Positions 1-47,040 of a stretch of DNA of 47,040 nucleotides are shown piece by piece; positions within the stretch are counted from its first letter, which is position 1; each line of letters opens with the position of its first letter. The stretch spans positions 1 to 47,040 of the forward strand of contig CAZSPL010000006.1 in NCBI GenBank assembly GCA_964608735.1. The letters are read 5' to 3'. This stretch comes from an uncultured Planctomycetota bacterium. Lineage in GTDB: Bacteria > JAJVIF01 > JAPKYR01 > CAZSPL01. A program made the translations under genes and the position numbers. Under the pieces are notes generated by a model. That model was not told the DNA's origin, did no database searches, and worked only from the letters and a program-made list of their open reading frames with translations.

Positions 1-42
1 GGGGTATATTTCGTGAATCTTAAGCATGATGCGTAGCCTTAA

Positions 43-309
43 TCACCTGATATAAAACGCCATATTCGTCATGATTTCGGTGGTGAACCCTACGATGATT
101 CGCCCCATCCATGGCCCCATGAACAGAAGCACCAGCGCGATGGCGACTATCTTCGGTATGAATATCAGCGTCTGTTCCTGTATCCCCGTTATCGCCTGGA
201 AAATCGACACCACCACGCCGGTCACCAGCGCCACGCCGAGCAGGGGAGTGGCGAGCATAAGCGCCACAACCAGTCCCCGCTGGCCGAGATCGAGATAGAT
301 ATCGCTCAT
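43..309 (-). CDS. fliQ: Flagellar / type III export apparatus protein FliQ
   Basis: 88-aa two-TM protein. The block PLLGVALVTGVVVSIFQAITGIQEQTLIFIPKIVAIAL aligns by eye along its length with enterobacterial FliQ ([33 protein letters not shown]). GGGAGG RBS (rc of 317-322) lies 7 nt before the ATG. Confidence 0.9.
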   Translation of the reverse strand: MSDIYLDLGQRGLVVALMLATPLLGVALVTGVVVSIFQAITGIQEQTLIFIPKIVAIALVLLFMGPWMGRIIVGFTTEIMTNMAFYIR

Positions 310-625
310 TTTTTAACCTCCCGCCGTATGAGGGGCGGATTCGGCTTTCGTCATCAGCCGTTATGCCTTATAATATACGCGGCTGATGGATAGGCACGAC
401 GGCGGAACCGGGGAAGTTGACCGTTCCGTTTCTTTGTCTCCGAATTCACATGGGGTCCCGTCGTACGGGCGCCATTGTCCCAAGCCAGAATATTATCCAG
501 CCGTGGATGGTTGGATTGTACAAGGATATGCGGCTCTCAGCCAAGGGTTCCTGACGATATGCTGGCGACGCTTTGCAGGTCGGATGGGTAATGGATTTAC
601 CAGCACTACCAGGAGGACTTTTCGC

Positions 626-2686
626 ATGTATCTACCCTCACATCGTGTCTTGATTCTCGCGATTATCTCCATTCTATTTTTGCTCCTTTCGGGATGTTCG
701 GGAAACGGCGGCTCTCCCGTAACACCGCCCGAACGGGACAATGACTCATCGGGATTCGGCGCCCTGTCGAACCTGCTTGTAGAGCCGAAAGATGATTCCG
801 GCGAATACTGGCAGGGGAGCGTCGATATCGACGGCCTCGCATGGGCGGCCGATATCGCCGCCGATGGCGACATCCATCGCGCCCTCGGAAAAGGCATCAA
901 GCTCGATGGCTCCATCGAGAGCTTCATCGATTCCCACCCCGACATCTTCCAGGTTTCATCGGACAACCTGTGGCTGATGTCGAACGAGAAGCATGACGGC
1001 ATACGCTACGTTATCTACCTGCAGGCGTATGACGGCATCCCCATACTCGACAGCCGCATCGACCTGCGCTTCGGACGCGGCGGCAGCCTCGTGATGCTCG
1101 GCGCCGATGTTTTCCCCGAGATTTACGCCGTCACCGATGTCCCGTCGACGATAATCGGCGAAGGTACCGCGCGTGGTATCGCCTCCTCGCGTCACGAGGG
1201 GGAGATATCAGAGATCGCGCTGTATATCAAGCCGCTCGACGGGCGGTTCATCCCGGTATGGCGCGTCTTCGCGGGAGACTGGCTGCTCCTCGTCTCCGCT
1301 ATCGACGGCAGCCTCGTCGATGAAACGGAACTAATCTGGGATTATGATTACACCGGCACGGTCGAGGGGGAAGTGAATAACTACGACCCATTCGACGCCA
1401 AATTCAGGGCTCCTCTCGAGGATAACCGCGTGCGATTTTTGCCCGGCAACTATGACTACTGGTGCGATGCCACCGGCGCGTATCACTATGCCACCGATAC
1501 GGTGAGCGATATACAGACGCAGGTGAGGATCCTCGGGAAATGGATCAACGTGAACAATTACGCCGGCGATGATGCCGACATCACCACCACGACCTATGCC
1601 GGTACCCCCGCGGAGTTCATGTTCGATTCGAGCAACACCTATCCCACCGAAGCGAATGTCTATTACTGGACAACTGCAACTCATAATTACATTAAAAATA
1701 TCGACCCCGATTACACGGGGAATGATTTCGTGGTCACCGGCAACGTAAACCGCTCCGCGTGGTGCAACGCCAACGCCTCGAATAACAGCATCAATTTCTA
1801 TCTCCCCGCCGACGGATGCCTCAACTTCGGCGAAATAGCCGATGTCATCATCCACGAGTACGGCCACGTGACCACATTCCACCACTACAATTCGAGCAGC
1901 ATCCCGCCGGGCGATATCCACGAGGGATTCAGCGACTATCTCGCCAACACCATAACCGACCAGTCCGTTATCGGCGTGAATTACATGGGTGTCGGCACGA
2001 ACATCCGCAACTCCGACAACACGTTATACTGGCCCGGTAACAACTGCGGCGGCGAAGTTCACTGCCTTGGCGAAATCCTCGCCGGCGCGTTGTGGGATAT
2101 GCGCGAACGCGTGGGCCGCGATGAATCCGACCACCTGTGGTGGTTCGCTAAGTACGGCAAGCCGACCACGTTCCCCGATATCGCCACCGAGATATGCATC
2201 GTCGATGACGACAACGACAACCTGTCCGACGGCACGCCGCATTACATGGATATTTACACCTCGTTCGAGCAGATTCACGGCATACCGGTGCCCGATGCTC
2301 CCGACTATGTGAGTATGAGCATCGATGTCATCCCCGATTCGGAGCCGATTACGATAAGCAAGGCGACCGGCGGGACATTCGGCTACCAGATACACGTCGT
2401 CAACAACCTTCCATTCGCGAAAGTGGTCGAGGGATGGGTCGCCGTACAGCGTCCGAACACCGCGTGGTACGGCCCCATGATGCCGCCGAGCCACTATATC
2501 GCGGTGCCCATCAACCTGAACATCGGCGCGAACGGCAACTTCTACTACCACCTGAACCAGGACATCCCCGGCGGACTTCCGGTTGGCGCGCATTTCGATT
2601 ATTACGTGCGCCTGGGAGATTATATCGATCTTACGAACGATGTGATCTACACCCAGGACATGCTGACATTCGAGATAGTCAATTAA
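626..2686 (+). CDS. Secreted lipoprotein zinc metalloprotease, thermolysin/fungalysin-like (clan MA gluzincin) with FTP-like propeptide
   Basis: I place the start at ATG 626, preceded by AGGAGGA at 611-617, not at the track start 386. The N-terminus MYLPSHRVLILAIISILFLLLSGC is a lipobox signal peptide. HEYGH is at 1853-1867, followed 19 residues later by HEGFSDY (third Zn ligand Glu, as in the M4/M36 motif E-x-F/W-SD). The propeptide-like block YVIYLQAYDGIPILDSRIDLRF resembles the FTP motif. Confidence 0.8.
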   Translation: MYLPSHRVLILAIISILFLLLSGCSGNGGSPVTPPERDNDSSGFGALSNLLVEPKDDSGEYWQGSVDIDGLAWAADIAADGDIHRALGKGIKLDGSIESFIDSHPDIFQVSSDNLWLMSNEKHDGIRYVIYLQAYDGIPILDSRIDLRFGRGGSLVMLGADVFPEIYAVTDVPSTIIGEGTARGIASSRHEGEISEIALYIKPLDGRFIPVWRVFAGDWLLLVSAIDGSLVDETELIWDYDYTGTVEGEVNNYDPFDAKFRAPLEDNRVRFLPGNYDYWCDATGAYHYATDTVSDIQTQVRILGKWINVNNYAGDDADITTTTYAGTPAEFMFDSSNTYPTEANVYYWTTATHNYIKNIDPDYTGNDFVVTGNVNRSAWCNANASNNSINFYLPADGCLNFGEIADVIIHEYGHVTTFHHYNSSSIPPGDIHEGFSDYLANTITDQSVIGVNYMGVGTNIRNSDNTLYWPGNNCGGEVHCLGEILAGALWDMRERVGRDESDHLWWFAKYGKPTTFPDIATEICIVDDDNDNLSDGTPHYMDIYTSFEQIHGIPVPDAPDYVSMSIDVIPDSEPITISKATGGTFGYQIHVVNNLPFAKVVEGWVAVQRPNTAWYGPMMPPSHYIAVPINLNIGANGNFYYHLNQDIPGGLPVGAHFDYYVRLGDYIDLTNDVIYTQDMLTFEIVN

Positions 2687-2700
2687 CTCGCAGTTATTTC

Positions 2701-2751
2701 CCGGGCCGGGTTTGGCAATTATCAATATGCCGGATCCCGGCCCGGCTTTTT
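2701..2751 (+). terminator. Rho-independent terminator after metalloprotease A
   Basis: CCGGGCCGGG (2701-2710) pairs perfectly with CCCGGCCCGG (2736-2745). There is an inner GGCA/TGCC extension, and the stem is followed by C+TTTTT (2747-2751). Confidence 0.6.
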
Positions 2752-2793
2752 AAGTACGACAGCAGGGGAAATTGATTTAAGAGGTTACCAGCC

Positions 2794-4833
2794 ATGAAGT
2801 TGAAGAATTTCATCGTCGCTTCACTACTCGTCCTGTTGATTTACGGGTGTTCGGGCTCCGCTCCCGGTACCTTGCCGCTGCTTCCCGATGAACAGCCCGC
2901 GCGCGAATCGTTCGGCTCGCTCGCGGAGATGGTCATCAGCGAGCCGTACCGTGATAACTGCTGGTCGGGGAATCTCGAAATTGACGGCCACTACTGGATG
3001 GCCGATTACACTGCAGACGGCGCGCTGAGGTGGGCAGCGGGAAAGGGAATCCCCGTGGATGACCCGCTCGCATTCATCGACGCGCATCCCGGCATATTCA
3101 AGGTCGGAAGCGGTTCGCTTCACGAGATGTGCGACGAATACCACGCGGGCACGCGCTACGCCATCTACCGCCAGGTGGTGGACGGCATCGAGCTCATCGA
3201 CACACGCATCGACCTGCGAATCAAATTCGGCAACATCATCCTGCTCGGCGTCGATGTGGCCGGAAACCTCGAGAGCCTTCCCCCGGCATCCATTTCCCGC
3301 CGCGATGCATCGGCCATAGCCGCGTCGTATCATCCCGGCGACCCGCTTCACGCGTGCCGGCTTTTCGCGAAGGAATACACATTCGGCTATCATCCGTTCT
3401 GGCGCGTATACATCGGCGATTACTACATGGAAATAAGCGCCGTCGACGGGAACATCATCGAAGACCGAAGTTTCCTCTGGGAATATGAATACGACGGCGA
3501 AGTTTCCGGCTATGTCAGCGAGGTCAACCCCCTCGAACCGTTCCCGATGAAGGGGATTTTCGACCTCGATGTTTTATTCCACGAGGAATCGGCACTCGCG
3601 ACGACCGACCTCGACGGCTTGTATTATTCGTCATCCGCGGGGTATTCCGAGCAGAACACAACCGCGGCACCGAAAGGCCCGTGGGCGGAAATCAACCGCT
3701 ACGATTACACGACGGCGCAGATAGACATGGTCACATACGACGGCATCACCGCCGAGTTCACATTCGACAATGACAACTCCAAGCACGCCGAGCGCAACGT
3801 TTTCTATTGGACCAACGTCGGCCACAACTACGCGAAGAATATCGAACCCGAATTCACCGCGCTCGACCGCGTGGTTGTTTCATCGGTGGAGCGTAACGCG
3901 TGGTGCAACGCGATGGCCGGGTGGGGCGAGATGTTCTACTACAAGGCCAAGTCGCCATGCCTCAACCTCGCGCATATCCCCGATGTCATCCTCCACGAAT
4001 ACGGCCACGAGTACCAGTTCTTCCACTACTGGCTTGTGGATGAGGCGGAGAGCCCCGACGACATCCACGAAGGCTTCGCCGACTACTATGCCGCCACGGT
4101 CACCGACAGCCCGATAATTGGCACAAACTGGCAGGGCCCCGGCACGCATATCAGGAATTGCGACAACACGCTCTGGTGGCCCGACAACAACTGCGGCGGC
4201 GAATGCCACTGCCTCGGACAGATTCTCGCCGGCGCGATGTGGGATGTCCGCGAGCGTCTCGGGCGCGAATACACCGACCACATATGGCATTTCTCGAAGT
4301 ACGGCATCCCGATGACATTCCCCGAAGTTGCGATGGAGCTGTGCGTCGCCGATGACGACGACGGCGATTTGTCCAACGGCACGCCGAATTTCACCGACAT
4401 ATATATTTCATTCGAGAAGATTCACGGGATACCGATGCCCGACGCGCCGCTGTATGACGATTTGGAACTGAGCGTGGTACCCGATGTCGAGAACCCGGCC
4501 ATAAGCCGCGCGACAGGCGGAAGCATCGGCTATACGATACACATCGAGAATGTGCTCGGCGAGGTCGCGAATGTCGACGTGTGGGCCGCGGTGCTTCGTC
4601 CGAACGGCATGTGGTACGGGCCGATGGTGCCGCCGAGTCATTATATCGGTGTGCCGCCGAACCTGAATTTCGCGCCCTACGTGCAGTTCCAGTATCATTT
4701 GGTGCAGAACATCCCCGCCGGACTCCCGCTCGGGGCGGTGTTCGACTACCACGTGCGCCTCGGCGACTACATCGATTTCGTGGAAGACCAGATCATCGCC
4801 GACGATTATTTCAGCTTTGAGATAGTGGAATGA
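2794..4833 (+). CDS. Secreted lipoprotein zinc metalloprotease, paralog of 626..2686
   Basis: Signal peptide MKLKNFIVASLLVLLIYGC with a lipobox. HEYGH at 3994-4008, then HEGFADY. Collinear with the upstream paralog over the whole length, including the shared blocks NAWCNA, NCGGE-HCLG-ILAGA-WD-RE and DD-D-LS-GTP. Confidence 0.85.
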   Translation: MKLKNFIVASLLVLLIYGCSGSAPGTLPLLPDEQPARESFGSLAEMVISEPYRDNCWSGNLEIDGHYWMADYTADGALRWAAGKGIPVDDPLAFIDAHPGIFKVGSGSLHEMCDEYHAGTRYAIYRQVVDGIELIDTRIDLRIKFGNIILLGVDVAGNLESLPPASISRRDASAIAASYHPGDPLHACRLFAKEYTFGYHPFWRVYIGDYYMEISAVDGNIIEDRSFLWEYEYDGEVSGYVSEVNPLEPFPMKGIFDLDVLFHEESALATTDLDGLYYSSSAGYSEQNTTAAPKGPWAEINRYDYTTAQIDMVTYDGITAEFTFDNDNSKHAERNVFYWTNVGHNYAKNIEPEFTALDRVVVSSVERNAWCNAMAGWGEMFYYKAKSPCLNLAHIPDVILHEYGHEYQFFHYWLVDEAESPDDIHEGFADYYAATVTDSPIIGTNWQGPGTHIRNCDNTLWWPDNNCGGECHCLGQILAGAMWDVRERLGREYTDHIWHFSKYGIPMTFPEVAMELCVADDDDGDLSNGTPNFTDIYISFEKIHGIPMPDAPLYDDLELSVVPDVENPAISRATGGSIGYTIHIENVLGEVANVDVWAAVLRPNGMWYGPMVPPSHYIGVPPNLNFAPYVQFQYHLVQNIPAGLPLGAVFDYHVRLGDYIDFVEDQIIADDYFSFEIVE

Positions 4834-4857
4834 GATAAGGTTGATATGAATGCGAGA

Positions 4858-4887
4858 AGCCCGCGATTTTATCGCGGGCTGTGTTTT
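4858..4887 (+). terminator. Rho-independent terminator between convergent genes
   Basis: AGCCCGCGAT (4858-4867) pairs with ATCGCGGGCT (4871-4880), followed by GTGTTTT. Confidence 0.6.
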
Positions 4888-4898
4888 ATATTCAGTTT

Positions 4899-5252
4899 TT
4901 AGGAGCTATGCGGATAAACCGTATACTTGCCGTCGGGAAATTGGAACTGGCCCACGTAAGAGATATACATATTAGTGCGATTGAACCGATGGAAGATCAA
5001 GATATATTGCTTATTGTCTACGATAAAGAATACGACGTATGATTGCCAGAGTTCATGGATTTTGCATGAGCCGATATAATTGCCCTCTGGAATCAGAAAC
5101 TCGATCTCATCGGCTTCGTATAACCAGTCCGGCTTGCTCGCCATTCCTTCGAAAAACGGCAGGAGGTCGTTGTGAATTCTGGTGATGACCTCTCTCACCG
5201 CTGTCGGCAGCTTGTCAAGCCATGCCTTCAGTTTGGGAGGTAGGAATATCAT
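4899..5252 (-). CDS. Hypothetical protein (117 aa), AT-rich islet
   Basis: I place the start at ATG 5252, which has an AAGGAG RBS (rc of 5259-5264) 6 nt upstream, rather than at the track start 5318. No family recognised. Confidence 0.5.
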   Translation of the reverse strand: MIFLPPKLKAWLDKLPTAVREVITRIHNDLLPFFEGMASKPDWLYEADEIEFLIPEGNYIGSCKIHELWQSYVVFFIVDNKQYILIFHRFNRTNMYISYVGQFQFPDGKYTVYPHSS

Positions 5253-5989
5253 AATGGTCTCCTTAACACCTGAAATGATAGCAACATGGCGATAGATCGA
5301 GAAAACCAGAAATAACAATAAGGATTACTTGAAGGTTCATTCTCTTCTCCTTAGACCGAAATTATTCGAGTTTACTACCCATGGCTTAGCCTCCCGGATC
5401 GGATTTCAGACCGGCTGCAAAAGCGGAATACAACGGTTGCCTCTTTTAATTGACACGCTTTTCCATTTATGAACTGAACGACTCCCGAGATGAAAAGGAC
5501 GCGGTTACCATGAATCAACCAACGCTTGACACAGCACGCGCGGAAAGGGACAAAACCTCTGATCCCTCGGACCAGGGACGCCTGCGGCAGATGGCATCCA
5601 CTACGCTCGACGCTCTTGAACAGGATAAACGCCATTCCGGTCAAACCTGTTTTCAAGGTTCGTCTGATCATCAGAGCCCTCTCCCGTCTGGTAGCTCATG
5701 AAAAAGCCGAGAGCTCTTCCCCCATGAGATTCGTCATTCTGATCCGCCTGAGCCGATGCGGTATTATATCGGAATGACTTAAAAAGAACCATGCAAAATT
5801 TACGTCAAAAAACTTATCGCATGTTTGAATATCTCATGGATTTCTTGAAAATCAAGGGGCGCCATCGCTCCAATAATTTTTTTAATGATGATAAAGATTT
5901 ATTAAGTTGAAGCGTATCCCCGGAACCCCTGATCCAAGGCGGTTTCAAACAACAGGTATAGCGATTTAAAGCGGGAAAAATCTTGAAAA

Positions 5990-6349
5990 TTATTCCAGTT
6001 TCACTGCGTTCTCCATGGCGTCTTTCCGAAGGGCCGGATACGTTTTTGCAACCGCAATCACGTACTGCCGGAAGAGCTTGCCATCATCAGTCGCCATGAC
6101 GCCGTCCTCCGCGAGAAATACTCGTATCACGCCTGAGACAAAGTCTTGAAAACTTATGCCCCAGGTCTTCAGCTTGGCCTTCAGCAAATCATCCACCTCT
6201 GCCGGGAGCCGGAAGGTTTTTGGTTTCATCTGTTTTTTCACGCCTTCCGCTTCCTTTATCTTCTCCCTCATCAGCCTGTGGGCATCCAAGTCTTTCGCCT
6301 TGGATTCTGTCGGTGCCTTACGTTCCGTTTTCATTTTACGCTTAGGCAT
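5990..6349 (-). CDS. Putative ribbon-helix-helix (CopG/Arc-like) DNA-binding protein with a basic N-terminal tail
   Basis: GGAGGA RBS (rc of 6355-6360) 5 nt before the ATG. Lys-rich N-terminus, then KTFRLPAEVDDLLKAKLKTWGISFQDFVSGVI, a beta-strand/helix/helix pattern typical of RHH folds. This is pattern level only. Confidence 0.5.
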   Translation of the reverse strand: MPKRKMKTERKAPTESKAKDLDAHRLMREKIKEAEGVKKQMKPKTFRLPAEVDDLLKAKLKTWGISFQDFVSGVIRVFLAEDGVMATDDGKLFRQYVIAVAKTYPALRKDAMENAVKLE

Positions 6350-6580
6350 TGTCTTCCTCCTTCTGCGTTTCCCTATAATTAGAGTCCGGACTCGACTCCT
6401 TGGTTTGAATCAAATCAGTCAAATTTTACACTATATTTTTCAGTCTTCAAGCCCCCCGTGTAAAAAGCGTGTCATGCGACTGCAAAACCTTGTTACTTTT
6501 ATTGTTTCATGGCTGTTTTAGTCACTTGGACGGGCTTCTCCCCAAGCAGGTTGCAGTCCCCCCCCTCTTAAAATATTCCC

Positions 6581-6609
6581 TTGTTAATCACCCCCCGCTG
6601 TTTTAAAAT
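6581..6609 (+). promoter_or_regulatory. Candidate sigma70-type promoter for the tryptophanase-like gene
   Basis: TTGTTA (6581-6586), 17-nt spacer containing a C6 tract (6591-6596), then TAAAAT (6604-6609), about 40 nt upstream of ATG 6648. Confidence 0.35.
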
Positions 6610-6647
6610 AGCCACCCAGGGCCGAATTTTCGACATGGAGTTGTTCA

Positions 6648-8027
6648 ATGCCTGAGCCTGAAATGAAGTTCGAGCCTTTCCGTATCAAGATGGCGGAGCC
6701 TATCAGGATCACTACCCGGGCGCAACGTAAAAAGGCCCTCGAAAAAGCCCACCTCAACATTTTTTTCGTGAGAGCCGAAGACATCATGGTCGACCTCCTG
6801 ACCGACTCCGGCACCGGCGCGATGACCGACCGCCAGTGGGCGGCGCTTATGCTCGGTGACGAATCCTACGCCGGTTCGCGCTCGTTCTACCGGCTCGAGG
6901 AAACCGTCCAGCGCTTGTTCGGATTCCCATACATCCTCCCCGTACACCAGGGACGCGGCGGCGAGCATATATTCATGAAAATCCTCGCCAAGCCCGGCGA
7001 CATCATCCCCGGCAATCACCACTTCGACACTACTACCGCCCATATCGACAATCGCGGCGCAAAGGGAGTAAACCTCGTCGTCGAGGAAGCATGGGACCTC
7101 GATGACCTCAGCCCGTTCAAGGGGAACATCGATGTCGAAAAGCTCGAAGCCCTCATGAAAAAAGAGCACAAGCGCATCCCGTTCGTGCTGATGACCCTCA
7201 CATGCAACTCCGTCGGCGGGCAGCCGGTGTCGTTCGACAACCTCAAAGCCGCGCGCGTGATATGCGACAAATATAAAAAGCAGCTCTATATCGACGGTGC
7301 GCGCTTCGCCGAGAACGCATATTTCATCAAAACGCGCGACAGTAAATACGCCGACATGCCGATCAAGAAGATCGTGAAGCAGCAGATGTCCTACTTCGAC
7401 GGCGGCACGTTCAGCCTGAAGAAGGACGGCACCGTGAATATCGGCGGCATGCTGACATTCCGTAACGAGGACCATTACCGGCAGGCATGCGCCCTCTCGA
7501 CCATTTACGAGGGGTTCCCGACATACGGCGGCCTCGCCGGGCGCGATATGGAGGCGCTCGCCCAGGGACTCGAAGATGTCCTCAGCGTTGCATATCTCGC
7601 CTACCGAACGGGACAGGTGCGGCGTTTCGGCGAGATGATGATCGAGCGCGGAATCCCCGTGCTGAAGCCTATCGGTGGGCATGCGGTTTACATCGACGCG
7701 GGGAAAATCCTTCCCCACATTAAGCCGGACGACCTTCCCGGCGTCGCATTCACCAATGAACTCTACATCGAGGGTGGAGTACGCGCGGTTGAGATCGGCA
7801 CCTGCATGGCCGGGCGCAATCCGAAGACCGGCAAGAACAACAAATGCCGCGCGGAACTCATCAGGTATGCCGTACCCCGGCGCGTTTATACCGACAATCA
7901 TCTCGAATGGGCCGCCGAATCCTCCGCGCGCGTCATGAAACGCGCAAGCAAGGTGAAGGGCCTGAAATTCACCTATGAACCACCCGCGCTACGCCACTTC
8001 CTCTCGCGCTACGAAATAATTCCGTAG
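6648..8027 (+). CDS. tnaA: Tryptophanase / tyrosine phenol-lyase (PLP-dependent beta-eliminating lyase)
   Basis: Full-length by-eye alignment to TnaA/TPL: EPFRIK, DLLTDSGTGAM, GDESYAGS-SFY-LE-TV--LFGF, HQGRG-E, the PLP-lysine block FSLKKDGTVNIGG, YEGFPTYGGLAGRDMEA, GGHAVYIDA and PRRVYT. Indole versus phenol specificity cannot be decided by eye. Confidence 0.9.
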   Translation: MPEPEMKFEPFRIKMAEPIRITTRAQRKKALEKAHLNIFFVRAEDIMVDLLTDSGTGAMTDRQWAALMLGDESYAGSRSFYRLEETVQRLFGFPYILPVHQGRGGEHIFMKILAKPGDIIPGNHHFDTTTAHIDNRGAKGVNLVVEEAWDLDDLSPFKGNIDVEKLEALMKKEHKRIPFVLMTLTCNSVGGQPVSFDNLKAARVICDKYKKQLYIDGARFAENAYFIKTRDSKYADMPIKKIVKQQMSYFDGGTFSLKKDGTVNIGGMLTFRNEDHYRQACALSTIYEGFPTYGGLAGRDMEALAQGLEDVLSVAYLAYRTGQVRRFGEMMIERGIPVLKPIGGHAVYIDAGKILPHIKPDDLPGVAFTNELYIEGGVRAVEIGTCMAGRNPKTGKNNKCRAELIRYAVPRRVYTDNHLEWAAESSARVMKRASKVKGLKFTYEPPALRHFLSRYEIIP

Positions 8028-8164
8028 ACGAGCGGCTTGCCCCAAAATATGGTGCCACGGGCACGCGAGCCATCTGCTGCCACGGGCATGCGAGCCTGTG
8101 GGTCGAAGTTCTTACGAAGACCCATCTTCGAGCTTGCCCGTGTCTTACATCCTGCCCGTATCAA

Positions 8165-8968
8165 TCATGAAAAATAAATCAATGTGAAAATCCCCGCCGG
8201 AATTAAATAGAGCGAGAATATCCAGAGCCGATGCTTCAACACCGCGCCCTTAAGCAAATATATCGCGAGCAGCGCCGTGAAAAACGCCGCCACCGACCCG
8301 AGCCCCAGCCCGACGGGACTTCCGAGATGCGCGAATACATCGGGGCTCGAGACGATGTCGAATATCCACGCGAGGATTATCGTCGGTATCGAGAGCAGGA
8401 ACGAGAAGCGGAATGCCGAGGGGGATGCAAGCCCTATCAGCAGCGCGGCGCATATCGTCATGCCCGAGCGCGATATCCCCGGCGTGATGGCGATACCCTG
8501 GGCGATGCCTATCAGCAGCGCGTGCCACCATCTCAGGCCGCTTTCGGACATCGCGCCTTCCTTCCTGAACGAAACCACCGCGAGGACGATGGCGGTGAAA
8601 ATGAACGCATAGGCGATGAGTTCAGGATGTCCGAAGAACCGATCGAACAATTTCTTGAAGATGAAATATACGACCGACGTGGAGAATATCCCGAGGATTA
8701 TCATCGCGATGAGATTGACGGCGCCTCGCCGCGCGACGGCCGATGCCGGGGCGAAGATGTCGCGGAATACGGCCGCGATGTCGCGCCGGAAATAGACCAG
8801 CACCGCGATTACGGTCGCGAGATGGAGGAATATGTCGAGGCTGACATGGTTTGCTTCGTCCAGATGCAGCAGCGACTGCGCGACTTCGAGATGCCCCGTG
8901 GAGCTTACGGGAAGGAATTCTGTGAATCCCTGCACTATGCCGAGTATGATGCCGTCGAGAATATTCAT
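8165..8968 (-). CDS. uppP: Undecaprenyl-diphosphate phosphatase
   Basis: N-terminal signature GIVQGFTEFLPVSSTGHL and later GISRSG, in a polytopic membrane protein. I prefer the start at ATG 8968 (GGAGA 4 nt upstream). The track start 8992 would add 8 residues. Confidence 0.9.
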   Translation of the reverse strand: MNILDGIILGIVQGFTEFLPVSSTGHLEVAQSLLHLDEANHVSLDIFLHLATVIAVLVYFRRDIAAVFRDIFAPASAVARRGAVNLIAMIILGIFSTSVVYFIFKKLFDRFFGHPELIAYAFIFTAIVLAVVSFRKEGAMSESGLRWWHALLIGIAQGIAITPGISRSGMTICAALLIGLASPSAFRFSFLLSIPTIILAWIFDIVSSPDVFAHLGSPVGLGLGSVAAFFTALLAIYLLKGAVLKHRLWIFSLYLIPAGIFTLIYFS

Positions 8969-9023
8969 GCCGTCTCCAGACCAATCTATCATTTTATCAC
9001 AGCCTTGCCCCGGGCATGCGCTC

Positions 9024-9052
9024 TCGACTACTTACTTCCCCCCCGCTATAAT
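9024..9052 (+). promoter_or_regulatory. Candidate sigma70-type promoter with a poly-C spacer
   Basis: TCGACT (9024-9029), 17-nt spacer containing a C7 tract (9038-9044), then TATAAT (9047-9052), just upstream of the RBS GAGGGAAG (9061-9068) and TTG start 9071. Confidence 0.35.
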
Positions 9053-9070
9053 TAGCCGACGAGGGAAGTC

Positions 9071-9667
9071 TTGGAATACGCGAGGCAAATTTTTACACCA
9101 CATGGCGGCGCGCTTTTTTTGTTGATGATAGTATCGACCATTTCGATGGCGCGCATTTTCACGATAATCGGCGACCTCCGCGCCCAGGCCGCCGCGATAG
9201 AAGACCTCGTGCCGCACCTGAGGGCGTCGCTGAGTTCGGGCAACGTGGCGAAAGCGGCGGTGGCGGCGGAGAGCGACGGCAGTTCCATCGGAAGGCTCAT
9301 GTCGGCGATACTTCGCGAACCGACCCGTGATTCCAAGCGTATGCGCCTTATATATAAGATAAATATAGACGGCTCCCTGAGGGAGCGGCTTCAATACCTC
9401 CTGCCGCTCAAAGGCTACTCCCTCGTCGCGCTCCTGCTCGGTATCATCGGGGCCGCCTCCGCATGGTTCTTATTTAACCCCGACCCGTTGGCGGTGAAGC
9501 GTTCGCTGGTGGTGGGAATGGCAGGGCTCGTGGTGTCGATGTTCGCCGGCATATTTTTCAGGCTGCTTCGTGCGCGGGAGATAGAGCTGAACGACGAGCT
9601 CGCGGCGGAAGCTCTGGGCCTGATAGATACGGCCACGCGATTCAGCAGAGAAAATCTTGTGGTATAG
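9071..9667 (+). CDS. Membrane protein, possibly a MotA/TolQ/ExbB-like proton channel family member
   Basis: TTG start with a GAGGGAAG RBS. One N-terminal TM, a soluble middle section, and two C-terminal TMs (LVALLLGIIGAASAWF; VVGMAGLVVSMFAGIFF) followed by a basic/acidic tail. This topology is like ExbB/TolQ, but the family assignment is weak. Confidence 0.45.
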   Translation: MEYARQIFTPHGGALFLLMIVSTISMARIFTIIGDLRAQAAAIEDLVPHLRASLSSGNVAKAAVAAESDGSSIGRLMSAILREPTRDSKRMRLIYKINIDGSLRERLQYLLPLKGYSLVALLLGIIGAASAWFLFNPDPLAVKRSLVVGMAGLVVSMFAGIFFRLLRAREIELNDELAAEALGLIDTATRFSRENLVV

Positions 9668-9775
9668 GCGCATACTATCCGCGGTTTCTCGGAAAGAATT
9701 GGTCAAACCTTGTATATATAATTTCTCAACCGCGACACCACTCATCGGCGCGGCATCGGATGGGGGCGATGCCTG

Positions 9776-10975
9776 ATGCAGGTGGTCATCGTGGGAGCCG
9801 GCCCGGCCGGATGCATCGCCGCTGAAACCCTCGCCTACGGGGGGGCGCGGGCCGTATTGATAGAGAAGGATGTCGGCCGCGACAAACCGTGCGGCGGCGG
9901 AATACCATCGATGGTCGTCGACGATTTCGACATCCCCCCCGAACTCATAGAACGAAAATTCAACGTCGTTCATTTCATCGGCCCGAGCCTCATCCGCGTG
10001 CCGATGCGGTTCCCCGACGGCACATACATGGCGACGGTGAACCGGCAGAAGTTCGACGCGTATCTGCTCAAGCGCGCCCGCGAAGCGACGGCGATCGTGA
10101 TACCGGGGCGGTTCATCGGGTATGAGCCGGGCAAGAAGCTGAAAGTGCGGTATAAGGCGGATGACGGGGTCGTGTACACGGCATTCGCGGATTTCATCAT
10201 CGGCGCGGACGGCGCGATGAGCCGCGTGGGATTCAACACCTTCGGAACGAACCTGCCCCACGTCGCGACGCTGATGGAGATACTGAGGATAGACAAGGGA
10301 GCGCGGAAGCATTTCTACGACCGATGCGAATTCTACTACGCGAGCCGCATAAGCGAGGATTACTACGGCTGGATATTCCCGCATGGCGATACGGTATCGC
10401 TCGGCGTCGGCGCGACATATAAGAACGCCGGCAAGCTCGAGGAATACCTCGCGGAGCTGAAGCGCATCAATGTGCGCTACCTCATGGGAGCCGAATTGAT
10501 AAAGCGCACCGGCGCGGTTATCCCGAGCGCGATGTATCCCTCCCCCGGCAAGGATAACGTGCTTCTGTGCGGCGATGCCGCCGGGTTCGTGCTTCCCGGA
10601 TGCGGCGAAGGAATTTATTTCGCCATGGAATCCGGACGCCGCGCCGCCAAGGCGATTATCGACGCCCCGAAAAAGGGATACAAGAGTGTTATCCGCACAT
10701 ACGGCGAGGGGCTCAAAAACGACTACGGGCATATTTTCGATTACTTCAGGCGGGTCGAGAAACTGGCATTCAAGGACGATATCAGCAGGGAGGTGTTCGT
10801 TCGCATCCTGAGCGATAAGGCGCTCGGAACGCACGTGCTGAAAGTGTTTTCATCGAAGGTGAAGGATCGCAGGTCGATTCCGTGGAAGGTGAAGACGGCA
10901 TTCCAGCTTTCTTACCTGCGACACATGGCACGTCGCTATATCGACAACGCGCCGGATATCCTTCCCGAGGATTGA
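9776..10975 (+). CDS. Geranylgeranyl reductase family FAD-dependent oxidoreductase
   Basis: N-terminal dinucleotide fold VVIVGAGPAGCIAAETLAYGGARAVLIEK followed by KPCGGGIP. Later LLCGDAAGFVLPGCGEGIYFAMESG. These are the typical ChlP/BchP/archaeal GGR signatures. Confidence 0.85.
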   Translation: MQVVIVGAGPAGCIAAETLAYGGARAVLIEKDVGRDKPCGGGIPSMVVDDFDIPPELIERKFNVVHFIGPSLIRVPMRFPDGTYMATVNRQKFDAYLLKRAREATAIVIPGRFIGYEPGKKLKVRYKADDGVVYTAFADFIIGADGAMSRVGFNTFGTNLPHVATLMEILRIDKGARKHFYDRCEFYYASRISEDYYGWIFPHGDTVSLGVGATYKNAGKLEEYLAELKRINVRYLMGAELIKRTGAVIPSAMYPSPGKDNVLLCGDAAGFVLPGCGEGIYFAMESGRRAAKAIIDAPKKGYKSVIRTYGEGLKNDYGHIFDYFRRVEKLAFKDDISREVFVRILSDKALGTHVLKVFSSKVKDRRSIPWKVKTAFQLSYLRHMARRYIDNAPDILPED

Positions 10976-11068
10976 CATTTTCCGCGTCCCGGGCATTAAA
11001 TGGTTTATCGGTTTCGATGCGATTGCACATCTCCATGAAATAACAGGAAGCATAATTCGGAGGTTGAA

Positions 11069-13264
11069 ATGATTACTCACAGAGGAAGAACGGCGCTATT
11101 ATTCTGCATCGCACTGCTCATGATTATCGTTCTGGGACTCCCCGGCATCACGGGTGAAGCCTGGAGCAAGGAACTCTCGTATATCGCATGCACGGCTGAC
11201 GGCAACAACGCCCATATCAATGCGACGCTCATCGGCAGGACGGCGGTTATCGGCGACGCCGTGTGCGCCGCTGATCCTTTCGACTGGTACCTGATTCCCC
11301 TCAATGGGGATATCGGCTGGGGTGGCTCCTTGCAGGTCATCACCAAAAACCCCGGCCTGGTGGTACGCCTCTACCTCGACACCGGCTCCGGACCGGAGAT
11401 GATACGCGAAGGCAGCCCCGAATACATGGACTATGGTACCAGCTACATATATTTCCTGGACTGGGATCTCGAAGATATCGCCGCCGACATGGGGCAGACA
11501 TCCTTCGCCTCCGGCAACTATTACATCAGGACGACTTACTACTCGGCATACCCCGGCGACCACCCGTATGAAATCATGTTCTGGCTGAGGCCCGCCGAAT
11601 TCACGCCATCCCCCTACAACTCCGCCCCCGCCGCGCGTACACTCCTCCCCGGCATGGGTCACTACGGCCACCTTTCCACCGCCGACCCCACCGACTGGTT
11701 CGTATTCACAATACCGCCCGGGCAGACAGGCACCGGCATAATTTTCGGCGAGCACATTTCCCATTTGATGCTCTTGCTCGAGGAGCTTGAGGTCGACGGC
11801 CTCGGCGGCACTCCCCCGACCGAATACGACCTGTTACTTCGAGATTCGAGCGCCGCGATAATCGCCACCGGCCAGGTGGCGAAGAACGAGCACGGATACA
11901 TCGATATAGAAGACACTTCCGACCTCGCTCCCGGCACGTATTACATCGAGGTCGGCGACCCGACGGTGATGCATCCTGTCTCATGGGAAGCATATTATTT
12001 CGTTTTCAACCATGCCCTCGCCCCGGATACAGGCGAATGGACGGCTGACACCAACGTCGATATAACCGATGCCGTTCCTCTCACCGAGGGGATGGGGATA
12101 ACCGGCTCCGTCTATTACCCGCGCGATACCGAGGATTACTACACCTTCACGTCGAGCGGCTACTTCCTCGGCGATATCCTCGTCGACCCCGCCTTCGATT
12201 TCTGGGGCATCTATGCGCATTTCATCGATGATGAAGGCCGCTGGCAGGGCGGACACTGGCTCTCGGGCCTCGGTGTGACATCCCGCTACTGGGCTCTCGA
12301 ACCCGGAACCTACAACCTGTGCATCACCGACAGGTATAAAACATATTTCCCCACCAACTACACCCTCACTTACTATCAGCACGGAGTTCCCTTGACCGTT
12401 CCCGCGGGACATACGACATGGCAGACGGCGGATGATATCCCCGCCGGGGAGCTCACCGGTGAAATATGGGTCTATCCGCAGGACCGCTTTTTCGACCTCC
12501 GCCCCCTCGTACAAGATACGTACTACTGCACACTCGAAGTCCCCGCCGACAATTTGCTCGTCGGCTATTACGACATCTACGGCAGCCGCCCCGACTACCG
12601 GGTGCGCCTCGGCAAACTCGGTCCCGGCGGTACGCCGATATGGTCGCCGGTGCTCAACCCGAATTCAAAGGGGAATCTGAAGATCGACATGAACTACAGT
12701 TTCCTCTCCGAAGCGGGGACATATTTTCTCGAAACAAAACTCACCACCTCCGCACCCGGCCAGACCCGGATACTGGTAAACAACCGCTCGTACATCGCCT
12801 CGTGCGAGTCGGACGATGTGAACAACTACATCGACGCGCTCGATCTGAAAGCCTACAAGGTCGGCTCGACATACACCCGGCACGATTTCCTGTGCCCCGG
12901 TGAGGACGACGTCGACTGGTACAAATTCGATTCGGGGTTATTCGACGATTTCTACGGCCCGAAGCAGAACCTTTCATTCCGCGGCTCCGCGGCAGGGATG
13001 AAGATGGAGCTCTACGACGGCGCTCTGACGTTCCTTCGCGATGCGGAGATAAGCGATATAGGCGGTTATGCCAACATCGACCTCGATGGGGTTATCCTCG
13101 ACCAGTGGACATACTATGTCAAAATCATCGCCGCACCCTCGGTCGACCGCGTGCAGGTTTACGACCTCGAATTGAGGAAAGACTTTGAACTCGTCCGCCC
13201 GTTGTTCACCCAGCAATTTAGAGAGCTGATATACCCGGTCGAGAAGTTCCGCATCCAGAAGTAA
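11069..13264 (+). CDS. Secreted protein built from about 5 PPC-like (pre-peptidase C-terminal) repeat domains
   Basis: GGAGG RBS and signal peptide MITHRGRTALLFCIALLMIIVLGLPG. A recurring D-x-x-D-[WY]-[YF]-x-F motif appears roughly every 130-140 aa (DPFDWYLIPL, DPTDWFVFTI, DTEDYYTFTS, DDVDWYKFDS). Each is followed by a G-T-Y-Y-hydrophobic strand (GTYYIEV, GTYNLCI, GTYFLET), as in the PPC domain. Confidence 0.7.
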   Translation: MITHRGRTALLFCIALLMIIVLGLPGITGEAWSKELSYIACTADGNNAHINATLIGRTAVIGDAVCAADPFDWYLIPLNGDIGWGGSLQVITKNPGLVVRLYLDTGSGPEMIREGSPEYMDYGTSYIYFLDWDLEDIAADMGQTSFASGNYYIRTTYYSAYPGDHPYEIMFWLRPAEFTPSPYNSAPAARTLLPGMGHYGHLSTADPTDWFVFTIPPGQTGTGIIFGEHISHLMLLLEELEVDGLGGTPPTEYDLLLRDSSAAIIATGQVAKNEHGYIDIEDTSDLAPGTYYIEVGDPTVMHPVSWEAYYFVFNHALAPDTGEWTADTNVDITDAVPLTEGMGITGSVYYPRDTEDYYTFTSSGYFLGDILVDPAFDFWGIYAHFIDDEGRWQGGHWLSGLGVTSRYWALEPGTYNLCITDRYKTYFPTNYTLTYYQHGVPLTVPAGHTTWQTADDIPAGELTGEIWVYPQDRFFDLRPLVQDTYYCTLEVPADNLLVGYYDIYGSRPDYRVRLGKLGPGGTPIWSPVLNPNSKGNLKIDMNYSFLSEAGTYFLETKLTTSAPGQTRILVNNRSYIASCESDDVNNYIDALDLKAYKVGSTYTRHDFLCPGEDDVDWYKFDSGLFDDFYGPKQNLSFRGSAAGMKMELYDGALTFLRDAEISDIGGYANIDLDGVILDQWTYYVKIIAAPSVDRVQVYDLELRKDFELVRPLFTQQFRELIYPVEKFRIQK

Positions 13265-13295
13265 CCGGGCGATTGAGAAAAAACGGAGGTTTCAG

Positions 13296-15581
13296 ATGTT
13301 TCAGATGAAAGGCATTGCGCGACGATTACTGCTGACCGGGATATTCACTGCGATGATACTCGCCGCGACCCTGGTCCCCGCGTATTCATACTGGATGTAC
13401 GTCCTGATATACGGCATTGACTACATCGACTGCGTGGATGATGGCAACAACGCACACGTCAACGCGTCGGTCATCTTTCCACAGACCCTCGTCGCCGACG
13501 CGGTGTGCCCGGATGACCCGTTTGACTGGTACCTCGTTCCACTCCAGGGCGACCTCGGATGGGAAGGCATCTTCTACTGCATCGCCGACGGACCGGGGCT
13601 CGTCTTCAGGCTCTATGCCGATACCGGCTCAGGGCTTAACCTTCTCAAGGAAGGCAGCCCCGCTGCGGACACCGAAAGCGAAACCAACCTGTGGGGACTC
13701 GTGTGGAAATTCAAGGATATCGCTAACGACCTCGGGCATGACTTTGTCCCGGCGGGGAATTTCTATGTCAGGGTCTCACATTATTCGGCATACCCCGAAG
13801 ACCACCCCTATTTCCTCATGCTCATGATGGGACCGGGGGAGCACGAGCAATCCGATGCCAACACCGGTCCTAAACGCCTGCTTGCGCCCGGCATGATTCA
13901 TTACGGGCATGTCGATACGGTCAACACATCCGACCTGTTCAAGTTCACCCTCAATCCCGGCGATAATCCGACCGGCATCATCGCCCTCGGGGAGGTCATG
14001 GAAGGAGTCGGCGGGCGCCTCGCCGATTCTTCTCAGCAGCCTGAATACAACCTCCGCCTGACCCTGTTCAATCCCGATGGCGTGAAAATCGCTTCCGTCA
14101 TGCCGAGTGAATCCATGACGGCGAGAATCGACCTGAACATAATGTCGAATGTCCCGCCGGGCCAGTATATGATCGAAGTCTCTATGGCGGCCACATCGCC
14201 CGAACCCGGCGAGGGGCATTATTACATGCTTCTCAATCACGCGCTCGCCCCGGCCACCGGCGACTGGGCCCCCGATGCCAACAAGAACAAGGCAACCGGG
14301 ATAACATTGCAGGAAGGCGTGCCGGTCTCGGATGCCATCTATGCCGGGCGCGACCTCGGCGACTATTACAAGTTCAGCTCCCCCGGTTATTTCCTCGGGG
14401 ATATCCGCGTCGAGCCGCCGATGGATACGCGCTACATCACGCTCGATTTGTACGACAGCGCCAACAAAGAAATCTCCGCGGGCGACCTCGCCGGCTTCGG
14501 CCTCTGCCAGGCCTACGACCCGCTCAAGCCGGGGAATTATTCCATACGCCTGTGGGACCCCGTCGGCCTGCTGAATCCCGCGAAATACACGATAACCCTT
14601 TATCCCCACGGCGACACGAGAACCAAGCCCGCGGAATTTTCGACATGGCAGACGGCATACGAGCTTCCGGCCGATGACTCAAGCGCCGATGACGATATGC
14701 TGCACATGATTCTCTTCCCCTGGATAGCGTCCGACCTCAAGCCCGGCGTGCAGGATGCCCTCTTCGTGAAGCTCGTCGTACCCGAAGGGAAATTCCTCGC
14801 GGGCTATTACGATATCTACGGCTCGCGCCCCGGCTATAAGGTCAGCATTGGGAAGATTGTCCAGCCGGGACAACCGCCCGCGTGGTCGCCGCCGCTGAGT
14901 CCCGATGCATACGGCTTCCTCCTCATCGACATGGACTACGAATACCTCGCCGACCCCGGCACATACTATCTCAGGATACAGCCCCCCGATGGCGTAACAG
15001 GCCAGACGCGCGTGCTCATCGAAAACAACGCGCGCCTTACCGAATGCGTCAGCGATGACAACAACACGTTCTATGAGGCCCTCGACCTGAGGGGCAGCTA
15101 TTTGCTCCCGGTGCCCGGATTCGACCAGCTGTGCCCGGGACTCGATGACGCCGACTGGTTCTATTTTTACACCAATAATTACGACCCGCAGGTCGGCCCG
15201 CTGAAGAAACTGACGTTCAAGGGCGGCGTGGAAGGCATGCGGATGGAGTTTTACGACTCCGACATGGTGATGAAGTTCTATCTGAACTACACGAGCGCAG
15301 GGCAAGTGGTAACCTACGAGTTGAAGAACTATGTCAAGCCGGGCGAGCTTTACCGCGTCAAGATCGAAGCCAACGCCGCGGTGGAAAAGGTGCAGGTGTA
15401 TGATTTGAAGCTGGCGGATGTCCTGCAGTGGACCCCGCGTCCCTTCAAGTTTTACAACGACTACAACTGGCTTCTCAAGCTCAAGCCCGGCGCTTTCCAG
15501 TTGCTGGGCGGAGAAGAGGAAGGGGATGACGATGACGACGGGATGGAGCACATAATCCAAGGCTTCCACCGCAAGCAGTAG
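13296..15581 (+). CDS. Secreted PPC-like repeat protein, tandem paralog of 11069..13264, with an acidic C-terminal tail
   Basis: GGAGG RBS and signal peptide. Collinear with the upstream gene (NNAHVNAS, DPFDWYLVPLQGDLGWEG, SHYSAYPEDHPY, LNHALAPATGDW, YYDIYGSRPGYKV, DDADWFYF). Ends in GGEEEGDDDDDG. Confidence 0.7.
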   Translation: MFQMKGIARRLLLTGIFTAMILAATLVPAYSYWMYVLIYGIDYIDCVDDGNNAHVNASVIFPQTLVADAVCPDDPFDWYLVPLQGDLGWEGIFYCIADGPGLVFRLYADTGSGLNLLKEGSPAADTESETNLWGLVWKFKDIANDLGHDFVPAGNFYVRVSHYSAYPEDHPYFLMLMMGPGEHEQSDANTGPKRLLAPGMIHYGHVDTVNTSDLFKFTLNPGDNPTGIIALGEVMEGVGGRLADSSQQPEYNLRLTLFNPDGVKIASVMPSESMTARIDLNIMSNVPPGQYMIEVSMAATSPEPGEGHYYMLLNHALAPATGDWAPDANKNKATGITLQEGVPVSDAIYAGRDLGDYYKFSSPGYFLGDIRVEPPMDTRYITLDLYDSANKEISAGDLAGFGLCQAYDPLKPGNYSIRLWDPVGLLNPAKYTITLYPHGDTRTKPAEFSTWQTAYELPADDSSADDDMLHMILFPWIASDLKPGVQDALFVKLVVPEGKFLAGYYDIYGSRPGYKVSIGKIVQPGQPPAWSPPLSPDAYGFLLIDMDYEYLADPGTYYLRIQPPDGVTGQTRVLIENNARLTECVSDDNNTFYEALDLRGSYLLPVPGFDQLCPGLDDADWFYFYTNNYDPQVGPLKKLTFKGGVEGMRMEFYDSDMVMKFYLNYTSAGQVVTYELKNYVKPGELYRVKIEANAAVEKVQVYDLKLADVLQWTPRPFKFYNDYNWLLKLKPGAFQLLGGEEEGDDDDDGMEHIIQGFHRKQ

Positions 15582-15759
15582 CTGGCGCGGCGATAATTAC
15601 TACATCATATCTCTTACCTGGTGCCACCAGGAACCGTAGTGCGCTTTTTCAACAGGCCCAAGGCTGCCCGCGCTTGAAGGAAGGGCAGGCGGGACGCCCG
15701 CACCACAATGGGCGGCAGGGAGGGGGATGGTTTTTGCTGAGAATTTCTACGCTTACCCC

Positions 15760-15788
15760 TTGACAAAACCGTAAAAGGGTATTATAGT
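15760..15788 (+). promoter_or_regulatory. Near-consensus sigma70 promoter in the 510-nt gap upstream of the GT4 gene
   Basis: TTGACA (15760-15765), exactly 17 nt, then TATAGT (15783-15788). Confidence 0.45.
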
Positions 15789-16092
15789 ACTTATATACTT
15801 GATTAGAAGGTGATTCCGATGTAGCCCTGAAAATTGAGTAAAACTAATCGAACGGTCGGTCTCTTTTTCACAATAGAAAGCGCGCTCCACGGAGTGCGCT
15901 TTCGGCATTACGATGATTGACAGTCGGCGCGCCATTCCGTAGCATGGCCTTGTGGAAAAGATAAGGTCAATCCCCCTGCTGAGACTTCTTCTGACTATCA
16001 TCACGGGAGCCGCCGCCGGGCTGTTCTTCATCGGCATCGTAATTCTCGTCATACATCTCATCGGCCTTGTCGCCGGGGGCGGTGGATAAACC

Positions 16093-17217
16093 GTGCCGGG
16101 CGCGACCCTCGAAGATGCAAAAGTCGCCCTCTCCCATGACTGGCTGCTGAGCATCGGCGGGGGGGAACGATGCCTCGCCATCTTCGCGGAATTATTTCCC
16201 GACGCGTCGATCTACACATCGATCTTCCGTCCCGAAGTGATGGGCGGCCTGATTCCTGAAGACCGCGTATGGCCGAGCTTCCTCAATAACTGGCCCGAAT
16301 ACTTCCGCAGACGGCACCGGATGCTTCTTCCCCTGATGCCGGTTGCGTTTTCGCAATTCGATATCGGCGATGTCGACCTCATCCTCTCTTCATCGCATTG
16401 CGCGGCGAAGGGAATACGCAAGCCGGAAGGGGCCGTGCATGCCTGTTTCTGCTACTCACCGATGCGATATGTCTGGGACCTCTATGAAACCTATCTAGCG
16501 GGGATGAAAGGCATCACGCGCTACATGTTCCGGCAATTCGCGCCGCCGCTTCGAAAGTGGGACAAACTTACCGCGGGCGAAGTGGATGTCTTCATCGCAA
16601 TCAGCGACTTCATCGCCGAACGCATTAAGCGCGTTTACGAGCGCGATTCGGTCGTCATATATCCGCCGGTCGACTGCTTGCGTTTCACTATCGATGAGAA
16701 AGCGCGGCGCGATGAGCATTTCCTCGTGCTGAGCAGGCTCGTCAATTACAAGCGGGTGGATATCGCGGTGGATGCATTCCGCGAACTGCCGTACAAGCTT
16801 CGCGTCGTGGGTACCGGCCCGCAGATGGCCGAGCTGAAATCGAAAGCCGGGGCGAATGTCGAGTTCGCGGGATTCGTCGACGAAGATAAACTCGTCGATG
16901 AATACCGCCGGGCGCGCGCGGTTATCGTAACGGCGATAGAGGATTTCGGGCTCGTACCGGTCGAAGCGGCATCGTGCGGCACCCCGACAATCGCGCTCGG
17001 GGCGGGCGGCTATCTCGAGACGGTCCGGGATGAAGTGAGCGGAGTGTTCTTCGCGGAACAATCCCCCGCAAGCGTCGCCGATGCGGTGAGGCGTTTCGCG
17101 AAAATGAATTTCGCTCCTCTTAAAGTACGTGAATCAGCCTTAAGATTTGACGTGCCGCGCTTCAAACAACAAATAATGGATATTGCGAGCCGCGCTATTG
17201 GCGGGTTTAAGACGTAA
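16093..17217 (+). CDS. Glycosyltransferase family 4 (GT-B fold)
   Basis: GTG start 6 nt after GGTGGA. N-terminal VALSHDWLLSIGGGE and the C-terminal nucleotide-sugar binding block EDFGLVPVEAASCGTPTIA, which is the E-x7-E type motif. Confidence 0.85.
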   Translation: MPGATLEDAKVALSHDWLLSIGGGERCLAIFAELFPDASIYTSIFRPEVMGGLIPEDRVWPSFLNNWPEYFRRRHRMLLPLMPVAFSQFDIGDVDLILSSSHCAAKGIRKPEGAVHACFCYSPMRYVWDLYETYLAGMKGITRYMFRQFAPPLRKWDKLTAGEVDVFIAISDFIAERIKRVYERDSVVIYPPVDCLRFTIDEKARRDEHFLVLSRLVNYKRVDIAVDAFRELPYKLRVVGTGPQMAELKSKAGANVEFAGFVDEDKLVDEYRRARAVIVTAIEDFGLVPVEAASCGTPTIALGAGGYLETVRDEVSGVFFAEQSPASVADAVRRFAKMNFAPLKVRESALRFDVPRFKQQIMDIASRAIGGFKT

Positions 17218-17261
17218 GTGGTACAATTTATTGGGCGACAATCGCGGCATAAGGGACATTG

Positions 17262-19316
17262 ATGGACAGGAATTTTCTACCCGGCCCCGAAGGGCGGGAT
17301 TCAATCAAGAAGCGCCTTGTTAAGGAACTCCGGCGCGAACTTCCCCCGAGTCTTGAAAAGCGCCTCGACGGCATCCTCGACGCCGCGCTCGGATTTCATC
17401 CGCTGAATGCAATTCCCCACGGTGAACCATCGTTTGACTTCCGCTCCCTCGCGGGCGAGGACCTTGTGCCCGCGCGCGACGACAGTTTCGGCGCGGCGGA
17501 TTTCCTCAAGGTGAGCCAGGTATTCGAGCGCTCGCTCGTGGGGCTGATATCGAAGTCGGAGCTTCACGGCGATGACCGCACCCGCTTTGTATCGGATATC
17601 CAGGCGTTTTTCGACGCTTTCGACACCGCGCTGCTTTCGCAGCTCGAGGAAGAATTGGTCGACCGGGGGCTGCTTCGTCCGGCACCGACCACCCAGGCCG
17701 AGCCGGCGACCGATATTCTGAGGAAGCTCGGGCTCACTCGCGACCTCGCCGATGAGATGACCGACCCGGTGCTTCTGACAATCGCGGGACGGCTTGTTTA
17801 TTCCAATGCCGCCGCGGATTCGGTCTTCCCCAACCCCAAGGACCGCGAATCATGCTGCGGCGCGAACGGCCCTATCGGCGAGTATCTTCTCCCCGGGTCA
17901 TCGGAACCGGGCGTATGGAATCGCCGGAGAATTACGCTCCCGTATTTCGACGAGCCCGGGAGAGAGACACTTGCCGCATGGAAGAGCGCCGGTACGCCGG
18001 ATGGACTCGCGACGGTCATCATCCTTCTCGGGGCCGGGAAACCTGAGGAGCAGTTGCAACGCATCAACCGGCTTACGAGGGAGAAGCGCCGGTTCCGTAC
18101 GCTCTACCGCTTGAGCAAGGAGCTTCTCGGGGGCTCGGACCTCGAAAGCCTGTTCGAGAGCGTATCCAAAGAGCTTGGCGCGGAAGTCCAGTATGACGCC
18201 ATAATGCTGCATCTGCACAAACCGGCCGACAGCCGCGCCCTTTTTCACCTGACAACCCCGCTTCCGCCTGAAGCCCTTGACCTCCTGCTCGAGAATTCCG
18301 TATCCACGTTGGACGCCTTCGTTGTCGGGGCCGAACCGTCGAATGTGCGCAAGTCGCTCATGAACCCGGATATGCTCGATTCGTCGGTGAGCCTCGAAGT
18401 TAGATCCGGCAACCTTTTCATATTCCCGATCACCACCCGCGACAGCGTGCTCGGCTCGCTCGGAGTGTACCGGTCGAACGACACGCCGGTATCCGATGAC
18501 GACCTGCACCTGTTTTCGACATTCTCAAACCAGCTCTCGCTTTCCCTGCAAAACCTGTCGGCGTTCGAGGGCATGCGGAAGCTCCTGAGAAACAACAGGG
18601 AGCAGATCGATCTCGCAAGGCGCGTGCAGCTTGAGCTTCTGCCCGAGGCCGAGACATTCAGCCGCCTGAAATTCCGCACGCTGTTCCGTCCGGCGACCGG
18701 TTTATCGGGGGATTTCTACCACTTTTTCCGGCAGGACGGGTATGAGGGCCTGGTAATCGGCGACGCATCCGGCCACGGCATCTCGGCATCGTTGATTATG
18801 GCGGCCGCGCTGGCATCGTTCCAGGATGCCTGCTCCGACCCGGGATGCGAGCCGGACAGCATTCTGTACAAGGCGAATTCCGCGCTGAAAAATGTCCTTG
18901 CCGAGGATTTCTTCGTGGTGGCTCTCGTGTTCGTCGTGGATCCCGTAACCCTCATCGCGAAATATGCCACCGCCGGCCAGGCGGGGCCGTTCCTGCTGAA
19001 GCCCGATGGTAAAATGGATTTACTGAAGCCCGCCGGCATTCCGCTCGGGATGTTCGAGGAGCCTTTATCATATGATATAGACAGCATCGCGCTGCATCCA
19101 GGCGACAGGCTGCTCTTCTTCACCGACGGCGCCATCGAAAACCGCAACGGGATGGGCGAATTGTATGGCCTGAACAGGCTGCGCAAATCGGTGAAACGGG
19201 GGATATTCCTCGACGGGGATGAGCTGCTTGCGTCGGTAACCGAAGAAATCGCCGATTTCATAGGGGATGCAAGTTATGCCGATGACCTCACACTGGTGCT
19301 GATGGAAGTCGATTGA
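17262..19316 (+). CDS. PP2C-type serine phosphatase of the SpoIIE/RsbU family with a GAF-like sensor and a long N-terminal region
   Basis: C-terminal block RVQLELLPE...FRPATGLSGDFYHFF...LVIGDASGHGISASLIMAA...LLFFTDG...DDLTLVLMEV is the SpoIIE/PP2C signature. The preceding roughly 150 aa look GAF-like (ends ...GSLGVYRSN...LHLFSTFSNQLSLSLQN). Confidence 0.85.
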   Translation: MDRNFLPGPEGRDSIKKRLVKELRRELPPSLEKRLDGILDAALGFHPLNAIPHGEPSFDFRSLAGEDLVPARDDSFGAADFLKVSQVFERSLVGLISKSELHGDDRTRFVSDIQAFFDAFDTALLSQLEEELVDRGLLRPAPTTQAEPATDILRKLGLTRDLADEMTDPVLLTIAGRLVYSNAAADSVFPNPKDRESCCGANGPIGEYLLPGSSEPGVWNRRRITLPYFDEPGRETLAAWKSAGTPDGLATVIILLGAGKPEEQLQRINRLTREKRRFRTLYRLSKELLGGSDLESLFESVSKELGAEVQYDAIMLHLHKPADSRALFHLTTPLPPEALDLLLENSVSTLDAFVVGAEPSNVRKSLMNPDMLDSSVSLEVRSGNLFIFPITTRDSVLGSLGVYRSNDTPVSDDDLHLFSTFSNQLSLSLQNLSAFEGMRKLLRNNREQIDLARRVQLELLPEAETFSRLKFRTLFRPATGLSGDFYHFFRQDGYEGLVIGDASGHGISASLIMAAALASFQDACSDPGCEPDSILYKANSALKNVLAEDFFVVALVFVVDPVTLIAKYATAGQAGPFLLKPDGKMDLLKPAGIPLGMFEEPLSYDIDSIALHPGDRLLFFTDGAIENRNGMGELYGLNRLRKSVKRGIFLDGDELLASVTEEIADFIGDASYADDLTLVLMEVD

Positions 19317-19403
19317 AGCCCCGGGCAGCCGCATTCGGAAGCCTTTTTTTACCTCTGATATCATCTTATAAAGAAAATTTCCGAAAAATTACCAATTTTA
19401 TAC

Positions 19404-19433
19404 TTGTACTGACCTGCTGTCGTCGGGTATAAT
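19404..19433 (+). promoter_or_regulatory. Candidate sigma70 promoter for the sigma/anti-sigma pair
   Basis: TTGTAC (19404-19409), 18-nt spacer, TATAAT (19428-19433), with an A/T-rich UP-like stretch upstream (19370-19400). Its position argues against the track start ATG 19434. Confidence 0.4.
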
Positions 19434-19484
19434 ATGGACAGGAAAAAGGCAGCCTGTCTGTCTTTTTTATTTTTTAGCAAGGGT

Positions 19485-20102
19485 ATGATTGAAAGCATGG
19501 GTAATCTGAGTGCCTCGGAACTAACTAAGCTCAGCGAAGAGGAACTTATCCAGAGATGTTGCTCCGGTGAGGACGACGCCTGGAAGATTCTCTATGAGCG
19601 GTTCTACTCCTACATCTTCCACCTGGTGAAGGGCAAAAACTACCAATTCACAATGCAGGACACGCAGGATATCACCCACGAGGTCTTCATGGACCTCATC
19701 AAGGGCATCTCCTCGTTCCAGAAGAAGTCCATCCTCAAAACCTACATCCACTCCCTGACCCTGAACCGGGTGCGACAGCATTTCAGGAAGAACCTTACCA
19801 TCAAGCGCGGCGGCACGGTCGAGAAGATAAGCCTCGAGGATGTCGACATCGACCTCGCCGACCACCAGACCATCGCACCCGATTTCGCCATCATGCGAAA
19901 GCAGGAAGTGCTGAACCTGCGCGACAAGATGATGGCGCTGCCGTCGAATCTCCGCAAGGTCATCCAGCTTCGCTACGAGCGTAATTACAAGTACAAGGAA
20001 ATAGCCGACGAGATGGACATCCCCGAGGGTTCCGTCGGCGCGCTCATCCAGAAAGCGTTGCTTCGCCTGCGGGAATTGATAGCACAGGGCTTCGAAGGTT
20101 AA
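19485..20102 (+). CDS. ECF-type (sigma-70 family) RNA polymerase sigma factor
   Basis: Region 2 (AWKILYERFYSYIFHLV...DITHEVFMDLIKGISSF) and region 4 HTH (LPSNLRKVIQLRYERNYKYKEIADEMDIPEGSVGALIQKALLRLRE). Start is ATG 19485 or 19497. The track start 19434 sits directly after the predicted -10 box. Confidence 0.85.
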   Translation: MIESMGNLSASELTKLSEEELIQRCCSGEDDAWKILYERFYSYIFHLVKGKNYQFTMQDTQDITHEVFMDLIKGISSFQKKSILKTYIHSLTLNRVRQHFRKNLTIKRGGTVEKISLEDVDIDLADHQTIAPDFAIMRKQEVLNLRDKMMALPSNLRKVIQLRYERNYKYKEIADEMDIPEGSVGALIQKALLRLRELIAQGFEG

Positions 20103-20177
20103 CATCACCTCTTAATATCAAGATACTATTTCCGGGATACGCGGGAATGCGATTCGGCGTGATTCCGGGGATTTTTT

Positions 20178-21620
20178 ATGTCTGAATTCTGTGAAAAAAT
20201 CGACAGGGAAGGACTGCTCATCCGGCTCCTCGACAGGGAGCTCAACGCATCCGATGAGGATGAGGTCCTCGACCATCTGCACGAATGCTCCGATTGCCTC
20301 GCCAAGGTGGCAAAACTTCTCATAACCAGCGATCAGCTCAAGGGGGAATCGTCAATCGCCGGGGACGCGACGCAAGCCGACCCCCATAAATCCTTGGAGC
20401 CGGACATCATAGGGTTGGCTCTCGAACCCAGAGGCAGCCCGAAGGAGGCCAGGATGGCTCCAACCAGCGGCAGACATGACCTTGTCAAGACTGGGAAGAT
20501 AAAGGTGGATGATTTGCCGATCGGGGTGACGCTGGAGTACAGCCTTTTCGACACCGAGGGACATCTGCTTGTCGCGAGCAACACCCCGCTTACCGAGGCG
20601 ATAATCGACAGCATCAGGCGGCGAGGGGTAAGCGAGGTCACGGTGCGACGTTCGGCCCCGCTGATGGGCTCTGCATTCCAGCGCGAGGCTTGCGCTTTCA
20701 AGGGACGTCCCGACCGTGCGTTTTATACGGTTCTTTCTAACGGTGGCGCTCCCGCCGCGGTATCGGTGCTCGCAAGGCAGATGGCAGTGGAATCATTGAA
20801 GCGCGCATTCCTGAGCGTGGCTCCCGACGCCGCTATCGACACTGATGAAGTGCGCGATACATGCAACGAAGTCGTCGACGACCTCATCGGTGATGAAATC
20901 GTCAGCCCGAGTATAATCGACATCTACCTCACCGACTCATCCCTCTACCATCACAGCATGAACGTGATGATGGTCTTCACCGCTGTATGCGGCGTGCTCG
21001 GACTGCCGAAGCGGGCGGTGAAGTCATACGCGGCGGGCGCGATGCTTCACGACATCGGGCGCGTGCTGCTCAGGAAAATCGCCGGGGAGCTTGAATCGAA
21101 GCAGATTAATGTCGAGAAGTTGCATGCCGAGGCGGGATATAAATACATGAAAGGGCTCGGGGCGTTCGGCCCCGAGGTTACCAACGCGGTACGAAACCAC
21201 CACGAGCGGCTCGACGGGCGGGGGTTCCCGAGGCACGTGCACAACAGCGAACTCGATGAATACGTCCAGGCGCTGATACTCTCGAATTTTTACGACAACC
21301 GCACATGGGACCACTCGCGCGAGCTGAAGAACGGGTTCCACCGTACCGCGAATCTCATAATACAGCAATCGGGAAAACTCGTTTCCGCGCGTGTCGTCGA
21401 GGCATTCCTGAACGCGTTCGGGCATCATCCCCCGGGAAGCTGGGTGAAGCTTTCATCGGGCGAAGCGGGGATGGTGGTGCAGGCGACGCCGTTCAAGCCG
21501 CGGCGTCCCACCGTGCATTTATACTACGACCATTTCGGCGAACGACTGGCCGAATCGGTGCCGCTCGATTTATCGGAGCCGGGCATGCCCGCCATCGTCG
21601 GACGGCTTGAGCTGGCGTAA
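20178..21620 (+). CDS. Fusion protein: zf-HC2 anti-sigma-like N-terminus, DUF3391-like linker domain and HD-GYP (HD-GFP variant) phosphohydrolase domain
   Basis: HLHECSDC (H-x3-C-x2-C) at 20274-20297. KIKVDDLPIGVTLEYSLFD...IIDSIRRRGVSEVTV resembles the N-terminal domain common in HD-GYP proteins. HHSMNV...MLHDIGRV...HHERLDGRGFP (21198-21230) is the HD-GYP signature with F in place of Y. I saw no hydrophobic TM segment. Confidence 0.8.
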   Translation: MSEFCEKIDREGLLIRLLDRELNASDEDEVLDHLHECSDCLAKVAKLLITSDQLKGESSIAGDATQADPHKSLEPDIIGLALEPRGSPKEARMAPTSGRHDLVKTGKIKVDDLPIGVTLEYSLFDTEGHLLVASNTPLTEAIIDSIRRRGVSEVTVRRSAPLMGSAFQREACAFKGRPDRAFYTVLSNGGAPAAVSVLARQMAVESLKRAFLSVAPDAAIDTDEVRDTCNEVVDDLIGDEIVSPSIIDIYLTDSSLYHHSMNVMMVFTAVCGVLGLPKRAVKSYAAGAMLHDIGRVLLRKIAGELESKQINVEKLHAEAGYKYMKGLGAFGPEVTNAVRNHHERLDGRGFPRHVHNSELDEYVQALILSNFYDNRTWDHSRELKNGFHRTANLIIQQSGKLVSARVVEAFLNAFGHHPPGSWVKLSSGEAGMVVQATPFKPRRPTVHLYYDHFGERLAESVPLDLSEPGMPAIVGRLELA

Positions 21621-21653
21621 CACACCGGGAAATCAGAATTCAAGAGCGAATCA

Positions 21654-22796
21654 CTACGGGGGATCGAGGACTACGATGGCGTCGTCGAGGGGAGCTGTAA
21701 GGTATATCTTTTCACCTACGGGATCATAAAGAATATCTGAATAAAGGCAAAAAGGCGCTATCAGCCATTCGGAATAGGCATTTGTTGCTAAATCTATGAC
21801 GGCCATCCTGAAATGAGTTTTTCCATCAGATTTCCTCGTCCAAAGAGTGGCATATAATCGGCTGTTAGCAACATCCTCAGCCATTTCATCCCCACCTCCT
21901 TCAGGATTTGGGTTAGTTATCGGGCTTGGATCAGTAATATACCATTGCTCAATTCCATCAGTCTGCACATTTATAAGTGCCATGCCAACACCGTCATCAG
22001 AATCCGAACGAAAACCAACCATTACATAGGTATCGCCATTAAGCGCGTATGAGGTGTTTTGCTCTTCGCCATACGGTACTGGCAAGGTTGCCTCTATAGA
22101 CAAATCCGTCACATTGACAATATAGCATGTCGATCCTATTGTTGTTTCATCCGAACCATATAATTCTCGATTGGAAAGAAGTGGTGACATTACAACAAGC
22201 TTCCCGCCCTGGTAGGACAAACCTGACTCGAGCGCAACAGACAGGCTAGCCGTCCTGGTTAGAGTGAAATCAGTAAGCCTGACCTCGAACAACCTTCCTG
22301 TGCCGATATGAGAAGAATGCTCACCCAATCCCCAGGATTCATCAAATTCGGGCCAGGTCCCACCCGAAATATAGAGGTATTCTCCCGAGTCATCAATGGC
22401 AACCTGATACACATTTGCGGGAGTTAAATCGATGGTTGCAATTTGCCCGGTATCCGTGTTTATACGAGATAATTTGCCTTGGTTTGTATCCCCTGGATTA
22501 TATACACAATATATATAATCACCGTCTGTTCCTATTTCCATATCATAAACATAATAATTGAATTCCAGTGTTTTTATAATCTCCATCGTAGATTTATTTA
22601 TTACTTCTATCCCATCCGTGCTCGCCGCATATATTAGGGCGTTATCCGGCGCGAACAGAAGGAGATATGGTTTCTTGCCAATATAATGATAAAATTCATC
22701 GGAAGCGAAAGTAGCTTTGCTCCTCATGAAAGAGATTACGCATCCTATTATGATGGCTGCCAGAATGACAAGGAATATAATAATTGATTTTCTCAT
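21654..22796 (-). CDS. Membrane-anchored or secreted beta-propeller repeat protein (YVTN-like), AT-rich island
   Basis: AAGGAG RBS and N-terminal TM/signal MRKSIIIFLVILAAIIIGC. Repeated blade-like segments are present (ALIYAASTDGIEVINKST, GDYIYCVYNPG, GEYLYISGG, GEKIYLTAPLDDAIVVLD). Confidence 0.7.
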   Translation of the reverse strand: MRKSIIIFLVILAAIIIGCVISFMRSKATFASDEFYHYIGKKPYLLLFAPDNALIYAASTDGIEVINKSTMEIIKTLEFNYYVYDMEIGTDGDYIYCVYNPGDTNQGKLSRINTDTGQIATIDLTPANVYQVAIDDSGEYLYISGGTWPEFDESWGLGEHSSHIGTGRLFEVRLTDFTLTRTASLSVALESGLSYQGGKLVVMSPLLSNRELYGSDETTIGSTCYIVNVTDLSIEATLPVPYGEEQNTSYALNGDTYVMVGFRSDSDDGVGMALINVQTDGIEQWYITDPSPITNPNPEGGGDEMAEDVANSRLYATLWTRKSDGKTHFRMAVIDLATNAYSEWLIAPFCLYSDILYDPVGEKIYLTAPLDDAIVVLDPP

Positions 22797-22816
22797 TTAC
22801 ACTACTCCTTTAAGAA

Positions 22817-25780
22817 TCAATTCGCACTATATTTGTATATTTTCCATATAGGGTCGCAGTATTTAAACCACATAAAAGAAGAGTGGCCGGGAGTTTTTTT
22901 AAGGTAATACATATATCCTATGTCAATAGCCCTACCTGAACATATCATATATTCCGGCCACTCAAATTCTCTTGCCAGCTTACAGTGAGATTCCATCCAA
23001 GCCCAAATAAACTTATCCCCGGAACGACTTACTGCCCAATAGTCACTACAGGGAGTCAGCGTTTCATTCATAATACCGTTAAAATAAGGAGCGCATAGTG
23101 CAGATATTGACGTTCTTCCCATGCCCAAATATGATTGGTCTATGTCTACCTTAGCGCCATAGCCGGCTATCCCCAATAACTTCTGAGAATATATTAGTTC
23201 CGCCCAATAATTTGGCCAACCTATGCCATCGTCAAGCTGCCAGCATGCAATATTTATCCACCAATCAGTTGCGCTGAAATTGTTGAATTCATATGATCTA
23301 AACCTTGCATCCCAAAACGCTGGGTTTGTCGCATCATCAGTGATGGGTAAACATCCAGTTGAATACTCTCCATCAGAAGCTCTACGATAGAAATGGCCGA
23401 TATATGGTGTTAAAGGACCAGAGCCATTATCAAGGTCAATACCGCCGTGAGAAACGGAGACAAAGAGATCACCGCCTGATTGCACAGAGACTTCTGTTTC
23501 AGCCCCGTTCTCGCCAGCCTTCAGTTCTAGTTTGCCAGTGCCGCCGAGTTTGAGGTCATTGAACACGTTGAGCACGTTTCCGGCAGGATCATATCGACCT
23601 CTTTTATTTCCATATTGAAAAGCATTAGAAATATCAACAGCTTGATGGCAGGACAGGGCCGATGAATAATCATCCTGGAATTCCTCTGGCAGTAAATGAT
23701 CGCGGTGAGACATGTATAGAACAGGCCAATCGCCAAGTTGATTTTCCTCTTCCTGACTGTTGGTGTAATCGTCGTCTGAAACTATGAGCAATGAAGGTGA
23801 AATGTCTTCGCTCATATATGTCAATCCCGGGCCACGCATATAGAAATCGAGACAGTCTTTCGCGGGGATACCAAACAGCTCACACAATTTTTGGTACCTA
23901 ACATCCCCCTCCTTCAATCGATATGCATAGAAATTGCAGGTCCTCTCGCAGCCGATTGGAAGATGAGGCTCGTTCAAGGGGCTGTTTGTGGCTACCACTT
24001 GTATAGATTCAGGGGGAGTGCCGTGCCAGATGACAGCCGCGGCAAACTCAATATTAGCGACATATGCATTGCCATCCCAATATCTGGCAAATGAGGGGCC
24101 GTCGAAGTAGTCAGCTCCCAACAAACGGAAATTGTTAGGATTAGATGGGTCCACAAATTGCTGGTAGGCCTTAATGCCCATGACATAGGGACCCATTGCT
24201 GAAGGGAGTAGATCCTCTGAACGTCTCCAGTTGCCATGATAGCTATCATCAACGGCTTGATCCTCAACCCTTACGCGGAGGAAATCTATGTCATCTAAAT
24301 CTTCAAGTCCATCGCCAAAGTGTTCGTTAAGTATCCAGTAGTTCAACTCGTATTCATTGTATGATTGCCCGTCGTTAAGTAACTGATAATTCTTATCCGG
24401 GTCCGGCCAAGGTATATGTTCGTTAGGAGCGGTTTCTATTTTATCGAACCGAGCCATGAAGGCAATCCCCACTGTACCCGGCACAAATTCCTCATCTATC
24501 CCGTATTCAAGCGCAAAAGGCGAATAATTGCCTTTGAGGTTATGATTATCTCTCGCGAATGCAAGAATAACCATTTTGCATGGATCATCACGTAAGGGAT
24601 CAACAAATGCCTGCTCAAAATCACTCCGGTCTCCACCACCGATATAATGTGCCTCTCCAAAGGCGGGGTTGTCATAAGCGTCGAGGATATCGGTGATCGC
24701 CTTTGCGGCGTCGGGGCCGTTTAAAAGGGCCGGGGTCCCTTCAATGAAATCGGGAGGAGTGATATCGGCGTCAGTGAAGTTACACCCTATGCAGCCTTTT
24801 AGAGTTTCGAAACCTTCTCCCCCGGGTTCATTCTGGGGAATGCAATCCGCGGCGACCAGCGCAAAATATTCATGATTCTCATTCCGGTTGAATTCCAACG
24901 TGTGATAGCCGAGGGAAACGAGTGAGAAACCCTTTAACGCAGTGGATGTTTCATCATAATCATAAGGATCGACGAGGGCAAAAGGAAAATCCCATGGGTC
25001 GGCATTATCAACAGGTGTTTTTACATCAAAGCCCCAATCAAGAGCCGTGTCGCACGGGGGCGCTCCGGCCGCCTCGATTCGATAGCAACAAGCGTTTTGT
25101 TCCCCTTGCTCGTATGAGTGATAGCCCTCATTATCGTAAACATTGATATCACATACGCAATGCGGAGGCGGGGCCTGGGCCGCGCGTTCGCCGGTTCTGT
25201 TGGCGAAGTTGCCCTGCGAATATTTGCTCAAGCCGCGCGAACCGTTGAAATTGAATTCTATCTTCGGCACGGCTTTTACCGAGGACAGGGAATCGTTCTT
25301 TATCCTGACGAGTGCGGTAAGACCGCCATTGATCAATTCGATATCCGATAGGACATCATTGAAATCGCCGATGGACCAGTTCATCTTGCTCTCGGCAATG
25401 TCCTTGTTCAAGGGCTTATCAAAGAACAACAGGTAAAACCCCTCTTCATCATTCCCGAGGCATGATGTAATCCGCGCGGGCTCGGTGCACACTTCGAATT
25501 CCAGCGCCCTTGCCTGAGGATACGATGCCTGAGGCCAGAAAATTATGGATATATGGTGGTAGCCCGGTTCAAGGGCCTTTGCAGGCTGGAAGTATACTTC
25601 ATTCGCGCCGATGAGCTTTACGGGAACCGGCTGATCATCGATGCAAGCGCCGAAATCCTCATCCCCGGGAATATAACCGTCCCCTTCTTCAAGCGCAACA
25701 TGGAATACGGGGAGCGTGTTGATAACCCATGATTCGCCCCTCATTCCATTATAGAAGCCGTCGCATGTAATCTGTCCCAT
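22817..25780 (-). CDS. Large (987 aa as drawn) cysteine-rich protein with a C-terminal clan-CD-like His/Cys dyad region. It is probably the body of a frameshifted lipoprotein.
   Basis: A long ORF in AT-rich DNA, 20 nt upstream of the propeller gene. There is no signal peptide after Met 25780, but the frame stays open upstream to 25892. See the fragment at 25837..25968. Motifs DLFVSVSHGG (His codon 23447-23449) and DWWINIACWQ (Cys codon 23243-23245). Confidence 0.7.
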   Translation of the reverse strand: MGQITCDGFYNGMRGESWVINTLPVFHVALEEGDGYIPGDEDFGACIDDQPVPVKLIGANEVYFQPAKALEPGYHHISIIFWPQASYPQARALEFEVCTEPARITSCLGNDEEGFYLLFFDKPLNKDIAESKMNWSIGDFNDVLSDIELINGGLTALVRIKNDSLSSVKAVPKIEFNFNGSRGLSKYSQGNFANRTGERAAQAPPPHCVCDINVYDNEGYHSYEQGEQNACCYRIEAAGAPPCDTALDWGFDVKTPVDNADPWDFPFALVDPYDYDETSTALKGFSLVSLGYHTLEFNRNENHEYFALVAADCIPQNEPGGEGFETLKGCIGCNFTDADITPPDFIEGTPALLNGPDAAKAITDILDAYDNPAFGEAHYIGGGDRSDFEQAFVDPLRDDPCKMVILAFARDNHNLKGNYSPFALEYGIDEEFVPGTVGIAFMARFDKIETAPNEHIPWPDPDKNYQLLNDGQSYNEYELNYWILNEHFGDGLEDLDDIDFLRVRVEDQAVDDSYHGNWRRSEDLLPSAMGPYVMGIKAYQQFVDPSNPNNFRLLGADYFDGPSFARYWDGNAYVANIEFAAAVIWHGTPPESIQVVATNSPLNEPHLPIGCERTCNFYAYRLKEGDVRYQKLCELFGIPAKDCLDFYMRGPGLTYMSEDISPSLLIVSDDDYTNSQEEENQLGDWPVLYMSHRDHLLPEEFQDDYSSALSCHQAVDISNAFQYGNKRGRYDPAGNVLNVFNDLKLGGTGKLELKAGENGAETEVSVQSGGDLFVSVSHGGIDLDNGSGPLTPYIGHFYRRASDGEYSTGCLPITDDATNPAFWDARFRSYEFNNFSATDWWINIACWQLDDGIGWPNYWAELIYSQKLLGIAGYGAKVDIDQSYLGMGRTSISALCAPYFNGIMNETLTPCSDYWAVSRSGDKFIWAWMESHCKLAREFEWPEYMICSGRAIDIGYMYYLKKTPGHSSFMWFKYCDPIWKIYKYSAN

Positions 25781-25836
25781 GGGCTTAACGTGCGCGGGCG
25801 GAGAGCATCCCGGTGGATAAGTCCAGTTTTCGTGAT

Positions 25837-25968
25837 TTATTTCTCCGCCCCCCCGCCCGTGTGAATATTGGAATCCGTCTCACCCGGCACCAGTCCGGAT
25901 GACGAACAGCTTGAGATAAAGGGAAGGCATAGAAGGAGGAAAGCGGCAGTGAAAATTCGACTTATCAT
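25837..25968 (-). pseudogene. Detached lipoprotein signal-peptide mini-ORF (43 aa), probable 5' end of the 22817..25780 gene interrupted by a frameshift
   Basis: The ATG at 25968 is preceded by AGGGGTG. It encodes MISRIFTAAFLLLCLPFISSC (lipobox), then SSSGLVPGETDSNIHTGGGAEK and a stop. The downstream ORF frame is already open from 25892, so the two frames overlap across a C7 (minus-strand G7) tract at 25848-25854. Confidence 0.5.
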
Positions 25969-26100
25969 TCGGCACCCCTGTCGCGAAACATCTATCCTGA
26001 AGCATACCATGATTATCAATCCTGAACAATACCCGGCATCCTCGCATCCAAATATTGGAAAGCGATGAAAATTCTGAATTTGAGGAAGGCGATGGCACCA

Positions 26101-28365
26101 ATGCAAAAAATCAACTTTCTCTGTGTAACAGCTATTGCTGCAGTAGCTGTTTCCATCATAACCGGATGCTCCTCCACCAACCCAGCCTCTCCCGCAACCC
26201 CGGGTGAATCTGCCCGCGATGCATCCTCTACAACACATCAGCTATGGGGATTGTATGAAATAACCGTCGATTTCAACACCCGCGAAGCGGAAGTCGTGCC
26301 GCTGCGACAGGCGTCGCTTCGTCTCAACGCACTCCCCTTCCTCGAACCCCCGGCGATGACCGACCTCTATGTCACGAACGTCTCCTACACCGACCCGACG
26401 CCGATGACGCCGGGATTCCTGTTCGCGGATGTCCACATCACCAACCCGTATCTCGGCGCGACCGAGTACACCGGATTCGATGTGAAGGGCATCGTGTTCG
26501 GGCACGAGATAATCAACTACGACGGTATCACCCGCTGGTGGAACCCGGTCGAATTCACCGGCACCGGGATAATGGGATTCAAGAAAGGGTTGCTCGGCTA
26601 CTCGGACACCGGGTACTTCACCGATATATACAACGACTATAAATATTTCAGCTATGGGCTTTCGCTCAATGATAGTTTGTCGGACCCCGGGGTCATCGGC
26701 AATGTCATCGCCAGCCGCGGGCATTTTCCCGTTGGCGCGACCATCTCGCGTCACTACGAGATGATTTACGGCTATTCATCGTATGAGCTGCTGCGTTTTC
26801 AGTACGCGGTGGATGCATCGTGGCAGATGCCCACCGGCGAGCCGCCGTATACGCCGGATGAATTCCCGCCGGGGGCCAACCAGGCGGAGGCGTGGAATGT
26901 CACCACGACGGTGGTCGAGAATACGCTGAACTGGTATGACGATGAGGGTACAGGGGATTTGATTGTCGATATCGCAGTGTATGACTGGCAGGGATTCGGC
27001 GATACGACCGTCTCGTTCTCGTGCGATGAAATCGGCGTATTCAGTCCCATATATAATTCAATCCCGAAATCAATTCTCGGCGATTACGCGATATACCGAT
27101 TCGAAATCTACGATGCCACACCCAACTACTGGGGCAACCTTCCGCTGACGATATCCGTCGAAAGCTCCGACAAAGTATACGGGCAGGGGAATCCATGGGG
27201 CGTTTATCCGACCGGCTATGTCACATCGCGGTGGCGCATGGAAGTACCGGTGCTGAGCCATCCGCCGAGCCAGACCGACTGCGAAGGCACACTGCATGCG
27301 AAGGATCCGCTTGGCCAGGCGTGGACGGTGGGTCTTACGCTCGATGAAGAAGGCTCCTCGCCGGTGTGGGATATGGCATACGAGTACCAGGGCGCGCAGG
27401 CGGGATATGTCATTTACCCATATCACAAGGCCGGGGAGAATGACAATAAAGTCACCGCGCTGAAATATTTCGATTCGGATAAGCCGATATCCAACGCGGA
27501 GCAGGGGACATTCTATGAAATCCCGCCGGATGAATATTGCGACTTCGTGTGGTCGATAGACTGCGACCCGAACGACGGCCGCGTCATTTATGTGGGAAGC
27601 AACAAGCCGAGCACATTTATTGCGATAGACTCCACCAGCAACAAGCTCGCGGAAGTCGACCTCGGCGACCAGATAATCGCCATACAGGCGCTGTGTATCG
27701 ATGACATGAGCAACTTGTGGCTGCTTTCGCTTCGCACGACGATGTTCGAGCCGTCATATGAGCTGCGGTCATACGCGCAGGTGGACGGCCCGCCGTTTTA
27801 CGTGCAGACGACATACACCGATATCAGCCCGTATCAGCCGTTCTCGCTGTTGTCGTTCATCTATGACATGGACTACAACTACCAGTCGAAACGATTGTAT
27901 ATATTCGACATGGACGGCGGCACATCGGATACCGGAGCCATACAGGTGTTCGATATAAACACGAGCGGCATTCCGCAGCATAATGCGAACATAAGCAAGG
28001 AAGGCATCTTCCCGTTTCCCGTCGACCTGCTTCCCGAGGGGCCGGACGGGCGGCACCACTGGTATTATCACGTCGCATGGGGCGGGGATATTTTCATCGA
28101 CCATTCGGCTGGTGATAACGAGCGGTGCCGCATCACGACGATGGCCTGCATCGACGACGATTCATCCGACGGCCCGACCCTCGTTCACTGGACATTATGG
28201 GATGAAGACCTGCAGGTGGTCGACGAATACAACGATTTATACGACCCGACGCTCGGGAGCAAGTGCTGGGATACATTCGCGGTGAATCCGGATGAGAATG
28301 CCAACATCGCGGCGATGTTCACTACGGCGAGCTGGGAGTACGCCCCCGCGCCGGCGGGGTGGTAG
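26101..28365 (+). CDS. Large lipoprotein: conserved uncharacterised N-terminal module plus C-terminal propeller-like region
   Basis: MQKINFLCVTAIAAVAVSIITGC lipobox (start 26101; the track start 26065 is possible). The N-terminal roughly 260 aa are homologous to the N-terminus of the gene at 45037. The C-terminal part has blade-like repeats (RVIYVGSNKPSTFIAIDSTSNK, KRLYIFDMDGG). Confidence 0.75.
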   Translation: MQKINFLCVTAIAAVAVSIITGCSSTNPASPATPGESARDASSTTHQLWGLYEITVDFNTREAEVVPLRQASLRLNALPFLEPPAMTDLYVTNVSYTDPTPMTPGFLFADVHITNPYLGATEYTGFDVKGIVFGHEIINYDGITRWWNPVEFTGTGIMGFKKGLLGYSDTGYFTDIYNDYKYFSYGLSLNDSLSDPGVIGNVIASRGHFPVGATISRHYEMIYGYSSYELLRFQYAVDASWQMPTGEPPYTPDEFPPGANQAEAWNVTTTVVENTLNWYDDEGTGDLIVDIAVYDWQGFGDTTVSFSCDEIGVFSPIYNSIPKSILGDYAIYRFEIYDATPNYWGNLPLTISVESSDKVYGQGNPWGVYPTGYVTSRWRMEVPVLSHPPSQTDCEGTLHAKDPLGQAWTVGLTLDEEGSSPVWDMAYEYQGAQAGYVIYPYHKAGENDNKVTALKYFDSDKPISNAEQGTFYEIPPDEYCDFVWSIDCDPNDGRVIYVGSNKPSTFIAIDSTSNKLAEVDLGDQIIAIQALCIDDMSNLWLLSLRTTMFEPSYELRSYAQVDGPPFYVQTTYTDISPYQPFSLLSFIYDMDYNYQSKRLYIFDMDGGTSDTGAIQVFDINTSGIPQHNANISKEGIFPFPVDLLPEGPDGRHHWYYHVAWGGDIFIDHSAGDNERCRITTMACIDDDSSDGPTLVHWTLWDEDLQVVDEYNDLYDPTLGSKCWDTFAVNPDENANIAAMFTTASWEYAPAPAGW

Positions 28366-28423
28366 TGATGTAGGTATGCATGCGGGCTGGCAGCCCGCGG
28401 TCCCAGGGGGAGGAAGACGGGTT

Positions 28424-29434
28424 ATGTTTTTTCCGGCGATAAGAAAAGGCAGATACTGCTATATCAATGAAAAGGGCGAAATCGCAATCGACCGCCTGTT
28501 CGATCACGCCGAGTTCTTCTCCGACGGCGTCGCGCGCATCTGGAATAATCGCAATTACGGTTATATCGATGAGTCCGGCAAGAATGTCATTGCGCCGAAA
28601 TACGAACGAGCCCTCGATTTTTCGGGAAGCCGTGCTGGAGTCATTTCCGGCGAACGGTGGGGTTACATCGACAAAAGCGACAGGATGGTAATCGAGCCAA
28701 GGTTCGACAACGTGGGGAGTTTCTCGGAGGGGCTTGCGCCGGTGCGCGTGGAAAACGGGTCCTGCGGATATATAGACCGCGCGGGCGGATGGGTTATCGA
28801 AGCGAAATACGAGGAGGCATACCGTTTCGTGCTCGGGCTGGGCCTGGTCAAGCGCGGGCGTCAATACGGTTTCATAAATACAGGCGGCGATGAGGTGATC
28901 GGCATGGGGTATCACATGGCATGGCCGCATCGCGAAGGCTTAGCCCTTGTCGAGGTCGGGGGGAAATGGGGATACATCGACCTCAATGGGGAATTCCAGA
29001 TTAAGCCGCGGTTCGAGTTCGCGAAGCAGTTCAACGAGGGGCTCGCGCCGGTGAAGATCGACACGAAATACGGTTTCATCGACAACTCGGGGAATGTTGT
29101 CATCGAGCCGAGATTCAGCGATGTAGCGGAGTTTTCCGAAGGCCTCGCTGCATTCGAGGAGAACCGCATGTGGGGATTCATCGACCGGTTCGGCAACGTC
29201 GCCCTCAAGCCCCGCTACGACATGGTTGCGCCGTTCATTGAAGGATTGGCGGCCGTAATGGTGGGCATCGAGCACGGGTATATCAACAAGTGGGCGGAGT
29301 ATGTGTGGGTGCCGGTGGCGCTTTCGCGGGAGCTGCGGATTAAAACCGACATGGAGATATTGTACGGATTCCGCTGGTGGAAATTCGACGACGGCGGCGG
29401 GAAGCGGTTGTCAGCGTGGCAGCGGGAGAATTGA
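28424..29434 (+). CDS. WG-repeat (KWG-type) containing protein
   Basis: Start at ATG 28424 after GGAGGA; the track start 28292 is GC-rich read-through. There are about 9 tandem repeats of [WY]G[YF]I[DN]..G..VI.P.[FY]..A..F.EGLA.V. Confidence 0.85.
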   Translation: MFFPAIRKGRYCYINEKGEIAIDRLFDHAEFFSDGVARIWNNRNYGYIDESGKNVIAPKYERALDFSGSRAGVISGERWGYIDKSDRMVIEPRFDNVGSFSEGLAPVRVENGSCGYIDRAGGWVIEAKYEEAYRFVLGLGLVKRGRQYGFINTGGDEVIGMGYHMAWPHREGLALVEVGGKWGYIDLNGEFQIKPRFEFAKQFNEGLAPVKIDTKYGFIDNSGNVVIEPRFSDVAEFSEGLAAFEENRMWGFIDRFGNVALKPRYDMVAPFIEGLAAVMVGIEHGYINKWAEYVWVPVALSRELRIKTDMEILYGFRWWKFDDGGGKRLSAWQREN

Positions 29435-29490
29435 GCGGGCGGGACGTCCGCTTCCCGCAGAAGAGCGGGGGAAGAATAGTAAGCGCGATA

Positions 29491-30375
29491 TTACGATTTA
29501 TTTTTCAGCGTGTTATAAAATTCAAATGCGTCTTTCGGTTTTGCGTTTTCGTGGACGACCTTCCGCACCGCTTGAATCATCGCGACCGGGTCGTCTGCCT
29601 GGAAGATGTTGCGTCCCATGTCCACCCCGGCGGCGCCTTCGTTGATCGCGCGGTACGCCATGGTGAGCGCGTCAAGCTCGGGAATCTTCTTCCCACCCGC
29701 GATGACGATGGGCACCGGGCATCCGGCGGTGACGGTCTCGAATCCATCCTCGACATAATAGGTCTTCAGATATGTCGCGCCGAGTTCGGCGCACATGCGG
29801 GTTGCGAGGCGCATGTATTTCGCATCGCGCGTCATCTGCTTGCCGACAGCCGTGACCGCGAGCGTCGCGATGCCGACCGAATTTCCCATGTCGACGAGCT
29901 GCGTCATATTGTTGACCGACTGTGTTTCATATTCACTGCCGATGAAAACCTGCACCGCCATCGCGGCGGCATTGAGGCGGATGGCTTCATCGATATCGAG
30001 CGCGATGTGTTCGTTGGAGATGTCGTCCTGGAGGATACTCGGCCCGCCGCTGGCGCGCAGCACGATGCCGCGCGTGTATGTCGGCGGGATTATCGAGCGC
30101 AGGATGCCGCGCGTGAGCATCAGCGTGTCGGCATACGGGATGAGCGGGAGGATGGTGACGTCGATACGTTCGAGTCCCGTGGTGGGGCCCTGAAAATAGC
30201 CGTGGTCGAACGCGAGCATCACGGTGCGTCCGCTCGCGGGGTTGAAGATGTTCGACATGCGGTTCTTCAGTCCCCAGTCGACGTTGTTCAGTCCCTTGAG
30301 GAAGAAGGATTCGCTCTTCGCGGGGATGTCGGTGTAGAAATTTTTCTCTTCCCGGGCGCCGTCGATATCTGCCAT
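29491..30375 (-). CDS. lsrF: LsrF-type class I aldolase family protein (3-hydroxy-5-phosphonooxypentane-2,4-dione thiolase-like; DhnA/FbaB superfamily)
   Basis: AAGGAGG RBS. Aligns end to end with my recollection of E. coli LsrF, with long identical blocks: [75 protein letters not shown]. Confidence 0.88.
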
Positions 30376-30425
30376 GGTACGGTCCTCCTTGCGGCGATGA
30401 TGCAGGGGGGATATTGTACCACAGG

Positions 30426-30515
30426 AAAAAAGTAGGGACAGTCACCTGTTTCGCTCATTGCACTACGGGTTATCGTATATCTTCGTGCGAAACAGGTGAC
30501 TGTCCCTACTTTTTT
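30426..30515. repeat. Perfect 28-bp inverted repeat, the reference copy of a terminator-like palindromic repeat family
   Basis: AAAAAGTAGGGACAGTCACCTGTTTCGC (30426/7-30454) pairs with GCGAAACAGGTGACTGTCCCTACTTTTT (30487-30515) across a 32-nt loop. It is A-tract/U-tract flanked, so it could terminate in either orientation. It sits 1 nt from the stop codon (30517) of the 690-aa gene. Confidence 0.85.
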
Positions 30516-30516
30516 C

Positions 30517-32544
30517 TTACCACAATCCGTTGTCGAGCAATTTCATCAGGAAGGCATCCTCTTCGCCGTTTGAAATGAATTCCGAAATACCCTCGCCGTT
30601 GTCGAGGTCGATTTCGTTGGTGAATGTCCCGACGAAGAAAATTTCGCCCCGCGCGTTCAATGCGATATCCCCGGCGAAATCATCCCCATCGCCGCCCCAT
30701 GTTTCCATCCACAGGTGATTGCCGAGCGGGTCGAACCTTGTGAGGAAGATATCACTCGCGCCGTTGGATGTGTACATTTCGGTATCCGGGCCCGTGTCCA
30801 GATCGACTTCATCTTGAAAACGGCCCGATGTGTAAAGGTCCCCGCTGCTGTCGACCGCCATGAAATGAGCTGAAAGAATATCGGTACCCATCTCCGAATT
30901 GAACCAGATGCGGGTCCATTGATAATGCCCGTCCGAGTCGTAGCGGCATATGTACGGGCTGTCGAAGAAACCCGAGGTATAGATGTCCTCGCCGGGACCG
31001 GGGTCGAAATCGGCGTCATACATGAATGAACCCGCGACATAGACATCGCCGGATGAGCCGGCCGCGACATTCATTCCCCATGCATTGCCGGTGTCGCCCC
31101 AATTTACGCCCCACATGTAATCGCCGTCGAGATCGAATTTGCTGAGGTACGCATTGCCGTCGTAGCTTTGGCATGTGTGTTCATCGACGCCCGCACCGGG
31201 ATCAAGGTCGACCGTTTTATTGAGTGCTCCCGTAATGTAAATGTATGCGGAGCCGTCATACGCCGCCGTCCTTGTGTTGGTATGAGCGTTTGTGCCTCCC
31301 CATGTGAGCGTCCAGATTTGTCCGCCGCCGGGATCGAATTTGCTCAGGAAGGCGTCCTCAAAACCGATGGGTGCCCGCTCATCGACACCGGGACCCGGAT
31401 CGAGGTCGATGGCGCCGTAATAGGTGCCGCATAAGTAAAGGTCGTCGGCGCCGTCCGTGCAAAGGCCGTACGCGACATCCTGCATGCTGTTTCCCCATAC
31501 CAGTACCCGTTGATAGTTACCGGAGCTGTCGTATTTGCAGACATAGCCATCGCCCCATGTACCTTCCTGCGTGTACGAGTCCACGCCGGGGCCGGGGTCG
31601 AAATCGACCGTGCCGATGAACTGGCCGCCTATGTAGACATCGCCCATGGAATCGACGGCGATTGCGTTCACCGGCGTACGTCCACCGCCCCATGTGCGAG
31701 CCCAGAGGAAATTCCCTTCGCCGTCGAACTTGCTGATGAACGAGTCGTATTCTCCCTGGACCGTGTGCTCATCGATGCCGGGACCGGGATCAAAATCGGT
31801 CATTGAGGTGAATATTCCCGCCACGTAGATATTGCCGGTGCCGTCGGTCGCGACGCAGTCCGGGAAATCCGAGCCCTCCCCACCCCATGTGACGGCCCAT
31901 CCGGGAAGGATGATATTCTCGATGATGATATCTTTCGTCTTCTCGACAGGGCCGTAGTTGTCGGATGTCACCACGGCCTTTATTTCCACCGGCGTATCGG
32001 CATTGACTTCGCCCGCGGTAAAAAGAGTGGCGGGCGATGCGGGGCTTTCAAACAATCCCGCGCCGGGAGGACTGCATTGCCACTCGTAAACAATGCCGCT
32101 GTCGCCCTCAGCCGATACGCCGAACTCACCCGATGTGTTCTCTTCGAGCGCATCCGGGCCGTCGATGTCGCTTACCGCGAGAAGCGAAGTATCGATTATC
32201 CTGACATCCCGGGTTTTGATTACGGGCTCGAATTCATTTGCCGAAACGACGACTCTTAGTTGTATGGGGGTATCGGAAGTCACCGTTCCCGCCGTAAAGA
32301 TTGTCTTCGCTCTGTCGGGATTCTTGAATCGCCCGGCGGAAGGCGGATTGACGGTCCAGAAGTATCCGACATCCGTGCCGGTGACGGGATGGATAAAATA
32401 GGTCACGCTGGAATACTCATCGATTTCGGCGGGGCCTTCGATGGCGCCGACGACGGGGATTTTGCCCCCGTCGCATGCCCACAAGCCCGCGCAAGGGAGC
32501 AGTATGGCCAGGGACAGTAGCAGCAGCCTTGATACCCTACACAT
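30517..32544 (-). CDS. SBBP-type seven-bladed beta-propeller lipoprotein with two N-terminal Ig/PKD-like domains
   Basis: Start at ATG 32544, with GGAGG 6 nt upstream. MCRVSRLLLLSLAILLPCAGLWAC lipobox. Two roughly 95-aa repeats (GP-E-DE..., ...TAG-V--DTP-----VV-S-----V-KT-D--I). Then seven repeats of W..TWGG...D....A.D..G..Y..G.F....DFDPGPG.DE.T..G..D.F..K.D..G. Confidence 0.8.
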   Translation of the reverse strand: MCRVSRLLLLSLAILLPCAGLWACDGGKIPVVGAIEGPAEIDEYSSVTYFIHPVTGTDVGYFWTVNPPSAGRFKNPDRAKTIFTAGTVTSDTPIQLRVVVSANEFEPVIKTRDVRIIDTSLLAVSDIDGPDALEENTSGEFGVSAEGDSGIVYEWQCSPPGAGLFESPASPATLFTAGEVNADTPVEIKAVVTSDNYGPVEKTKDIIIENIILPGWAVTWGGEGSDFPDCVATDGTGNIYVAGIFTSMTDFDPGPGIDEHTVQGEYDSFISKFDGEGNFLWARTWGGGRTPVNAIAVDSMGDVYIGGQFIGTVDFDPGPGVDSYTQEGTWGDGYVCKYDSSGNYQRVLVWGNSMQDVAYGLCTDGADDLYLCGTYYGAIDLDPGPGVDERAPIGFEDAFLSKFDPGGGQIWTLTWGGTNAHTNTRTAAYDGSAYIYITGALNKTVDLDPGAGVDEHTCQSYDGNAYLSKFDLDGDYMWGVNWGDTGNAWGMNVAAGSSGDVYVAGSFMYDADFDPGPGEDIYTSGFFDSPYICRYDSDGHYQWTRIWFNSEMGTDILSAHFMAVDSSGDLYTSGRFQDEVDLDTGPDTEMYTSNGASDIFLTRFDPLGNHLWMETWGGDGDDFAGDIALNARGEIFFVGTFTNEIDLDNGEGISEFISNGEEDAFLMKLLDNGLW

Positions 32545-32593
32545 AACCAGCCTCCGGAATTCGAGTACTTCAAATATACCACCAAACAAACCG

Positions 32594-32650
32594 AAAAGCA
32601 GGGAGTTGCGAACGACGCCTTAAGAACACTCGGTGACTGTCCCTACTTTT
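32594..32650. repeat. Degenerate copy of the palindromic repeat family
   Basis: The right arm CGGTGACTGTCCCTACTTTT (32631-32650) matches the reference arm, and the stop codon CTA (32643-32645) of the 492-aa gene lies inside it. The left arm is reduced to AAAAGCAGGGA (32594-32604). Confidence 0.5.
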
Positions 32651-34121
32651 CCGGGAACTTCAGAAGGAATGCATCGGGTACGGGAGGCGACCATTCAGGG
32701 TTTCTCGGGCTTTCCCATATGGGCTTGTCGATAATCTGGACAATACCCGTCGCATAGATGTTGTTCGTTGAATCGAGCGCGATGTCGAACGCCGCTTCGT
32801 TCCTGTTCCCAATCCACTGCCCCGCCCAGAGGAATTCACCGGCGGGATTGAATTTGCTGATGACGACATCGAGGTCGGTATCGAGACGATATTCGCCATC
32901 GCCGGGATCGAGGTCGACCACTCCCCGCGCGGAGGTGCAGGCATAGACATTGCCCAGGGCGTCGACGGCAAGCGCGCGCGCTTCGATAAAATCATCCCCT
33001 CCCCAGCTCAGGGTGCGGATATAATTGCCCTCTGAGTCGCGGCATGTGAGGTATACGCTCTTTATCCCGCTGCTGTAGTGAATATCCATCTCGCCGCCGA
33101 TGTTGAAATCGATCGGGTCCTTGAACGAGCCGATGACGTATACACGACCGTCGCCCGACACGGCGACGTCCGCGCTCAACTCGTCGCCGTATCCGCCCCA
33201 CGTGCGCCCCCATTCGTATTCGCCGTCCGAATCGAGCTTGACGAGGAATACATCGCTCTTCGCGAATGATGTGTGCGCGTCGGTGCCCGCGCCGGGGTCG
33301 AGGTCGATTGTCGGCGATGAAAAATTACCGGTTACATAAACTCCGCCCGACTTATCCACGGCGATTTTCCTTGGATAATCGGCCCAATCGCCGCCGAACG
33401 ACCGTCCCCACAGGTAGCCGCCGTCCGATGCGAGTTTCAATATGAATATATCGGCGGTGCCGTTGGAGGTGTGTTCGTCGACGCCGTCCGATGGGTCGAG
33501 GTCGATCGTATCCTCGAAACTCCCGGTGATGCGTATCTCGCCGGAAGCATCGACATCCACCGCGAGGCCGTTATCATATCCCGGAGTTCCCCAAGTGTAT
33601 GCCCATTGGAAGATCCCGTCGCCATCGAATTTGGACAGGAATATATCGGTCTGTCCCGACGCGGAGACTTCGAAGGAGCCTTCGCCGGGGTCGAAATCGA
33701 CGAGGCTGGAGAAATTGCCGACGACATATACGCCGCCTTCATCATCGACGGCGACATCATAGCCGCTGTCGCCGAGCCAGTACCCCTCGCCGCCCCAGGT
33801 TCGCGCCCATTGGTAGTTGCCGCCTGAATCGAATTTGCTGAGGTACGAGTCGCTGCCGTCATTTTCCGAGGTTGCATGTATGTCCTCGCCATCGGACGGG
33901 TCGAAATCGGTTTCGCCCGAGAAGTCGCCGGTGACGTAAACGTTTCCGCTGTCGTCGATTGCAAGCTCGATGCCCTCGTCGTACCCGCTATCGCCCCAGA
34001 TCTTCACCCAGTCCTGTGTAACCGCGGGAAACATGTAATCGCTTGTGGAGCATCCAGTTGAAACCGCGAAGAGAAGGAGAACGATCGCCGGGAGGATGAA
34101 GAGTCGTTTGAACATTCGCAT
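32643..34121 (-). CDS. SBBP-type beta-propeller lipoprotein
   Basis: AAGGAG RBS and MRMFKRLFILPAIVLLLFAVSTGC lipobox. Six to seven blades carry the same W.R.[WF]GG / D[FL]DP.[DP]G.D.H.S / D.FL.K.D..G pattern. Confidence 0.85.
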   Translation of the reverse strand: MRMFKRLFILPAIVLLLFAVSTGCSTSDYMFPAVTQDWVKIWGDSGYDEGIELAIDDSGNVYVTGDFSGETDFDPSDGEDIHATSENDGSDSYLSKFDSGGNYQWARTWGGEGYWLGDSGYDVAVDDEGGVYVVGNFSSLVDFDPGEGSFEVSASGQTDIFLSKFDGDGIFQWAYTWGTPGYDNGLAVDVDASGEIRITGSFEDTIDLDPSDGVDEHTSNGTADIFILKLASDGGYLWGRSFGGDWADYPRKIAVDKSGGVYVTGNFSSPTIDLDPGAGTDAHTSFAKSDVFLVKLDSDGEYEWGRTWGGYGDELSADVAVSGDGRVYVIGSFKDPIDFNIGGEMDIHYSSGIKSVYLTCRDSEGNYIRTLSWGGDDFIEARALAVDALGNVYACTSARGVVDLDPGDGEYRLDTDLDVVISKFNPAGEFLWAGQWIGNRNEAAFDIALDSTNNIYATGIVQIIDKPIWESPRNPEWSPPVPDAFLLKFPEK

Positions 34122-34300
34122 TTGATTCTCCTTCCGCGAGGATGAGCATATCCTATAAATATATCACCGGAGCGGGTTTCGTGAGGGGGCAGATTAAATA
34201 TAGCATATGTGTAGGGGATGTGCCATTCCGGATAGGAGGAAGGCACGCCCATTCTCGAAGACTCGAATTGGGCGTGGCACCCGGGCTGGTAATCCGGTTC

Positions 34301-34753
34301 TCAGGGAACCGGCACATCGAGTATTGTTATCTTCTTTTTCACAACCACCGGTTCGAACTCGTCTGAGGTGACTATAGCAGTAATGATGACCCCGGTGTCT
34401 TCCGTGACTTCATGCGCAGAAAATGATCTCCAGCAGGGGTCCGTGTCTATGCTTTCTCCAGACGGGAATCCGCCTGCAGACGAGAATCCACCGCCCGAGA
34501 AACTGTTTGATGCGAACCACTCTGAAAAGGATTCGAGAGTGCCCGCCCACTGAGGCTCGCACGACCAGGTGCATTGAATATTAGTGCCGGATACCTGGAC
34601 TTCATAAAACTTGAAACTCCCCTCATTAATCTTGTCCGGGCCGGAAATATCGCTCACGAACGGAGTAAGCCCGCCCGCGGAGCATCCAAGCGCGAAACTC
34701 ATCATAACGAAAACGAATCCCGCAATGATGATACCGGTAGTTTTTTTAATCAT
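34301..34753 (-). CDS. Small lipoprotein consisting of one Ig/PKD-like domain, related to the N-terminal repeats of 30517..32544
   Basis: Start at ATG 34753 after GGAGG. MIKKTTGIIIAGFVFVMMSFALGC lipobox. VSDISGPDKINEGS...C-W-C-P-WAG...EDTGVIITAIVTSDEFEPVVVKKKITILD parallels VSDIDGPDALEENTS...YEWQCSPPGAG...ADTPVEIKAVVTSDNYGPVEKTKDIIIEN. Confidence 0.65.
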   Translation of the reverse strand: MIKKTTGIIIAGFVFVMMSFALGCSAGGLTPFVSDISGPDKINEGSFKFYEVQVSGTNIQCTWSCEPQWAGTLESFSEWFASNSFSGGGFSSAGGFPSGESIDTDPCWRSFSAHEVTEDTGVIITAIVTSDEFEPVVVKKKITILDVPVP

Positions 34754-34871
34754 TATCGCCTCCCCAGCGAAGTTAAATGAAGTATAGAATTGAAGCTCAC
34801 TGACGGCAATCATCGGGTGGTAAAGATGATGTCAGTCTTATGTTGCGGGATTCGCAGTCCCTTTAACAGGA

Positions 34872-34898
34872 AGACAGGTGAATGTCCCTGCTTTTTTT
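34872..34898. repeat. Degenerate half-copy of the palindromic repeat family
   Basis: AGACAGGTGAATGTCCCTGCTTTTTTT compares with the reference AACAGGTGACTGTCCCTACTTTTTT. It overlaps the stop codon (34897-34899) of the DUF1847-like gene. Confidence 0.45.
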
Positions 34899-35478
34899 AC
34901 TCGAACTGGCGTTTGATGTATTGCACATAGACCGCGGCGGCGGGGTTGTGGCCGAGCACGCGGTCCTTCGCGATGAGGGTGGTTACCGGCGCCGCCGAAT
35001 GCATGGTGAACAGCGCGTCGTGACCCACGCACAACCCGCAGATGACATTCAGCCCGCAGCCCGCGTCGTTGAGCATCTTCGCCTGGCCAACCGGGTTGCA
35101 CATCACTTCGATATCTTCATCGGGATGAATCTGCTCCAGCGCGAATTCCTTCTTGGCGATGCCGCAATTCTTGCAGCAGATGGAGACGACGTCGAAATGC
35201 CGCGAGAGGATTTCGGCGACCGCCCCGGCTTCCGATGCCAGCCCGATGCAGAACGCGAGGCCGATTTTCTTCACGCCGAGTTCTTTCGCGAAGTAGATGA
35301 TTTCGCCAAGGCGGTTTTCCTTGCGGTAGTGGCGCGCCTCGATTGCCGATGCCGCCCTGAAGAGCGCGTCGATGCGTTCGTCGCGGTACATCCCGCGCAC
35401 CTCATCGGCGACGCCGTAGCAGTCCTTCCCGTTTTTGCATTCCTTCGTTCCGCACTGGGCGCACTTCGCATCGGGCAT
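34897..35478 (-). CDS. Cysteine-rich metal-binding protein, DUF1847-like
   Basis: AAGGAG RBS. N-terminal C-x2-C-x4-C-x5-C cluster (KCAQCGTKECKNGKDC) and later CC-x2-C, C and C-x2-C groups in a roughly 190-aa protein, as I recall for DUF1847. Family call is from memory only. Confidence 0.6.
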   Translation of the reverse strand: MPDAKCAQCGTKECKNGKDCYGVADEVRGMYRDERIDALFRAASAIEARHYRKENRLGEIIYFAKELGVKKIGLAFCIGLASEAGAVAEILSRHFDVVSICCKNCGIAKKEFALEQIHPDEDIEVMCNPVGQAKMLNDAGCGLNVICGLCVGHDALFTMHSAAPVTTLIAKDRVLGHNPAAAVYVQYIKRQFE

Positions 35479-35492
35479 GATGTCGCTCCTTT

Positions 35493-35682
35493 AAAAAAGT
35501 AGGGACAGTGGGCCTGTTAAAAAGTCGGGTAGCGCGTATCTATTCGCACTCTTGTGCGACGGCTTAGCTGTGATGCGCGCATCATTCCTCGCTGCGCTCG
35601 GAACTCCCGTAAAGCGGGAGATAGATACGCGCTACCCGAACGTATGAAATATATTTTCAACAGCCCCACTGTCCCGACTTTT
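35493..35682. repeat. Composite nested palindromic element (outer arms belong to the repeat family; inner 18-bp perfect inverted repeat plus two small hairpins)
   Basis: Outer arms are AAAAAAGTAGGGACAGTGGGCCTGTT (35493-35518) and AACAGCCCCACTGTCCCGACTTTT (35659-35682), with 2 mismatches. Inner arms are CGGGTAGCGCGTATCTAT (35526-35543) and ATAGATACGCGCTACCCG (35621-35638). Small hairpins lie at 35544-35559 and 35604-35620. The element fills the whole gap between the aldolase-II stop and the DUF1847 start. Confidence 0.8.
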
Positions 35683-35683
35683 C

Positions 35684-37096
35684 TTATTGCGTCTCCGGTT
35701 CGTAGAATTCCACGGGCGGGGCGTCGTTCAGGCGATGCGCGAGCGCGACGTCGAGCCGGAATCTCGCGATTGCCTCTCCCGACGACACATGATGCGCCGC
35801 CTGTTCGAGGGTCACGTTCCCGACTCCAATCGCGCCGATTCCCGCGATGAAACACGCCCCCTTGTGCAGGCGGAGCATGTCGAGGACGGCATCATAAGGC
35901 GCGTTCGAGTTGACCAGTCCCACGCGCGGATTGAGATAGACCGCTTCGGCATCGATGGGCTTGACGACCGGATGTTCCGCGCGGCTCGAATAATCGATGG
36001 AGACTGAATTGGGATCGGTGAGGGCATCGATGCCGAACCGCTGGGCGATGAGGGCCATCGATTCGGCCGATGCAAGCGGGCTCATTGTAATCATGCACGC
36101 CTTGTTGTTGGTATCACGATAAATCGTCTTGTGAAGCGCGAGCTCATAATCGTCATCGTCACCGGGTGCGATGGGGATACGCATTATGGATATTTCCAAT
36201 CCCTCCGGGGCCGACGCAAGCGGGCAGTAGAGCATCTCGCCCTCGGTAATCATCTCGCTCATAGAGCCGGTGCCGTAGGGCGAAATCGCCTGGTAGAAAT
36301 TGAACTGCGCGCGCTCCTTGAATGCATCGATCGTCGCGTTGTCCTTCGTATCATACCGGCCCATTTCACCGGGATTGAAACCTTTCACTTTTTGAGGATA
36401 GATTGATTCTCTGCCTTCCCTCCGGATGCGTCGCGCGACGGCGGTCGTGTCGACGCCGCGGAACCGGGCGTTCATGAGGAGTTTGGCGGATGCATCGACG
36501 AGGGTCAACACGTGCAGGCATTCTTCGAGCGATGCGCCGCGGGCGAACGGCCCGTGTCCCTTGACGAGGGTGACACTGTTGTCGGCGAGGTATTTCGGGA
36601 TACGCTTCTCCATCTCGATGGAGCCGACTGGTTCGAGATATGTTCCGGACGGGACTTTGCCCAAAAGCGCCGCGCCGATGAAGTCAACCGGTTGGAAGAT
36701 GAATTCGTCGGTGCCGTCGACTTCGCCTTCATATATGAGGAAATTCTGTTTCTCCTTCGAATCGAACGACACCGAAATCGCCGAGCGGTAATGCGCATGG
36801 ATTGCCGCTTCGACTCCGGTCAGGCTCATGATTCGGCGGTGTATGGTGGATTCGGTCGACGCGCGCGCATCGCCCCAACTCACACGCGAGAATTTCAGCG
36901 GTACGATGTCGCTCCTGATAAGCGCGCCGATTTGCGCCCCCGACGCGGTGAGGTGGAATGTGTCGCGGTCTACGGGATCGCGCATGCCGATGTTGCCGCT
37001 GTGGGTATTGTTTCCGAGCGTGAGCATTATCGCGCGCCCGATGTCGCGCATCAGCGGGAAAATCGATTCGACGGGATTTTCAGGGCATACGTTCAT
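35684..37096 (-). CDS. Tandem class II aldolase/adducin-domain protein (intact N-terminal domain, degenerate C-terminal domain)
   Basis: The N-terminal domain matches FucA-type motifs: HSGNIGMRD (compare GNVSVR), LTASGAQ, AAIHAHY (H-x-H metal ligands) and LVKGHGPFARGASLEECL (compare HHGLIA...LEKAL). The second half is aldolase-II-like in length and pattern but lacks H-x-H. Its ATG overlaps the aor stop (ATGA at 37094-37098). Confidence 0.75.
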   Translation of the reverse strand: MNVCPENPVESIFPLMRDIGRAIMLTLGNNTHSGNIGMRDPVDRDTFHLTASGAQIGALIRSDIVPLKFSRVSWGDARASTESTIHRRIMSLTGVEAAIHAHYRSAISVSFDSKEKQNFLIYEGEVDGTDEFIFQPVDFIGAALLGKVPSGTYLEPVGSIEMEKRIPKYLADNSVTLVKGHGPFARGASLEECLHVLTLVDASAKLLMNARFRGVDTTAVARRIRREGRESIYPQKVKGFNPGEMGRYDTKDNATIDAFKERAQFNFYQAISPYGTGSMSEMITEGEMLYCPLASAPEGLEISIMRIPIAPGDDDDYELALHKTIYRDTNNKACMITMSPLASAESMALIAQRFGIDALTDPNSVSIDYSSRAEHPVVKPIDAEAVYLNPRVGLVNSNAPYDAVLDMLRLHKGACFIAGIGAIGVGNVTLEQAAHHVSSGEAIARFRLDVALAHRLNDAPPVEFYEPETQ

Positions 37097-39150
37097 CAGG
37101 GTCTCACGTCGTTAAGGAATATTTCCCACGCGGGACGCATCCTCAAGCCCTTGAAATCAAATATATCACTAAGCCCGAGTTCGTCAAGGGTCGCGTCGGT
37201 GGGATGTCCGTTTTCATCCCAGCCCATCGCGGCGTAATACTCGGCGCGCATCGCGGCGAATTCATCGCGGTCGCAGACCATTTCTTTTCCCTCGACCATT
37301 ATCGGCTCGTTGTAAAATCTCTCCGGAAGCCGGTCATCGTCTTTGTTCATCCCGCACAGGATGTTGAACATGCGTTCGAGGGTGATGGTCCGACGCGCCG
37401 CCTTTTCGAGGTCGCTCGAGTTGTAATCAAGCCCGGTGACGTCATTGAACATATTGGCGAACTCATCGAGGGTCACGGAGAATCCGGCGAACGCGCATAC
37501 GCCGAGGATGTCATAGGCGGTGTTGTGATAGGCGGCATTCCTCGCGACCAGCGCGGCGCCTTCGGCCTTGGTGCCGGGGAATTCGCCATAGCCCGCGCAG
37601 AACGCAATCGGCGCGGAATATCCGCCTTGCAGGTGGCATGCGCCTCGCGCGCTGAGCATATATGAGAGGGCCTGCGTCCATGTCGCGCGCGGGTCGTATG
37701 CCGGCATCTCCATTCCCTTGACGGTCATCGCGCATTCGGGATGCCCGTAGCGTTTGGCGAGACGCATCGCGCCCTGGGCTATGTATCTGCCAATTTCATG
37801 TTCGAGCGTAAATTTATTCGTTTTCAAATCATCTTTATAATTGAAGGTAGATTTTATTAACGGAATAAGGCATTTCGTATTCCCGAACACCGGTTTGCCA
37901 TGCTTCCCGACGAAATCAGCGCAGTCGTCGATGAGCATTGCTTCATCGGGGGTTCGTTCTCCCTCGGACTTCGCGCTCACGATTTCATATATTTCCATCA
38001 GGGTCGCGATGGTGCCACCCATGGAAATCGTATCGAAGCCGTAACGGTTGCAGAGGTAATTCGCGCGGGTGATTATATCGAGGTCGTAGATATCGAGATT
38101 CGCGCCGAGGAGTGATACAGTTTCGAATTCCGGCCCCTCGCCCGATTCGGTGACATCGCCGCTTGCCCCGATGATTTGCGTACGGCGCGTGCATCCGATG
38201 GGGCAGTTGTAGCATGCCGCGCGTTTCACTTTCACTGACGGGTGATCGAGAAATGCTTCGCCCCTTATCCGATTGAGCTTGTCGGGGTCGTGGCAGTTGT
38301 CCTGAAAATTGCGATGGATGAGTTCGTCATACTGCGCGAGCATTCCCATCAGGCCGTTGGTTCCCATAGATGAAAGTATCCCGAACTGTTCCGGCGGTTT
38401 GGTGAGTTTGCCCATGCGAAGTTTCGCGAGCGCCTTGTATACCGAGCCGGAGATATTTTTCGGCTTCAGCATATCGGGATGCGCGGTTTCAACCTGCTTC
38501 GAGCCTTCGACCACAATGGCGAAGATAAATTTCGATGCGAACACCGCGCCGCCGCCGCCTCGTCCGAGCGCGCGTCCGCGGTCGTTGATAATTGCGGCGA
38601 TAGGGGATTTTTGCCATCCCGCTGCGCCGGTGGTCATCACTTTCACCCCGCGGCCGTATTTTCTTTCGATTGCATTTGTGGTCTTTTCGACAGAGCCGAA
38701 AATCGAAATCAACGGATACTCGAACCGCACGCCGTTCTCATCGATGTGCAGCTCGACAAAGTCAGCCGGTTTGCCTGTTATCACGAGGGCATCATAACCG
38801 GCACGCTTGAATTCAACTCCCCATTTCCCGCCGGAATCAGATGAGCCGATTCCGCCGGTGAGCGGTGATTTGAACTCGGCGTGGTATCGCGCGCACGTGG
38901 GAACGGGCGTGCCGTTCAGCGGCGATGTCGCGAACACCAGCACATTGTCGGGGCTGAGGGGATCAATCTGGGCGATTGGATTCTCGTATTCATCTCGCTG
39001 CTTGAGTATATAACTCATAAGCAGCGCAGTACCGAGCCCGCGTCCGCCGATGAACATCGATGCAAGTTCCGGCGGCGTGGGATAGCGCCGCCACGTTTTC
39101 GTCGTGAGGTCGACTTCGAGGATATTTCCCATGTAACCTTTTGGAAGCAT
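37096..39150 (-). CDS. aor: Tungsten-containing aldehyde:ferredoxin oxidoreductase family protein
   Basis: N-terminal GNILEVDLTT...FIGGRGLGTALL is the typical AOR N-domain. The [4Fe-4S] ligand motif CYNCPIGCTR is present. A length of 684 aa fits the family. Start may be 39150 or Met 39132. Confidence 0.88.
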   Translation of the reverse strand: MLPKGYMGNILEVDLTTKTWRRYPTPPELASMFIGGRGLGTALLMSYILKQRDEYENPIAQIDPLSPDNVLVFATSPLNGTPVPTCARYHAEFKSPLTGGIGSSDSGGKWGVEFKRAGYDALVITGKPADFVELHIDENGVRFEYPLISIFGSVEKTTNAIERKYGRGVKVMTTGAAGWQKSPIAAIINDRGRALGRGGGGAVFASKFIFAIVVEGSKQVETAHPDMLKPKNISGSVYKALAKLRMGKLTKPPEQFGILSSMGTNGLMGMLAQYDELIHRNFQDNCHDPDKLNRIRGEAFLDHPSVKVKRAACYNCPIGCTRRTQIIGASGDVTESGEGPEFETVSLLGANLDIYDLDIITRANYLCNRYGFDTISMGGTIATLMEIYEIVSAKSEGERTPDEAMLIDDCADFVGKHGKPVFGNTKCLIPLIKSTFNYKDDLKTNKFTLEHEIGRYIAQGAMRLAKRYGHPECAMTVKGMEMPAYDPRATWTQALSYMLSARGACHLQGGYSAPIAFCAGYGEFPGTKAEGAALVARNAAYHNTAYDILGVCAFAGFSVTLDEFANMFNDVTGLDYNSSDLEKAARRTITLERMFNILCGMNKDDDRLPERFYNEPIMVEGKEMVCDRDEFAAMRAEYYAAMGWDENGHPTDATLDELGLSDIFDFKGLRMRPAWEIFLNDVRP

Positions 39151-39153
39151 TAT

Positions 39154-40506
39154 TTATCCGGCGTCCATTCTACCACGCAGCTTCGCGCCTTCCTCCTCGA
39201 AACCGGGTTTGCCCAGAAGCGCGAACATGTTCCGCTTGTACACCTCGACCCCCGGCTGGTCGAACGGGTTGGTGCCCGCGAGGTAGCCCGTAAGGGCGAT
39301 GGAATATTCGAAGAAGTAAATCAGCCATCCGAGATGATACGCGTCGAGCTTCGGGATGTGTATCGCGAGATTCGGGCACCCGCCGTCGGCATGGGCCATT
39401 CGCGTCGCGTCCTCGGCGGTCTTGTTGATATCGGCGATGCGGCGTCGGGCGAGATACGACAACCCGTCGTCGGCATCGGTGCCTTTCATTTCGGGAATCG
39501 CGAGCGCGGATTCGCCTTCGTCGATGGACAAAAATGTCTCGAATAAAATCCGCGGGCCGTCCTGTATCCACTGCCCGAGTGAGTGCAGGTCGCGCGAGAA
39601 TGAGGCTCCCGCCGGGAAAAGGCCCGAATGCTGTTTGCCGTCGGATTCACCAGCGAGTTGTTTCCACCATTCGATGAACTGCTCGATTCGCGGCTCGAAT
39701 GCGGCGAGGAGTTCGATGGGGATTTTTTTTGCGAACATGATATGGCGTATCGCGGCGTAGAACATGGCGGGATTGCTTTCGATGCCGCTTTCCGCGCATG
39801 CCCGGGCGCAATCGGTTGCCCCATCGAGAAGCGCGTCGATGTCGATACCCGCATAGGCGAGGGGGAACAATCCGACGGGGGTGAGTACGCTGAACCGTCC
39901 GCCGACATCGTCGGGAACGATGAACGACTCCCATCCCTCGGCGTCGGCGAGTTCCCTCAGCGCGCCTTTCGCGGCGTCGGTGGTGGCGACGATAAGCCGC
40001 CGGGCATCCGCGCCACGCTTTTCCAATGCTATCCTCAGCAGCCTGAACGCGATCGAAGGCTCGGTGGTGGTGCCGGATTTGCTTATCACGTTGATGCCGA
40101 ACCGCGAATCACCGAGTGATGTCATGAGGTCGGTGAGATAGTGCGCCGACATGTTGATGCCGGCGAATTTCAATGGATAACGCGCATCGGGCGGGCGGAG
40201 GGCTTCATAGCAGGCGCGCGAGCCGAGGTATGAGCCGCCGATACCGATGACGACGAGGGTGTCGGTGTCGCGCCGGAGTTTCGATGCTGCGTCATGAAGG
40301 CGCGCGAGTTCGCCGGGGGGATTCATGGCGGACGGGTCGAGCCATCCGAGGAAATCCGCGCCCGCGCCGGTCTTTGATTGAAGCAGGCGCGCGGCGTCAT
40401 TGAGCTTGCCGGTGAGGGCGGATATCTCGTCGCCGGTGATGTGGCTCCGCATGAGGGATGCGTCTATGCGAATGTGATTACCATCGAAAGCGCGGATGTA
40501 GTTCAT
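39154..40506 (-). CDS. pgi: Glucose-6-phosphate isomerase (short, roughly 450-aa bacterial type)
   Basis: DTLVVIGIGGSYLGSRA and INVISKSGTTTEP sugar-isomerase motifs, plus C-terminal PFDQPGVE-YK. Start is ATG 40506 (GGAGGGG 5 nt upstream); the track start 40509 is a TTG one codon earlier. Its stop is only 3 nt from the aor ATG. Confidence 0.9.
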   Translation of the reverse strand: MNYIRAFDGNHIRIDASLMRSHITGDEISALTGKLNDAARLLQSKTGAGADFLGWLDPSAMNPPGELARLHDAASKLRRDTDTLVVIGIGGSYLGSRACYEALRPPDARYPLKFAGINMSAHYLTDLMTSLGDSRFGINVISKSGTTTEPSIAFRLLRIALEKRGADARRLIVATTDAAKGALRELADAEGWESFIVPDDVGGRFSVLTPVGLFPLAYAGIDIDALLDGATDCARACAESGIESNPAMFYAAIRHIMFAKKIPIELLAAFEPRIEQFIEWWKQLAGESDGKQHSGLFPAGASFSRDLHSLGQWIQDGPRILFETFLSIDEGESALAIPEMKGTDADDGLSYLARRRIADINKTAEDATRMAHADGGCPNLAIHIPKLDAYHLGWLIYFFEYSIALTGYLAGTNPFDQPGVEVYKRNMFALLGKPGFEEEGAKLRGRMDAG

Positions 40507-40558
40507 CAAGTCCCCTCCGGGAGATTTCAGGATGTGGATATTGTACTAAATTCCGAGG

Positions 40559-40653
40559 CCCCCCCCTTAATCCCCCCCACGCTAAGGCGTGGGGGGGAGA
40601 TTAGAGAAGATGAGCGTGGGGGGGAAGATATGAGCTTGCGGAGTGCGGGGGGA
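40559..40653. repeat. Homopolymer-rich element: C8 and C7 tracts followed by three direct repeats carrying G7, G7 and G6 tracts
   Basis: C8 at 40559-40566 and C7 at 40572-40578. There is a perfect 12-bp hairpin, TCCCCCCCACGC / GCGTGGGGGGGA (40571-40582 / 40587-40598, loop TAAG). GCGTGGGGGGGA recurs at 40614-40625 and GCGGGGGGA at 40645-40653, each followed by (A)GAT[AT]. Confidence 0.7.
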
Positions 40654-40751
40654 GATAGCTGTCGTAGCACTTATTGGTGACCATGCGATGACGCTTTAAT
40701 CCCCGAAAAATGTTAGATTATCGGTATAGATTTCCGATAGCAGAGGAAACG

Positions 40752-42092
40752 ATGAAGAAAAATCCGGGAATTACCGAGATCCTCCTCCTTGCGTGTATTG
40801 TTGCGATTTTCGTTTTCAGCGGATGCAACGGGAAGCCCGCCGGGGATGACGGGCAGAAGCCCGCGAAGCCCGGCACCGATGATTCATCGGACGGGACCGC
40901 GAAAGCAGCATCGGCGTTTGCCAAAGGGCACGATTATTTCATCTTCGAGTTCGGCAACTGGGGCGGAACTCTCGGCAATACACCATCGTCCGGCGGCGAT
41001 ACCACGCTGAATGTCATCGATGCCGAGACCGGGAAATGGGCGTGGTGGGAGGACACGGTGCAGGGACGTCGTCAGATGCTTTCCCCCGACGGCTCGATGA
41101 TATTGTATGCCGACGTTCCCGAGTCGAAGGAACAGCTTGTGATAAGGCTCACCGACAGGCTCACCGGCGCAGCCAACTGGGAAACATATATCGACGCCGC
41201 CGGGATGAACTGGTCGACGCGGATAGAGAATACATACTGGGCGCTGGACAAGGGGCTTATCGTGGTCGACATCAAATCGGTTTTCTATGCCGGGCGGAAA
41301 CCCGACCCCACCGGGCGTTCCGTGCACCAGTTGTGGTGGCTGGTTTCATTCGATGCCGAAACCGGCGAACAGGTCGCGCGCTATGATGTTATCTCCGAGG
41401 AAGCGAAGGGCGATTCGAGCGCGCCTATCTTTTCGCATGGGCAGTATGCGGGCGGGCGGATATTCCTCAACATTCCCGGATACCCGATCAACGACTTCTC
41501 GCCGTATGCGAGTATGGATGTCGCGACGAAATTCGATATATACGGGATAGATGTCGTCACCGGTGAAGCGCTCAAGGTCGATATGCGTGGATTGCTCGGC
41601 ACGCCCGCATCGGCGAGATTTTATGTCAACGACGCTGCGACGAGCATCATCGCGCTCGTGGAAGACCTCGACGAAGAGAACGACCCGCGCCCGCAGGGGG
41701 GGTCGATAGTGAAGATCGATATCGCGTCGGGGGAGTGGATGCCGATACTCGAAGCGGACAGTAAATCGGTGTATGCACTGCGCGGGGCGACGCCCGACGG
41801 GAGCGCGATATTATATACGAAACATCAGCTGACCGAAGCCGCCTTCGATTCAAGCCACATGGTTATGTATCTCGACACCGGCCGGACGGTGCAACTTCCC
41901 ATCCAGGGACTGCTTAACCAGCTGTGGATAAGCCCGTCGGCGAAATATGCCGCGTTCGCCGACCTTCTGCGCCTGAAGGTAATCCAGCTCATCGACATTG
42001 ACAGCGGCGAGATGAAGGAGATAGCGCGCATGTCGGATATCGGCGCGCCGCGTCCAATAGGATTCCTCGGCGGCCTCGGCAACGGCCAGTAA
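40752..42092 (+). CDS. PD40/TolB-like beta-propeller lipoprotein
   Basis: Start at ATG 40752 (the track start 40710 is unlikely). MKKNPGITEILLLACIVAIFVFSGC lipobox. Repeats of the PD40 type: SPDGSMILYAD, TPDGSAILYT, SPSAKYAAFAD. Confidence 0.7.
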   Translation: MKKNPGITEILLLACIVAIFVFSGCNGKPAGDDGQKPAKPGTDDSSDGTAKAASAFAKGHDYFIFEFGNWGGTLGNTPSSGGDTTLNVIDAETGKWAWWEDTVQGRRQMLSPDGSMILYADVPESKEQLVIRLTDRLTGAANWETYIDAAGMNWSTRIENTYWALDKGLIVVDIKSVFYAGRKPDPTGRSVHQLWWLVSFDAETGEQVARYDVISEEAKGDSSAPIFSHGQYAGGRIFLNIPGYPINDFSPYASMDVATKFDIYGIDVVTGEALKVDMRGLLGTPASARFYVNDAATSIIALVEDLDEENDPRPQGGSIVKIDIASGEWMPILEADSKSVYALRGATPDGSAILYTKHQLTEAAFDSSHMVMYLDTGRTVQLPIQGLLNQLWISPSAKYAAFADLLRLKVIQLIDIDSGEMKEIARMSDIGAPRPIGFLGGLGNGQ

Positions 42093-42152
42093 TTGGGGGC
42101 TGGCAGCCCGCGGTCCCAGTGCACACATTCATCCGCCCGCGGGTTCATGCTA

Positions 42153-42180
42153 TTGACTAAAAGCTGTTATCCGTTAACAT
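42153..42180 (+). promoter_or_regulatory. Candidate sigma70 promoter for the methyltransferase-nhaP pair
   Basis: TTGACT (42153-42158), 16-nt spacer, TAACAT (42175-42180), about 20 nt before ATG 42202. Confidence 0.3.
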
Positions 42181-42201
42181 TTAAAGGGATACCGCCTGGT
42201 T

Positions 42202-43206
42202 ATGAAGCTACGTCTTCTCGAATATCTCGCCTGTCCCGAGCATCCGGATGATTTCCTCCAGTTGCGAAGGGGCCACGTCGCCAAGCTGTTCGAACTCGGT
42301 ATAGAGGTCGGCTCGCCGTTGTGCCGCTACTACTGCGGACTCGGGCAGGGTCGCCTCGAAGACCTTCCCGAGGGATTCGTACCGGACTGCCAGTCATGCA
42401 TCTCGATGGACATACAGTGGGGAGTGCTTACCTGCCCGGTATGCGGCGGTTTCTACGGGTTGTATGAAGGCGTGCCGATAATCTCGAAATTTTTTCCGAG
42501 GGGCACCGATCCGGCCGCCGACCGGCTCGCCGCCGAATACAATTTCGGCGCATCGAGGAGCATGGAGTATCGAAGACGCGGGCCGTTCGCATCGTTCGCC
42601 GACCGGTTCGAAGCGAATTTCCTCGCGGAAAACATCGACCTCGAATCGATCAATTCCGTTCTGTTCCTCGGTGCCGCGAGCGGTATGGTTCTCGATGCGC
42701 TATGCAACATATGCATCGAGGTCGTGGTCGCGTCGGAGGAACCGCATGAGCTGCTTCGCCGACGGGACAGCGAGCTGCTGAACCCGTCGAGGCTCGAATT
42801 CTATCTCGTGACCGGCACGGACCTGGCGGGAATACGGGATGATTCATTCGACCTCGTCGTCGCCGGCTACAGGCTCTACGGGCCGCGGGGATTCATCGCG
42901 CCGCCCGTCGCCGACCTCGCGCGGGTCACGCGCAAGGGCGGTACCGTGGCGATGATGCTCTACAGGGACAACCTCTACAAGCGGCTCTTCCGCCTGTGCG
43001 AAGGCGAATGCGTCGGACGCGGGGAGGGCGCGAATGCGTTGAATGATTTCCTCGAGCAACTGGCTTCTGAAATGAGCGGGATGGAAATAAAGCACGTCGT
43101 TTCAAACATTTACGATCTCGTTCTCCTTACCCACAGGCAGGAGGATGCGGCGGATATCGTCACGGCGTTCCATGGGGATGACGCGGAGGCCATGATAAAT
43201 GCTTAG
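42202..43206 (+). CDS. Trm112-like zinc-ribbon domain fused to a class I SAM-dependent methyltransferase
   Basis: LLEYLACPEH...LTCPVCGGFYGLYEGVPIISK is the Trm112/UPF0434 pattern (split by an insertion). It is followed by methyltransferase motif I-like VLFLGAASGMVLD, DLVVAGYRLY and RVTRKGGTVAMML. Confidence 0.65.
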   Translation: MKLRLLEYLACPEHPDDFLQLRRGHVAKLFELGIEVGSPLCRYYCGLGQGRLEDLPEGFVPDCQSCISMDIQWGVLTCPVCGGFYGLYEGVPIISKFFPRGTDPAADRLAAEYNFGASRSMEYRRRGPFASFADRFEANFLAENIDLESINSVLFLGAASGMVLDALCNICIEVVVASEEPHELLRRRDSELLNPSRLEFYLVTGTDLAGIRDDSFDLVVAGYRLYGPRGFIAPPVADLARVTRKGGTVAMMLYRDNLYKRLFRLCEGECVGRGEGANALNDFLEQLASEMSGMEIKHVVSNIYDLVLLTHRQEDAADIVTAFHGDDAEAMINA

Positions 43207-44926
43207 AAGCTTCAAGTGGCTTCGACCGTTCGTCATCCTCACAGCGATGCTTATCCTCGTCCGCCTGTTCGCCGCCGGACCCGCGAGCGTGGACGCCGCC
43301 GTGCCCGACACCGCTTCGGCCGCCCCCACCGCGGCCGTCGACAAAGCATCCGGGGGCATCGGCCAGATACAACTCGAACCGGCCGTTCAGACGTTCGTTG
43401 TCATATTGATCATCGTACTCATCGTCACCGTAATAGCCAACTACTTCAAACTCCCATACACGTTGATCCTCGTTATATCCGGGCTGCTCGTGGGATATTT
43501 CCCCATCCTAAAGGGCTTCAGCATGAGCCACGACCTCGTGTTCTTCCTGCTGCTGCCGCCGCTGCTTTTCGAGGGGGCGATAAACCTCAACCTCGAACAC
43601 CTCAGGTCGAATATCGTACCGATTGTGGTCTATGCGTTCCTCGGCGTTGTATTCGGCGCCATCGCCACCGGGCTGCTCGTCGGCGCGGGGGAAATTTTCA
43701 TCAGCTCGGAATTCAGCCTGCTTCTCGGGCTCTTGTTCGGTGCGTTGATAAGCGCCACCGACCCGGTCAGCGTGCTCGGGCTATTCAAGCACCTGCGCGC
43801 GCCGCGCAAACTTGCCACCATACTCGAAGGCGAGAGCCTGTTGAACGACGGCGTCGCGGTTGTCTTTTTCACGATAATCCTGAAGCTCGTCGAGCCCGGC
43901 GGCGGCGAAATGAGCGTCACCGGGGGGATATCGCAGTTCGCGATGATGGTCGTGGGAGGTATCCTGCTCGGCCTGGCATCGGGATTCGTCGCGAGCTGGT
44001 TCACCAAACAGATAGACGACCACCTGATTGAAATAACGCTCAGCACGATAGTTGCGTTCGGCACCTATCTCCTCGCGGAGCATTTCCAGATGTCCGGCGT
44101 AATCGCTGTTGTCACCGCGGGGCTCGTGGTGGGGAACTACGGCTTCGTGGTGGGAATGACGCCGACCACGCGCGTAAGCCTGCTGTCGTTCTGGGAATAC
44201 ATCGGCTTCCTCGTAAACGCGCTGGTGTTTCTGCTTATCGGAATACAGGTGAAGGTCGTCCTGTTATGGGAGCATCGGCTCGGCGTAGTGCTCGCCATCC
44301 TGGCCGTGCTCATCTCCCGCGCGGTGGTGGTGTATTTTCTCGCGCCTCTTATCGGCAGGCTCGATGAGCCGCTGCCGGGAAAATATAAATTCATCATCTG
44401 GTGGGGCGGATTGCGCGGCGCACTCTCCATGGCGCTGGCGTTGAGCCTTCCCGTATACATCCCGTACAGGGAGGAGATCCTCGCGATGACATTCGGCGTC
44501 GCGATATTCAGCCTGCTCGCGCAGGGGCTTACCATCGGCGGACTGCTCAGGAGGCTCGGGCTGCGTACCGGCGATGCATCGGAGCAGTTATACGAAAAAT
44601 TGCTCGGGCGTATCGCGCTCAACTTGACCGCCGCCGACCACATGAACGAACTCGCCCGGGAGAAGGCGATACTCCCGGACCTCGGCCGGAGGCTCGCATC
44701 GGAATACACCGAACGCGCAATGACGGCCGAAGCGGAAATGGAACTGATACGCATTGAGGGGAGGGAAGCGTTCAAGCGGCTCGAACGCGAAGCCAGGCTC
44801 AAGGGGCTCAACGCGGGGAAATCTTCGCTCATGGATTTGTACCAGCGCGGCTCGCTGTCCAAGGAAGTCTACGCCGAGCTCGTGCGTGAAGCGAACAAAG
44901 AGATAGATGACTTGAAGAGGGGATAG
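43199..44926 (+). CDS. nhaP: Na+/H+ antiporter, CPA1 (NhaP-type), with a cytoplasmic C-terminal coiled region
   Basis: ATDPVSVLGLFKHLRAPRKLATILEGESLLNDGVAVVFF is the CPA1 signature, and 10-12 TM segments are present. The ATG overlaps the upstream stop by 8 nt. There is a roughly 60-aa N-terminal extension with a signal-like segment. Confidence 0.88.
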   Translation: MLRSFKWLRPFVILTAMLILVRLFAAGPASVDAAVPDTASAAPTAAVDKASGGIGQIQLEPAVQTFVVILIIVLIVTVIANYFKLPYTLILVISGLLVGYFPILKGFSMSHDLVFFLLLPPLLFEGAINLNLEHLRSNIVPIVVYAFLGVVFGAIATGLLVGAGEIFISSEFSLLLGLLFGALISATDPVSVLGLFKHLRAPRKLATILEGESLLNDGVAVVFFTIILKLVEPGGGEMSVTGGISQFAMMVVGGILLGLASGFVASWFTKQIDDHLIEITLSTIVAFGTYLLAEHFQMSGVIAVVTAGLVVGNYGFVVGMTPTTRVSLLSFWEYIGFLVNALVFLLIGIQVKVVLLWEHRLGVVLAILAVLISRAVVVYFLAPLIGRLDEPLPGKYKFIIWWGGLRGALSMALALSLPVYIPYREEILAMTFGVAIFSLLAQGLTIGGLLRRLGLRTGDASEQLYEKLLGRIALNLTAADHMNELAREKAILPDLGRRLASEYTERAMTAEAEMELIRIEGREAFKRLEREARLKGLNAGKSSLMDLYQRGSLSKEVYAELVREANKEIDDLKRG

Positions 44927-45036
44927 GCCAAACATCCACCTGCCAATCGTGTCTAATAACGACGGGCTTAAGCGGGTATACCGTCGCATATCTTTGCGAT
45001 GTATGAACGCATGCCCGTTTCGGTGGGAGGTGCGTA

Positions 45037-47040
45037 GTGAGTAAAATCATGCGACTGATGCTGATAATCGGGGCCGGCCTGCTCCTTCTATGCGGCTGCT
45101 CTCATTCAACTCCGATGGCGCCGGATGTGGGAGACGGGGTTCGTCCCTCCGCGGATACGAGCGGAGCGCACCACAATTTGATGGGGCTGTATACGTTCAT
45201 CTGCGATCCGGACCTCGGCACCGTGGATATCATCTGCCTTCGCAATGCCGACATCCATCTGAACGCGCTGAAATTCCTCGAACCGCCACCGCTGGTTTAC
45301 CTTGCTATCGAGGGCCAGCCTCATTTCAATGGGAATACTCTCGATGTCGACATCGCCATTACCCACCCAATCGCCGGCAAGAATGCTTTCACCGGATTCG
45401 ATGTCTGCGGGATCTTGATCACACACGGCTCCGTAATCGGCTTCTGCAATCCATACATCAAGATGGCGGGGGAGGGGGATGTCCGGCTGCTCAATGCCGA
45501 TGGATATACGCGCTGGTGGAATCCGTCGGAATTCCCTCAGGGCGATACGATGTTCAATTACATCGATGGCCTCCTTGGCACTCCGGCCTTTACCGCCGAT
45601 TTCAATTGCACCGTCAACGGCTGTAAGTACTTCGCCGATGGATTGGGAAAGGATGACGCCCTGACGGCGCTTTCACCGGGAGACAGGGGCGTCTTTTCCG
45701 CGGGAGCTACGAACATCAGGCACTACACAATCGATATGGCTGATGAGCTGGTTTTCAACTACGCTGTCGATGCAAGCTGGATATTCCCGCAAGGAGAGCC
45801 GCCGTATGTTGTCCCCGACGATTTCCCCCCCGCGGCCAACCGTCCCGAAGCTTGGAACATAAGCATTACCCAGCTCGAGAACGATATTTATTATGAAGAA
45901 TCGACCGGTTTGGCGGGGGGCGACTTAAGGCTGCTTGTCGATGTATGGGACCACTTCGACTCCGGGCTGAACAAAATCCACGCCGAATCCCTGGCCGGGC
46001 TGCCTTACAGCACATTCATCGAACCGATAGGCGGCGGCGAGGGGTACAGCACTTATGAGCTCGATTTCACCGGCGATTATCTCACTCGAAACGGCGATGC
46101 CGAGCTTCTCATAACTGTTGAATCGCAGGAATGGGGATACTACCCAGCTCTCCCCTCAACCCCGGTTTGCTCCTATTTCAAGCATGGCTTCAGCATCAGG
46201 CCGATAAGGATGCAGGGCTGGGCTCGTACATGGGGTCCCGGATATCCCACAAAGGTCGCAGTAGATTCAAGCAGCAATGCCTATGTCACAGGTGTCTTTA
46301 GTGGCCATATCGACTTTGACCCCGGCCCCGACATCGATGAGCACTCAGCCATTGGATCCCAGGATGTATTCCTGAGCAAGTTCGATTCATCAGGTGATTT
46401 CCAATGGGCCCGCACATGGGGCGGCACGTATGATGCCGGTTGTGCGGTCTGTGTGGATACAAGCGGGAATGTATATGCCGCCGGCTGGTTCCACGAAACC
46501 GTAGATTTTGACCCCGGACCTGGAGTCGATGAGCACATATCAGGGGGTTCGACGGATATATTCCTGAGCAAATTCAATTCAATGGGCGATTTCCAGTGGG
46601 CACGTACGTGGGGAGGTACTTATATCGATTATGGCTATGGTGTTGCTGTTGATGTCAACGGCAATGCTTATGTCGCCGGCACTTTTTGGGGCACATCTGA
46701 TTTTGACCCCGGTCCCGAAGTCGATGAGCATACATGCAATGGCGAATACGATGTGTTCCTGTGTAAGCTCGATTCGAACGGCGATTTTCAATGGGCACGC
46801 ACTTGGGGTGGAAATGATGAGGATTGGAGCATTGGAGTTGCCGCCGATGCAAGCGGCAACGCTTATGTTACAGGATATTTCCAAGGAACCGCGGATTTTG
46901 ACCCGGGCGAAGGAATCGACGAGCATACATCCAACGGTGGCTACGATATATTCCTGAGCAAGTTTGACACGAATGGCGGTTTCCAATGGGCTTTCAACTT
47001 CGGTGAGCATTCTAATGACCGTGGTGAGGAAGTTGATGTG
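45037..47040 (+). CDS. Lipoprotein (partial, continues beyond the window): conserved N-terminal module plus SBBP-type propeller repeats
   Basis: Not in the ORF track because no stop lies within the window. My own translation is open from 45007 to 47040. GTG 45037 (GGGAGG 6 nt upstream) or ATG 45049. (MSKI)MRLMLIIGAGLLLLCGC lipobox. The N-terminal module is homologous to that of 26101..28365. From about 46210 there are four blades of FQWARTWGG...VDFDPGPG.DEH...D.FLSKF. The track ORF 45090..45626 is an out-of-frame shadow. Confidence 0.8.
   Translation, partial: MSKIMRLMLIIGAGLLLLCGCSHSTPMAPDVGDGVRPSADTSGAHHNLMGLYTFICDPDLGTVDIICLRNADIHLNALKFLEPPPLVYLAIEGQPHFNGNTLDVDIAITHPIAGKNAFTGFDVCGILITHGSVIGFCNPYIKMAGEGDVRLLNADGYTRWWNPSEFPQGDTMFNYIDGLLGTPAFTADFNCTVNGCKYFADGLGKDDALTALSPGDRGVFSAGATNIRHYTIDMADELVFNYAVDASWIFPQGEPPYVVPDDFPPAANRPEAWNISITQLENDIYYEESTGLAGGDLRLLVDVWDHFDSGLNKIHAESLAGLPYSTFIEPIGGGEGYSTYELDFTGDYLTRNGDAELLITVESQEWGYYPALPSTPVCSYFKHGFSIRPIRMQGWARTWGPGYPTKVAVDSSSNAYVTGVFSGHIDFDPGPDIDEHSAIGSQDVFLSKFDSSGDFQWARTWGGTYDAGCAVCVDTSGNVYAAGWFHETVDFDPGPGVDEHISGGSTDIFLSKFNSMGDFQWARTWGGTYIDYGYGVAVDVNGNAYVAGTFWGTSDFDPGPEVDEHTCNGEYDVFLCKLDSNGDFQWARTWGGNDEDWSIGVAADASGNAYVTGYFQGTADFDPGEGIDEHTSNGGYDIFLSKFDTNGGFQWAFNFGEHSNDRGEEVDV

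Follow-up and report, generated by a model that had tools for sequence, protein, structure and literature searches.

A conserved gene pair couples an ECF sigma factor gene to a gene for a putative soluble anti-sigma protein with a divergent HD-GYP module

The window, which denotes the whole stretch of 47,040 nucleotides that was analysed, carries an ORF of 480 aa at 20178–21620 (+) located 3' of an ECF sigma gene at 19485–20102, with a gap of 75 nt (20103–20177) between the two genes. The following features were assigned to this locus.

19403–19432, + strand: operon promoter of the sigma-70 type, TTGTAC-18 nt-TATAAT, with an A/T-rich block 5' of it
19442–19478, + strand: conserved leader hairpin and T-run, located 3' of the promoter and 5' of the sigma start codon
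19485–20102, + strand: ECF (group 4) sigma, 205 aa from the ATG at 19485
20128–20177, + strand: intergenic hairpin and U6, directly 5' of the anti-sigma start codon
20178–20351, + strand: predicted ZAS (zinc anti-sigma) domain, residues 1–58, with putative ligands C5, H33, C37, and C40 and a D19-x-E-L22 motif
20352–20489, + strand: linker, residues 59–104, disordered and poorly conserved
20490–20927, + strand: Bd1817-type beta/alpha module and helical stalk, residues 105–250, DUF3391-like
20928–21419, + strand: divergent HD-GYP, residues 251–414, with H259, H291-D292, H316, H341-H342-E343, HHERLDGRGFP, and N370
21420–21620, + strand: C-terminal beta-strand domain, residues 415–480 and stop, beginning PPGSWV

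The sigma gene and the 75-nt gap had been proposed from the sequence beforehand and were confirmed by the ORF coordinates and Pfam; the motifs HLHECSDC (residues 33–40), HHSMNV, MLHDIGRV, and HHERLDGRGFP named in that original prediction were all found in the 480-aa protein. The two genes lie in one frame, and a read-through of 19485–21620 meets two stop codons. The domain order of the 480-aa protein is zinc site, disordered linker, Bd1817-like N-domain, HD-GYP, and C-terminal beta domain. No transmembrane segment was detected in it, as had been predicted; the best 19-aa Kyte-Doolittle window gave 1.57 and fell within the HD core helix. An Rfam search of the window gave nothing at the gathering thresholds, and no GGDEF, EAL, or PilZ family was found among the 26 larger window ORFs scanned against Pfam. 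The host encodes an ORF for aldehyde:ferredoxin oxidoreductase and hence looks anaerobic. The region 5' of a conserved GT4 gene was examined for a shared ECF-type promoter and was found to contain instead a sigma-70-like promoter, which is conserved, together with a small ORF of hydrophobic character. Two 766-aa ORFs were rejected as paralogs, their resemblance being limited to lipoprotein signal peptides.

The upstream ORF exceeds the Pfam cut-offs for Sigma70_r2, r4, r4_2, and Sigma70_ECF, and scored 75.2 bits with TIGR02937 against a cut-off of 42.9 (4.4e-21), while no named NCBIfam sigma subfamily reached its own cut-off with this protein. It consists of regions 2 and 4 only within about 200 aa, which identifies it as an ECF sigma factor, and its closest solved structures are AlgU, E. 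coli sigmaE, and M. tuberculosis SigH. Its homologs are 197–232 aa long and share 49–95% identity. The longer form of the sigma ORF, starting from 19434, overlaps the -10 box. The sigma/anti-sigma operon has a promoter resembling the sigma-70 type, and an autoregulatory ECF promoter was not identified for it. The window copy scores under the threshold of the consensus scanner, and three homologous loci (L001–L003) have TTGGCA-18-TATAAT at the same position with conserved flanks. The leader hairpin, for which the scanner gave a terminator-like match at 19442–19468 plus tail, has an 11-pair consensus that the window shares with L001–L003 and that includes one compensatory pair. The intergenic hairpin exhibited an MFE of -23.9 kcal/mol (z = -1.98) and was also classed as terminator-like, and a sequence capable of forming a hairpin was judged by eye to occupy the equivalent intergenic site in L001–L003.

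The N-terminus of the 480-aa protein is supported as a ZAS-type anti-sigma domain by its motif, profile matches, predicted fold, and strict synteny. The zinc-site pattern is C5-x27-H33-x3-C37-x2-C40, of which H33-L-H-E-C37-S-D-C40 represents the H-x3-C-x2-C signature at the junction of helices 2 and 3. This signature is invariant in 11/11 loci, and the fourth ligand, C5 on helix 1, is positioned exactly 28 residues before H33 in each of them, so that the C-x27-H-x3-C-x2-C spacing and all four ligands are invariant in the 11 loci at identities down to 31%. HxxxCxxC appeared in the first 60 aa of shuffles of the 480-aa protein at a frequency of 3.3e-4. These four residues would be expected to bind zinc. 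The original prediction had assigned this region to zf-HC2, for which the signature held, being invariant and placed in a ZAS-like predicted fold, but the Pfam score did not: PF13490 gave 18.3 bits (E = 0.0026) on the window protein, under the cut-off of 22.2. The assignment rests instead on the homolog matches, the invariant ligands, the fold, and the shuffle frequency. All 11 homologs with an N-terminus matched zf-HC2 at E ≤ 0.1 (best E = 1.1e-5), and the RsrA model TIGR03988 matched the window protein at E = 0.0016. RsiW was the best PDB sequence match to the N-terminal alignment alone, a weak one at E = 0.24. The AF2 model of residues 1–59 exhibited a pLDDT of 82.9 with helices at 3–18, 24–36, and 38–58, and the six PDB matches that Foldseek returned for this model were all RsiW or RslA, with E-values of about 1–6 that are not significant. 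RsiW was matched with a TM of 0.75, an rmsd of 0.9 Å, and a prob of 0.92. Both of the matched structures, RsiW and RslA, were solved in complex with their own sigma.

The ZAS domain is followed by a linker whose length and sequence differ among homologs, and the AF2 pLDDT was below 50 for residues 50–104. Residues 105–250 were modeled with strands at 107–109, 121–124, 130–132, and 153–158, followed by helices. This region had been called DUF3391-like beforehand. Pfam DUF3391 (PF11871) gave no match on the window protein even at E ≤ 1, but the top structural match was Bd1817, over about 330 columns with a TM of only 0.33–0.49, and sub-threshold DUF3391 matches were obtained for 3 of the 10 nearest relatives lacking the ZAS domain. 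The family profile was matched from position ~101 by hundreds of ZAS-less HD-GYP proteins. The C-terminal domain consists of five strands in the AF2 model, has P418-P419-G420-S421 invariant, and is common to many ZAS-less Bd1817-type HD-GYP proteins.

As originally predicted, the protein is soluble and its N-terminal region is fused to a true member of the HD-GYP family, which is evident from the presence of the motifs and from the Pfam scores of HD (35.5 bits against 22) and HD_5 (33.0 against 27.2), both of which are over the cut-off. Profile matches were obtained to the HD-GYP proteins PmGH (4mcw, 1.4e-13), V-cGAP3, PA4781, and Bd1817, and a neighbor-joining tree placed the proteins carrying the fusion, hereafter the fused clade, inside the Bd1817-type HD-GYP group. 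When H189, H221, D222, H250, H276, H277, and D305 of PmGH were taken as the reference metal ligands, six of these seven ligands common to all HD-GYPs were found to be kept, as H259, H291, D292, H316, H341, and H342. Throughout the fused clade, no variation occurs in the His ligands, D292, or the motif HHExxDGxG[F/Y]P, which argues for a maintained metal/ligand site. The replacement of Y by F in this motif, stressed in the original prediction, is not diagnostic because the two residues alternate within the family.

Other key positions of PmGH are changed. N370 takes the place of the metal ligand D305 and shows no variation within the fused clade, the outgroups having D, and the catalytic K225 is replaced by R295 in the window protein and mostly by R across the clade. 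At the c-di-GMP contact R314 the window protein has H379, a variable position in the clade, and at the contact K317 it has E382, a position that is not conserved. D253, equivalent to D183 of the PmGH catalytic pair, is present in the window protein and is N or S in distant members, while the E185 position is occupied by S, G, T, K, or Q. Ordinary members of the Bd1817 family keep D, K, R, and K/R where the fused clade has N370, R295, and lost R314 and K317. Canonical c-di-GMP hydrolysis by the fused clade is therefore doubtful, judging from these substitutions of D305, K225 (mostly), R314, and K317, and the ligand may not be c-di-GMP at all. For the same reason, the level or turnover of c-di-GMP/pGpG, originally predicted as the signal, is no more than a candidate signal.

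The invariant and complete Cys/His/Cys/Cys site could alternatively operate as an RsrA-like thiol switch, in which oxidation or alkylation of zinc-bound Cys would be the signal and the HD-GYP would be only a scaffold, a dimerisation element, or an independent enzyme with no control over sigma release. Zinc motifs are enriched in soluble class-I anti-sigma domains, which frequently act as redox sensors (PMC7406223), the two halves of the protein are decoupled by the disordered linker, and the divergence of the catalytic and c-di-GMP-contact residues of HD-GYP is also consistent with this explanation. However, every lineage examined has retained the fusion together with the invariant metal ligands and HHExxDGxG[F/Y]P, which is hard to explain if the HD-GYP is an inert appendage. 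In ChrR, RslA, and RsiW, moreover, the ZAS motif has a largely structural role. The anaerobic-looking host speaks neither for nor against a thiol sensor, and we regard such a switch as unlikely.

A metal, oxygen, NO, or redox sensor was also considered, in which a His-rich (di)metal centre remodelled by Asn370 would sense iron availability, a diatomic gas, or redox state instead of a nucleotide and signal to the anti-sigma domain. Six of eight PmGH metal ligands are invariant and the nucleotide-contact residues are not, the D-to-N change is specific to the clade and invariant in it, and HD-domain di-iron sites are reported to support diverse chemistry (PMC8177086). Two points speak against this: the GYP loop, whose PmGH counterpart is linked to the nucleotide site, remains conserved, and the literature searched offered no precedent for the sensing of a gas or iron by HD-GYP. 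This explanation is considered quite unlikely.

The relationship between the fusion and the sigma gene was examined across loci, as the original prediction had proposed a survey for such gene pairs. The sigma gene is located directly 5' of the fusion gene on the same strand in all 11 distinct loci (the window, L001, L002, L003, L004, L086, L165/166, L167, L168, L169, and L170/171), and the reverse search starting from sigma homologs gave a fused partner in 3/3 long contigs. An HxxxCxxC N-terminus and an adjacent sigma were both present in 11/11 fusion loci, and neither was present in any of about 155 unrelated HD-GYP loci, which served as the control among the at least 167 loci with an HD-GYP ORF in the matches listed. 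P0012 and P0014, which are close relatives without the ZAS domain, have no sigma upstream. Pattern scans of genomes and metagenomes gave L085 and L086 as the only relevant loci among the matches listed, and a third word-indexed protein search added nothing to the family among the best 8000 candidates. Conservation of the gene pair extends over a whole group of uncultivated bacteria, and its domain content, its conservation, and the exclusive co-occurrence of fusion and sigma among the loci compared were observed directly. Such co-occurrence bears on a further explanation, namely that the protein is a regulated phosphodiesterase whose zinc motif is a regulatory or zinc-ribbon domain, the sigma being its transcriptional activator or a neighbor. 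The sub-threshold zf-HC2 score of the window protein agrees with this, as does the annotation of homologs solely as HD-GYP/HD phosphohydrolases. It conflicts with the 11/11 versus 0/~155 distribution among the matches listed, with the parallel lack of zinc domain and sigma in relatives, with fold matches limited to anti-sigma domains solved in complex with sigma, and with an operon promoter that is sigma-70-like rather than ECF-like, all of which make it very unlikely. An artefact of mis-assembly, frameshift, or a wrong gene call joining two genes is refuted, with a negligible residual probability, because the same uninterrupted ORF is present in 11 independent metagenome/MAG contigs from different samples and sources.

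We lean with moderate confidence towards a soluble ChrR-style anti-sigma that sequesters the co-encoded ECF sigma and possesses an input module derived from HD-GYP. The two genes would constitute a sigma/anti-sigma module, both transcribed from the housekeeping-type promoter. Residues 1–58 would adopt the zinc-binding class-I anti-sigma fold, with which they would bind and sequester the sigma, while the flexible linker of about 45 residues would tether this ZAS domain to an HD-GYP module of the Bd1817 type that is probably dimeric. This module, in which the His/Asp metal site is kept, would serve as the cytoplasmic input domain, and its ligand or metal state would decide whether the ZAS domain can hold the sigma or is pulled away from it. 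Such withdrawal can be speculated to involve a docking or occlusion step, for example with the ZAS domain docked back onto the HD-GYP module; rigid allosteric coupling is unlikely in view of the long disordered linker. The most likely ligand would be a cyclic or linear dinucleotide, for which c-di-GMP and pGpG are candidates. Several results weigh against this reading, namely the sub-threshold zf-HC2 score, the Foldseek E-values of the 59-aa model, the changes at PmGH catalytic and c-di-GMP-contact positions, the lack of GGDEF, EAL, and PilZ matches among the 26 window ORFs scanned, and the sigma-70-like operon promoter with no ECF autoregulatory promoter identified. Like sigma binding and zinc binding, the ligand identity, the direction of the switch, and any residual HD-GYP hydrolysis are what we infer for this system. 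A more specific proposal, which is tentative and has less than an even chance, is that the HD-GYP serves as a receptor dedicated to c-di-GMP, pGpG, or another dinucleotide, or as a slow "trigger" enzyme acting on it, and that its occupancy would directly set the hold or release of the ECF sigma by the tethered ZAS domain.

The ECF sigma factors constitute one of the largest signalling families of bacteria, and to our knowledge the input signal is not known for most soluble anti-sigmas. HD-GYP proteins are usually viewed as enzymes or receptors with N-terminal domains as inputs; here, the N-terminal domain looks like a sigma-grabbing output. The pair suggests a new way in which a sensor of nucleotides or metals may be wired directly to a sigma factor, and no description of the ZAS-HD-GYP architecture was found in the literature searched, in line with the original prediction, which knew of no characterised example. 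If the proposed function is true, such a sensor would be linked straight to promoter selection without an intermediate effector, a new sensor class would be added to the ChrR-type anti-sigma design, and a compact two-gene switch would become available for synthetic biology. If the dinucleotide reading is also true, this would be the first ECF sigma directly controlled by a second messenger through an enzyme-derived anti-sigma, and the first HD-GYP protein with an output domain that sequesters a transcription factor. The Asp-to-Asn change at a metal ligand, which is invariant in the clade and specific to it, would provide a handle on the conversion of an HD-GYP enzyme into a sensor.

Among known systems, ChrR/sigmaE of Rhodobacter sphaeroides comprises a ZAS anti-sigma that is soluble and carries a cupin as its C-terminal sensor domain. 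Campbell et al. are said to have described this ChrR and sigmaE pair in 2007. The window protein resembles ChrR in that it is soluble, has an N-terminal H-x3-C-x2-C anti-sigma domain, and is encoded 3' of an ECF sigma gene, and in that a separate C-terminal cytoplasmic metal-binding domain is present, which receives the signal in ChrR. It differs in possessing a Bd1817-type HD-GYP module (about 375 aa) and a beta domain in place of the cupin, and a disordered linker of about 45 aa. The proposed design would hence correspond to the ChrR plan with the cupin replaced by an HD-GYP-derived sensor. RsiW/SigW (PDB 5wuq) and RslA/SigL (PDB 3hug) are the only fold matches to residues 1–59, and the L-D-x-E-L...H-L-x-x-C-x-x-C pattern with an upstream fourth ligand is shared with RsiW, RslA, RsrA, and RshA. 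However, RsiW and RslA are membrane proteins under proteolytic control, RsrA is a small stand-alone thiol switch, and none of these proteins has a nucleotide-hydrolase-type domain.

RsiG/sigmaWhiG of Streptomyces, a c-di-GMP-dependent anti-sigma system (PMC7005675), had been named as the closest precedent, but ChrR, with its ZAS and C-terminal cytoplasmic sensor, is nearer. If the ligand here is c-di-GMP, the likeness to RsiG would be that the level of a second messenger sets sigma sequestration; RsiG is nevertheless a coiled coil that uses c-di-GMP as glue, acts on a non-ECF sigma, and lacks both the ZAS motif and HD-GYP. The Bd1817 family of DUF3391-HD-GYP proteins, which includes Bd1817, PA4108, and VC2497 (bioRxiv 10.1101/2021.11.05.467447), has the same order of N-terminal beta/alpha module, stalk, and HD-GYP, to which the fused clade adds the N-terminal anti-sigma domain and linker, with N370, R295, and the loss of R314/K317 being specific to the clade. 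DvhD of Desulfovibrio vulgaris, in which HD-GYP is a non-catalytic c-di-GMP receptor that moves stalk helices (PMC13090378), was also a fold match and provides a precedent for an HD-GYP receptor whose ligand binding drives an output domain. Its HD and HH metal ligands are lost (SQ and MN), whereas those of the fused family are kept, and it is a membrane protein controlling a periplasmic protease and not a sigma. Lastly, PdeR and PdeL of E. coli are trigger phosphodiesterases, that is, EAL enzymes that regulate transcription by protein or DNA contacts. They would share with the window protein the direct coupling of a c-di-GMP-turnover domain to transcriptional output in one protein, and differ in their EAL fold and in acting through MlrA/DgcM contacts or DNA binding rather than through a sigma/anti-sigma pair.

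The protein examined here, in which a predicted zinc-binding class-I anti-sigma (ZAS) domain is fused to an HD-GYP domain, is encoded 75 nt after the stop codon of an ECF sigma gene.

19434/19485–20102, + strand: ECF sigma gene (Pfam and TIGR02937 profiles)
20178–21620, + strand: fused-protein gene (ORF, 480 aa)

The sigma ORF exceeded the Pfam cut-offs for Sigma70_r2, r4, r4_2 and Sigma70_ECF and matched TIGR02937 (4.4e-21), and its closest solved structures are AlgU, E. coli sigmaE and M. tuberculosis SigH. Since its homologs are 197–232 aa long and the alternative ATG at 19434 overlaps the −10 box, the start codon is likely 19485, giving a 205-aa product. The sigma2–sigma4 linker (sigma residues ~103–132, window 19791–19880) reads LTIKRGGxVEKxSLDDxxIDLxD and is near-invariant family-wide, even in members only ~50% identical. 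Such linkers are usually variable in ECF sigmas, and this one may have a functional role.

The original prediction assigned the N-terminus of the fused protein to zf-HC2. By its own score this assignment was sub-threshold (18.3 bits against a cut-off of 22.2; E = 0.0026, residues 13–40), but it was upheld by the family, as zf-HC2 matched 11 of the 11 N-terminus-bearing members of our alignment A1 (best E = 1.1e-5). The motif C-x27-H-x3-C-x2-C, spacing included, is invariant in 11 independent loci from four divergent clades (31–75% identity), together with G12, L22, L31 and A45, and a D-x-E-L motif ahead of helix 2 is near-invariant. HxxxCxxC appeared within the first 60 residues of the shuffled 480-aa protein at a frequency of 3.3e-4. 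The best PDB sequence match to the N-terminal profile was RsiW, at only E = 0.24, with LDGDILPKDEHVLNEHLETCEKC placed opposite LDkeLdtkdedevLaHLrsCpeC. The AF2 model of residues 1–59 (pLDDT 82.9) was compared with 350,542 PDB chains, which gave six matches, all of them zinc-binding anti-sigmas solved with their sigma, namely RsiW (TM 0.75, rmsd 0.9 Å, probability 0.92) and RslA. With a query this short the E-values do not reach significance; nonetheless, the exclusivity of these matches of a predicted fold is telling. The RsrA anti-sigma model TIGR03988 matched residues 15–44 (E = 0.0016), and three of the six cysteines in the whole protein belong to the putative zinc site. An RsrA-like thiol switch in which the HD-GYP half is passive is an unlikely reading.

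The full-length AF2 model (mean pLDDT 65.6) is organized as follows.

Residues 3–18, 24–36 and 38–47: N-terminal helices (pLDDT ~80)
Residues 50–104: disordered stretch
Residues 105–160: small beta/alpha module
To ~residue 250: long helices
Residues ~251–414: HD-GYP helical core
Residues 415–480: C-terminal five-stranded domain

Both HD (35.5 bits) and HD_5 (33.0 bits) were over their cut-offs, and all motifs quoted in the original prediction were located. Its reading of a protein with no visible TM segment was also correct: no 19-residue window has TM-like hydrophobicity, the maximum (1.57) lying within the HD core helix. Foldseek ranked Bd1817 (DUF3391-HD-GYP) as the top PDB match of the full-length model (E = 4e-6, ~330 columns), followed by PmGH, PA4781 and the c-di-GMP receptor DvhD, whereas the Pfam DUF3391 profile did not match the protein. 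The earlier label "DUF3391-like" hence rests on structure rather than on a profile match. Sub-threshold DUF3391 matches were obtained for 3 of the 10 nearest ZAS-less relatives.

The state of the HD-GYP site was evaluated by aligning the family to PmGH, whose residue roles were taken from PMC4159591. PmGH H189, H221, D222, H250, H276 and H277 are kept as H259, H291, D292, H316, H341 and H342, which are invariant in the family, as is HHExxDGxG[F/Y]P. The F-for-Y replacement pointed out originally is present but uninformative, as Y and F alternate in the family. The substitutions at the following four PmGH positions are clade-specific and fixed.

D305 (last metal ligand): N370 in the fused clade, invariant in all ZAS-bearing members; D in Bd1817-type outgroups
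K225: R295 in most of the fused clade; K in 6/9 and M in 3/9 Bd1817-type outgroups
E185 (third-metal ligand): S/G/T/K/Q in the fused clade; Y in most outgroups (binuclear subgroup)
R314 and K317 (contacts to c-di-GMP): variable and E, G or N, respectively, in the fused clade; R, and in most K or R, respectively, in outgroups

K225A abolishes PmGH activity, and D305A, R314A or K317A does not abolish it in vitro (PMC4159591), so that the substitutions do not prove inactivity of the fused clade. They point, at the level of sequence, to a re-purposed site, which may belong to a receptor or an attenuated "trigger" enzyme or have a changed ligand. A metal or gas sensor is a less likely reading than the thiol switch, and a PDE merely regulated by the zinc domain is less likely again.

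The sigma gene lies directly upstream, on the same strand, at every fused-protein locus having upstream DNA (the window and homologous loci L001, L002, L003, L004, L086, L165/L166 and L167). When the search was started from the sigma, which has 69 homolog clusters at an identity of at least 49%, all three long contigs opened (L168, L169, L170/171) carried a zf-HC2 and HD_5 gene (452–503 aa) immediately downstream. The survey for sigma/fusion pairs proposed with the original prediction therefore found synteny at all 11 distinct loci, and its controls were negative: among ~155 unrelated HD-GYP loci in the pattern-scan matches listed, neither HxxxCxxC N-terminal to HD-GYP nor an adjacent sigma was detected, both being confined to the family's own loci; the sigma-family HMM used may overlook very divergent ECFs. 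One extra match of this HMM, distant and non-adjacent, occurs in L083. Conservation of the fusion in 11 independent contigs excludes an assembly artefact. A rough NJ tree places the fused clade as a monophyletic group within ordinary Bd1817-type HD-GYPs, with the ZAS-less homologs P0012, P0014 and P0075 nested inside it, which suggests that they lost ZAS secondarily. No sigma was found upstream of the two of these three that have a recorded contig, P0012 (46% identical, L085) and P0014 (L172). The same two have the canonical Asp where every fused member has Asn370, which hints that Asn370 and anti-sigma function go together.

The following features lie upstream of the sigma ORF.

16093–17217: GT4 glycosyltransferase, upstream of the sigma operon
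17259–19316: GAF + PP2C/SpoIIE phosphatase, 685 aa, upstream of the sigma operon
19403–19478, + strand (L001 ~7260–7360; also upstream of the sigma gene in L002 and L003): conserved sigma-70-like promoter of the sigma gene and leader hairpin (sequence reading and comparison)

The promoter reads TTGTAC-18-TATAAT in the window; in L001–L003 it is TTGGCA-18-TATAAT. A conserved 11-pair hairpin and U-run follow directly in the ~45-nt leader (to window 19478); this hairpin has no Rfam match and looks like an attenuator or 5' stabiliser. A second hairpin (−23.9 kcal/mol) with U6 at 20128–20177 ends at the anti-sigma start codon, and the equivalent position in L001–L003 is hairpin-capable with a different sequence. 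Possible roles for this second hairpin are tuning the sigma:anti-sigma ratio or gating translation of the anti-sigma. Because no ECF-type autoregulatory promoter was recognised at the operon and the genes downstream are convergent, the sigma and fused protein were regarded as a two-gene unit. The GT4 and GAF-PP2C genes share synteny with the closest clade (L001) alone, not with more distant ones, and are outside the conserved module, and no STAS or RsbW partner-switching genes were found among the window ORFs scanned.

Upstream of the GT4 gene, window 15917–16089 (L001 ~2410–2585) contains a TTGACA-17-TAGCAT promoter and a small hydrophobic ORF of ~45 aa (15952–16089; VEKIRSIPLLRLLLTIITGAAAGLFFIGIV...), both conserved in L001. 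GC is 0.43 at window 22001–24000 against ~0.56 elsewhere, inside ORF 22817–25780 (minus strand, 987 aa), which matches no Pfam family and may be horizontally acquired. Six ORFs of 679–766 aa (386–2686, 2794–4833, 11069–13264, 13296–15581, 26065–28365 and 30517–32589) also have no Pfam match; paralogy of the two 766-aa ORFs was rejected, a lipoprotein-type signal peptide at the start being common to both. Their neighbours include beta-propeller or repeat proteins (DUF5074, SBBP, WG repeats); in L001 and L169, large repeat proteins of a similar kind also flank the module. In the clade of homolog P0015, a conserved set follows the module (L168 8421–11329, L169 8458–11404), consisting of a 226–254-aa hypothetical, a PF01663 type-I phosphodiesterase/nucleotide pyrophosphatase, a small protein and BioY, possibly a regulon or a nucleotide-related neighbour.

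Both halves are members of known families. In agreement with the original view that this architecture is not known to be characterised, the literature searched yielded no paper with zf-HC2 and HD-GYP together, and papers combining anti-sigma, HD-GYP and ECF describe no such fusion. HD domains and c-di-GMP are both absent from the main text of the ECF re-classification paper and from that of the class-I anti-sigma survey, and neither "sigma" nor "zinc" occurs in the HD-GYP domain-architecture survey. Homologs are labelled in databases only as HD-GYP/HD phosphohydrolases, and every carrier of the fusion found to date is an unclassified, apparently anaerobic, uncultivated bacterium. A ZAS domain joined to a cytoplasmic sensor domain is the established plan of ChrR, and by analogy a ChrR-type anti-sigma with the HD-GYP module as input is the most likely design. 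The ZAS domain would sequester the sigma, and the HD-GYP module, probably dimeric like other HD-GYPs, would be the cytoplasmic input. The linker between the two halves is disordered and varies from ~10 to 65 residues across the family, for which reason a tether/occlusion model is preferred over a rigid lever: one ligand or metal state would have the anti-sigma domain docked on the HD-GYP module, and the other would leave it free to hold the sigma. The domain content, its conservation and its co-occurrence with the sigma were observed directly, whereas binding of the sigma and of zinc, the ligand and the switch's direction are inferences. In DvhD, the stalk helices and dimerisation are re-arranged when the HD-GYP domain binds c-di-GMP (PMC13090378).

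What the first reader, a model, noticed from the sequence alone, without database searches (positions are those of the whole stretch)
25780..25968. Lipoprotein signal peptide separated from a 987-aa body by a frameshift in a G7 homopolymer
On the minus strand, ATG 25968 encodes a textbook lipoprotein signal (MISRIFTAAFLLLCLPFISSC) that stops after 43 codons at 25837. The large ORF ending at 22817 is open in another frame from 25892 onward but has no signal peptide of its own. The two frames overlap across 25840-25892. This overlap contains GGGCGGGGGGGCGG (C7 on the plus strand at 25848-25854). One extra G, or a -1 ribosomal slip, would produce a single roughly 1040-aa lipoprotein. The options are a homopolymer assembly error, a recent pseudogenisation, slipped-strand phase variation of a surface protein, or programmed frameshifting.
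Basis: seen in the sequence. Interest (0 to 1): 0.6.

Follow-up and report, generated by a model that had tools for sequence, protein, structure and literature searches.

The report
Lipoprotein gene frameshifted at G7 run
One large surface-lipoprotein gene of an uncultivated bacterium is split between its export signal and its body by a run of seven G's that is one G short; this is most likely an ordinary slippage-type "off" allele, but no read data were available to prove it.

Summary
The signal ORF (ATG 25968, MISRIFTAAFLLLCLPFISSC) and the 1020-codon body frame are one gene. An ortholog (54% identity), a paralog and a third homolog all carry the same signal peptide in frame, and the linker upstream of "Met 25780" (YPPGCSPPAHVKPMG) is conserved as protein. 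G8 or G5 would give a 1050- or 1049-residue lipoprotein precursor.

The ortholog has G18 at the same site. This genome has G/C12-15 tracts mostly at the 5' ends of lipoprotein genes, several out of frame. Distant homologs in related genomes carry C8, C10, G8 or G12 tracts there, mostly out of frame. The best reading is therefore a slipped-strand "off" allele of a contingency-type locus.

Cautions:
- G7 is at the lower limit for such switches and is not over-represented in this genome.
- MutS and MutL are present.
- Two relatives of this gene are decayed by other lesions.

Programmed frameshifting is unlikely. The scan has reported this kind of locus many times on other DNA. It is a new member of a known kind, of modest interest.

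The parts
25906..25968 (-). Lipoprotein signal peptide, M1 to the lipobox Cys21 (MISRIFTAAFLLLCLPFISSC; lipobox I-S-S-C)
   Evidence: The same leader stands in frame in ortholog P0002 (MIRILLFLLVCLPLISSC), in paralog C304 (MNHRIFTAALLLLCLPFISSC) and in P0006.
25845..25858 (-). G-rich Gly-linker block GGGCGGGGGGGCGG. The G7 run is at 25848-25854 and is the site of the frame change.
   Evidence: G8 or G5 restores a 1050- or 1049-codon ORF, while G6, G7 and G9 stop within 61 codons. The homologous site is G18 in L004, G6 in C304, G5 in L017 and G3 in L016.
25837..25839 (-). TAA that ends the signal-peptide frame after 43 codons (the G7 state)
22817..25879 (-). Body frame of the lipoprotein: 1020 open codons plus the stop. 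The first 33 codons (25781-25879) lie upstream of the ATG at 25780 that a gene caller picks (987 aa).
   Evidence: The linker ENWTYPPGCSPPAHVKPMG upstream of Met 25780 is conserved as protein in P0006, P0004 and C304.
21654..22796 (-). Downstream beta-propeller (YVTN-like) gene, the conserved partner in a two-gene cassette
   Evidence: 51% identical to the gene that follows the ortholog in L004. Weak DUF5074 and YVTN hits.
25848..26367 (.). Leader and divergent-promoter block shared at 85.8% DNA identity with paralog contig C304. The homology ends at the G tract.
   Evidence: blastn. The bodies downstream are only 45-47% identical as protein.

Best explanation
The 43-codon signal ORF and the '987-aa' ORF are one gene. 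It encodes a roughly 1050-residue lipoprotein precursor: lipobox signal, Gly-rich linker, then a large body of unknown function with a conserved C-terminal His-Gly...Cys motif. It is co-transcribed with a beta-propeller gene.

In this assembly the G run in the Gly linker is G7. That is one base short of the in-frame G8, so translation from ATG 25968 stops after 43 codons and the body is not exported. This is an 'off' allele.

The most likely origin is replication slippage at the homopolymer. That mechanism is in principle reversible (G7<->G8). The locus therefore works like a slipped-strand contingency locus caught off, in a lineage that places poly-G/C tracts at the 5' ends of many lipoprotein genes.

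- **Shown:** one gene; the frame break lies at the tract; the tract length differs between homologs; the genome-wide and lineage-wide pattern.
- **Inferred:** that the G7 allele is real, that it arose by slippage, and that in-frame variants coexist or recur.
For: 1. **One gene.** Ortholog P0002 (54% identity over 972 aa) is a single 1004-aa ORF with the same signal peptide. Paralog C304 and P0006 have signal, linker and body in one frame. The linker YPPGCSPPAHVKPMG upstream of Met 25780 is conserved.
2. **Frame rule.** G8 or G5 gives 1050 or 1049 codons.
3. **Same-site tract in the ortholog.** The ortholog's DNA has G18 at the same position. The site reads G18, G7, G6, G5 and G3 across five homologs.
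4. **Bimodal tract lengths in this genome.** G/C runs are depleted up to length 11: length 10 is 0 observed against 10.7 expected. Yet there are four of length 12, one of 13 and two of 15. Six of these seven sit at the 5' ends of lipoprotein-family genes, several out of frame: C30 G12, C170 G13, C22 G15. Two contigs end in such a tract. Five of ten G9 tracts lie within 150 nt of a lipobox, against a background of 2.8%.
5. **Distant paralog.** C30 (25% identity, E 1.7e-8) has G12 right after its lipobox and is out of frame.
6. **Distant homologs in related genomes carry 5' tracts.** L005 has C8 in frame. L006 and L009 have C8, L011 has C10, and L014 has G8; all four are out of frame. L029 has G12 at L014's site, also out of frame.
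7. **The body is intact.** It has 1020 open codons with no other lesion, so the break is recent or is repeatedly reversed.
8. **No sign of general homopolymer error.** Frameshift-like signatures at homopolymers are near the random-position rate.
Against: - The tract is only G7, flanked by GGC codons. This is the length at which the field doubts evolved hypermutability. The review PMC11868660 makes this point about the 7C tract of siaD.
- G/C7 runs are not over-represented here: 327 observed against about 505 expected.
- G7 runs near lipoboxes are only mildly enriched: 4.9% against a 2.8% background.
- This is the only lipoprotein gene in the genome that is broken at a G7 or G8 run.
- MutS and MutL are present in this genome and in all 14 relatives searched.
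- Two close family members are decayed by other lesions. C304 has two in-frame nonsense codons. L016 has two frameshifts, neither at a G run.
- There are no read data, and no second assembly of this strain was found.
Confidence: 0.55

Rival explanations
1. Recent irreversible pseudogenisation. A real 1-nt deletion at a chance G run has killed the gene, and the population holds no in-frame variants. The family is simply being lost in this lineage.
For: - Paralog C304 has TAA and TAG nonsense codons in the body frame.
- Homolog L016 has a frameshift at a T run right after the lipobox and a second one mid-gene.
- The G7 run is short, is not over-represented, and mismatch repair is present.
- The family is very rare: 21 hits in 1.84 billion representative proteins.
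Against: - The 1020 codons downstream are still open with no second lesion.
- The downstream partner gene is intact.
- The lesion sits exactly at the site where the ortholog has G18, and in a genome where long 5' tracts in lipoprotein genes are common.
Confidence: 0.22
2. Assembly or sequencing error. The true tract is G8 and the gene is intact.
For: - The genome is a fragmented metagenome-assembled genome: 335 contigs, 3170 N.
- A G44 run at one contig end looks like a poly-G read artefact.
- G-rich homopolymers are error-prone, and the consensus of a mixed population can be arbitrary.
- No reads could be examined.
Against: - Contig sizes suggest a short-read assembly, in which consensus indels at 7-mers are uncommon. 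This is an inference; the platform is unknown.
- Frameshift-like signatures at homopolymers of length 5-9 occur at 0-2.2%, against 0.85% at random positions, so there is no general homopolymer indel problem.
- Independent assemblies of relatives show the same out-of-frame pattern at 5' tracts.
Confidence: 0.18
3. Programmed recoding. A -1 ribosomal frameshift or transcriptional slippage on the G run makes the full-length protein from G7 DNA.
For: - A -1 shift on the G run would join the two frames.
- The RNA can fold into a hairpin in which the 3' end of the tract plus GCGGAGA pairs with UCUCCGCCC (-32.2 kcal/mol, z = -2.2).
Against: - In the signal frame the run reads GGC GGG GGG GCG. This is not a canonical X XXY YYZ heptamer.
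- The hairpin starts inside the run with no spacer, is only marginally better than shuffles, and may just reflect Gly/Pro codon complementarity.
- The ortholog, the paralog and P0006 are all in frame, so frameshifting is not a conserved feature.
- The ortholog lacks the linker that forms the hairpin.
Confidence: 0.04
4. Two genuinely separate genes: a 43-aa peptide and a cytoplasmic 987-aa protein that starts at ATG 25780.
For: Gene callers report the 987-aa ORF (P0001).
Against: - Homologs fuse the signal and the body.
- The 33 codons upstream of ATG 25780 are conserved as protein.
- There is no Shine-Dalgarno-like sequence before 25780.
Confidence: 0.01

Closest known systems
Genic homopolymeric-tract contingency loci of Neisseria (pilC, hmbR, hpuAB, lgt genes), Campylobacter jejuni poly-G genes and Bordetella pertussis tcfA/bapC (PMC3786947, PMC1891110, review PMC11868660)
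   Same: A poly-G/C run lies in the 5' coding region of a surface-protein gene, and its length sets the reading frame. The gene is on at 3n lengths and off otherwise. Several such loci occur per genome, and tract length differs between related sequences.
   Different: The tract here is only G7 and is interrupted by GGC codons; the known switches mostly use G8-G17. The host is an uncultivated, apparently environmental lineage with mismatch repair. Neither switching nor reversibility was observed.
The (dC)7 tract of Neisseria meningitidis siaD
   Same: A 7-nt G/C run in a coding region whose 1-nt slippage switches a surface structure off and can revert.
   Different: The review PMC11868660 argues that the siaD 7C tract is an 'accidental' mutation-prone run, not an evolved switch. 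The same caution applies here. In contrast to siaD, an ortholog of this gene carries a clearly evolved G18 at the same site.
Mycoplasma hominis vaa and other mycoplasma lipoprotein genes with a poly-A tract just after the signal peptide
   Same: A lipoprotein gene in which a homopolymer directly downstream of the signal-peptide codons uncouples the export signal from the body by a reversible frameshift.
   Different: Poly-A rather than poly-G, a different phylum, and an experimentally shown switch.
Listeria monocytogenes inlA 5' poly-A tract (PMC2831843)
   Same: A 7-nt homopolymer at the 5' end of a surface-protein gene that produces truncated alleles seen in natural populations, with reversion measurable.
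   Different: A7 rather than G7. That paper reports that poly-G/C tracts are generally under-represented in genomes, as they are here up to length 11.

Membership tests
Slipped-strand (SSR) phase-variable locus, criteria of Bayliss et al. 2025 (PMC11868660) | The switch is caused by variation at a single locus, with a repeat placed so that its length toggles expression | tested here: met
   G8 or G5 gives a 1050- or 1049-codon ORF. G6, G7 and G9 terminate within 61 codons.
Slipped-strand (SSR) phase-variable locus, criteria of Bayliss et al. 2025 (PMC11868660) | Reversible switching observed in both directions | not testable with these tools
No second assembly of the strain was found.
Slipped-strand (SSR) phase-variable locus, criteria of Bayliss et al. 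2025 (PMC11868660) | A switching rate above the basal mutation rate, seen as tract-length heterogeneity within a population | not testable with these tools
   No reads and no culture.
Slipped-strand (SSR) phase-variable locus, criteria of Bayliss et al. 2025 (PMC11868660) | A tract longer than chance predicts (evolved localised hypermutability) | tested here: not met
   For the window's own G7: 327 G/C7 runs in the genome against about 505 expected. GGG makes up only 19% of Gly codons in the body, but two adjacent GGG codons are not remarkable. The feature is met at the orthologous site (G18) and in other lipoprotein genes of this genome (G12-15).
Slipped-strand (SSR) phase-variable locus, criteria of Bayliss et al. 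2025 (PMC11868660) | Tract-length polymorphism at the same site among related sequences | tested here: met
   G18, G7, G6, G5 and G3 at the aligned site in five homologs. These are 45-58% identical proteins, not strains of one species. This shows evolutionary lability, not switching.
Bacterial lipoprotein precursor (signal peptidase II substrate) | A positively charged n-region, a hydrophobic h-region, and a lipobox [LVI][ASTVI][GAS]C within about 15-35 residues of the start | tested here: met
   M-I-S-R, then IFTAAFLLLCLPF, then I-S-S-C21. The leader is conserved in P0002, C304 and P0006. No dedicated signal-peptide predictor was available.
Programmed -1 ribosomal frameshift site | A slippery heptamer X XXY YYZ in the zero frame, a 5-9 nt spacer and a stable downstream structure, all conserved in homologs | tested here: not met
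   The zero frame reads GGC GGG GGG GCG. The hairpin begins inside the run and has z = -2.2 only. The homologs are in frame.
Clan CD cysteine peptidase (C-terminal domain of the body) | A His-Gly and an Ala/Ser-Cys, each after a hydrophobic strand, on a caspase-like fold | tested here: inconclusive
   His-Gly and Cys are invariant in five homologs at 25-47% identity. There is no Pfam, NCBIfam or PDB profile hit, and the AlphaFold model failed (pLDDT 28.9).

The most novel reading that the evidence does not exclude
The window's gene may be one visible piece of a lineage-wide set of phase-variable genes in an uncultivated, mismatch-repair-proficient bacterial class. Poly-G/C tracts sit at two stereotyped places: between the start codon and the hydrophobic core of the signal peptide, or just after the lipobox. 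They would switch many members of large surface-lipoprotein families. The promoter-plus-leader cassette appears to be homogenised between paralogs up to the tract: 85.8% DNA identity that ends exactly at the G run, while the bodies are about 45% identical. If so, the tract marks both the switch and a recombination boundary.
Probability: 0.3. Interest if true: 0.5.

Novelty: new member of a known kind. Interest (0 to 1): 0.3.

Why it matters
- **Annotation.** The '987-aa cytoplasmic protein' is really a roughly 1050-aa exported lipoprotein whose start was mis-set by a frameshift. Many of its distant homologs in public databases have truncated N-termini for the same reason.
- **Biology.** It adds an uncultivated lineage, with mismatch repair intact, to the organisms that appear to use homopolymer slippage to switch surface lipoproteins. 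This suggests that such bet-hedging, against phages, grazers or changing substrates, is not confined to host-associated pathogens.
- **Limits.** The mechanism is well known, and the scan has met it in dozens of other genomes. This tract is a borderline example.

Tried and rejected
- **More orthologs or strain variants.** I ran two scans each of metagenome contigs and genome contigs. One pair used a protein-alignment query, the other a degenerate DNA pattern for the conserved leader. They found nothing.
- **Function of the body.** Pfam and NCBIfam gave no hit. A PDB profile search gave only a chance hit. AlphaFold2 with a two-sequence alignment failed at pLDDT 28.9, so no fold search was run. 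Deeper alignments would have needed sequences that the structure tool does not accept, so I did not submit them.
- **Frameshift-signature census at homopolymers.** It is dominated by ordinary gene junctions. It shows only that there is no gross homopolymer indel problem.
- **Other G7/G8 'off' lipoprotein candidates.** C78 and C290 proved to be false positives on inspection.
- **Loss of mismatch repair as an explanation for unstable short tracts.** Rejected, because MutS_I and MutL_C are present in all 15 genomes searched.
- **A hairpin as a frameshift stimulator.** The signal is marginal and is not conserved.
Full report
**Observation.** On the minus strand, ATG 25968 opens MISRIFTAAFLLLCLPFISSCSSSGLVPGETDSNIHTGGGAEK and stops at TAA 25839-25837. 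The sequence GGGCGGGGGGGCGG (25858-25845) contains a G7 run, which is the C7 at 25848-25854 on the + strand. A second frame is open from 25879, bounded upstream by TGA 25882-25880, down to the stop at 22817. That is 1020 codons. Its first ATG, at 25780, gives the 987-aa product that gene callers report. The window is the whole of contig C6 of a metagenome-assembled genome: 335 contigs, 3.89 Mb, 91.7% complete.

**It is one gene.**
- A search of 5.8 billion proteins found a single full-length relative. P0002 comes from a JGI metagenome, is 1004 aa and is 54% identical over 972 residues. It begins MIRILLFLLVCLPLISSCSSSGVMPGEFGIDHFGGGGGGPMGLITCD. That is the same lipoprotein leader, a Gly run, then the body, all in one frame.
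- A paralog on contig C304 of the same genome reads MNHRIFTAALLLLCLPFISSCSSSSVLPGATESGIHTGEGGTGPVDWSYPPPGSSPLHHKPMNALKCD in one frame.
- A third homolog, P0006, reads ...LLVSCSSS...GGNDWSYPPGCSPPAHVKPMG.
- The window's body frame upstream of 'Met 25780' reads ENWTYPPGCSPPAHVKPMG. Those 33 codons are therefore conserved coding sequence, and ATG 25780 is an internal Met, not a start. No Shine-Dalgarno-like sequence precedes it.
- Adding one G (G8) or removing two (G5) gives a 1050- or 1049-codon ORF. G6, G7 and G9 all terminate within 61 codons.
- The gene is followed 20 nt later by a beta-propeller gene (21654-22796). Its ortholog (51% identity) follows P0002's gene as well, so this is a conserved two-gene cassette.
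- The cassette has lower G+C (43-48%) than the contig (55.6%).

**The tract in context.**
- The ortholog's DNA has G18 at exactly this position. In an alignment of five homologs the site reads G18, G7, G6, G5 and G3. It is a Gly-rich linker about 12-18 residues after the lipobox that has expanded into an obviously hypermutable run in at least one lineage.
- In the window's genome, G/C runs are depleted relative to composition up to length 11. Length 7 is 327 observed against about 505 expected, and length 10 is 0 against 10.7. Yet there are four runs of 12, one of 13 and two of 15. A G44 at a contig end is probably a read artefact.
- Six of the seven long runs lie at the 5' ends of lipoprotein-family genes:
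  - C30 has G12 directly after LIIGC, and a 716-aa body continues in another frame.
  - C170 has G13 after IGC and is out of frame.
  - C22 has G15 between the ATG and the hydrophobic core and is out of frame. Its paralogs on C46 have G9 and are in frame.
  - C217 has G15.
  - Contigs C56 and C161 both end in a C12 run 12 residues after FAGSC.
- Five of ten G9 runs lie within 150 nt of a lipobox, against a background of 2.8%. One G9 (C19:15622) sits between TTGACA and TATAAT upstream of a lipoprotein gene.
- The C30 gene is a distant paralog of the window's gene (25% identity, E 1.7e-8).

**Relatives.**
- Only 5 of 61 genomes searched, counting the window's own, have any homolog, all within the same class.
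- Their genes are 25-29% identical and 1066-1239 aa long, and they show the same habit:
  - L005: C8, in frame.
  - L006 and L009: C8, out of frame.
  - L011: C10, out of frame.
  - L014: G8 about 12 residues after its lipobox, out of frame.
  - L007: no tract, intact.
  - L010: C8 in frame, but a TGA at the lipobox Cys position.
- L029 (G013) has G12 at L014's site and is also out of frame. L036 (G007) has G15 right after IIGC.
- Several database proteins of this superfamily have N-termini truncated in or after the signal peptide (P0010, P0014, P0016, P0017, P0021). Where I could check, this reflects these 5' frameshifts.
- Runs of G/C of 11 or more occur in 12 of 14 genomes of the class, against 18 of 47 genomes from other phyla.

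**Reasons for caution.**
- G7 is at the lower limit for such switches. The review by Bayliss et al. (PMC11868660) requires single-locus causation, reversibility and a minimal switching rate. It uses the 7C tract of meningococcal siaD as an example of a run that may be merely mutation-prone and 'accidental'.
- G7 runs are not over-represented in this genome. They are only mildly enriched near lipoboxes on the coding strand: 4.9%, against 2.8% background and 1.8% on the opposite strand.
- This is the only lipoprotein gene in the genome that is broken at a G7 or G8 run.
- MutS and MutL are present in this genome and in all 14 relatives searched.
- The family decays by other routes too. The C304 paralog has TAA and TAG codons in the body frame. 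L016 has a frameshift at a T run right after the lipobox and a second one mid-gene.
Four scans of public contig collections found no further copy.

**Weighing the explanations.**
- *Separate genes* is excluded.
- *Programmed frameshifting* is unlikely. The zero frame reads GGC GGG GGG GCG, which is not a canonical heptamer. The only structure is a hairpin that starts inside the run (z = -2.2) and may just reflect Gly/Pro codon complementarity. All in-frame homologs show that recoding is not a family trait.
- *Assembly error* cannot be excluded, but it is not favoured. The assembly shows no general excess of homopolymer-linked frame breaks. Independent assemblies of relatives show the same 5' out-of-frame pattern.
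- *Slippage switch caught off* versus *recent fixed pseudogene*. Both are real G7 alleles that arose by slippage. They differ only in whether in-frame variants persist in the population. The 1020 intact codons, the intact partner gene, the G18 in the ortholog and the genome-wide pattern favour the first. The short interrupted tract, the intact mismatch repair and the decayed relatives keep the second alive.
- My estimates are 0.55 for the switch, 0.22 for the pseudogene, 0.18 for assembly error, 0.04 for recoding and 0.01 for separate genes.

**What the protein is.** Its function is unknown.
- Only 21 proteins in 1.84 billion representatives match it.
- Pfam, NCBIfam and a PDB profile search gave nothing, and the AlphaFold2 model was unusable.
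- An alignment of five C-terminal domains at 25-47% identity keeps an invariant His-Gly and an invariant Cys, each after a hydrophobic stretch.

**Comparison with what is known, and novelty.** The locus works like the genic homopolymer contingency loci of Neisseria, Campylobacter, Bordetella, Listeria inlA and the mycoplasma lipoprotein genes. Membership in the strict sense cannot be claimed. Reversibility and rate are untested, and the window's own tract is not longer than chance predicts. The scan has already reported this type of locus about 40 times in other genomes. I therefore class it as a new member of a known kind, with modest interest. What adds some value is the lineage-wide pattern in an uncultivated, repair-proficient class. 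A second point is that the promoter-plus-leader block shared with the C304 paralog (85.8% DNA identity, window 25848-26367) ends exactly at the G run.

Noticed in passing
window 26236-27003 (N-terminal module of the 766-aa lipoprotein at 26065-28365) and about 100 other places in the genome: blastn with contig C304 shows that the roughly 600-nt N-terminal module of the neighbouring, divergently transcribed lipoprotein has more than 100 DNA-level paralogs (65-77% identity) on about 95 contigs. This is a very large lipoprotein multigene family.
   Followed up: partly
window 25848-26367 versus G000:C304 (L002 776-1295): The promoter, leader and start of the divergent gene are 85.8% identical between two paralogous loci whose large-lipoprotein bodies are only about 45% identical. 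The homology block ends exactly at the G tract. This may be gene conversion of a 5' cassette.
   Followed up: partly
window 40559-40625: An intergenic cluster of C8, C7, G7 and G7 runs forms perfect inverted repeats: TCCCCCCCACGC(T) pairs with (A)GCGTGGGGGGGA. A near-identical hairpin stands on contig C7 near 12003, so this is a small REP-like repeat family built from G/C7 arms.
   Followed up: partly
G000:C19:15622-15630: A G9 run lies in the spacer between a TTGACA and a TATAAT hexamer (20-nt spacer) upstream of a lipoprotein gene (MKKGLLLLLTIVLLMGGC). It is a candidate promoter-spacing switch.
   Followed up: no
G000:C217:3491-3505 versus G000:C170:498-510: Two paralogs share MxNxGMQLRL...GGGG-VAPPSELSSPPMVKLSEKY. 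C170 keeps the signal peptide between two GGTTGTYCGGGGGG repeats, and C217 has lost it. This looks like a deletion between the repeats. Both genes are out of frame, at G13 and G15.
   Followed up: no
G000:C56:17937-17948 and G000:C161:9377-9388: Two contigs end in the same C12 run 12 residues after a lipobox (…FAGSCSHSNPVGPDSQIPPPP). The assembly probably breaks at a length-variable or repeated tract.
   Followed up: no
L010 (G013:C21), minus strand about 1420: This homolog has a TGA exactly where the lipobox Cys codon should be (LLLLLIG*KSGH), with a C8 run in frame upstream. It is either a nonsense allele or an error.
   Followed up: no
window 22817-23712 (C-terminal domain of the large lipoprotein): His-Gly and Cys are invariant across five homologs at 25-47% identity (DLFVSVSHGG ... 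WWINIACWQ). No Pfam or PDB match was found and the AlphaFold model failed.
   Followed up: partly
window 21654-25968: The two-gene cassette has 43-48% G+C, against 55.6% for the contig. The ortholog's contig is about 50% G+C throughout. This is compatible with horizontal acquisition.
   Followed up: partly
window 386-2686 and 26065-28365: Two ORFs of identical length (766 aa) stand on the same contig. They are probably members of the large lipoprotein family noted above. I did not compare them.
   Followed up: no

Follow-up and report, generated by a model that had tools for sequence, protein, structure and literature searches.

Four minus-strand genes in this stretch of DNA from an uncultured Planctomycetota bacterium end against palindromes that share their sequence as well as their shape. 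The question raised by the locus is what puts one sequence at the ends of different genes: sites evolved by the host, such as terminators or binding sites, or a mobile repeat. The palindromes very likely belong to a repeat family of the REP/REPIN type that is associated with Y1 enzymes of the RAYT type. The window, meaning the whole stretch of 47,040 nucleotides that was analysed, is contig C6 of a 3.89 Mb genome in 335 contigs (55% GC, 91.7% complete); all genomes compared were fragmented metagenome-assembled genomes (MAGs). Gene positions were taken from a purpose-written codon-score ORF caller, with start codons approximate.

Four palindromes at stop codons in the window

The features of the locus are as follows:

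30413..30421, minus strand: candidate extended −10-like element TGGTACAAT, 38 nt before the ATG of the DeoC-like gene and just downstream of site 1
30425..30516, no strand assigned: site 1, a full, REPIN-like dimer with GTAG heads outward; member of the 25-copy type 1 alignment
30517..30519, minus strand: TAA stop of a 690-aa repeat protein, directly adjoined by the palindrome of site 1
32594..32650, no strand assigned: site 2, an internally deleted dimer with its right arm at 32628–32650 and a degenerate left end
32643..32645, minus strand: stop of the SBBP propeller gene (32643..34121), which is the TAG of the site 2 GTAG head, inside GTAGGG
34872..34898, minus strand: site 3, a single degenerate REP unit, AAAAAGCAGGGACATTCACCTGTC, with 2–3 mismatches
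35493..35684, no strand assigned: site 4, a composite copy with type 3 outer arms carrying the family head

The four palindromes described in the initial annotation were all found where it had placed them. The 14-mer core of the family, AAAGTAGGGACAGT, occurs six times in the window when up to two mismatches are allowed, against 0.16 expected, and none of 100 shuffled sequences reached six. Each palindrome had been said to touch or overlap the stop codon of a minus-strand gene, and this was borne out by the distances from core to stop, which are 5, −6, 3 and 3 nt for the ORFs ending at 30517, 32643, 34897 and 35684 respectively.

Site 1 is a perfect inverted repeat, as had been claimed, though with arms of 30 nt (30425–30454 and 30487–30516, 100% complementary in an inverted-repeat search) rather than 28 bp. 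The arms enclose a loop of 32 nt (30455–30486), and the predicted RNA fold has a minimum free energy of −66.8 kcal/mol (z = −10.7). The palindrome fills the gap between the stop of the ORF at 30517..32589 (minus strand) and the promoter region of the DeoC/LsrF-like gene at 29491..30375 (minus strand). To judge by its letters, TGGTACAAT would give that gene an extended −10-like context lying outside the repeat; the syntenic counterpart in the sister genus (genome G001) reads TGTTAGAAT.

At site 2, the right arm has a 19-nt core (32632–32650) that matches the core of site 1 exactly; the left arm is degenerate (AAAAGCAGGGAG), and the interior (TTCTTAAGGCGTCG) is similar to that of the type 2 copies described below. 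The final Lys codon of the SBBP propeller gene, as well as its stop, is supplied by this element. Site 3 starts within or just past the TAA stop (34897–34899) of the DUF1847 gene. Site 4, which adjoins the TAA stop (35684–35686) of the class II aldolase gene, has outer arms of 29 nt that are 90% complementary (35495–35523 and 35654–35682), and nested within them a perfect 19-bp inverted repeat of a second palindromic family (35525–35543 and 35621–35639, AAAAGTCGGGTAGCGCGTATCTAT), the inner arm of which occurs 20 times genome-wide. The same composite is present at C1:64669, C51:5297 and C129:8690, indicating that it has been copied as a unit.

A dispersed family of inverted dimers

The initial annotation located all copies within 5.3 kb, and took a lack of copies elsewhere as the mark of a local duplication artefact. 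The first statement is correct for the window only. In the genome as a whole, more than 60 contigs carry the core with at most one mismatch, at 53 forward and 52 reverse sites (105 in all), while the reversed control core gave two forward and three reverse matches, so the family is dispersed. Allowing two mismatches gave 139 arms, among which were 48 plus/minus arm pairs: three 'tiny' palindromes of 23 nt and 45 full elements spanning 65–586 nt, with 25–27 copies at a span of 83–85 nt.

The copies of this main class are near-perfect palindromes of about 90 bp, with the layout A6-GTAGGGACAGTCACCTGTTTCGC, a loop of about 32 nt, and GCGAAACAGGTGACTGTCCCTAC-T6. The repeat unit is an arm of about 24 nt, A4-6-(G/A)TAGGGACAGTCACCT(G/A)TTT, of which the version AAAATAGGGACAGTCACCTATTTT combines a TAG head with a GGGACAG core. 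The head is GTAG in this genome, with GCAG, ATAG and GTCG as variants, and ATAG in most other genomes. Two inverted units with their GTAG or ATAG heads outward (an 'HH dimer') make up the 90-bp palindrome of the window. The widespread single-unit form, AAAATAGG-GACAGTCA-CCTATTTT, is itself a small hairpin with an 8-bp stem; two of the eight unit-stem pairs are G·T in the major subtype of this genome (GTAG...CCTG), and the differences that mark the ATAG...CCTATTT subtype lie at mirrored positions. In dimers as well as in the widespread monomers, the GTAG head takes part in base pairing.

The loop is conserved across main-class copies, which lie in both orientations relative to their flanks, indicating that the copies share descent and are not convergent terminators. 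An RNAalifold consensus of the type 1 alignment contained 26 pairs, five of them with compensatory changes. Divergence from the type 1 consensus was 5.8% in the arms and 26.9% in the loops, making the arms about 4.6-fold better conserved; the copies are not independent samples and the Fisher p-value thus overstates the contrast, but the difference is still large. Copying of those copies that have intact arms, host selection on the hairpin, or a need of the enzyme for the arm could each produce such a pattern. The closest copies at separate loci are those of C290 and C296, where 2 of 90 positions differ, a sign of recent copying. Some 14 arms are found no more than about 120 nt from the end of a contig, which indicates that the repeat breaks assembly. 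A search of Rfam with the repeat returned only microRNA-hairpin models below threshold, at 42 and 40 bits where the gathering scores are 84 and 100, and a search of the literature for the motif string returned only unrelated primer sequences.

Modular arms and nested families

The longer arm pairs (171–586 bp) have only their outer 15–17 nt in common and then diverge. By their continuations the arms fall into three types, with GAATGGCGCTTTTTTAAG in type 2 and GGGCCTGTTGAAAAAGTCGGGTAGCG in type 3; the genome holds about 60 arms of type 1, 29 of type 2 and seven of type 3. Other palindromic families, for example CCGGGTGGCACCCCTTTACCGCGC, are nested within the longer copies. No transposase was found between arm pairs up to 586 bp apart, the longer copies holding nested palindromes only. 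At least four further REP-like families are present in the genome, with 61, 63, 20 and 14 matches.

This modularity could be read in another way, with the outer sequence as the target rather than the mobile unit: a short terminator-like hairpin already in place (AAAAGTAGGGAC...GTCCCTACTTTT) would be a hot spot, and palindromes would insert in its loop. That three arm types share only their outer 15–17 nt fits such a reading, as do the frequency of nested REP families inside copies and the roughly 11 occurrences of the 'tiny' palindrome AAAAGTCGGGACAGTCCCGACTTTT. The 'tiny' palindromes, however, have GTCGGG instead of GTAGGG and a conserved upstream flank of their own (CTTGTGAAAAAAGTAACGG), and so form a separate family. 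Furthermore, the conserved block in other phyla is 23 nt long and includes TCACCTATTT, which means that the part beyond 15 nt is not variable cargo, and the RAYT genes described below are flanked by whole units, either monomers or dimers. We therefore consider the target reading very improbable.

Placement at gene ends

Of the 139 arms, 79 are oriented towards a stop codon, which for about 58 is no more than 10 nt away. In 14 cases the head itself supplies the stop with its TAG. As A6-G-TAG reads AAA AAG TAG, the proteins stopped by the head end in KK, and these element-encoded C-termini include that of glutaminyl-tRNA synthetase (GlnRS) on contig C99. Most of the other facing stops are TAA or TGA codons fused to the A-tract. 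The 45 full elements include 15 between convergent genes, 16 lying stop-to-start and six between two starts; C99:9685–9768 and C112:4396–4479 are examples at convergent pairs. At 11 convergent pairs both stops are no more than 9 nt from the element core, the spacer being essentially all element. No true intragenic copies were found in the genome; the apparent ones were chance matches or artefacts of ORF calling. The orientation of the loop relative to the abutting gene was the same in five cases and opposite in six, and this absence of bias speaks against the loop having a function in RNA that depends on the strand.

A flanking direct-repeat test found no target-site duplication in 36 of the 45 elements, and the remainder were at chance level. 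This result bears on the proposal of the initial annotation that a REP/MITE-like element spreads to gene ends. The REP half of that proposal is favoured by the dispersed copies and by the flanking of RAYT genes. The other half would make the copies classical MITEs, that is, deletion derivatives of a DDE insertion sequence moved via their terminal inverted repeats. Long terminal inverted repeats are indeed present, and the many copies at contig ends are as for an assembly-breaking repeat, but the lack of duplications, the 171–586-bp copies that hold nested palindromes and no transposase, and the identity of the repeat-flanked genes as Y1 HUH enzymes leave a MITE origin extremely improbable. With no duplication beyond chance and no parent insertion sequence, a DDE-derived MITE is refuted as far as the assemblies reach.

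Link to RAYT-type transposases

Five Y1_Tnp genes were assembled in this genome, none of which is flanked by the studied repeat. The proteins encoded on C146 and C121 match the NCBIfam model REP_Tyr_transpos with 98–99 bits, above its cut-off of 80 bits. Those on C62 and C34, which are intact RAYTs of group b, have this model as their sole match, at 66–69 bits and thus below the cut-off. Each of the Y1 genes is flanked by palindromes of its own, among them GGGACAGGCCC at C62, GGGGACAGGCAC at C34 and a family with GGGTGGCACCC at C146; the flanking repeats at C62 and C34 are related to the studied family but different from it.

The search for a RAYT that belongs to the studied family gave two results. 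In this genome it produced only a 50-codon N-terminal RAYT remnant (…PRIPRIVIPELPHHITQRGN…) on C301, about 40 nt downstream of a solo arm; the remnant is of the PHHITQRGN type common to the RAYTs of two other genomes, G012 and G013. To judge from these sequences, the cognate enzyme has either decayed here or failed to assemble, and with about 14 arms at contig ends an intact gene could be lost in assembly. In related and unrelated genomes, by contrast, RAYTs flanked by the studied repeat were found. In G013, a genome of another family in the same class, contig C34 carries a RAYT-like gene of 223 aa that lies between two identical full dimers and stops within the element. A RAYT-type gene of Phycisphaerae E05-017 is flanked by dimers, and one of Holophagales UBA2201 has single inverted units on both sides. 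In Phycisphaerales HK-STAS-PLAN-13 (L111), the motif coordinates bracket a RAYT-like match, a layout known from coordinates only.

In a phylogenetic tree the flanked RAYTs fall within one of two RAYT groups, with the Phycisphaerae and Holophagales genes as sisters (99/98 support). They form no tight clade, the RAYTs flanked by the family being about 42–46% identical both to each other and to unflanked RAYTs. The residues N59, H60 and H62 (the HUH motif), Y119, and N123, P124 and V125 are invariant in 16 sequences. Searched against the PDB, the RAYT profile had E. coli TnpA-REP (4ER8) as its best match (E = 5.8e-6), ahead of IS200/IS605 TnpA; the match came with the profile, and the G013 RAYT as a single sequence gave none. 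Y1_Tnp was the only Pfam domain, with no match at E ≤ 0.1 in the C-terminal 100 aa.

Distribution in other genomes and turnover

A collection scan with AAARTAGGGACAGTYACCTRTTT matched at least 104 stretches. The matches listed are labelled Planctomycetota (Phycisphaerae, Sedimentisphaerales, Planctomycetales and others), Verrucomicrobiota, Acidobacteriota (Holophagales), Hydrogenedentota, Sumerlaeota, Fischerbacteria and Deltaproteobacteria. A near-identical 23-nt arm thus occurs in MAGs labelled with at least seven phyla, the labels being those in the record titles. The forms in other phyla are often 51–52-bp dimers (with a spacer of 9–10 nt) or single units. They too lie at gene ends: an open frame of at least 100 codons ends −5 to +12 nt from 56 of 109 arms, compared with 3.0% of random positions, and in 28 of these 56 the TAG of the head is the stop.

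Within its own phylum the family was found in 4 of 14 genomes, belonging to two families. The repeat was not found in nine genomes (79–99% complete) of the sister family of the same order. Around the locus, the genes of the sister genus G001 follow the same order (aor, aldolase, DUF1847, propellers, deoC), with none of the four window copies in the syntenic region and other palindromes in those gaps; GACTGTCCCTTAT, before deoC, is a possible relic. G001 is the only orthologous comparison and is too diverged for exact insertion boundaries. Exact-protein matching of the DUF1847 and DeoC-like proteins found none on record, and a contig search with the aldolase protein found no relative. A metagenome search with the DeoC-like protein found relatives of up to 85% identity, none with the element at that site.

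This patchy distribution is hard to reconcile with sites that evolved in the host without transposition, whether as binding sites of a dedicated protein, which the initial annotation had raised, or by descent of operon ends. Host-evolved regulatory or terminator sites would suit the strict position of the arms relative to stops, their roughly 4.6-fold better conservation, and a genome in which no intact cognate RAYT has been assembled. They would not suit copies that flank unrelated genes on more than 60 contigs with both loop orientations (five the same as the abutting gene, six opposite), that are absent at the syntenic sites of the sister genus, that are patchy within the phylum yet present in MAGs labelled as other phyla, and that flank RAYT genes. 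A purely host-made origin is in our view very improbable, and a REP/REPIN-type origin remains the preferred reading.

Terminator-like shape

The A-tract, GC-containing stem and T6 of the element are symmetric and hence present on both strands. Like bidirectional intrinsic terminators, the element offers an A-tract, such a stem and a T-tract in either direction, and it forms essentially all of the spacer at the 11 convergent pairs. It differs from canonical terminators in the far larger stem and loop, a 30-bp stem with a 32-nt loop being atypical for an intrinsic terminator, and in that sequence, not just shape, is common to the copies. A terminator scan did not call the element, and its loop limit of 3–8 nt cannot see these hairpins. 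From shape and placement, there is an even chance that transcribed copies act as two-way terminators or 3′-end stabilisers. In E. coli, REPs no more than about 15 nt from a stop reportedly lower translation of the upstream gene (Liang, Rudd and Deutscher, Mol Cell, 2015).

A model for spread and persistence

We propose that a single-strand DNA transposase of the RAYT type, a Y1 HUH enzyme recognising the arm, spreads or once spread the family. Such spread would account for the absence of target-site duplications, for the presence of both orientations and for unrelated cargo within the same outer arms. Indirect signs of mobility are the lack of the copies at the syntenic sites of G001, the near-identity of copies at separate loci and, again, the two orientations. 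The copies survive almost exclusively at the 3′ ends of genes. There the head closes reading frames, in one frame as AAA AAG TAG giving KK-stop, in others as T or TG joined to the A-tract to give TAA or TGA, and because the head closes frames the spacer between ORF and element can be lost. Once transcribed in either direction, the stem followed by U6 would most likely serve as a two-way transcript-end hairpin, either a terminator, a 3′-end stabiliser or both.

A bolder extension of this model is that the 23-nt arm is an ancient cross-phylum recognition sequence that has been domesticated as a gene-end module, acting as two-way terminator or 3′-end stabiliser and as donor of stop and KK, and kept by host selection even where the RAYT has been lost. 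It would explain why the arms are about 94% identical to the consensus and the loops about 73%, and also why the transposases, about 43% identical, are less conserved than the DNA motif. We regard this extension as speculative and rather unlikely.

For annotation, the repeat rather than the ancestral stop sets where dozens of genes end in this genome, the gene for glutaminyl-tRNA synthetase among them. REPIN/RAYT-type systems, which have been studied almost only in Proteobacteria, are extended to a candidate phylum from which 14 species genomes are known. REPIN-type repeats also become linked to long, C-terminally extended RAYT-like enzymes, which resemble the TIRYT/subclass 2.1 type reported without REPs. 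The arm shared across phyla would mean either that a repeat–transposase pair moves between phyla or that recognition by the enzyme holds the motif constant. Current understanding is not overturned by these observations; the repeat is a clean, well-delimited new family.

Comparison with known systems

The features that seemed striking in the initial annotation have all been published for one class of repeats, and the family is therefore of a known kind. GTAG-tagged REP families have been described in eight phyla, including Planctomycetes and Verrucomicrobia (Di Nocera, De Gregorio & Rocco 2013, PMC3733652). In that work, 'HH' dimers have their GTAG termini outside, GTAG REPs in convergent spacers are separated from either ORF end by less than 20 bp, the GTAG termini often supply a TAG stop, and several REP families and RAYTs occur in one genome. 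The studied family resembles these GTAG-REPs and the REPINs of Bertels & Rainey (2011, PMC3116915) in its short palindromic unit headed by GTAG or ATAG, in its tens to about 100 extragenic copies, and in its inverted dimers that form a long hairpin with the heads outside. It resembles them also in the coexistence of several REP families and RAYT genes in one genome, in its placement at ORF 3′ ends between convergent or same-direction genes, in the use of the head TAG as a stop, and, in other genomes, in RAYTs flanked by the repeat. It differs from them in several respects. The head is unpaired in classical GTAG REPs and paired here, and the dimer has a stem of unusual length and perfection (30 bp) around a conserved loop of 32 nt. 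Most REP families so far described are confined to a species or genus, whereas the 23-nt arm occurs in MAGs labelled with at least seven phyla, and the studied genome lacks an assembled intact cognate RAYT.

The enzymes also resemble TIRYTs. These RAYT-like genes, also termed 'TIRtron' transposases, are flanked by inverted repeats with a common GGGGWSAS (PMC3733652). Quentin et al. (2018, PMC6006769) equate them with RAYT subclass 2.1, which corresponds to group 1 of Bertels. The RAYT-like proteins found here are likewise long (about 220 aa) with a C-terminal extension, and the cores of their flanking inverted repeats (AGGGACAG and GGGGACAG) fit GGGGWSAS at 7–8 of 8 positions. TIRYTs too are found in Acidobacteria and Planctomycetes, and their flanking repeats can be moderately abundant dimer families. 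A Pfam search of the C-terminal extension found no HTH domain (Bac_DnaA_C, HTH_23 or HTH_28), so the enzymes are putative members of subclass 2.1 at most. The studied family is also larger and more REPIN-like than the described TIR families.

The likeness to the E. coli REP/BIME system lies in TnpA-REP (4ER8) as the best profile match and in REPs placed close behind stops. The sequences are unrelated, and in place of lone perfect 90-bp palindromes the E. coli repeats are imperfect units of 35–40 nt in BIME clusters.

A second REPIN/RAYT system and further RAYT sequences

The genome studied (G000) holds a second REPIN/RAYT system besides the main family, the ~90-bp palindromes whose GTAG-headed arms abut stop codons. 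The RAYT of this second system scored above the NCBIfam cut-off and is flanked by CCGGGTGGCACCCCTTT(A/C)CCGCGC palindromes, of which 63 arms were found genome-wide. The same palindromes are also nested within long type-2 copies of the main family. The features are as follows:

C146:122-733, RAYT of the second system
C4:19055-19398, nested palindrome modules
C41:14408-14699, nested palindrome modules
C193:2721-2920, nested palindrome modules
C121:7971-8519, RAYT-like gene
C301:2333-2452, minus strand, truncated RAYT

The RAYT-like gene on C121 scored 99.5 bits to NF047646. It is surrounded by N runs and tandem GTTTCGGTGACACCCTTGTCCCGAAAC palindromes, and its branch in the RAYT tree is very long, at 3.39 substitutions per site. 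The truncated RAYT on C301 retains 50 N-terminal codons (PRIPRIVIPELPHHITQRGN). About 40 nt upstream of it is a solo main-family arm, AAAATTAGGGACAGTCACCTATTATA, and the pair is accompanied by a −10-like box, TATGCTAATACT. Two more solo arms, at C31:23649 and C209:1043, carry the TATTATA...GCAAT tail seen at C301, with no RAYT remnant.

A separate small family, CTTGTGAAAAAAGTAACGGAAAAGTCGGGACAGTCCCGACTTTT, is present in about 11 copies. Its conserved 20-nt leader precedes a hairpin that has a 7-bp stem and is flanked by an A-tract and a T-tract. Sites in G000 are C5:32108, C10:13754, C92:3277, C1:72177, C57:5262, C23:3498 and C9:9458; in the sister-genus genome (G001), a copy lies immediately upstream of the RAYT gene of locus L008.

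Main-family elements at gene and contig ends

Where the element's TAG serves as the stop codon, the protein C-terminus is an element-encoded Lys-Lys (C99:9685-9768, C36:21475, C44:4039 and C333:568). At C99 this applies to both members of a convergent pair, a 1550-aa protein and glutaminyl-tRNA synthetase. The contig pairs C73/C290 and C92/C226 have the same flank beside an element at their ends, indicating small redundant overlaps at these repeats in the assembly, through which a few arms were counted twice.

Comparison of window sites with the sister genus

In both genera the DeoC/LsrF-like gene is separated from the palindrome by a stretch that carries an extended −10-like box:

Window 30413-30421, minus strand, TGGTACAAT
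L037 of G001 (contig C75), ~10390, TGTTAGAAT

Its presence in both suggests that the gene may have its own promoter directly after the hairpin. The position directly behind the aldolase stop is filled by different palindromes: in G001 the stop is followed by GAAAAG and an unrelated 16-bp hairpin (GGATGTAACCCACGAA...TTCGTGGGTTACATTC; L037, 5810-5860), whereas at the matching G000 site (window 35650-35690) GAAAAG is followed by a main-family arm.

What the first reader, a model, noticed from the sequence alone, without database searches (positions are those of the whole stretch)
35684..40506. Translationally coupled pgi - tungsten AOR - class II aldolase operon
The pgi stop and the aor ATG are 3 nt apart, and the aor stop and the aldolase ATG overlap (ATGA). 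Linking a glycolytic isomerase to a ferredoxin-dependent aldehyde oxidoreductase and a FucA/RhaD-like aldolase is not a standard bacterial arrangement. One reading is that the aldolase splits a (deoxy)ketose phosphate into DHAP plus an aldehyde (lactaldehyde or glycolaldehyde type). AOR would then oxidise that aldehyde directly to the acid with ferredoxin. This would be a bacterial counterpart in spirit to the archaeal modified glycolysis that uses glyceraldehyde-3-phosphate:ferredoxin oxidoreductase (GAPOR). The N-terminus (FIGGRGLG) looks AOR/FOR-like rather than GAPOR-like, so the substrate is open. A DUF1847 Cys-rich protein follows and could act as an electron or metal partner.
Basis: partly seen in the sequence, partly recalled or inferred. 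Interest (0 to 1): 0.6.

Follow-up and report, generated by a model that had tools for sequence, protein, structure and literature searches.

The report
Tungsten-type AOR paired with tandem aldolase
An uncultured bacterium carries a widely conserved gene pair, a tungsten-type aldehyde oxidoreductase followed by an unusual double-domain sugar-phosphate aldolase, which most likely splits phosphorylated rhamnose or fucose and burns the toxic lactaldehyde with ferredoxin; the glucose-6-phosphate isomerase gene in front of it is a local accident.

Summary
All three genes are real and tightly packed on the minus strand: pgi (39154-40509), an AOR-family pterin/[4Fe-4S] oxidoreductase (37096-39150) and a 470-aa tandem class II aldolase (35684-37096). 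The pgi-AOR gap is 3 nt. The AOR/aldolase overlap is 1 nt (TGATG), not ATGA.

Only the AOR-aldolase pair is conserved.
- 72 of 78 loci holding the tandem aldolase, from about ten phyla, have this AOR clade directly upstream.
- 4 of 4 AORs picked by AOR similarity alone have the aldolase downstream.
- pgi is present in 0 of 78 loci and DUF1847 in 1.
- The linked AORs form one clade (support 100), separate from solved AORs.
- In 29 loci the pair sits among L-rhamnose/L-fucose isomerase, rhamnulokinase-type and LutABC genes.

Best reading: the zinc-bearing N-domain cleaves a deoxyketose-1-phosphate to DHAP plus L-lactaldehyde, and the AOR oxidises that to lactate with ferredoxin. The pgi/GAPOR-like and DUF1847 parts are not.

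The case is weaker in this genome: the pair stands alone, and a RhaEW-like gene and MtnA also exist.

No paper I found describes the pair. This scan had already noted it in at least eight other genomes.

The parts
39154..40509 (-). pgi, glucose-6-phosphate isomerase (451 aa from TTG 40509; ATG 40506 is the likelier start). A lineage-specific upstream neighbour, not part of the conserved module.
   Evidence: NF010697 548 bits, above the 443 cut-off. It is the only PGI hit in the own genome. It is absent upstream of the AOR in 78 of 78 related loci. The ortholog in the sister genome (78% identity) lies on another contig.
39151..39153 (-). 3-nt spacer (ATA) between the pgi stop TAA and the AOR ATG
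   Evidence: Read directly from the sequence.
37096..39150 (-). AOR-family pterin/[4Fe-4S] aldehyde:ferredoxin oxidoreductase, 684 aa. It belongs to the clade that is always linked to the tandem aldolase.
   Evidence: AFOR_N and AFOR_C domains. Best solved relatives are 9g7j, 1aor and 9mqx at E 1e-94 to 1e-89. Alignment to 1aor gives cluster ligands C313, C316, C320 and C552, with E343 and H506 matching Pf Glu313 and His448. These motifs are kept across the clade. The clade has SH-aLRT 100 and a stem length of 1.28.
37094..37098 (-). TGATG junction: the AOR stop TGA and the aldolase ATG share one base
   Evidence: Read from the sequence. Junctions of 23 nt or less in about 40 of 47 relatives, and a 4-nt overlap in 19.
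36392..37096 (-). Tandem aldolase, N-terminal domain (residues 1-235). A complete zinc-type class II aldolase active site.
   Evidence: PF00596. Alignment to T. thermophilus FucA 2fk5 matches E82, H100-x-H102 and H181. G34, N35, G53, E82, H100, H102 and H181 are invariant in 57 sequences. The AF2 model has pLDDT 91.7, and the top fold hits are FucA.
35687..36364 (-). Tandem aldolase, C-terminal domain (residues 245-470). A second aldolase-II fold that lacks the three zinc histidines but is strongly conserved.
   Evidence: AF2 of this domain alone gives pLDDT 93.8. Foldseek top hit is FucA 2flf, E 1e-9, TMt 0.73-0.78. T337, S339 and G419-I-G421 stand where the N-domain has the HxH motif and the third His. 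Mean column identity is 64% over 70 sequences. Sequence-profile similarity to the N-domain is not significant.
35479..35683 (.). 205-nt spacer with a nested palindromic repeat; probable end of the transcription unit
   Evidence: Read from the sequence. Noted separately in the scan. No consensus terminator scored above background.
34897..35478 (-). DUF1847 Cys-rich protein. A neighbour only, not a conserved partner.
   Evidence: PF08901 173 bits. A homologue lies near the pair only in L001, 1 of 78 loci.

Best explanation
AOR (37096-39150) and the 470-aa tandem class II aldolase (35684-37096) form a conserved, translationally coupled two-gene module. It carries out the last steps of phosphorylative 6-deoxyhexose (L-rhamnose / L-fucose) catabolism without NAD.

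Proposed steps:
1. The N-terminal aldolase domain has the zinc triad H100/H102/H181, the acid/base residue E82 and the phosphate-binding residues G34-N35 and G53. It cleaves L-rhamnulose-1-P and/or L-fuculose-1-P into DHAP and L-lactaldehyde.
2. The zinc-less but highly conserved C-terminal domain completes a pseudo-oligomer and may dock the AOR.
3. The AOR, with pterin and [4Fe-4S] sites intact, oxidises L-lactaldehyde to L-lactate and reduces ferredoxin.
4. LutABC-type enzymes then oxidise lactate to pyruvate. In this genome they are encoded with RhaI and rhamnulokinase on contig C33.

pgi is co-transcribed here only by a lineage-specific rearrangement.

**Shown:** gene integrity, conservation of the pair, a separate AOR clade, conserved catalytic residues, both folds, and the rhamnose/fucose/Lut context in relatives.

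**Inferred:** the substrates, the direction of the reaction, the electron acceptor, the metal (W versus Mo) and any physical complex.
For: **Pair conservation**
- 72 of 78 loci have a full-length AOR (45-72% identity) directly upstream on the same strand. The five assessable exceptions are divergent paralogs at 39-43% identity.
- In the reverse test, 4 of 4 AOR homologues chosen by AOR similarity alone have a 466-472-aa Aldolase_II gene downstream.
- Identities of the two proteins to the window co-vary across loci (r = 0.96, 60 loci).
- Junctions are tight.
- The linked AORs form one clade (SH-aLRT 100), separate from five solved AORs and from unlinked paralogs of this phylum.

**Context**
- RhaA (708 bits), FucI, rhamnulokinase-type FGGY kinases (about 370 bits on TIGR02627) and LutABC lie within 8 kb in 29 loci.
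- Examples include AOR-aldolase-RhaA-kinase operons with LutCBA and no other aldolase in the cluster.
- In one such genome (G172) the tandem aldolase is the only PF00596 hit.

**Own genome and phylum**
- The own genome has RhaI - rhamnulokinase - LutC - LutBA with no aldolase in the operon.
- The neighbouring family of the same phylum has RhaI - RhaD - RhaB. Its RhaD scores 220 bits on NF002963, above the 170 cut-off.
- MoaC and MoeA are present, so the pterin cofactor can be made.

**Catalytic residues and folds:**

**Literature:** the solved-AOR relative WOR1 of E. limosum oxidises lactaldehyde in vitro (PMC11725836). RhaEW shows that fusing the aldolase and lactaldehyde-oxidation steps is a known solution (PMC3870299).
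Against: - No biochemical data exist for any member of either clade.
- The window lies in a derived subclade of 22 rows whose pairs mostly stand alone. Only L015 and L016 there have a kinase and a FucI-family isomerase nearby.
- The tandem aldolase is not the only candidate aldolase here. The sister genome has a RhaEW-like bifunctional aldolase/SDR (872 bits), and this genome holds its first 128 residues at a contig end.
- Several other pair-bearing genomes also have conventional class II aldolases, one of them 3 kb from the rhamnulokinase.
- The zinc triad and Glu are shared with non-aldolase members of the superfamily, so the residues alone do not prove aldol cleavage.
- No ferredoxin or flavodoxin gene is conserved beside the pair in my loci.
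- No Moco/Tuco riboswitch was found.
Confidence: 0.6

Rival explanations
1. The module has the same architecture but a different substrate. In the stand-alone subclade that includes this window, the aldolase would cleave another ketose-1-phosphate: 5-deoxyribulose-1-P or 5-methylthioribulose-1-P of the DHAP shunt, or a ribulose/xylulose-1-P type substrate. The AOR would then oxidise acetaldehyde, methylthioacetaldehyde or glycolaldehyde.
For: - The genome has a bona fide MtnA (TIGR00512 430 bits, cut-off 279) but no MtnB or small Ald2-type aldolase.
- The window's subclade has mostly lost adjacency to rha/fuc genes.
- A RhaEW-like enzyme could already finish the rhamnose pathway.
- ALD2 gives weak hits to MtnB and ribulose-1-P aldolase models, 42 and 35 bits.
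Against: - No mtn or 5-deoxyribose gene lies beside the pair in any of the 78 loci.
- Where context exists, it is rhamnose/fucose/lactate.
- The active-site residues are invariant across both subclades.
- The subclade is nested within rha/fuc-linked clades, and two of its members keep a kinase and a FucI-family isomerase.
- MtnA sits on another contig beside a HAD hydrolase.
Confidence: 0.2
2. The tandem protein is not an aldolase. It would be either another superfamily chemistry (dehydratase, epimerase, decarboxylase) or a non-catalytic subunit that the AOR clade needs for stability, maturation or electron transfer.
For: - It reaches no equivalog cut-off. The best is PRK08660 at 100 bits against 203.
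- The superfamily includes MtnB, AraD, OtnC and decarboxylases with the same metal triad.
- Half of the protein has lost the metal site yet is highly conserved, which suggests a role in protein-protein contact.
- Linkage with one AOR clade is obligate.
Against: - In operons made of isomerase + kinase + this protein + AOR (+ Lut), an aldolase is the one missing step and no other aldolase is present.
- The N-domain keeps the FucA-type Glu and the phosphate-binding Gly-Asn and Gly.
- The closest folds are FucA enzymes.
Confidence: 0.12
3. One reading: pgi, AOR and the aldolase form one functional unit of a modified glycolysis, analogous to archaeal GAPOR, with DUF1847 as an electron or metal partner.
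For: The pgi-AOR gap of 3 nt and the 1-nt AOR/aldolase overlap imply co-transcription in this organism.
Against: - pgi is found next to the pair in 0 of 78 loci, and DUF1847 in 1 of 78.
- In the sister genome pgi is on another contig, and the AOR follows a divergent promoter region.
- pgi is the genome's only PGI.
- The GAPOR model scores 36 bits against a cut-off of 1300.
Confidence: 0.03

Closest known systems
RhaEW (YuxG of B. subtilis, Caur_2283 of Chloroflexus aurantiacus): bifunctional L-rhamnulose-1-P aldolase / L-lactaldehyde dehydrogenase (Rodionova et al. 2013, PMC3870299)
   Same: It joins a class II aldolase step to immediate oxidation of L-lactaldehyde to L-lactate. It is encoded in rha loci, and lactate-oxidising genes (lldEFG = LutABC) sometimes belong to the same regulon.
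   Different: RhaEW is a single polypeptide that uses an NAD-dependent short-chain dehydrogenase. Here there are two coupled genes, the oxidising partner is a pterin/[4Fe-4S] AOR that presumably reduces ferredoxin, and the aldolase is a tandem with a metal-less second domain. This genome and its sister also carry a RhaEW-like gene.
E. coli phosphorylative pathways RhaA-RhaB-RhaD and FucI-FucK-FucA, followed by AldA or FucO
   Same: The same predicted reaction sequence. The zinc ligands, catalytic Glu and phosphate-binding residues of FucA are conserved in the N-domain, and FucA structures are the best fold matches.
   Different: FucA and RhaD are homotetramers of single 215-275-aa domains. AldA is an NAD-dependent ALDH and FucO an iron alcohol dehydrogenase. 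The tandem aldolase reaches no FucA, RhaD or RhaE equivalog cut-off.
Characterised AORs: Pyrococcus furiosus AOR (1aor), 9g7j, 9mqx, Aromatoleum AOR (8c0z), E. limosum WOR1
   Same: The same two Pfam domains, the same cluster and pterin motifs and the same catalytic Glu and His. WOR1 oxidises lactaldehyde among many aldehydes.
   Different: The window's enzyme belongs to a separate, long-stemmed clade. It has insertions at residues 51-60, 229-238 and about 397-450, plus a C-terminal extension. It has an obligate gene partner. The known AORs are broad-spectrum enzymes without a dedicated pathway.
GAPOR (glyceraldehyde-3-phosphate:ferredoxin oxidoreductase) of archaeal modified glycolysis
   Same: An AOR-family enzyme that replaces an NAD(P)-dependent step of sugar catabolism with a ferredoxin-linked one.
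   Different: Not a member: 36 bits on NF040818 against a cut-off of 1300. The predicted substrate is non-phosphorylated lactaldehyde from deoxy-sugars, not glyceraldehyde-3-P.

Membership tests
AOR family (tungsto/molybdopterin aldehyde:ferredoxin oxidoreductases) | AFOR_N plus AFOR_C domain architecture | tested here: met
   PF02730 scores 193 bits and PF01314 scores 327 bits, both far above their cut-offs.
AOR family (tungsto/molybdopterin aldehyde:ferredoxin oxidoreductases) | Four Cys ligands of the [4Fe-4S] cluster (Pf C288, C291, C295, C494), the two pterin-binding D/NxxGL(D/C) motifs and the catalytic Glu313/His448 | tested here: met
   Alignment to 1aor gives C313, C316, C320, C552, N368..D373, D547..C552, E343 and H506. 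These are conserved in 90% or more of the linked clade.
AOR family (tungsto/molybdopterin aldehyde:ferredoxin oxidoreductases) | Tungsten (rather than molybdenum) in the active site; ferredoxin as the acceptor | not testable with these tools
   Only the cofactor-synthesis genes MoaC and MoeA were confirmed in the genome.
GAPOR | Score above the NF040818 equivalog cut-off | tested here: not met
   36 bits against a cut-off of 1300, covering residues 46-147 only.
Canonical AOR clade (P. furiosus AOR sensu stricto) | Groups within the clade of characterised AORs | tested here: not met
   The 67 aldolase-linked AORs form their own clade (SH-aLRT 100, stem 1.28), outside 1aor, 9g7j, 9mqx and 8c0z.
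Class II (zinc) aldolase/adducin superfamily | PF00596 domain and fold | tested here: met
   88 bits. Foldseek places both the whole protein and the C-domain alone on FucA structures.
Class II (zinc) aldolase/adducin superfamily | Three His metal ligands plus a catalytic acid (FucA H92, H94, H155, E73) | tested here: met
   The N-domain has H100, H102, H181 and E82, invariant in 57 sequences. The C-domain lacks all three His.
FucA / RhaD / RhaE orthologous groups | Score above an equivalog cut-off; single-domain subunit forming a homotetramer | tested here: not met
   The best model is PRK08660 at 100 bits against 203. No FucA, RhaD or RhaEW model passes. The protein is a 470-aa tandem.
FucA / RhaD / RhaE orthologous groups | Cleavage of L-fuculose-1-P or L-rhamnulose-1-P to DHAP and L-lactaldehyde | not testable with these tools
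   Inferred only from operon context.
Glucose-6-phosphate isomerase (for the upstream gene) | Score above the NF010697 equivalog cut-off | tested here: met
   548 bits against a cut-off of 443.

The most novel reading that the evidence does not exclude
The AOR and the tandem aldolase form a physical complex. The metal-less second aldolase domain and the clade-specific AOR insertions would build a docking surface or tunnel, so that lactaldehyde passes from the aldolase zinc site to the tungstopterin without being released. This would be a ferredoxin-linked counterpart of RhaEW or the DmpFG aldolase-dehydrogenase, and the first AOR-family enzyme with an obligate catalytic partner and a single dedicated physiological substrate.
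Probability: 0.3. Interest if true: 0.78.

Novelty: new variant of a known kind. Interest (0 to 1): 0.6.

Why it matters
The physiological substrates of bacterial AOR-family tungstoenzymes are mostly unknown, and the characterised ones are treated as broad-spectrum aldehyde scavengers. Here one well-delimited AOR clade is tied gene-to-gene to one aldolase family and, in many genomes, to rhamnose/fucose and lactate-oxidation genes. That gives a concrete and testable assignment: L-lactaldehyde:ferredoxin oxidoreductase.

It would also add a third way of disposing of lactaldehyde in anaerobes, beside NAD-dependent oxidation and reduction to propanediol (with or without microcompartments). This route yields low-potential electrons. 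In addition, it defines a new tandem architecture in the class II aldolase superfamily.

For genome annotation, it means the pgi neighbour should not be read as part of a pathway.

Tried and rejected
- **pgi as part of the module:** rejected. It is present in 0 of 78 loci, is the only PGI in the genome, and its ortholog in the sister genome is on another contig.
- **DUF1847 as a partner:** rejected, 1 of 78 loci.
- **[quoted passage not shown]:** the PF00596 scan first suggested this. I withdrew it after tblastn found the N-terminal 128 residues of a RhaEW-like gene at the end of contig C331.
- **Promoter region:** alignment of the divergent promoter regions of the window and L001 showed no homology.
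- **RNA and signal scans:** Rfam at gathering thresholds found nothing in the window, so no Moco/Tuco riboswitch. The promoter/terminator scan did not exceed shuffled expectation.
- **N-domain versus C-domain by sequence:** hhalign was not significant. The duplication rests on fold.
- **Conserved small ferredoxin or flavodoxin genes:** small-ORF clusters near the pair were all antisense shadow ORFs.
- **Co-occurrence statistics in Acidobacteriota:** not feasible. Only 1 of 151 sampled genomes carries the aldolase.
- **Full AOR-family phylogeny with FOR, WOR4, WOR5 and GAPOR:** not possible because reference sequences were not obtainable. Similarity ranking and a five-reference tree were used instead.
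- **Literature:** seven searches found no paper describing the pair.
Full report
**Observation.**
The minus strand of 35684-40509 carries three intact, tightly packed ORFs.

- The first is a glucose-6-phosphate isomerase: NF010697 548 bits, cut-off 443.
- The second is a 684-aa AOR-family protein: AFOR_N 193 bits and AFOR_C 327 bits.
- The third is a 470-aa protein with a class II aldolase domain: PF00596 88 bits, two stretches.

The pgi stop and the AOR start are 3 nt apart (TAA-ATA-ATG).

DUF1847 follows after a 205-nt spacer that contains a palindromic repeat. No Rfam family, promoter or terminator signal stands out.

**What is conserved.**
A scan of 185,579 species-level genomes with an alignment of the 470-aa protein gave 78 loci. 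They come from Acidobacteriota, Planctomycetota, Desulfobacterales, Spirochaetota, Bacteroidota, Ignavibacteriota, KSB1, SAR324, Moduliflexota, Fidelibacterota and Bacillota MAGs.

- In 72 of them a full-length homologue of the window's AOR (45-72% identity) lies directly upstream on the same strand.
- One locus is cut at the contig end.
- The five true exceptions are divergent paralogs (39-43% identity) that sit beside an alpha/beta hydrolase, a transaldolase-like gene and a transketolase.
- pgi occurs in none of the 78 loci. DUF1847 occurs only in L001, the sister genome.

The reverse test also holds. Four metagenomic AORs chosen by AOR similarity alone all have a 466-472-aa Aldolase_II gene immediately downstream.

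Identities of the two proteins to the window co-vary (r = 0.96 over 60 loci). The junction is short in nearly all loci: a 4-nt overlap in 19 of 47 and 23 nt or less in about 40.

In a tree, the 67 aldolase-linked AORs form one clade (SH-aLRT 100, stem 1.28). It is separate from five solved AORs and from the unlinked AOR paralogs of this phylum. The tree was a quick LG+G4 run and long branches were flagged, so the monophyly is more secure than the exact position.

**The proteins.**
*AOR.* The AOR is most similar to canonical AORs: 9g7j, 1aor and 9mqx at E 1e-94 to 1e-89. FOR scores 6e-61, and WOR5 and BamB about 1e-34. It is not GAPOR-like (36 bits against 1300).

Alignment to P. furiosus AOR shows the following:
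- cluster cysteines C313, C316, C320 and C552;
- both pterin motifs;
- E343 and H506 at the positions of Glu313 and His448.

These are kept throughout the clade, which also carries its own insertions and a C-terminal extension.

*Tandem aldolase.* AlphaFold models are confident: pLDDT 91.7 for the whole protein and 93.8 for the C-terminal half alone. Each half is closest to L-fuculose-1-phosphate aldolases. The protein is therefore a true tandem, although the two halves are no longer alignable by profile.

The N-half keeps the FucA-type zinc histidines (H100, H102, H181), the catalytic Glu (E82) and the phosphate-binding Gly-Asn and Gly. All are invariant in 57 sequences. The C-half has lost all three histidines but is as conserved as the N-half. 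That argues for a structural or docking role.

The protein passes no FucA, RhaD, RhaE or MtnB equivalog cut-off.

**Context in relatives.**
I clustered all flanking ORFs and annotated cluster representatives. This showed:
- RhaA (708 bits);
- L-fucose isomerase;
- rhamnulokinase-type FGGY kinases (TIGR02627 about 370 bits, always the best model);
- LutA, LutB and LutC.

At least one of these lies within 8 kb of the pair in 29 of 78 loci: a kinase in 22, an isomerase in 18 and Lut genes in 10.

Typical operons are:
- AOR-aldolase-RhaA-kinase (L026, L043, L045, L062);
- kinase-RhaA-AOR-aldolase (L038);
- FucI-kinase-AOR-aldolase (L039, L046, L051);
- AOR-aldolase-LutABC (L022-L025, L028).

On the P0223 contig every called gene has a Pfam record. 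There the cluster reads AOR, Aldolase_II, RhaA, FGGY, LutC, LutB, LutA, with no other aldolase. In the genome of L038 the tandem protein is the only PF00596 hit.

Both rhamnulose-1-P and fuculose-1-P yield DHAP and L-lactaldehyde. An enzyme pair that cleaves the ketose phosphate and oxidises lactaldehyde to lactate, feeding LutABC, is the simplest reading of these operons.

**This genome.**
The window belongs to a small phylum with 14 species-level genomes. Only this genome and its sister G004 (= L001) have the pair. The nearest relatives of the pair are in Acidobacteriota, so it was probably acquired by transfer.

Contig C33 encodes the following in sequence, with no aldolase among them, and G004 has the same order:
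- a RhaI-type rhamnose isomerase (TIGR02635 359 bits);
- a rhamnulokinase-type kinase (TIGR02627 341 bits);
- LutC;
- a LutB-LutA fusion.

In the neighbouring family of the phylum the orthologous genes read RhaI - RhaD - RhaB. The RhaD there is conventional: NF002963 220 bits, cut-off 170. This contrast fits a replacement of RhaD by the pair plus Lut.

The argument is not exclusive, however.
- G004 also has a RhaEW-like bifunctional aldolase/dehydrogenase (NF006194 872 bits). This genome holds its first 128 residues (71% identity) at the end of contig C331.
- My earlier result that the tandem protein is the genome's only PF00596 hit is therefore an assembly artefact.
- The genome also has a true MtnA and no MtnB. 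A role in the DHAP shunt cannot be excluded.
- The window's subclade (22 rows) mostly consists of stand-alone pairs in varied surroundings. Only L015 and L016 keep a kinase and a FucI-family isomerase.
- Other genomes of this subclade usually have a rhamnulokinase-type gene elsewhere (4 of 5), but also other class II aldolases.

**pgi and DUF1847.**
pgi is the only PGI detected in this 92%-complete genome. Its ortholog in G004 (78% identity) lies on a different contig. In G004 the AOR follows a 226-nt divergent intergenic region next to the homologue of the window's 460-aa lipoprotein gene.

The rest of the synteny is shared between the two genomes: AOR, aldolase, DUF1847, SBBP lipoproteins and an LsrF-type aldolase. 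pgi is therefore a lineage-specific insertion into the operon, and a GAPOR-like modified glycolysis is not supported.

Co-expression with a gluconeogenic/glycolytic enzyme is compatible with DHAP being the product. That is speculation.

**Comparison with what is known.**
The module works like RhaEW (aldolase fused to an NAD-dependent lactaldehyde dehydrogenase; PMC3870299) and like RhaD or FucA followed by AldA. It is not a member of any of these orthologous groups, and it uses an AOR-family oxidoreductase instead.

AOR oxidation of lactaldehyde has precedent in vitro for E. limosum WOR1 (PMC11725836). One MAG paper guesses that AORs detoxify lactaldehyde (PMC9324843).

Seven full-text searches found no description of the AOR-tandem aldolase pair.

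Within this scan the same pair has already been reported from at least eight other genomes with the same reading. I reached the reading independently, before consulting those notes. They are not independent evidence.

**Verdict.**

I put 0.6 on the lactaldehyde-forming aldolase plus lactaldehyde:ferredoxin oxidoreductase mechanism for this locus. I put about 0.9 on the narrower claim that the two genes form a conserved functional unit.

Noticed in passing
own genome contig C33 (locus L079 6972-15988): The RhaI - rhamnulokinase - LutC - LutB/LutA-fusion block is followed by a 4Fe-4S dicluster protein, a CCG-domain protein and a 657-aa FAD/pyridine-nucleotide-disulphide oxidoreductase with ferredoxin domains (HdrC/B/A-like). 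Lactate oxidation may be wired to a heterodisulfide-reductase-type or bifurcating module.
   Followed up: partly
own genome contig C331 (locus L106 2-385, minus strand): The first 128 residues of a RhaEW-like bifunctional aldolase/short-chain dehydrogenase run off the contig end. The intact ortholog in sister genome G004 (L104 2816-4936) scores 872 bits on NF006194. A domain scan of the genome missed it.
   Followed up: yes
L069 2319-5974, L074 5713-11437, L078 7962-10138: A divergent subfamily of the tandem aldolase (39-43% identity) in Desulfobacterales is never next to an AOR. It is followed instead by an alpha/beta hydrolase, a transaldolase-like protein and a transketolase, which looks like a different and undescribed sugar-phosphate module.
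   Followed up: partly
window 29491-30375 (minus); L001 10406-11311; L007 11596-12375: An LsrF-type class I aldolase/thiolase (NF006081 491 bits) lies 5-7 kb downstream of the AOR-aldolase pair in the window, in the sister genome and in an unrelated Bacillota MAG. It is unclear whether this is coincidence or linkage through DHAP chemistry.
   Followed up: no
window 35479-35683: The 205-nt spacer between the aldolase stop and the DUF1847 start is filled by a nested palindromic repeat of a family also seen after other minus-strand genes. It probably separates transcription units.
   Followed up: no
window 39130-39150: The public gene call for the AOR starts at the second ATG (678 aa). Conservation of residues 2-6 in homologues and in solved AORs supports the first ATG (684 aa), which creates the 3-nt gap to pgi.
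   Followed up: yes
L051 (labelled uncultured Cytophagia) versus L039 and L046 (Desulfobacterales): The AOR of L051 is almost identical to those of Desulfobacterales MAGs (branch lengths 0.02-0.08), and its flanks share the same FucI-kinase arrangement. The taxonomic label is probably a binning error, or the transfer is very recent.
   Followed up: no
window 30517-34813 and 40710-42092; L001 837-2168 and 6658-10180: The SBBP-repeat lipoprotein genes and the 460-aa lipoprotein flanking the operon are syntenic with the sister genome. pgi is the only gene that differs between the two arrangements.
   Followed up: partly
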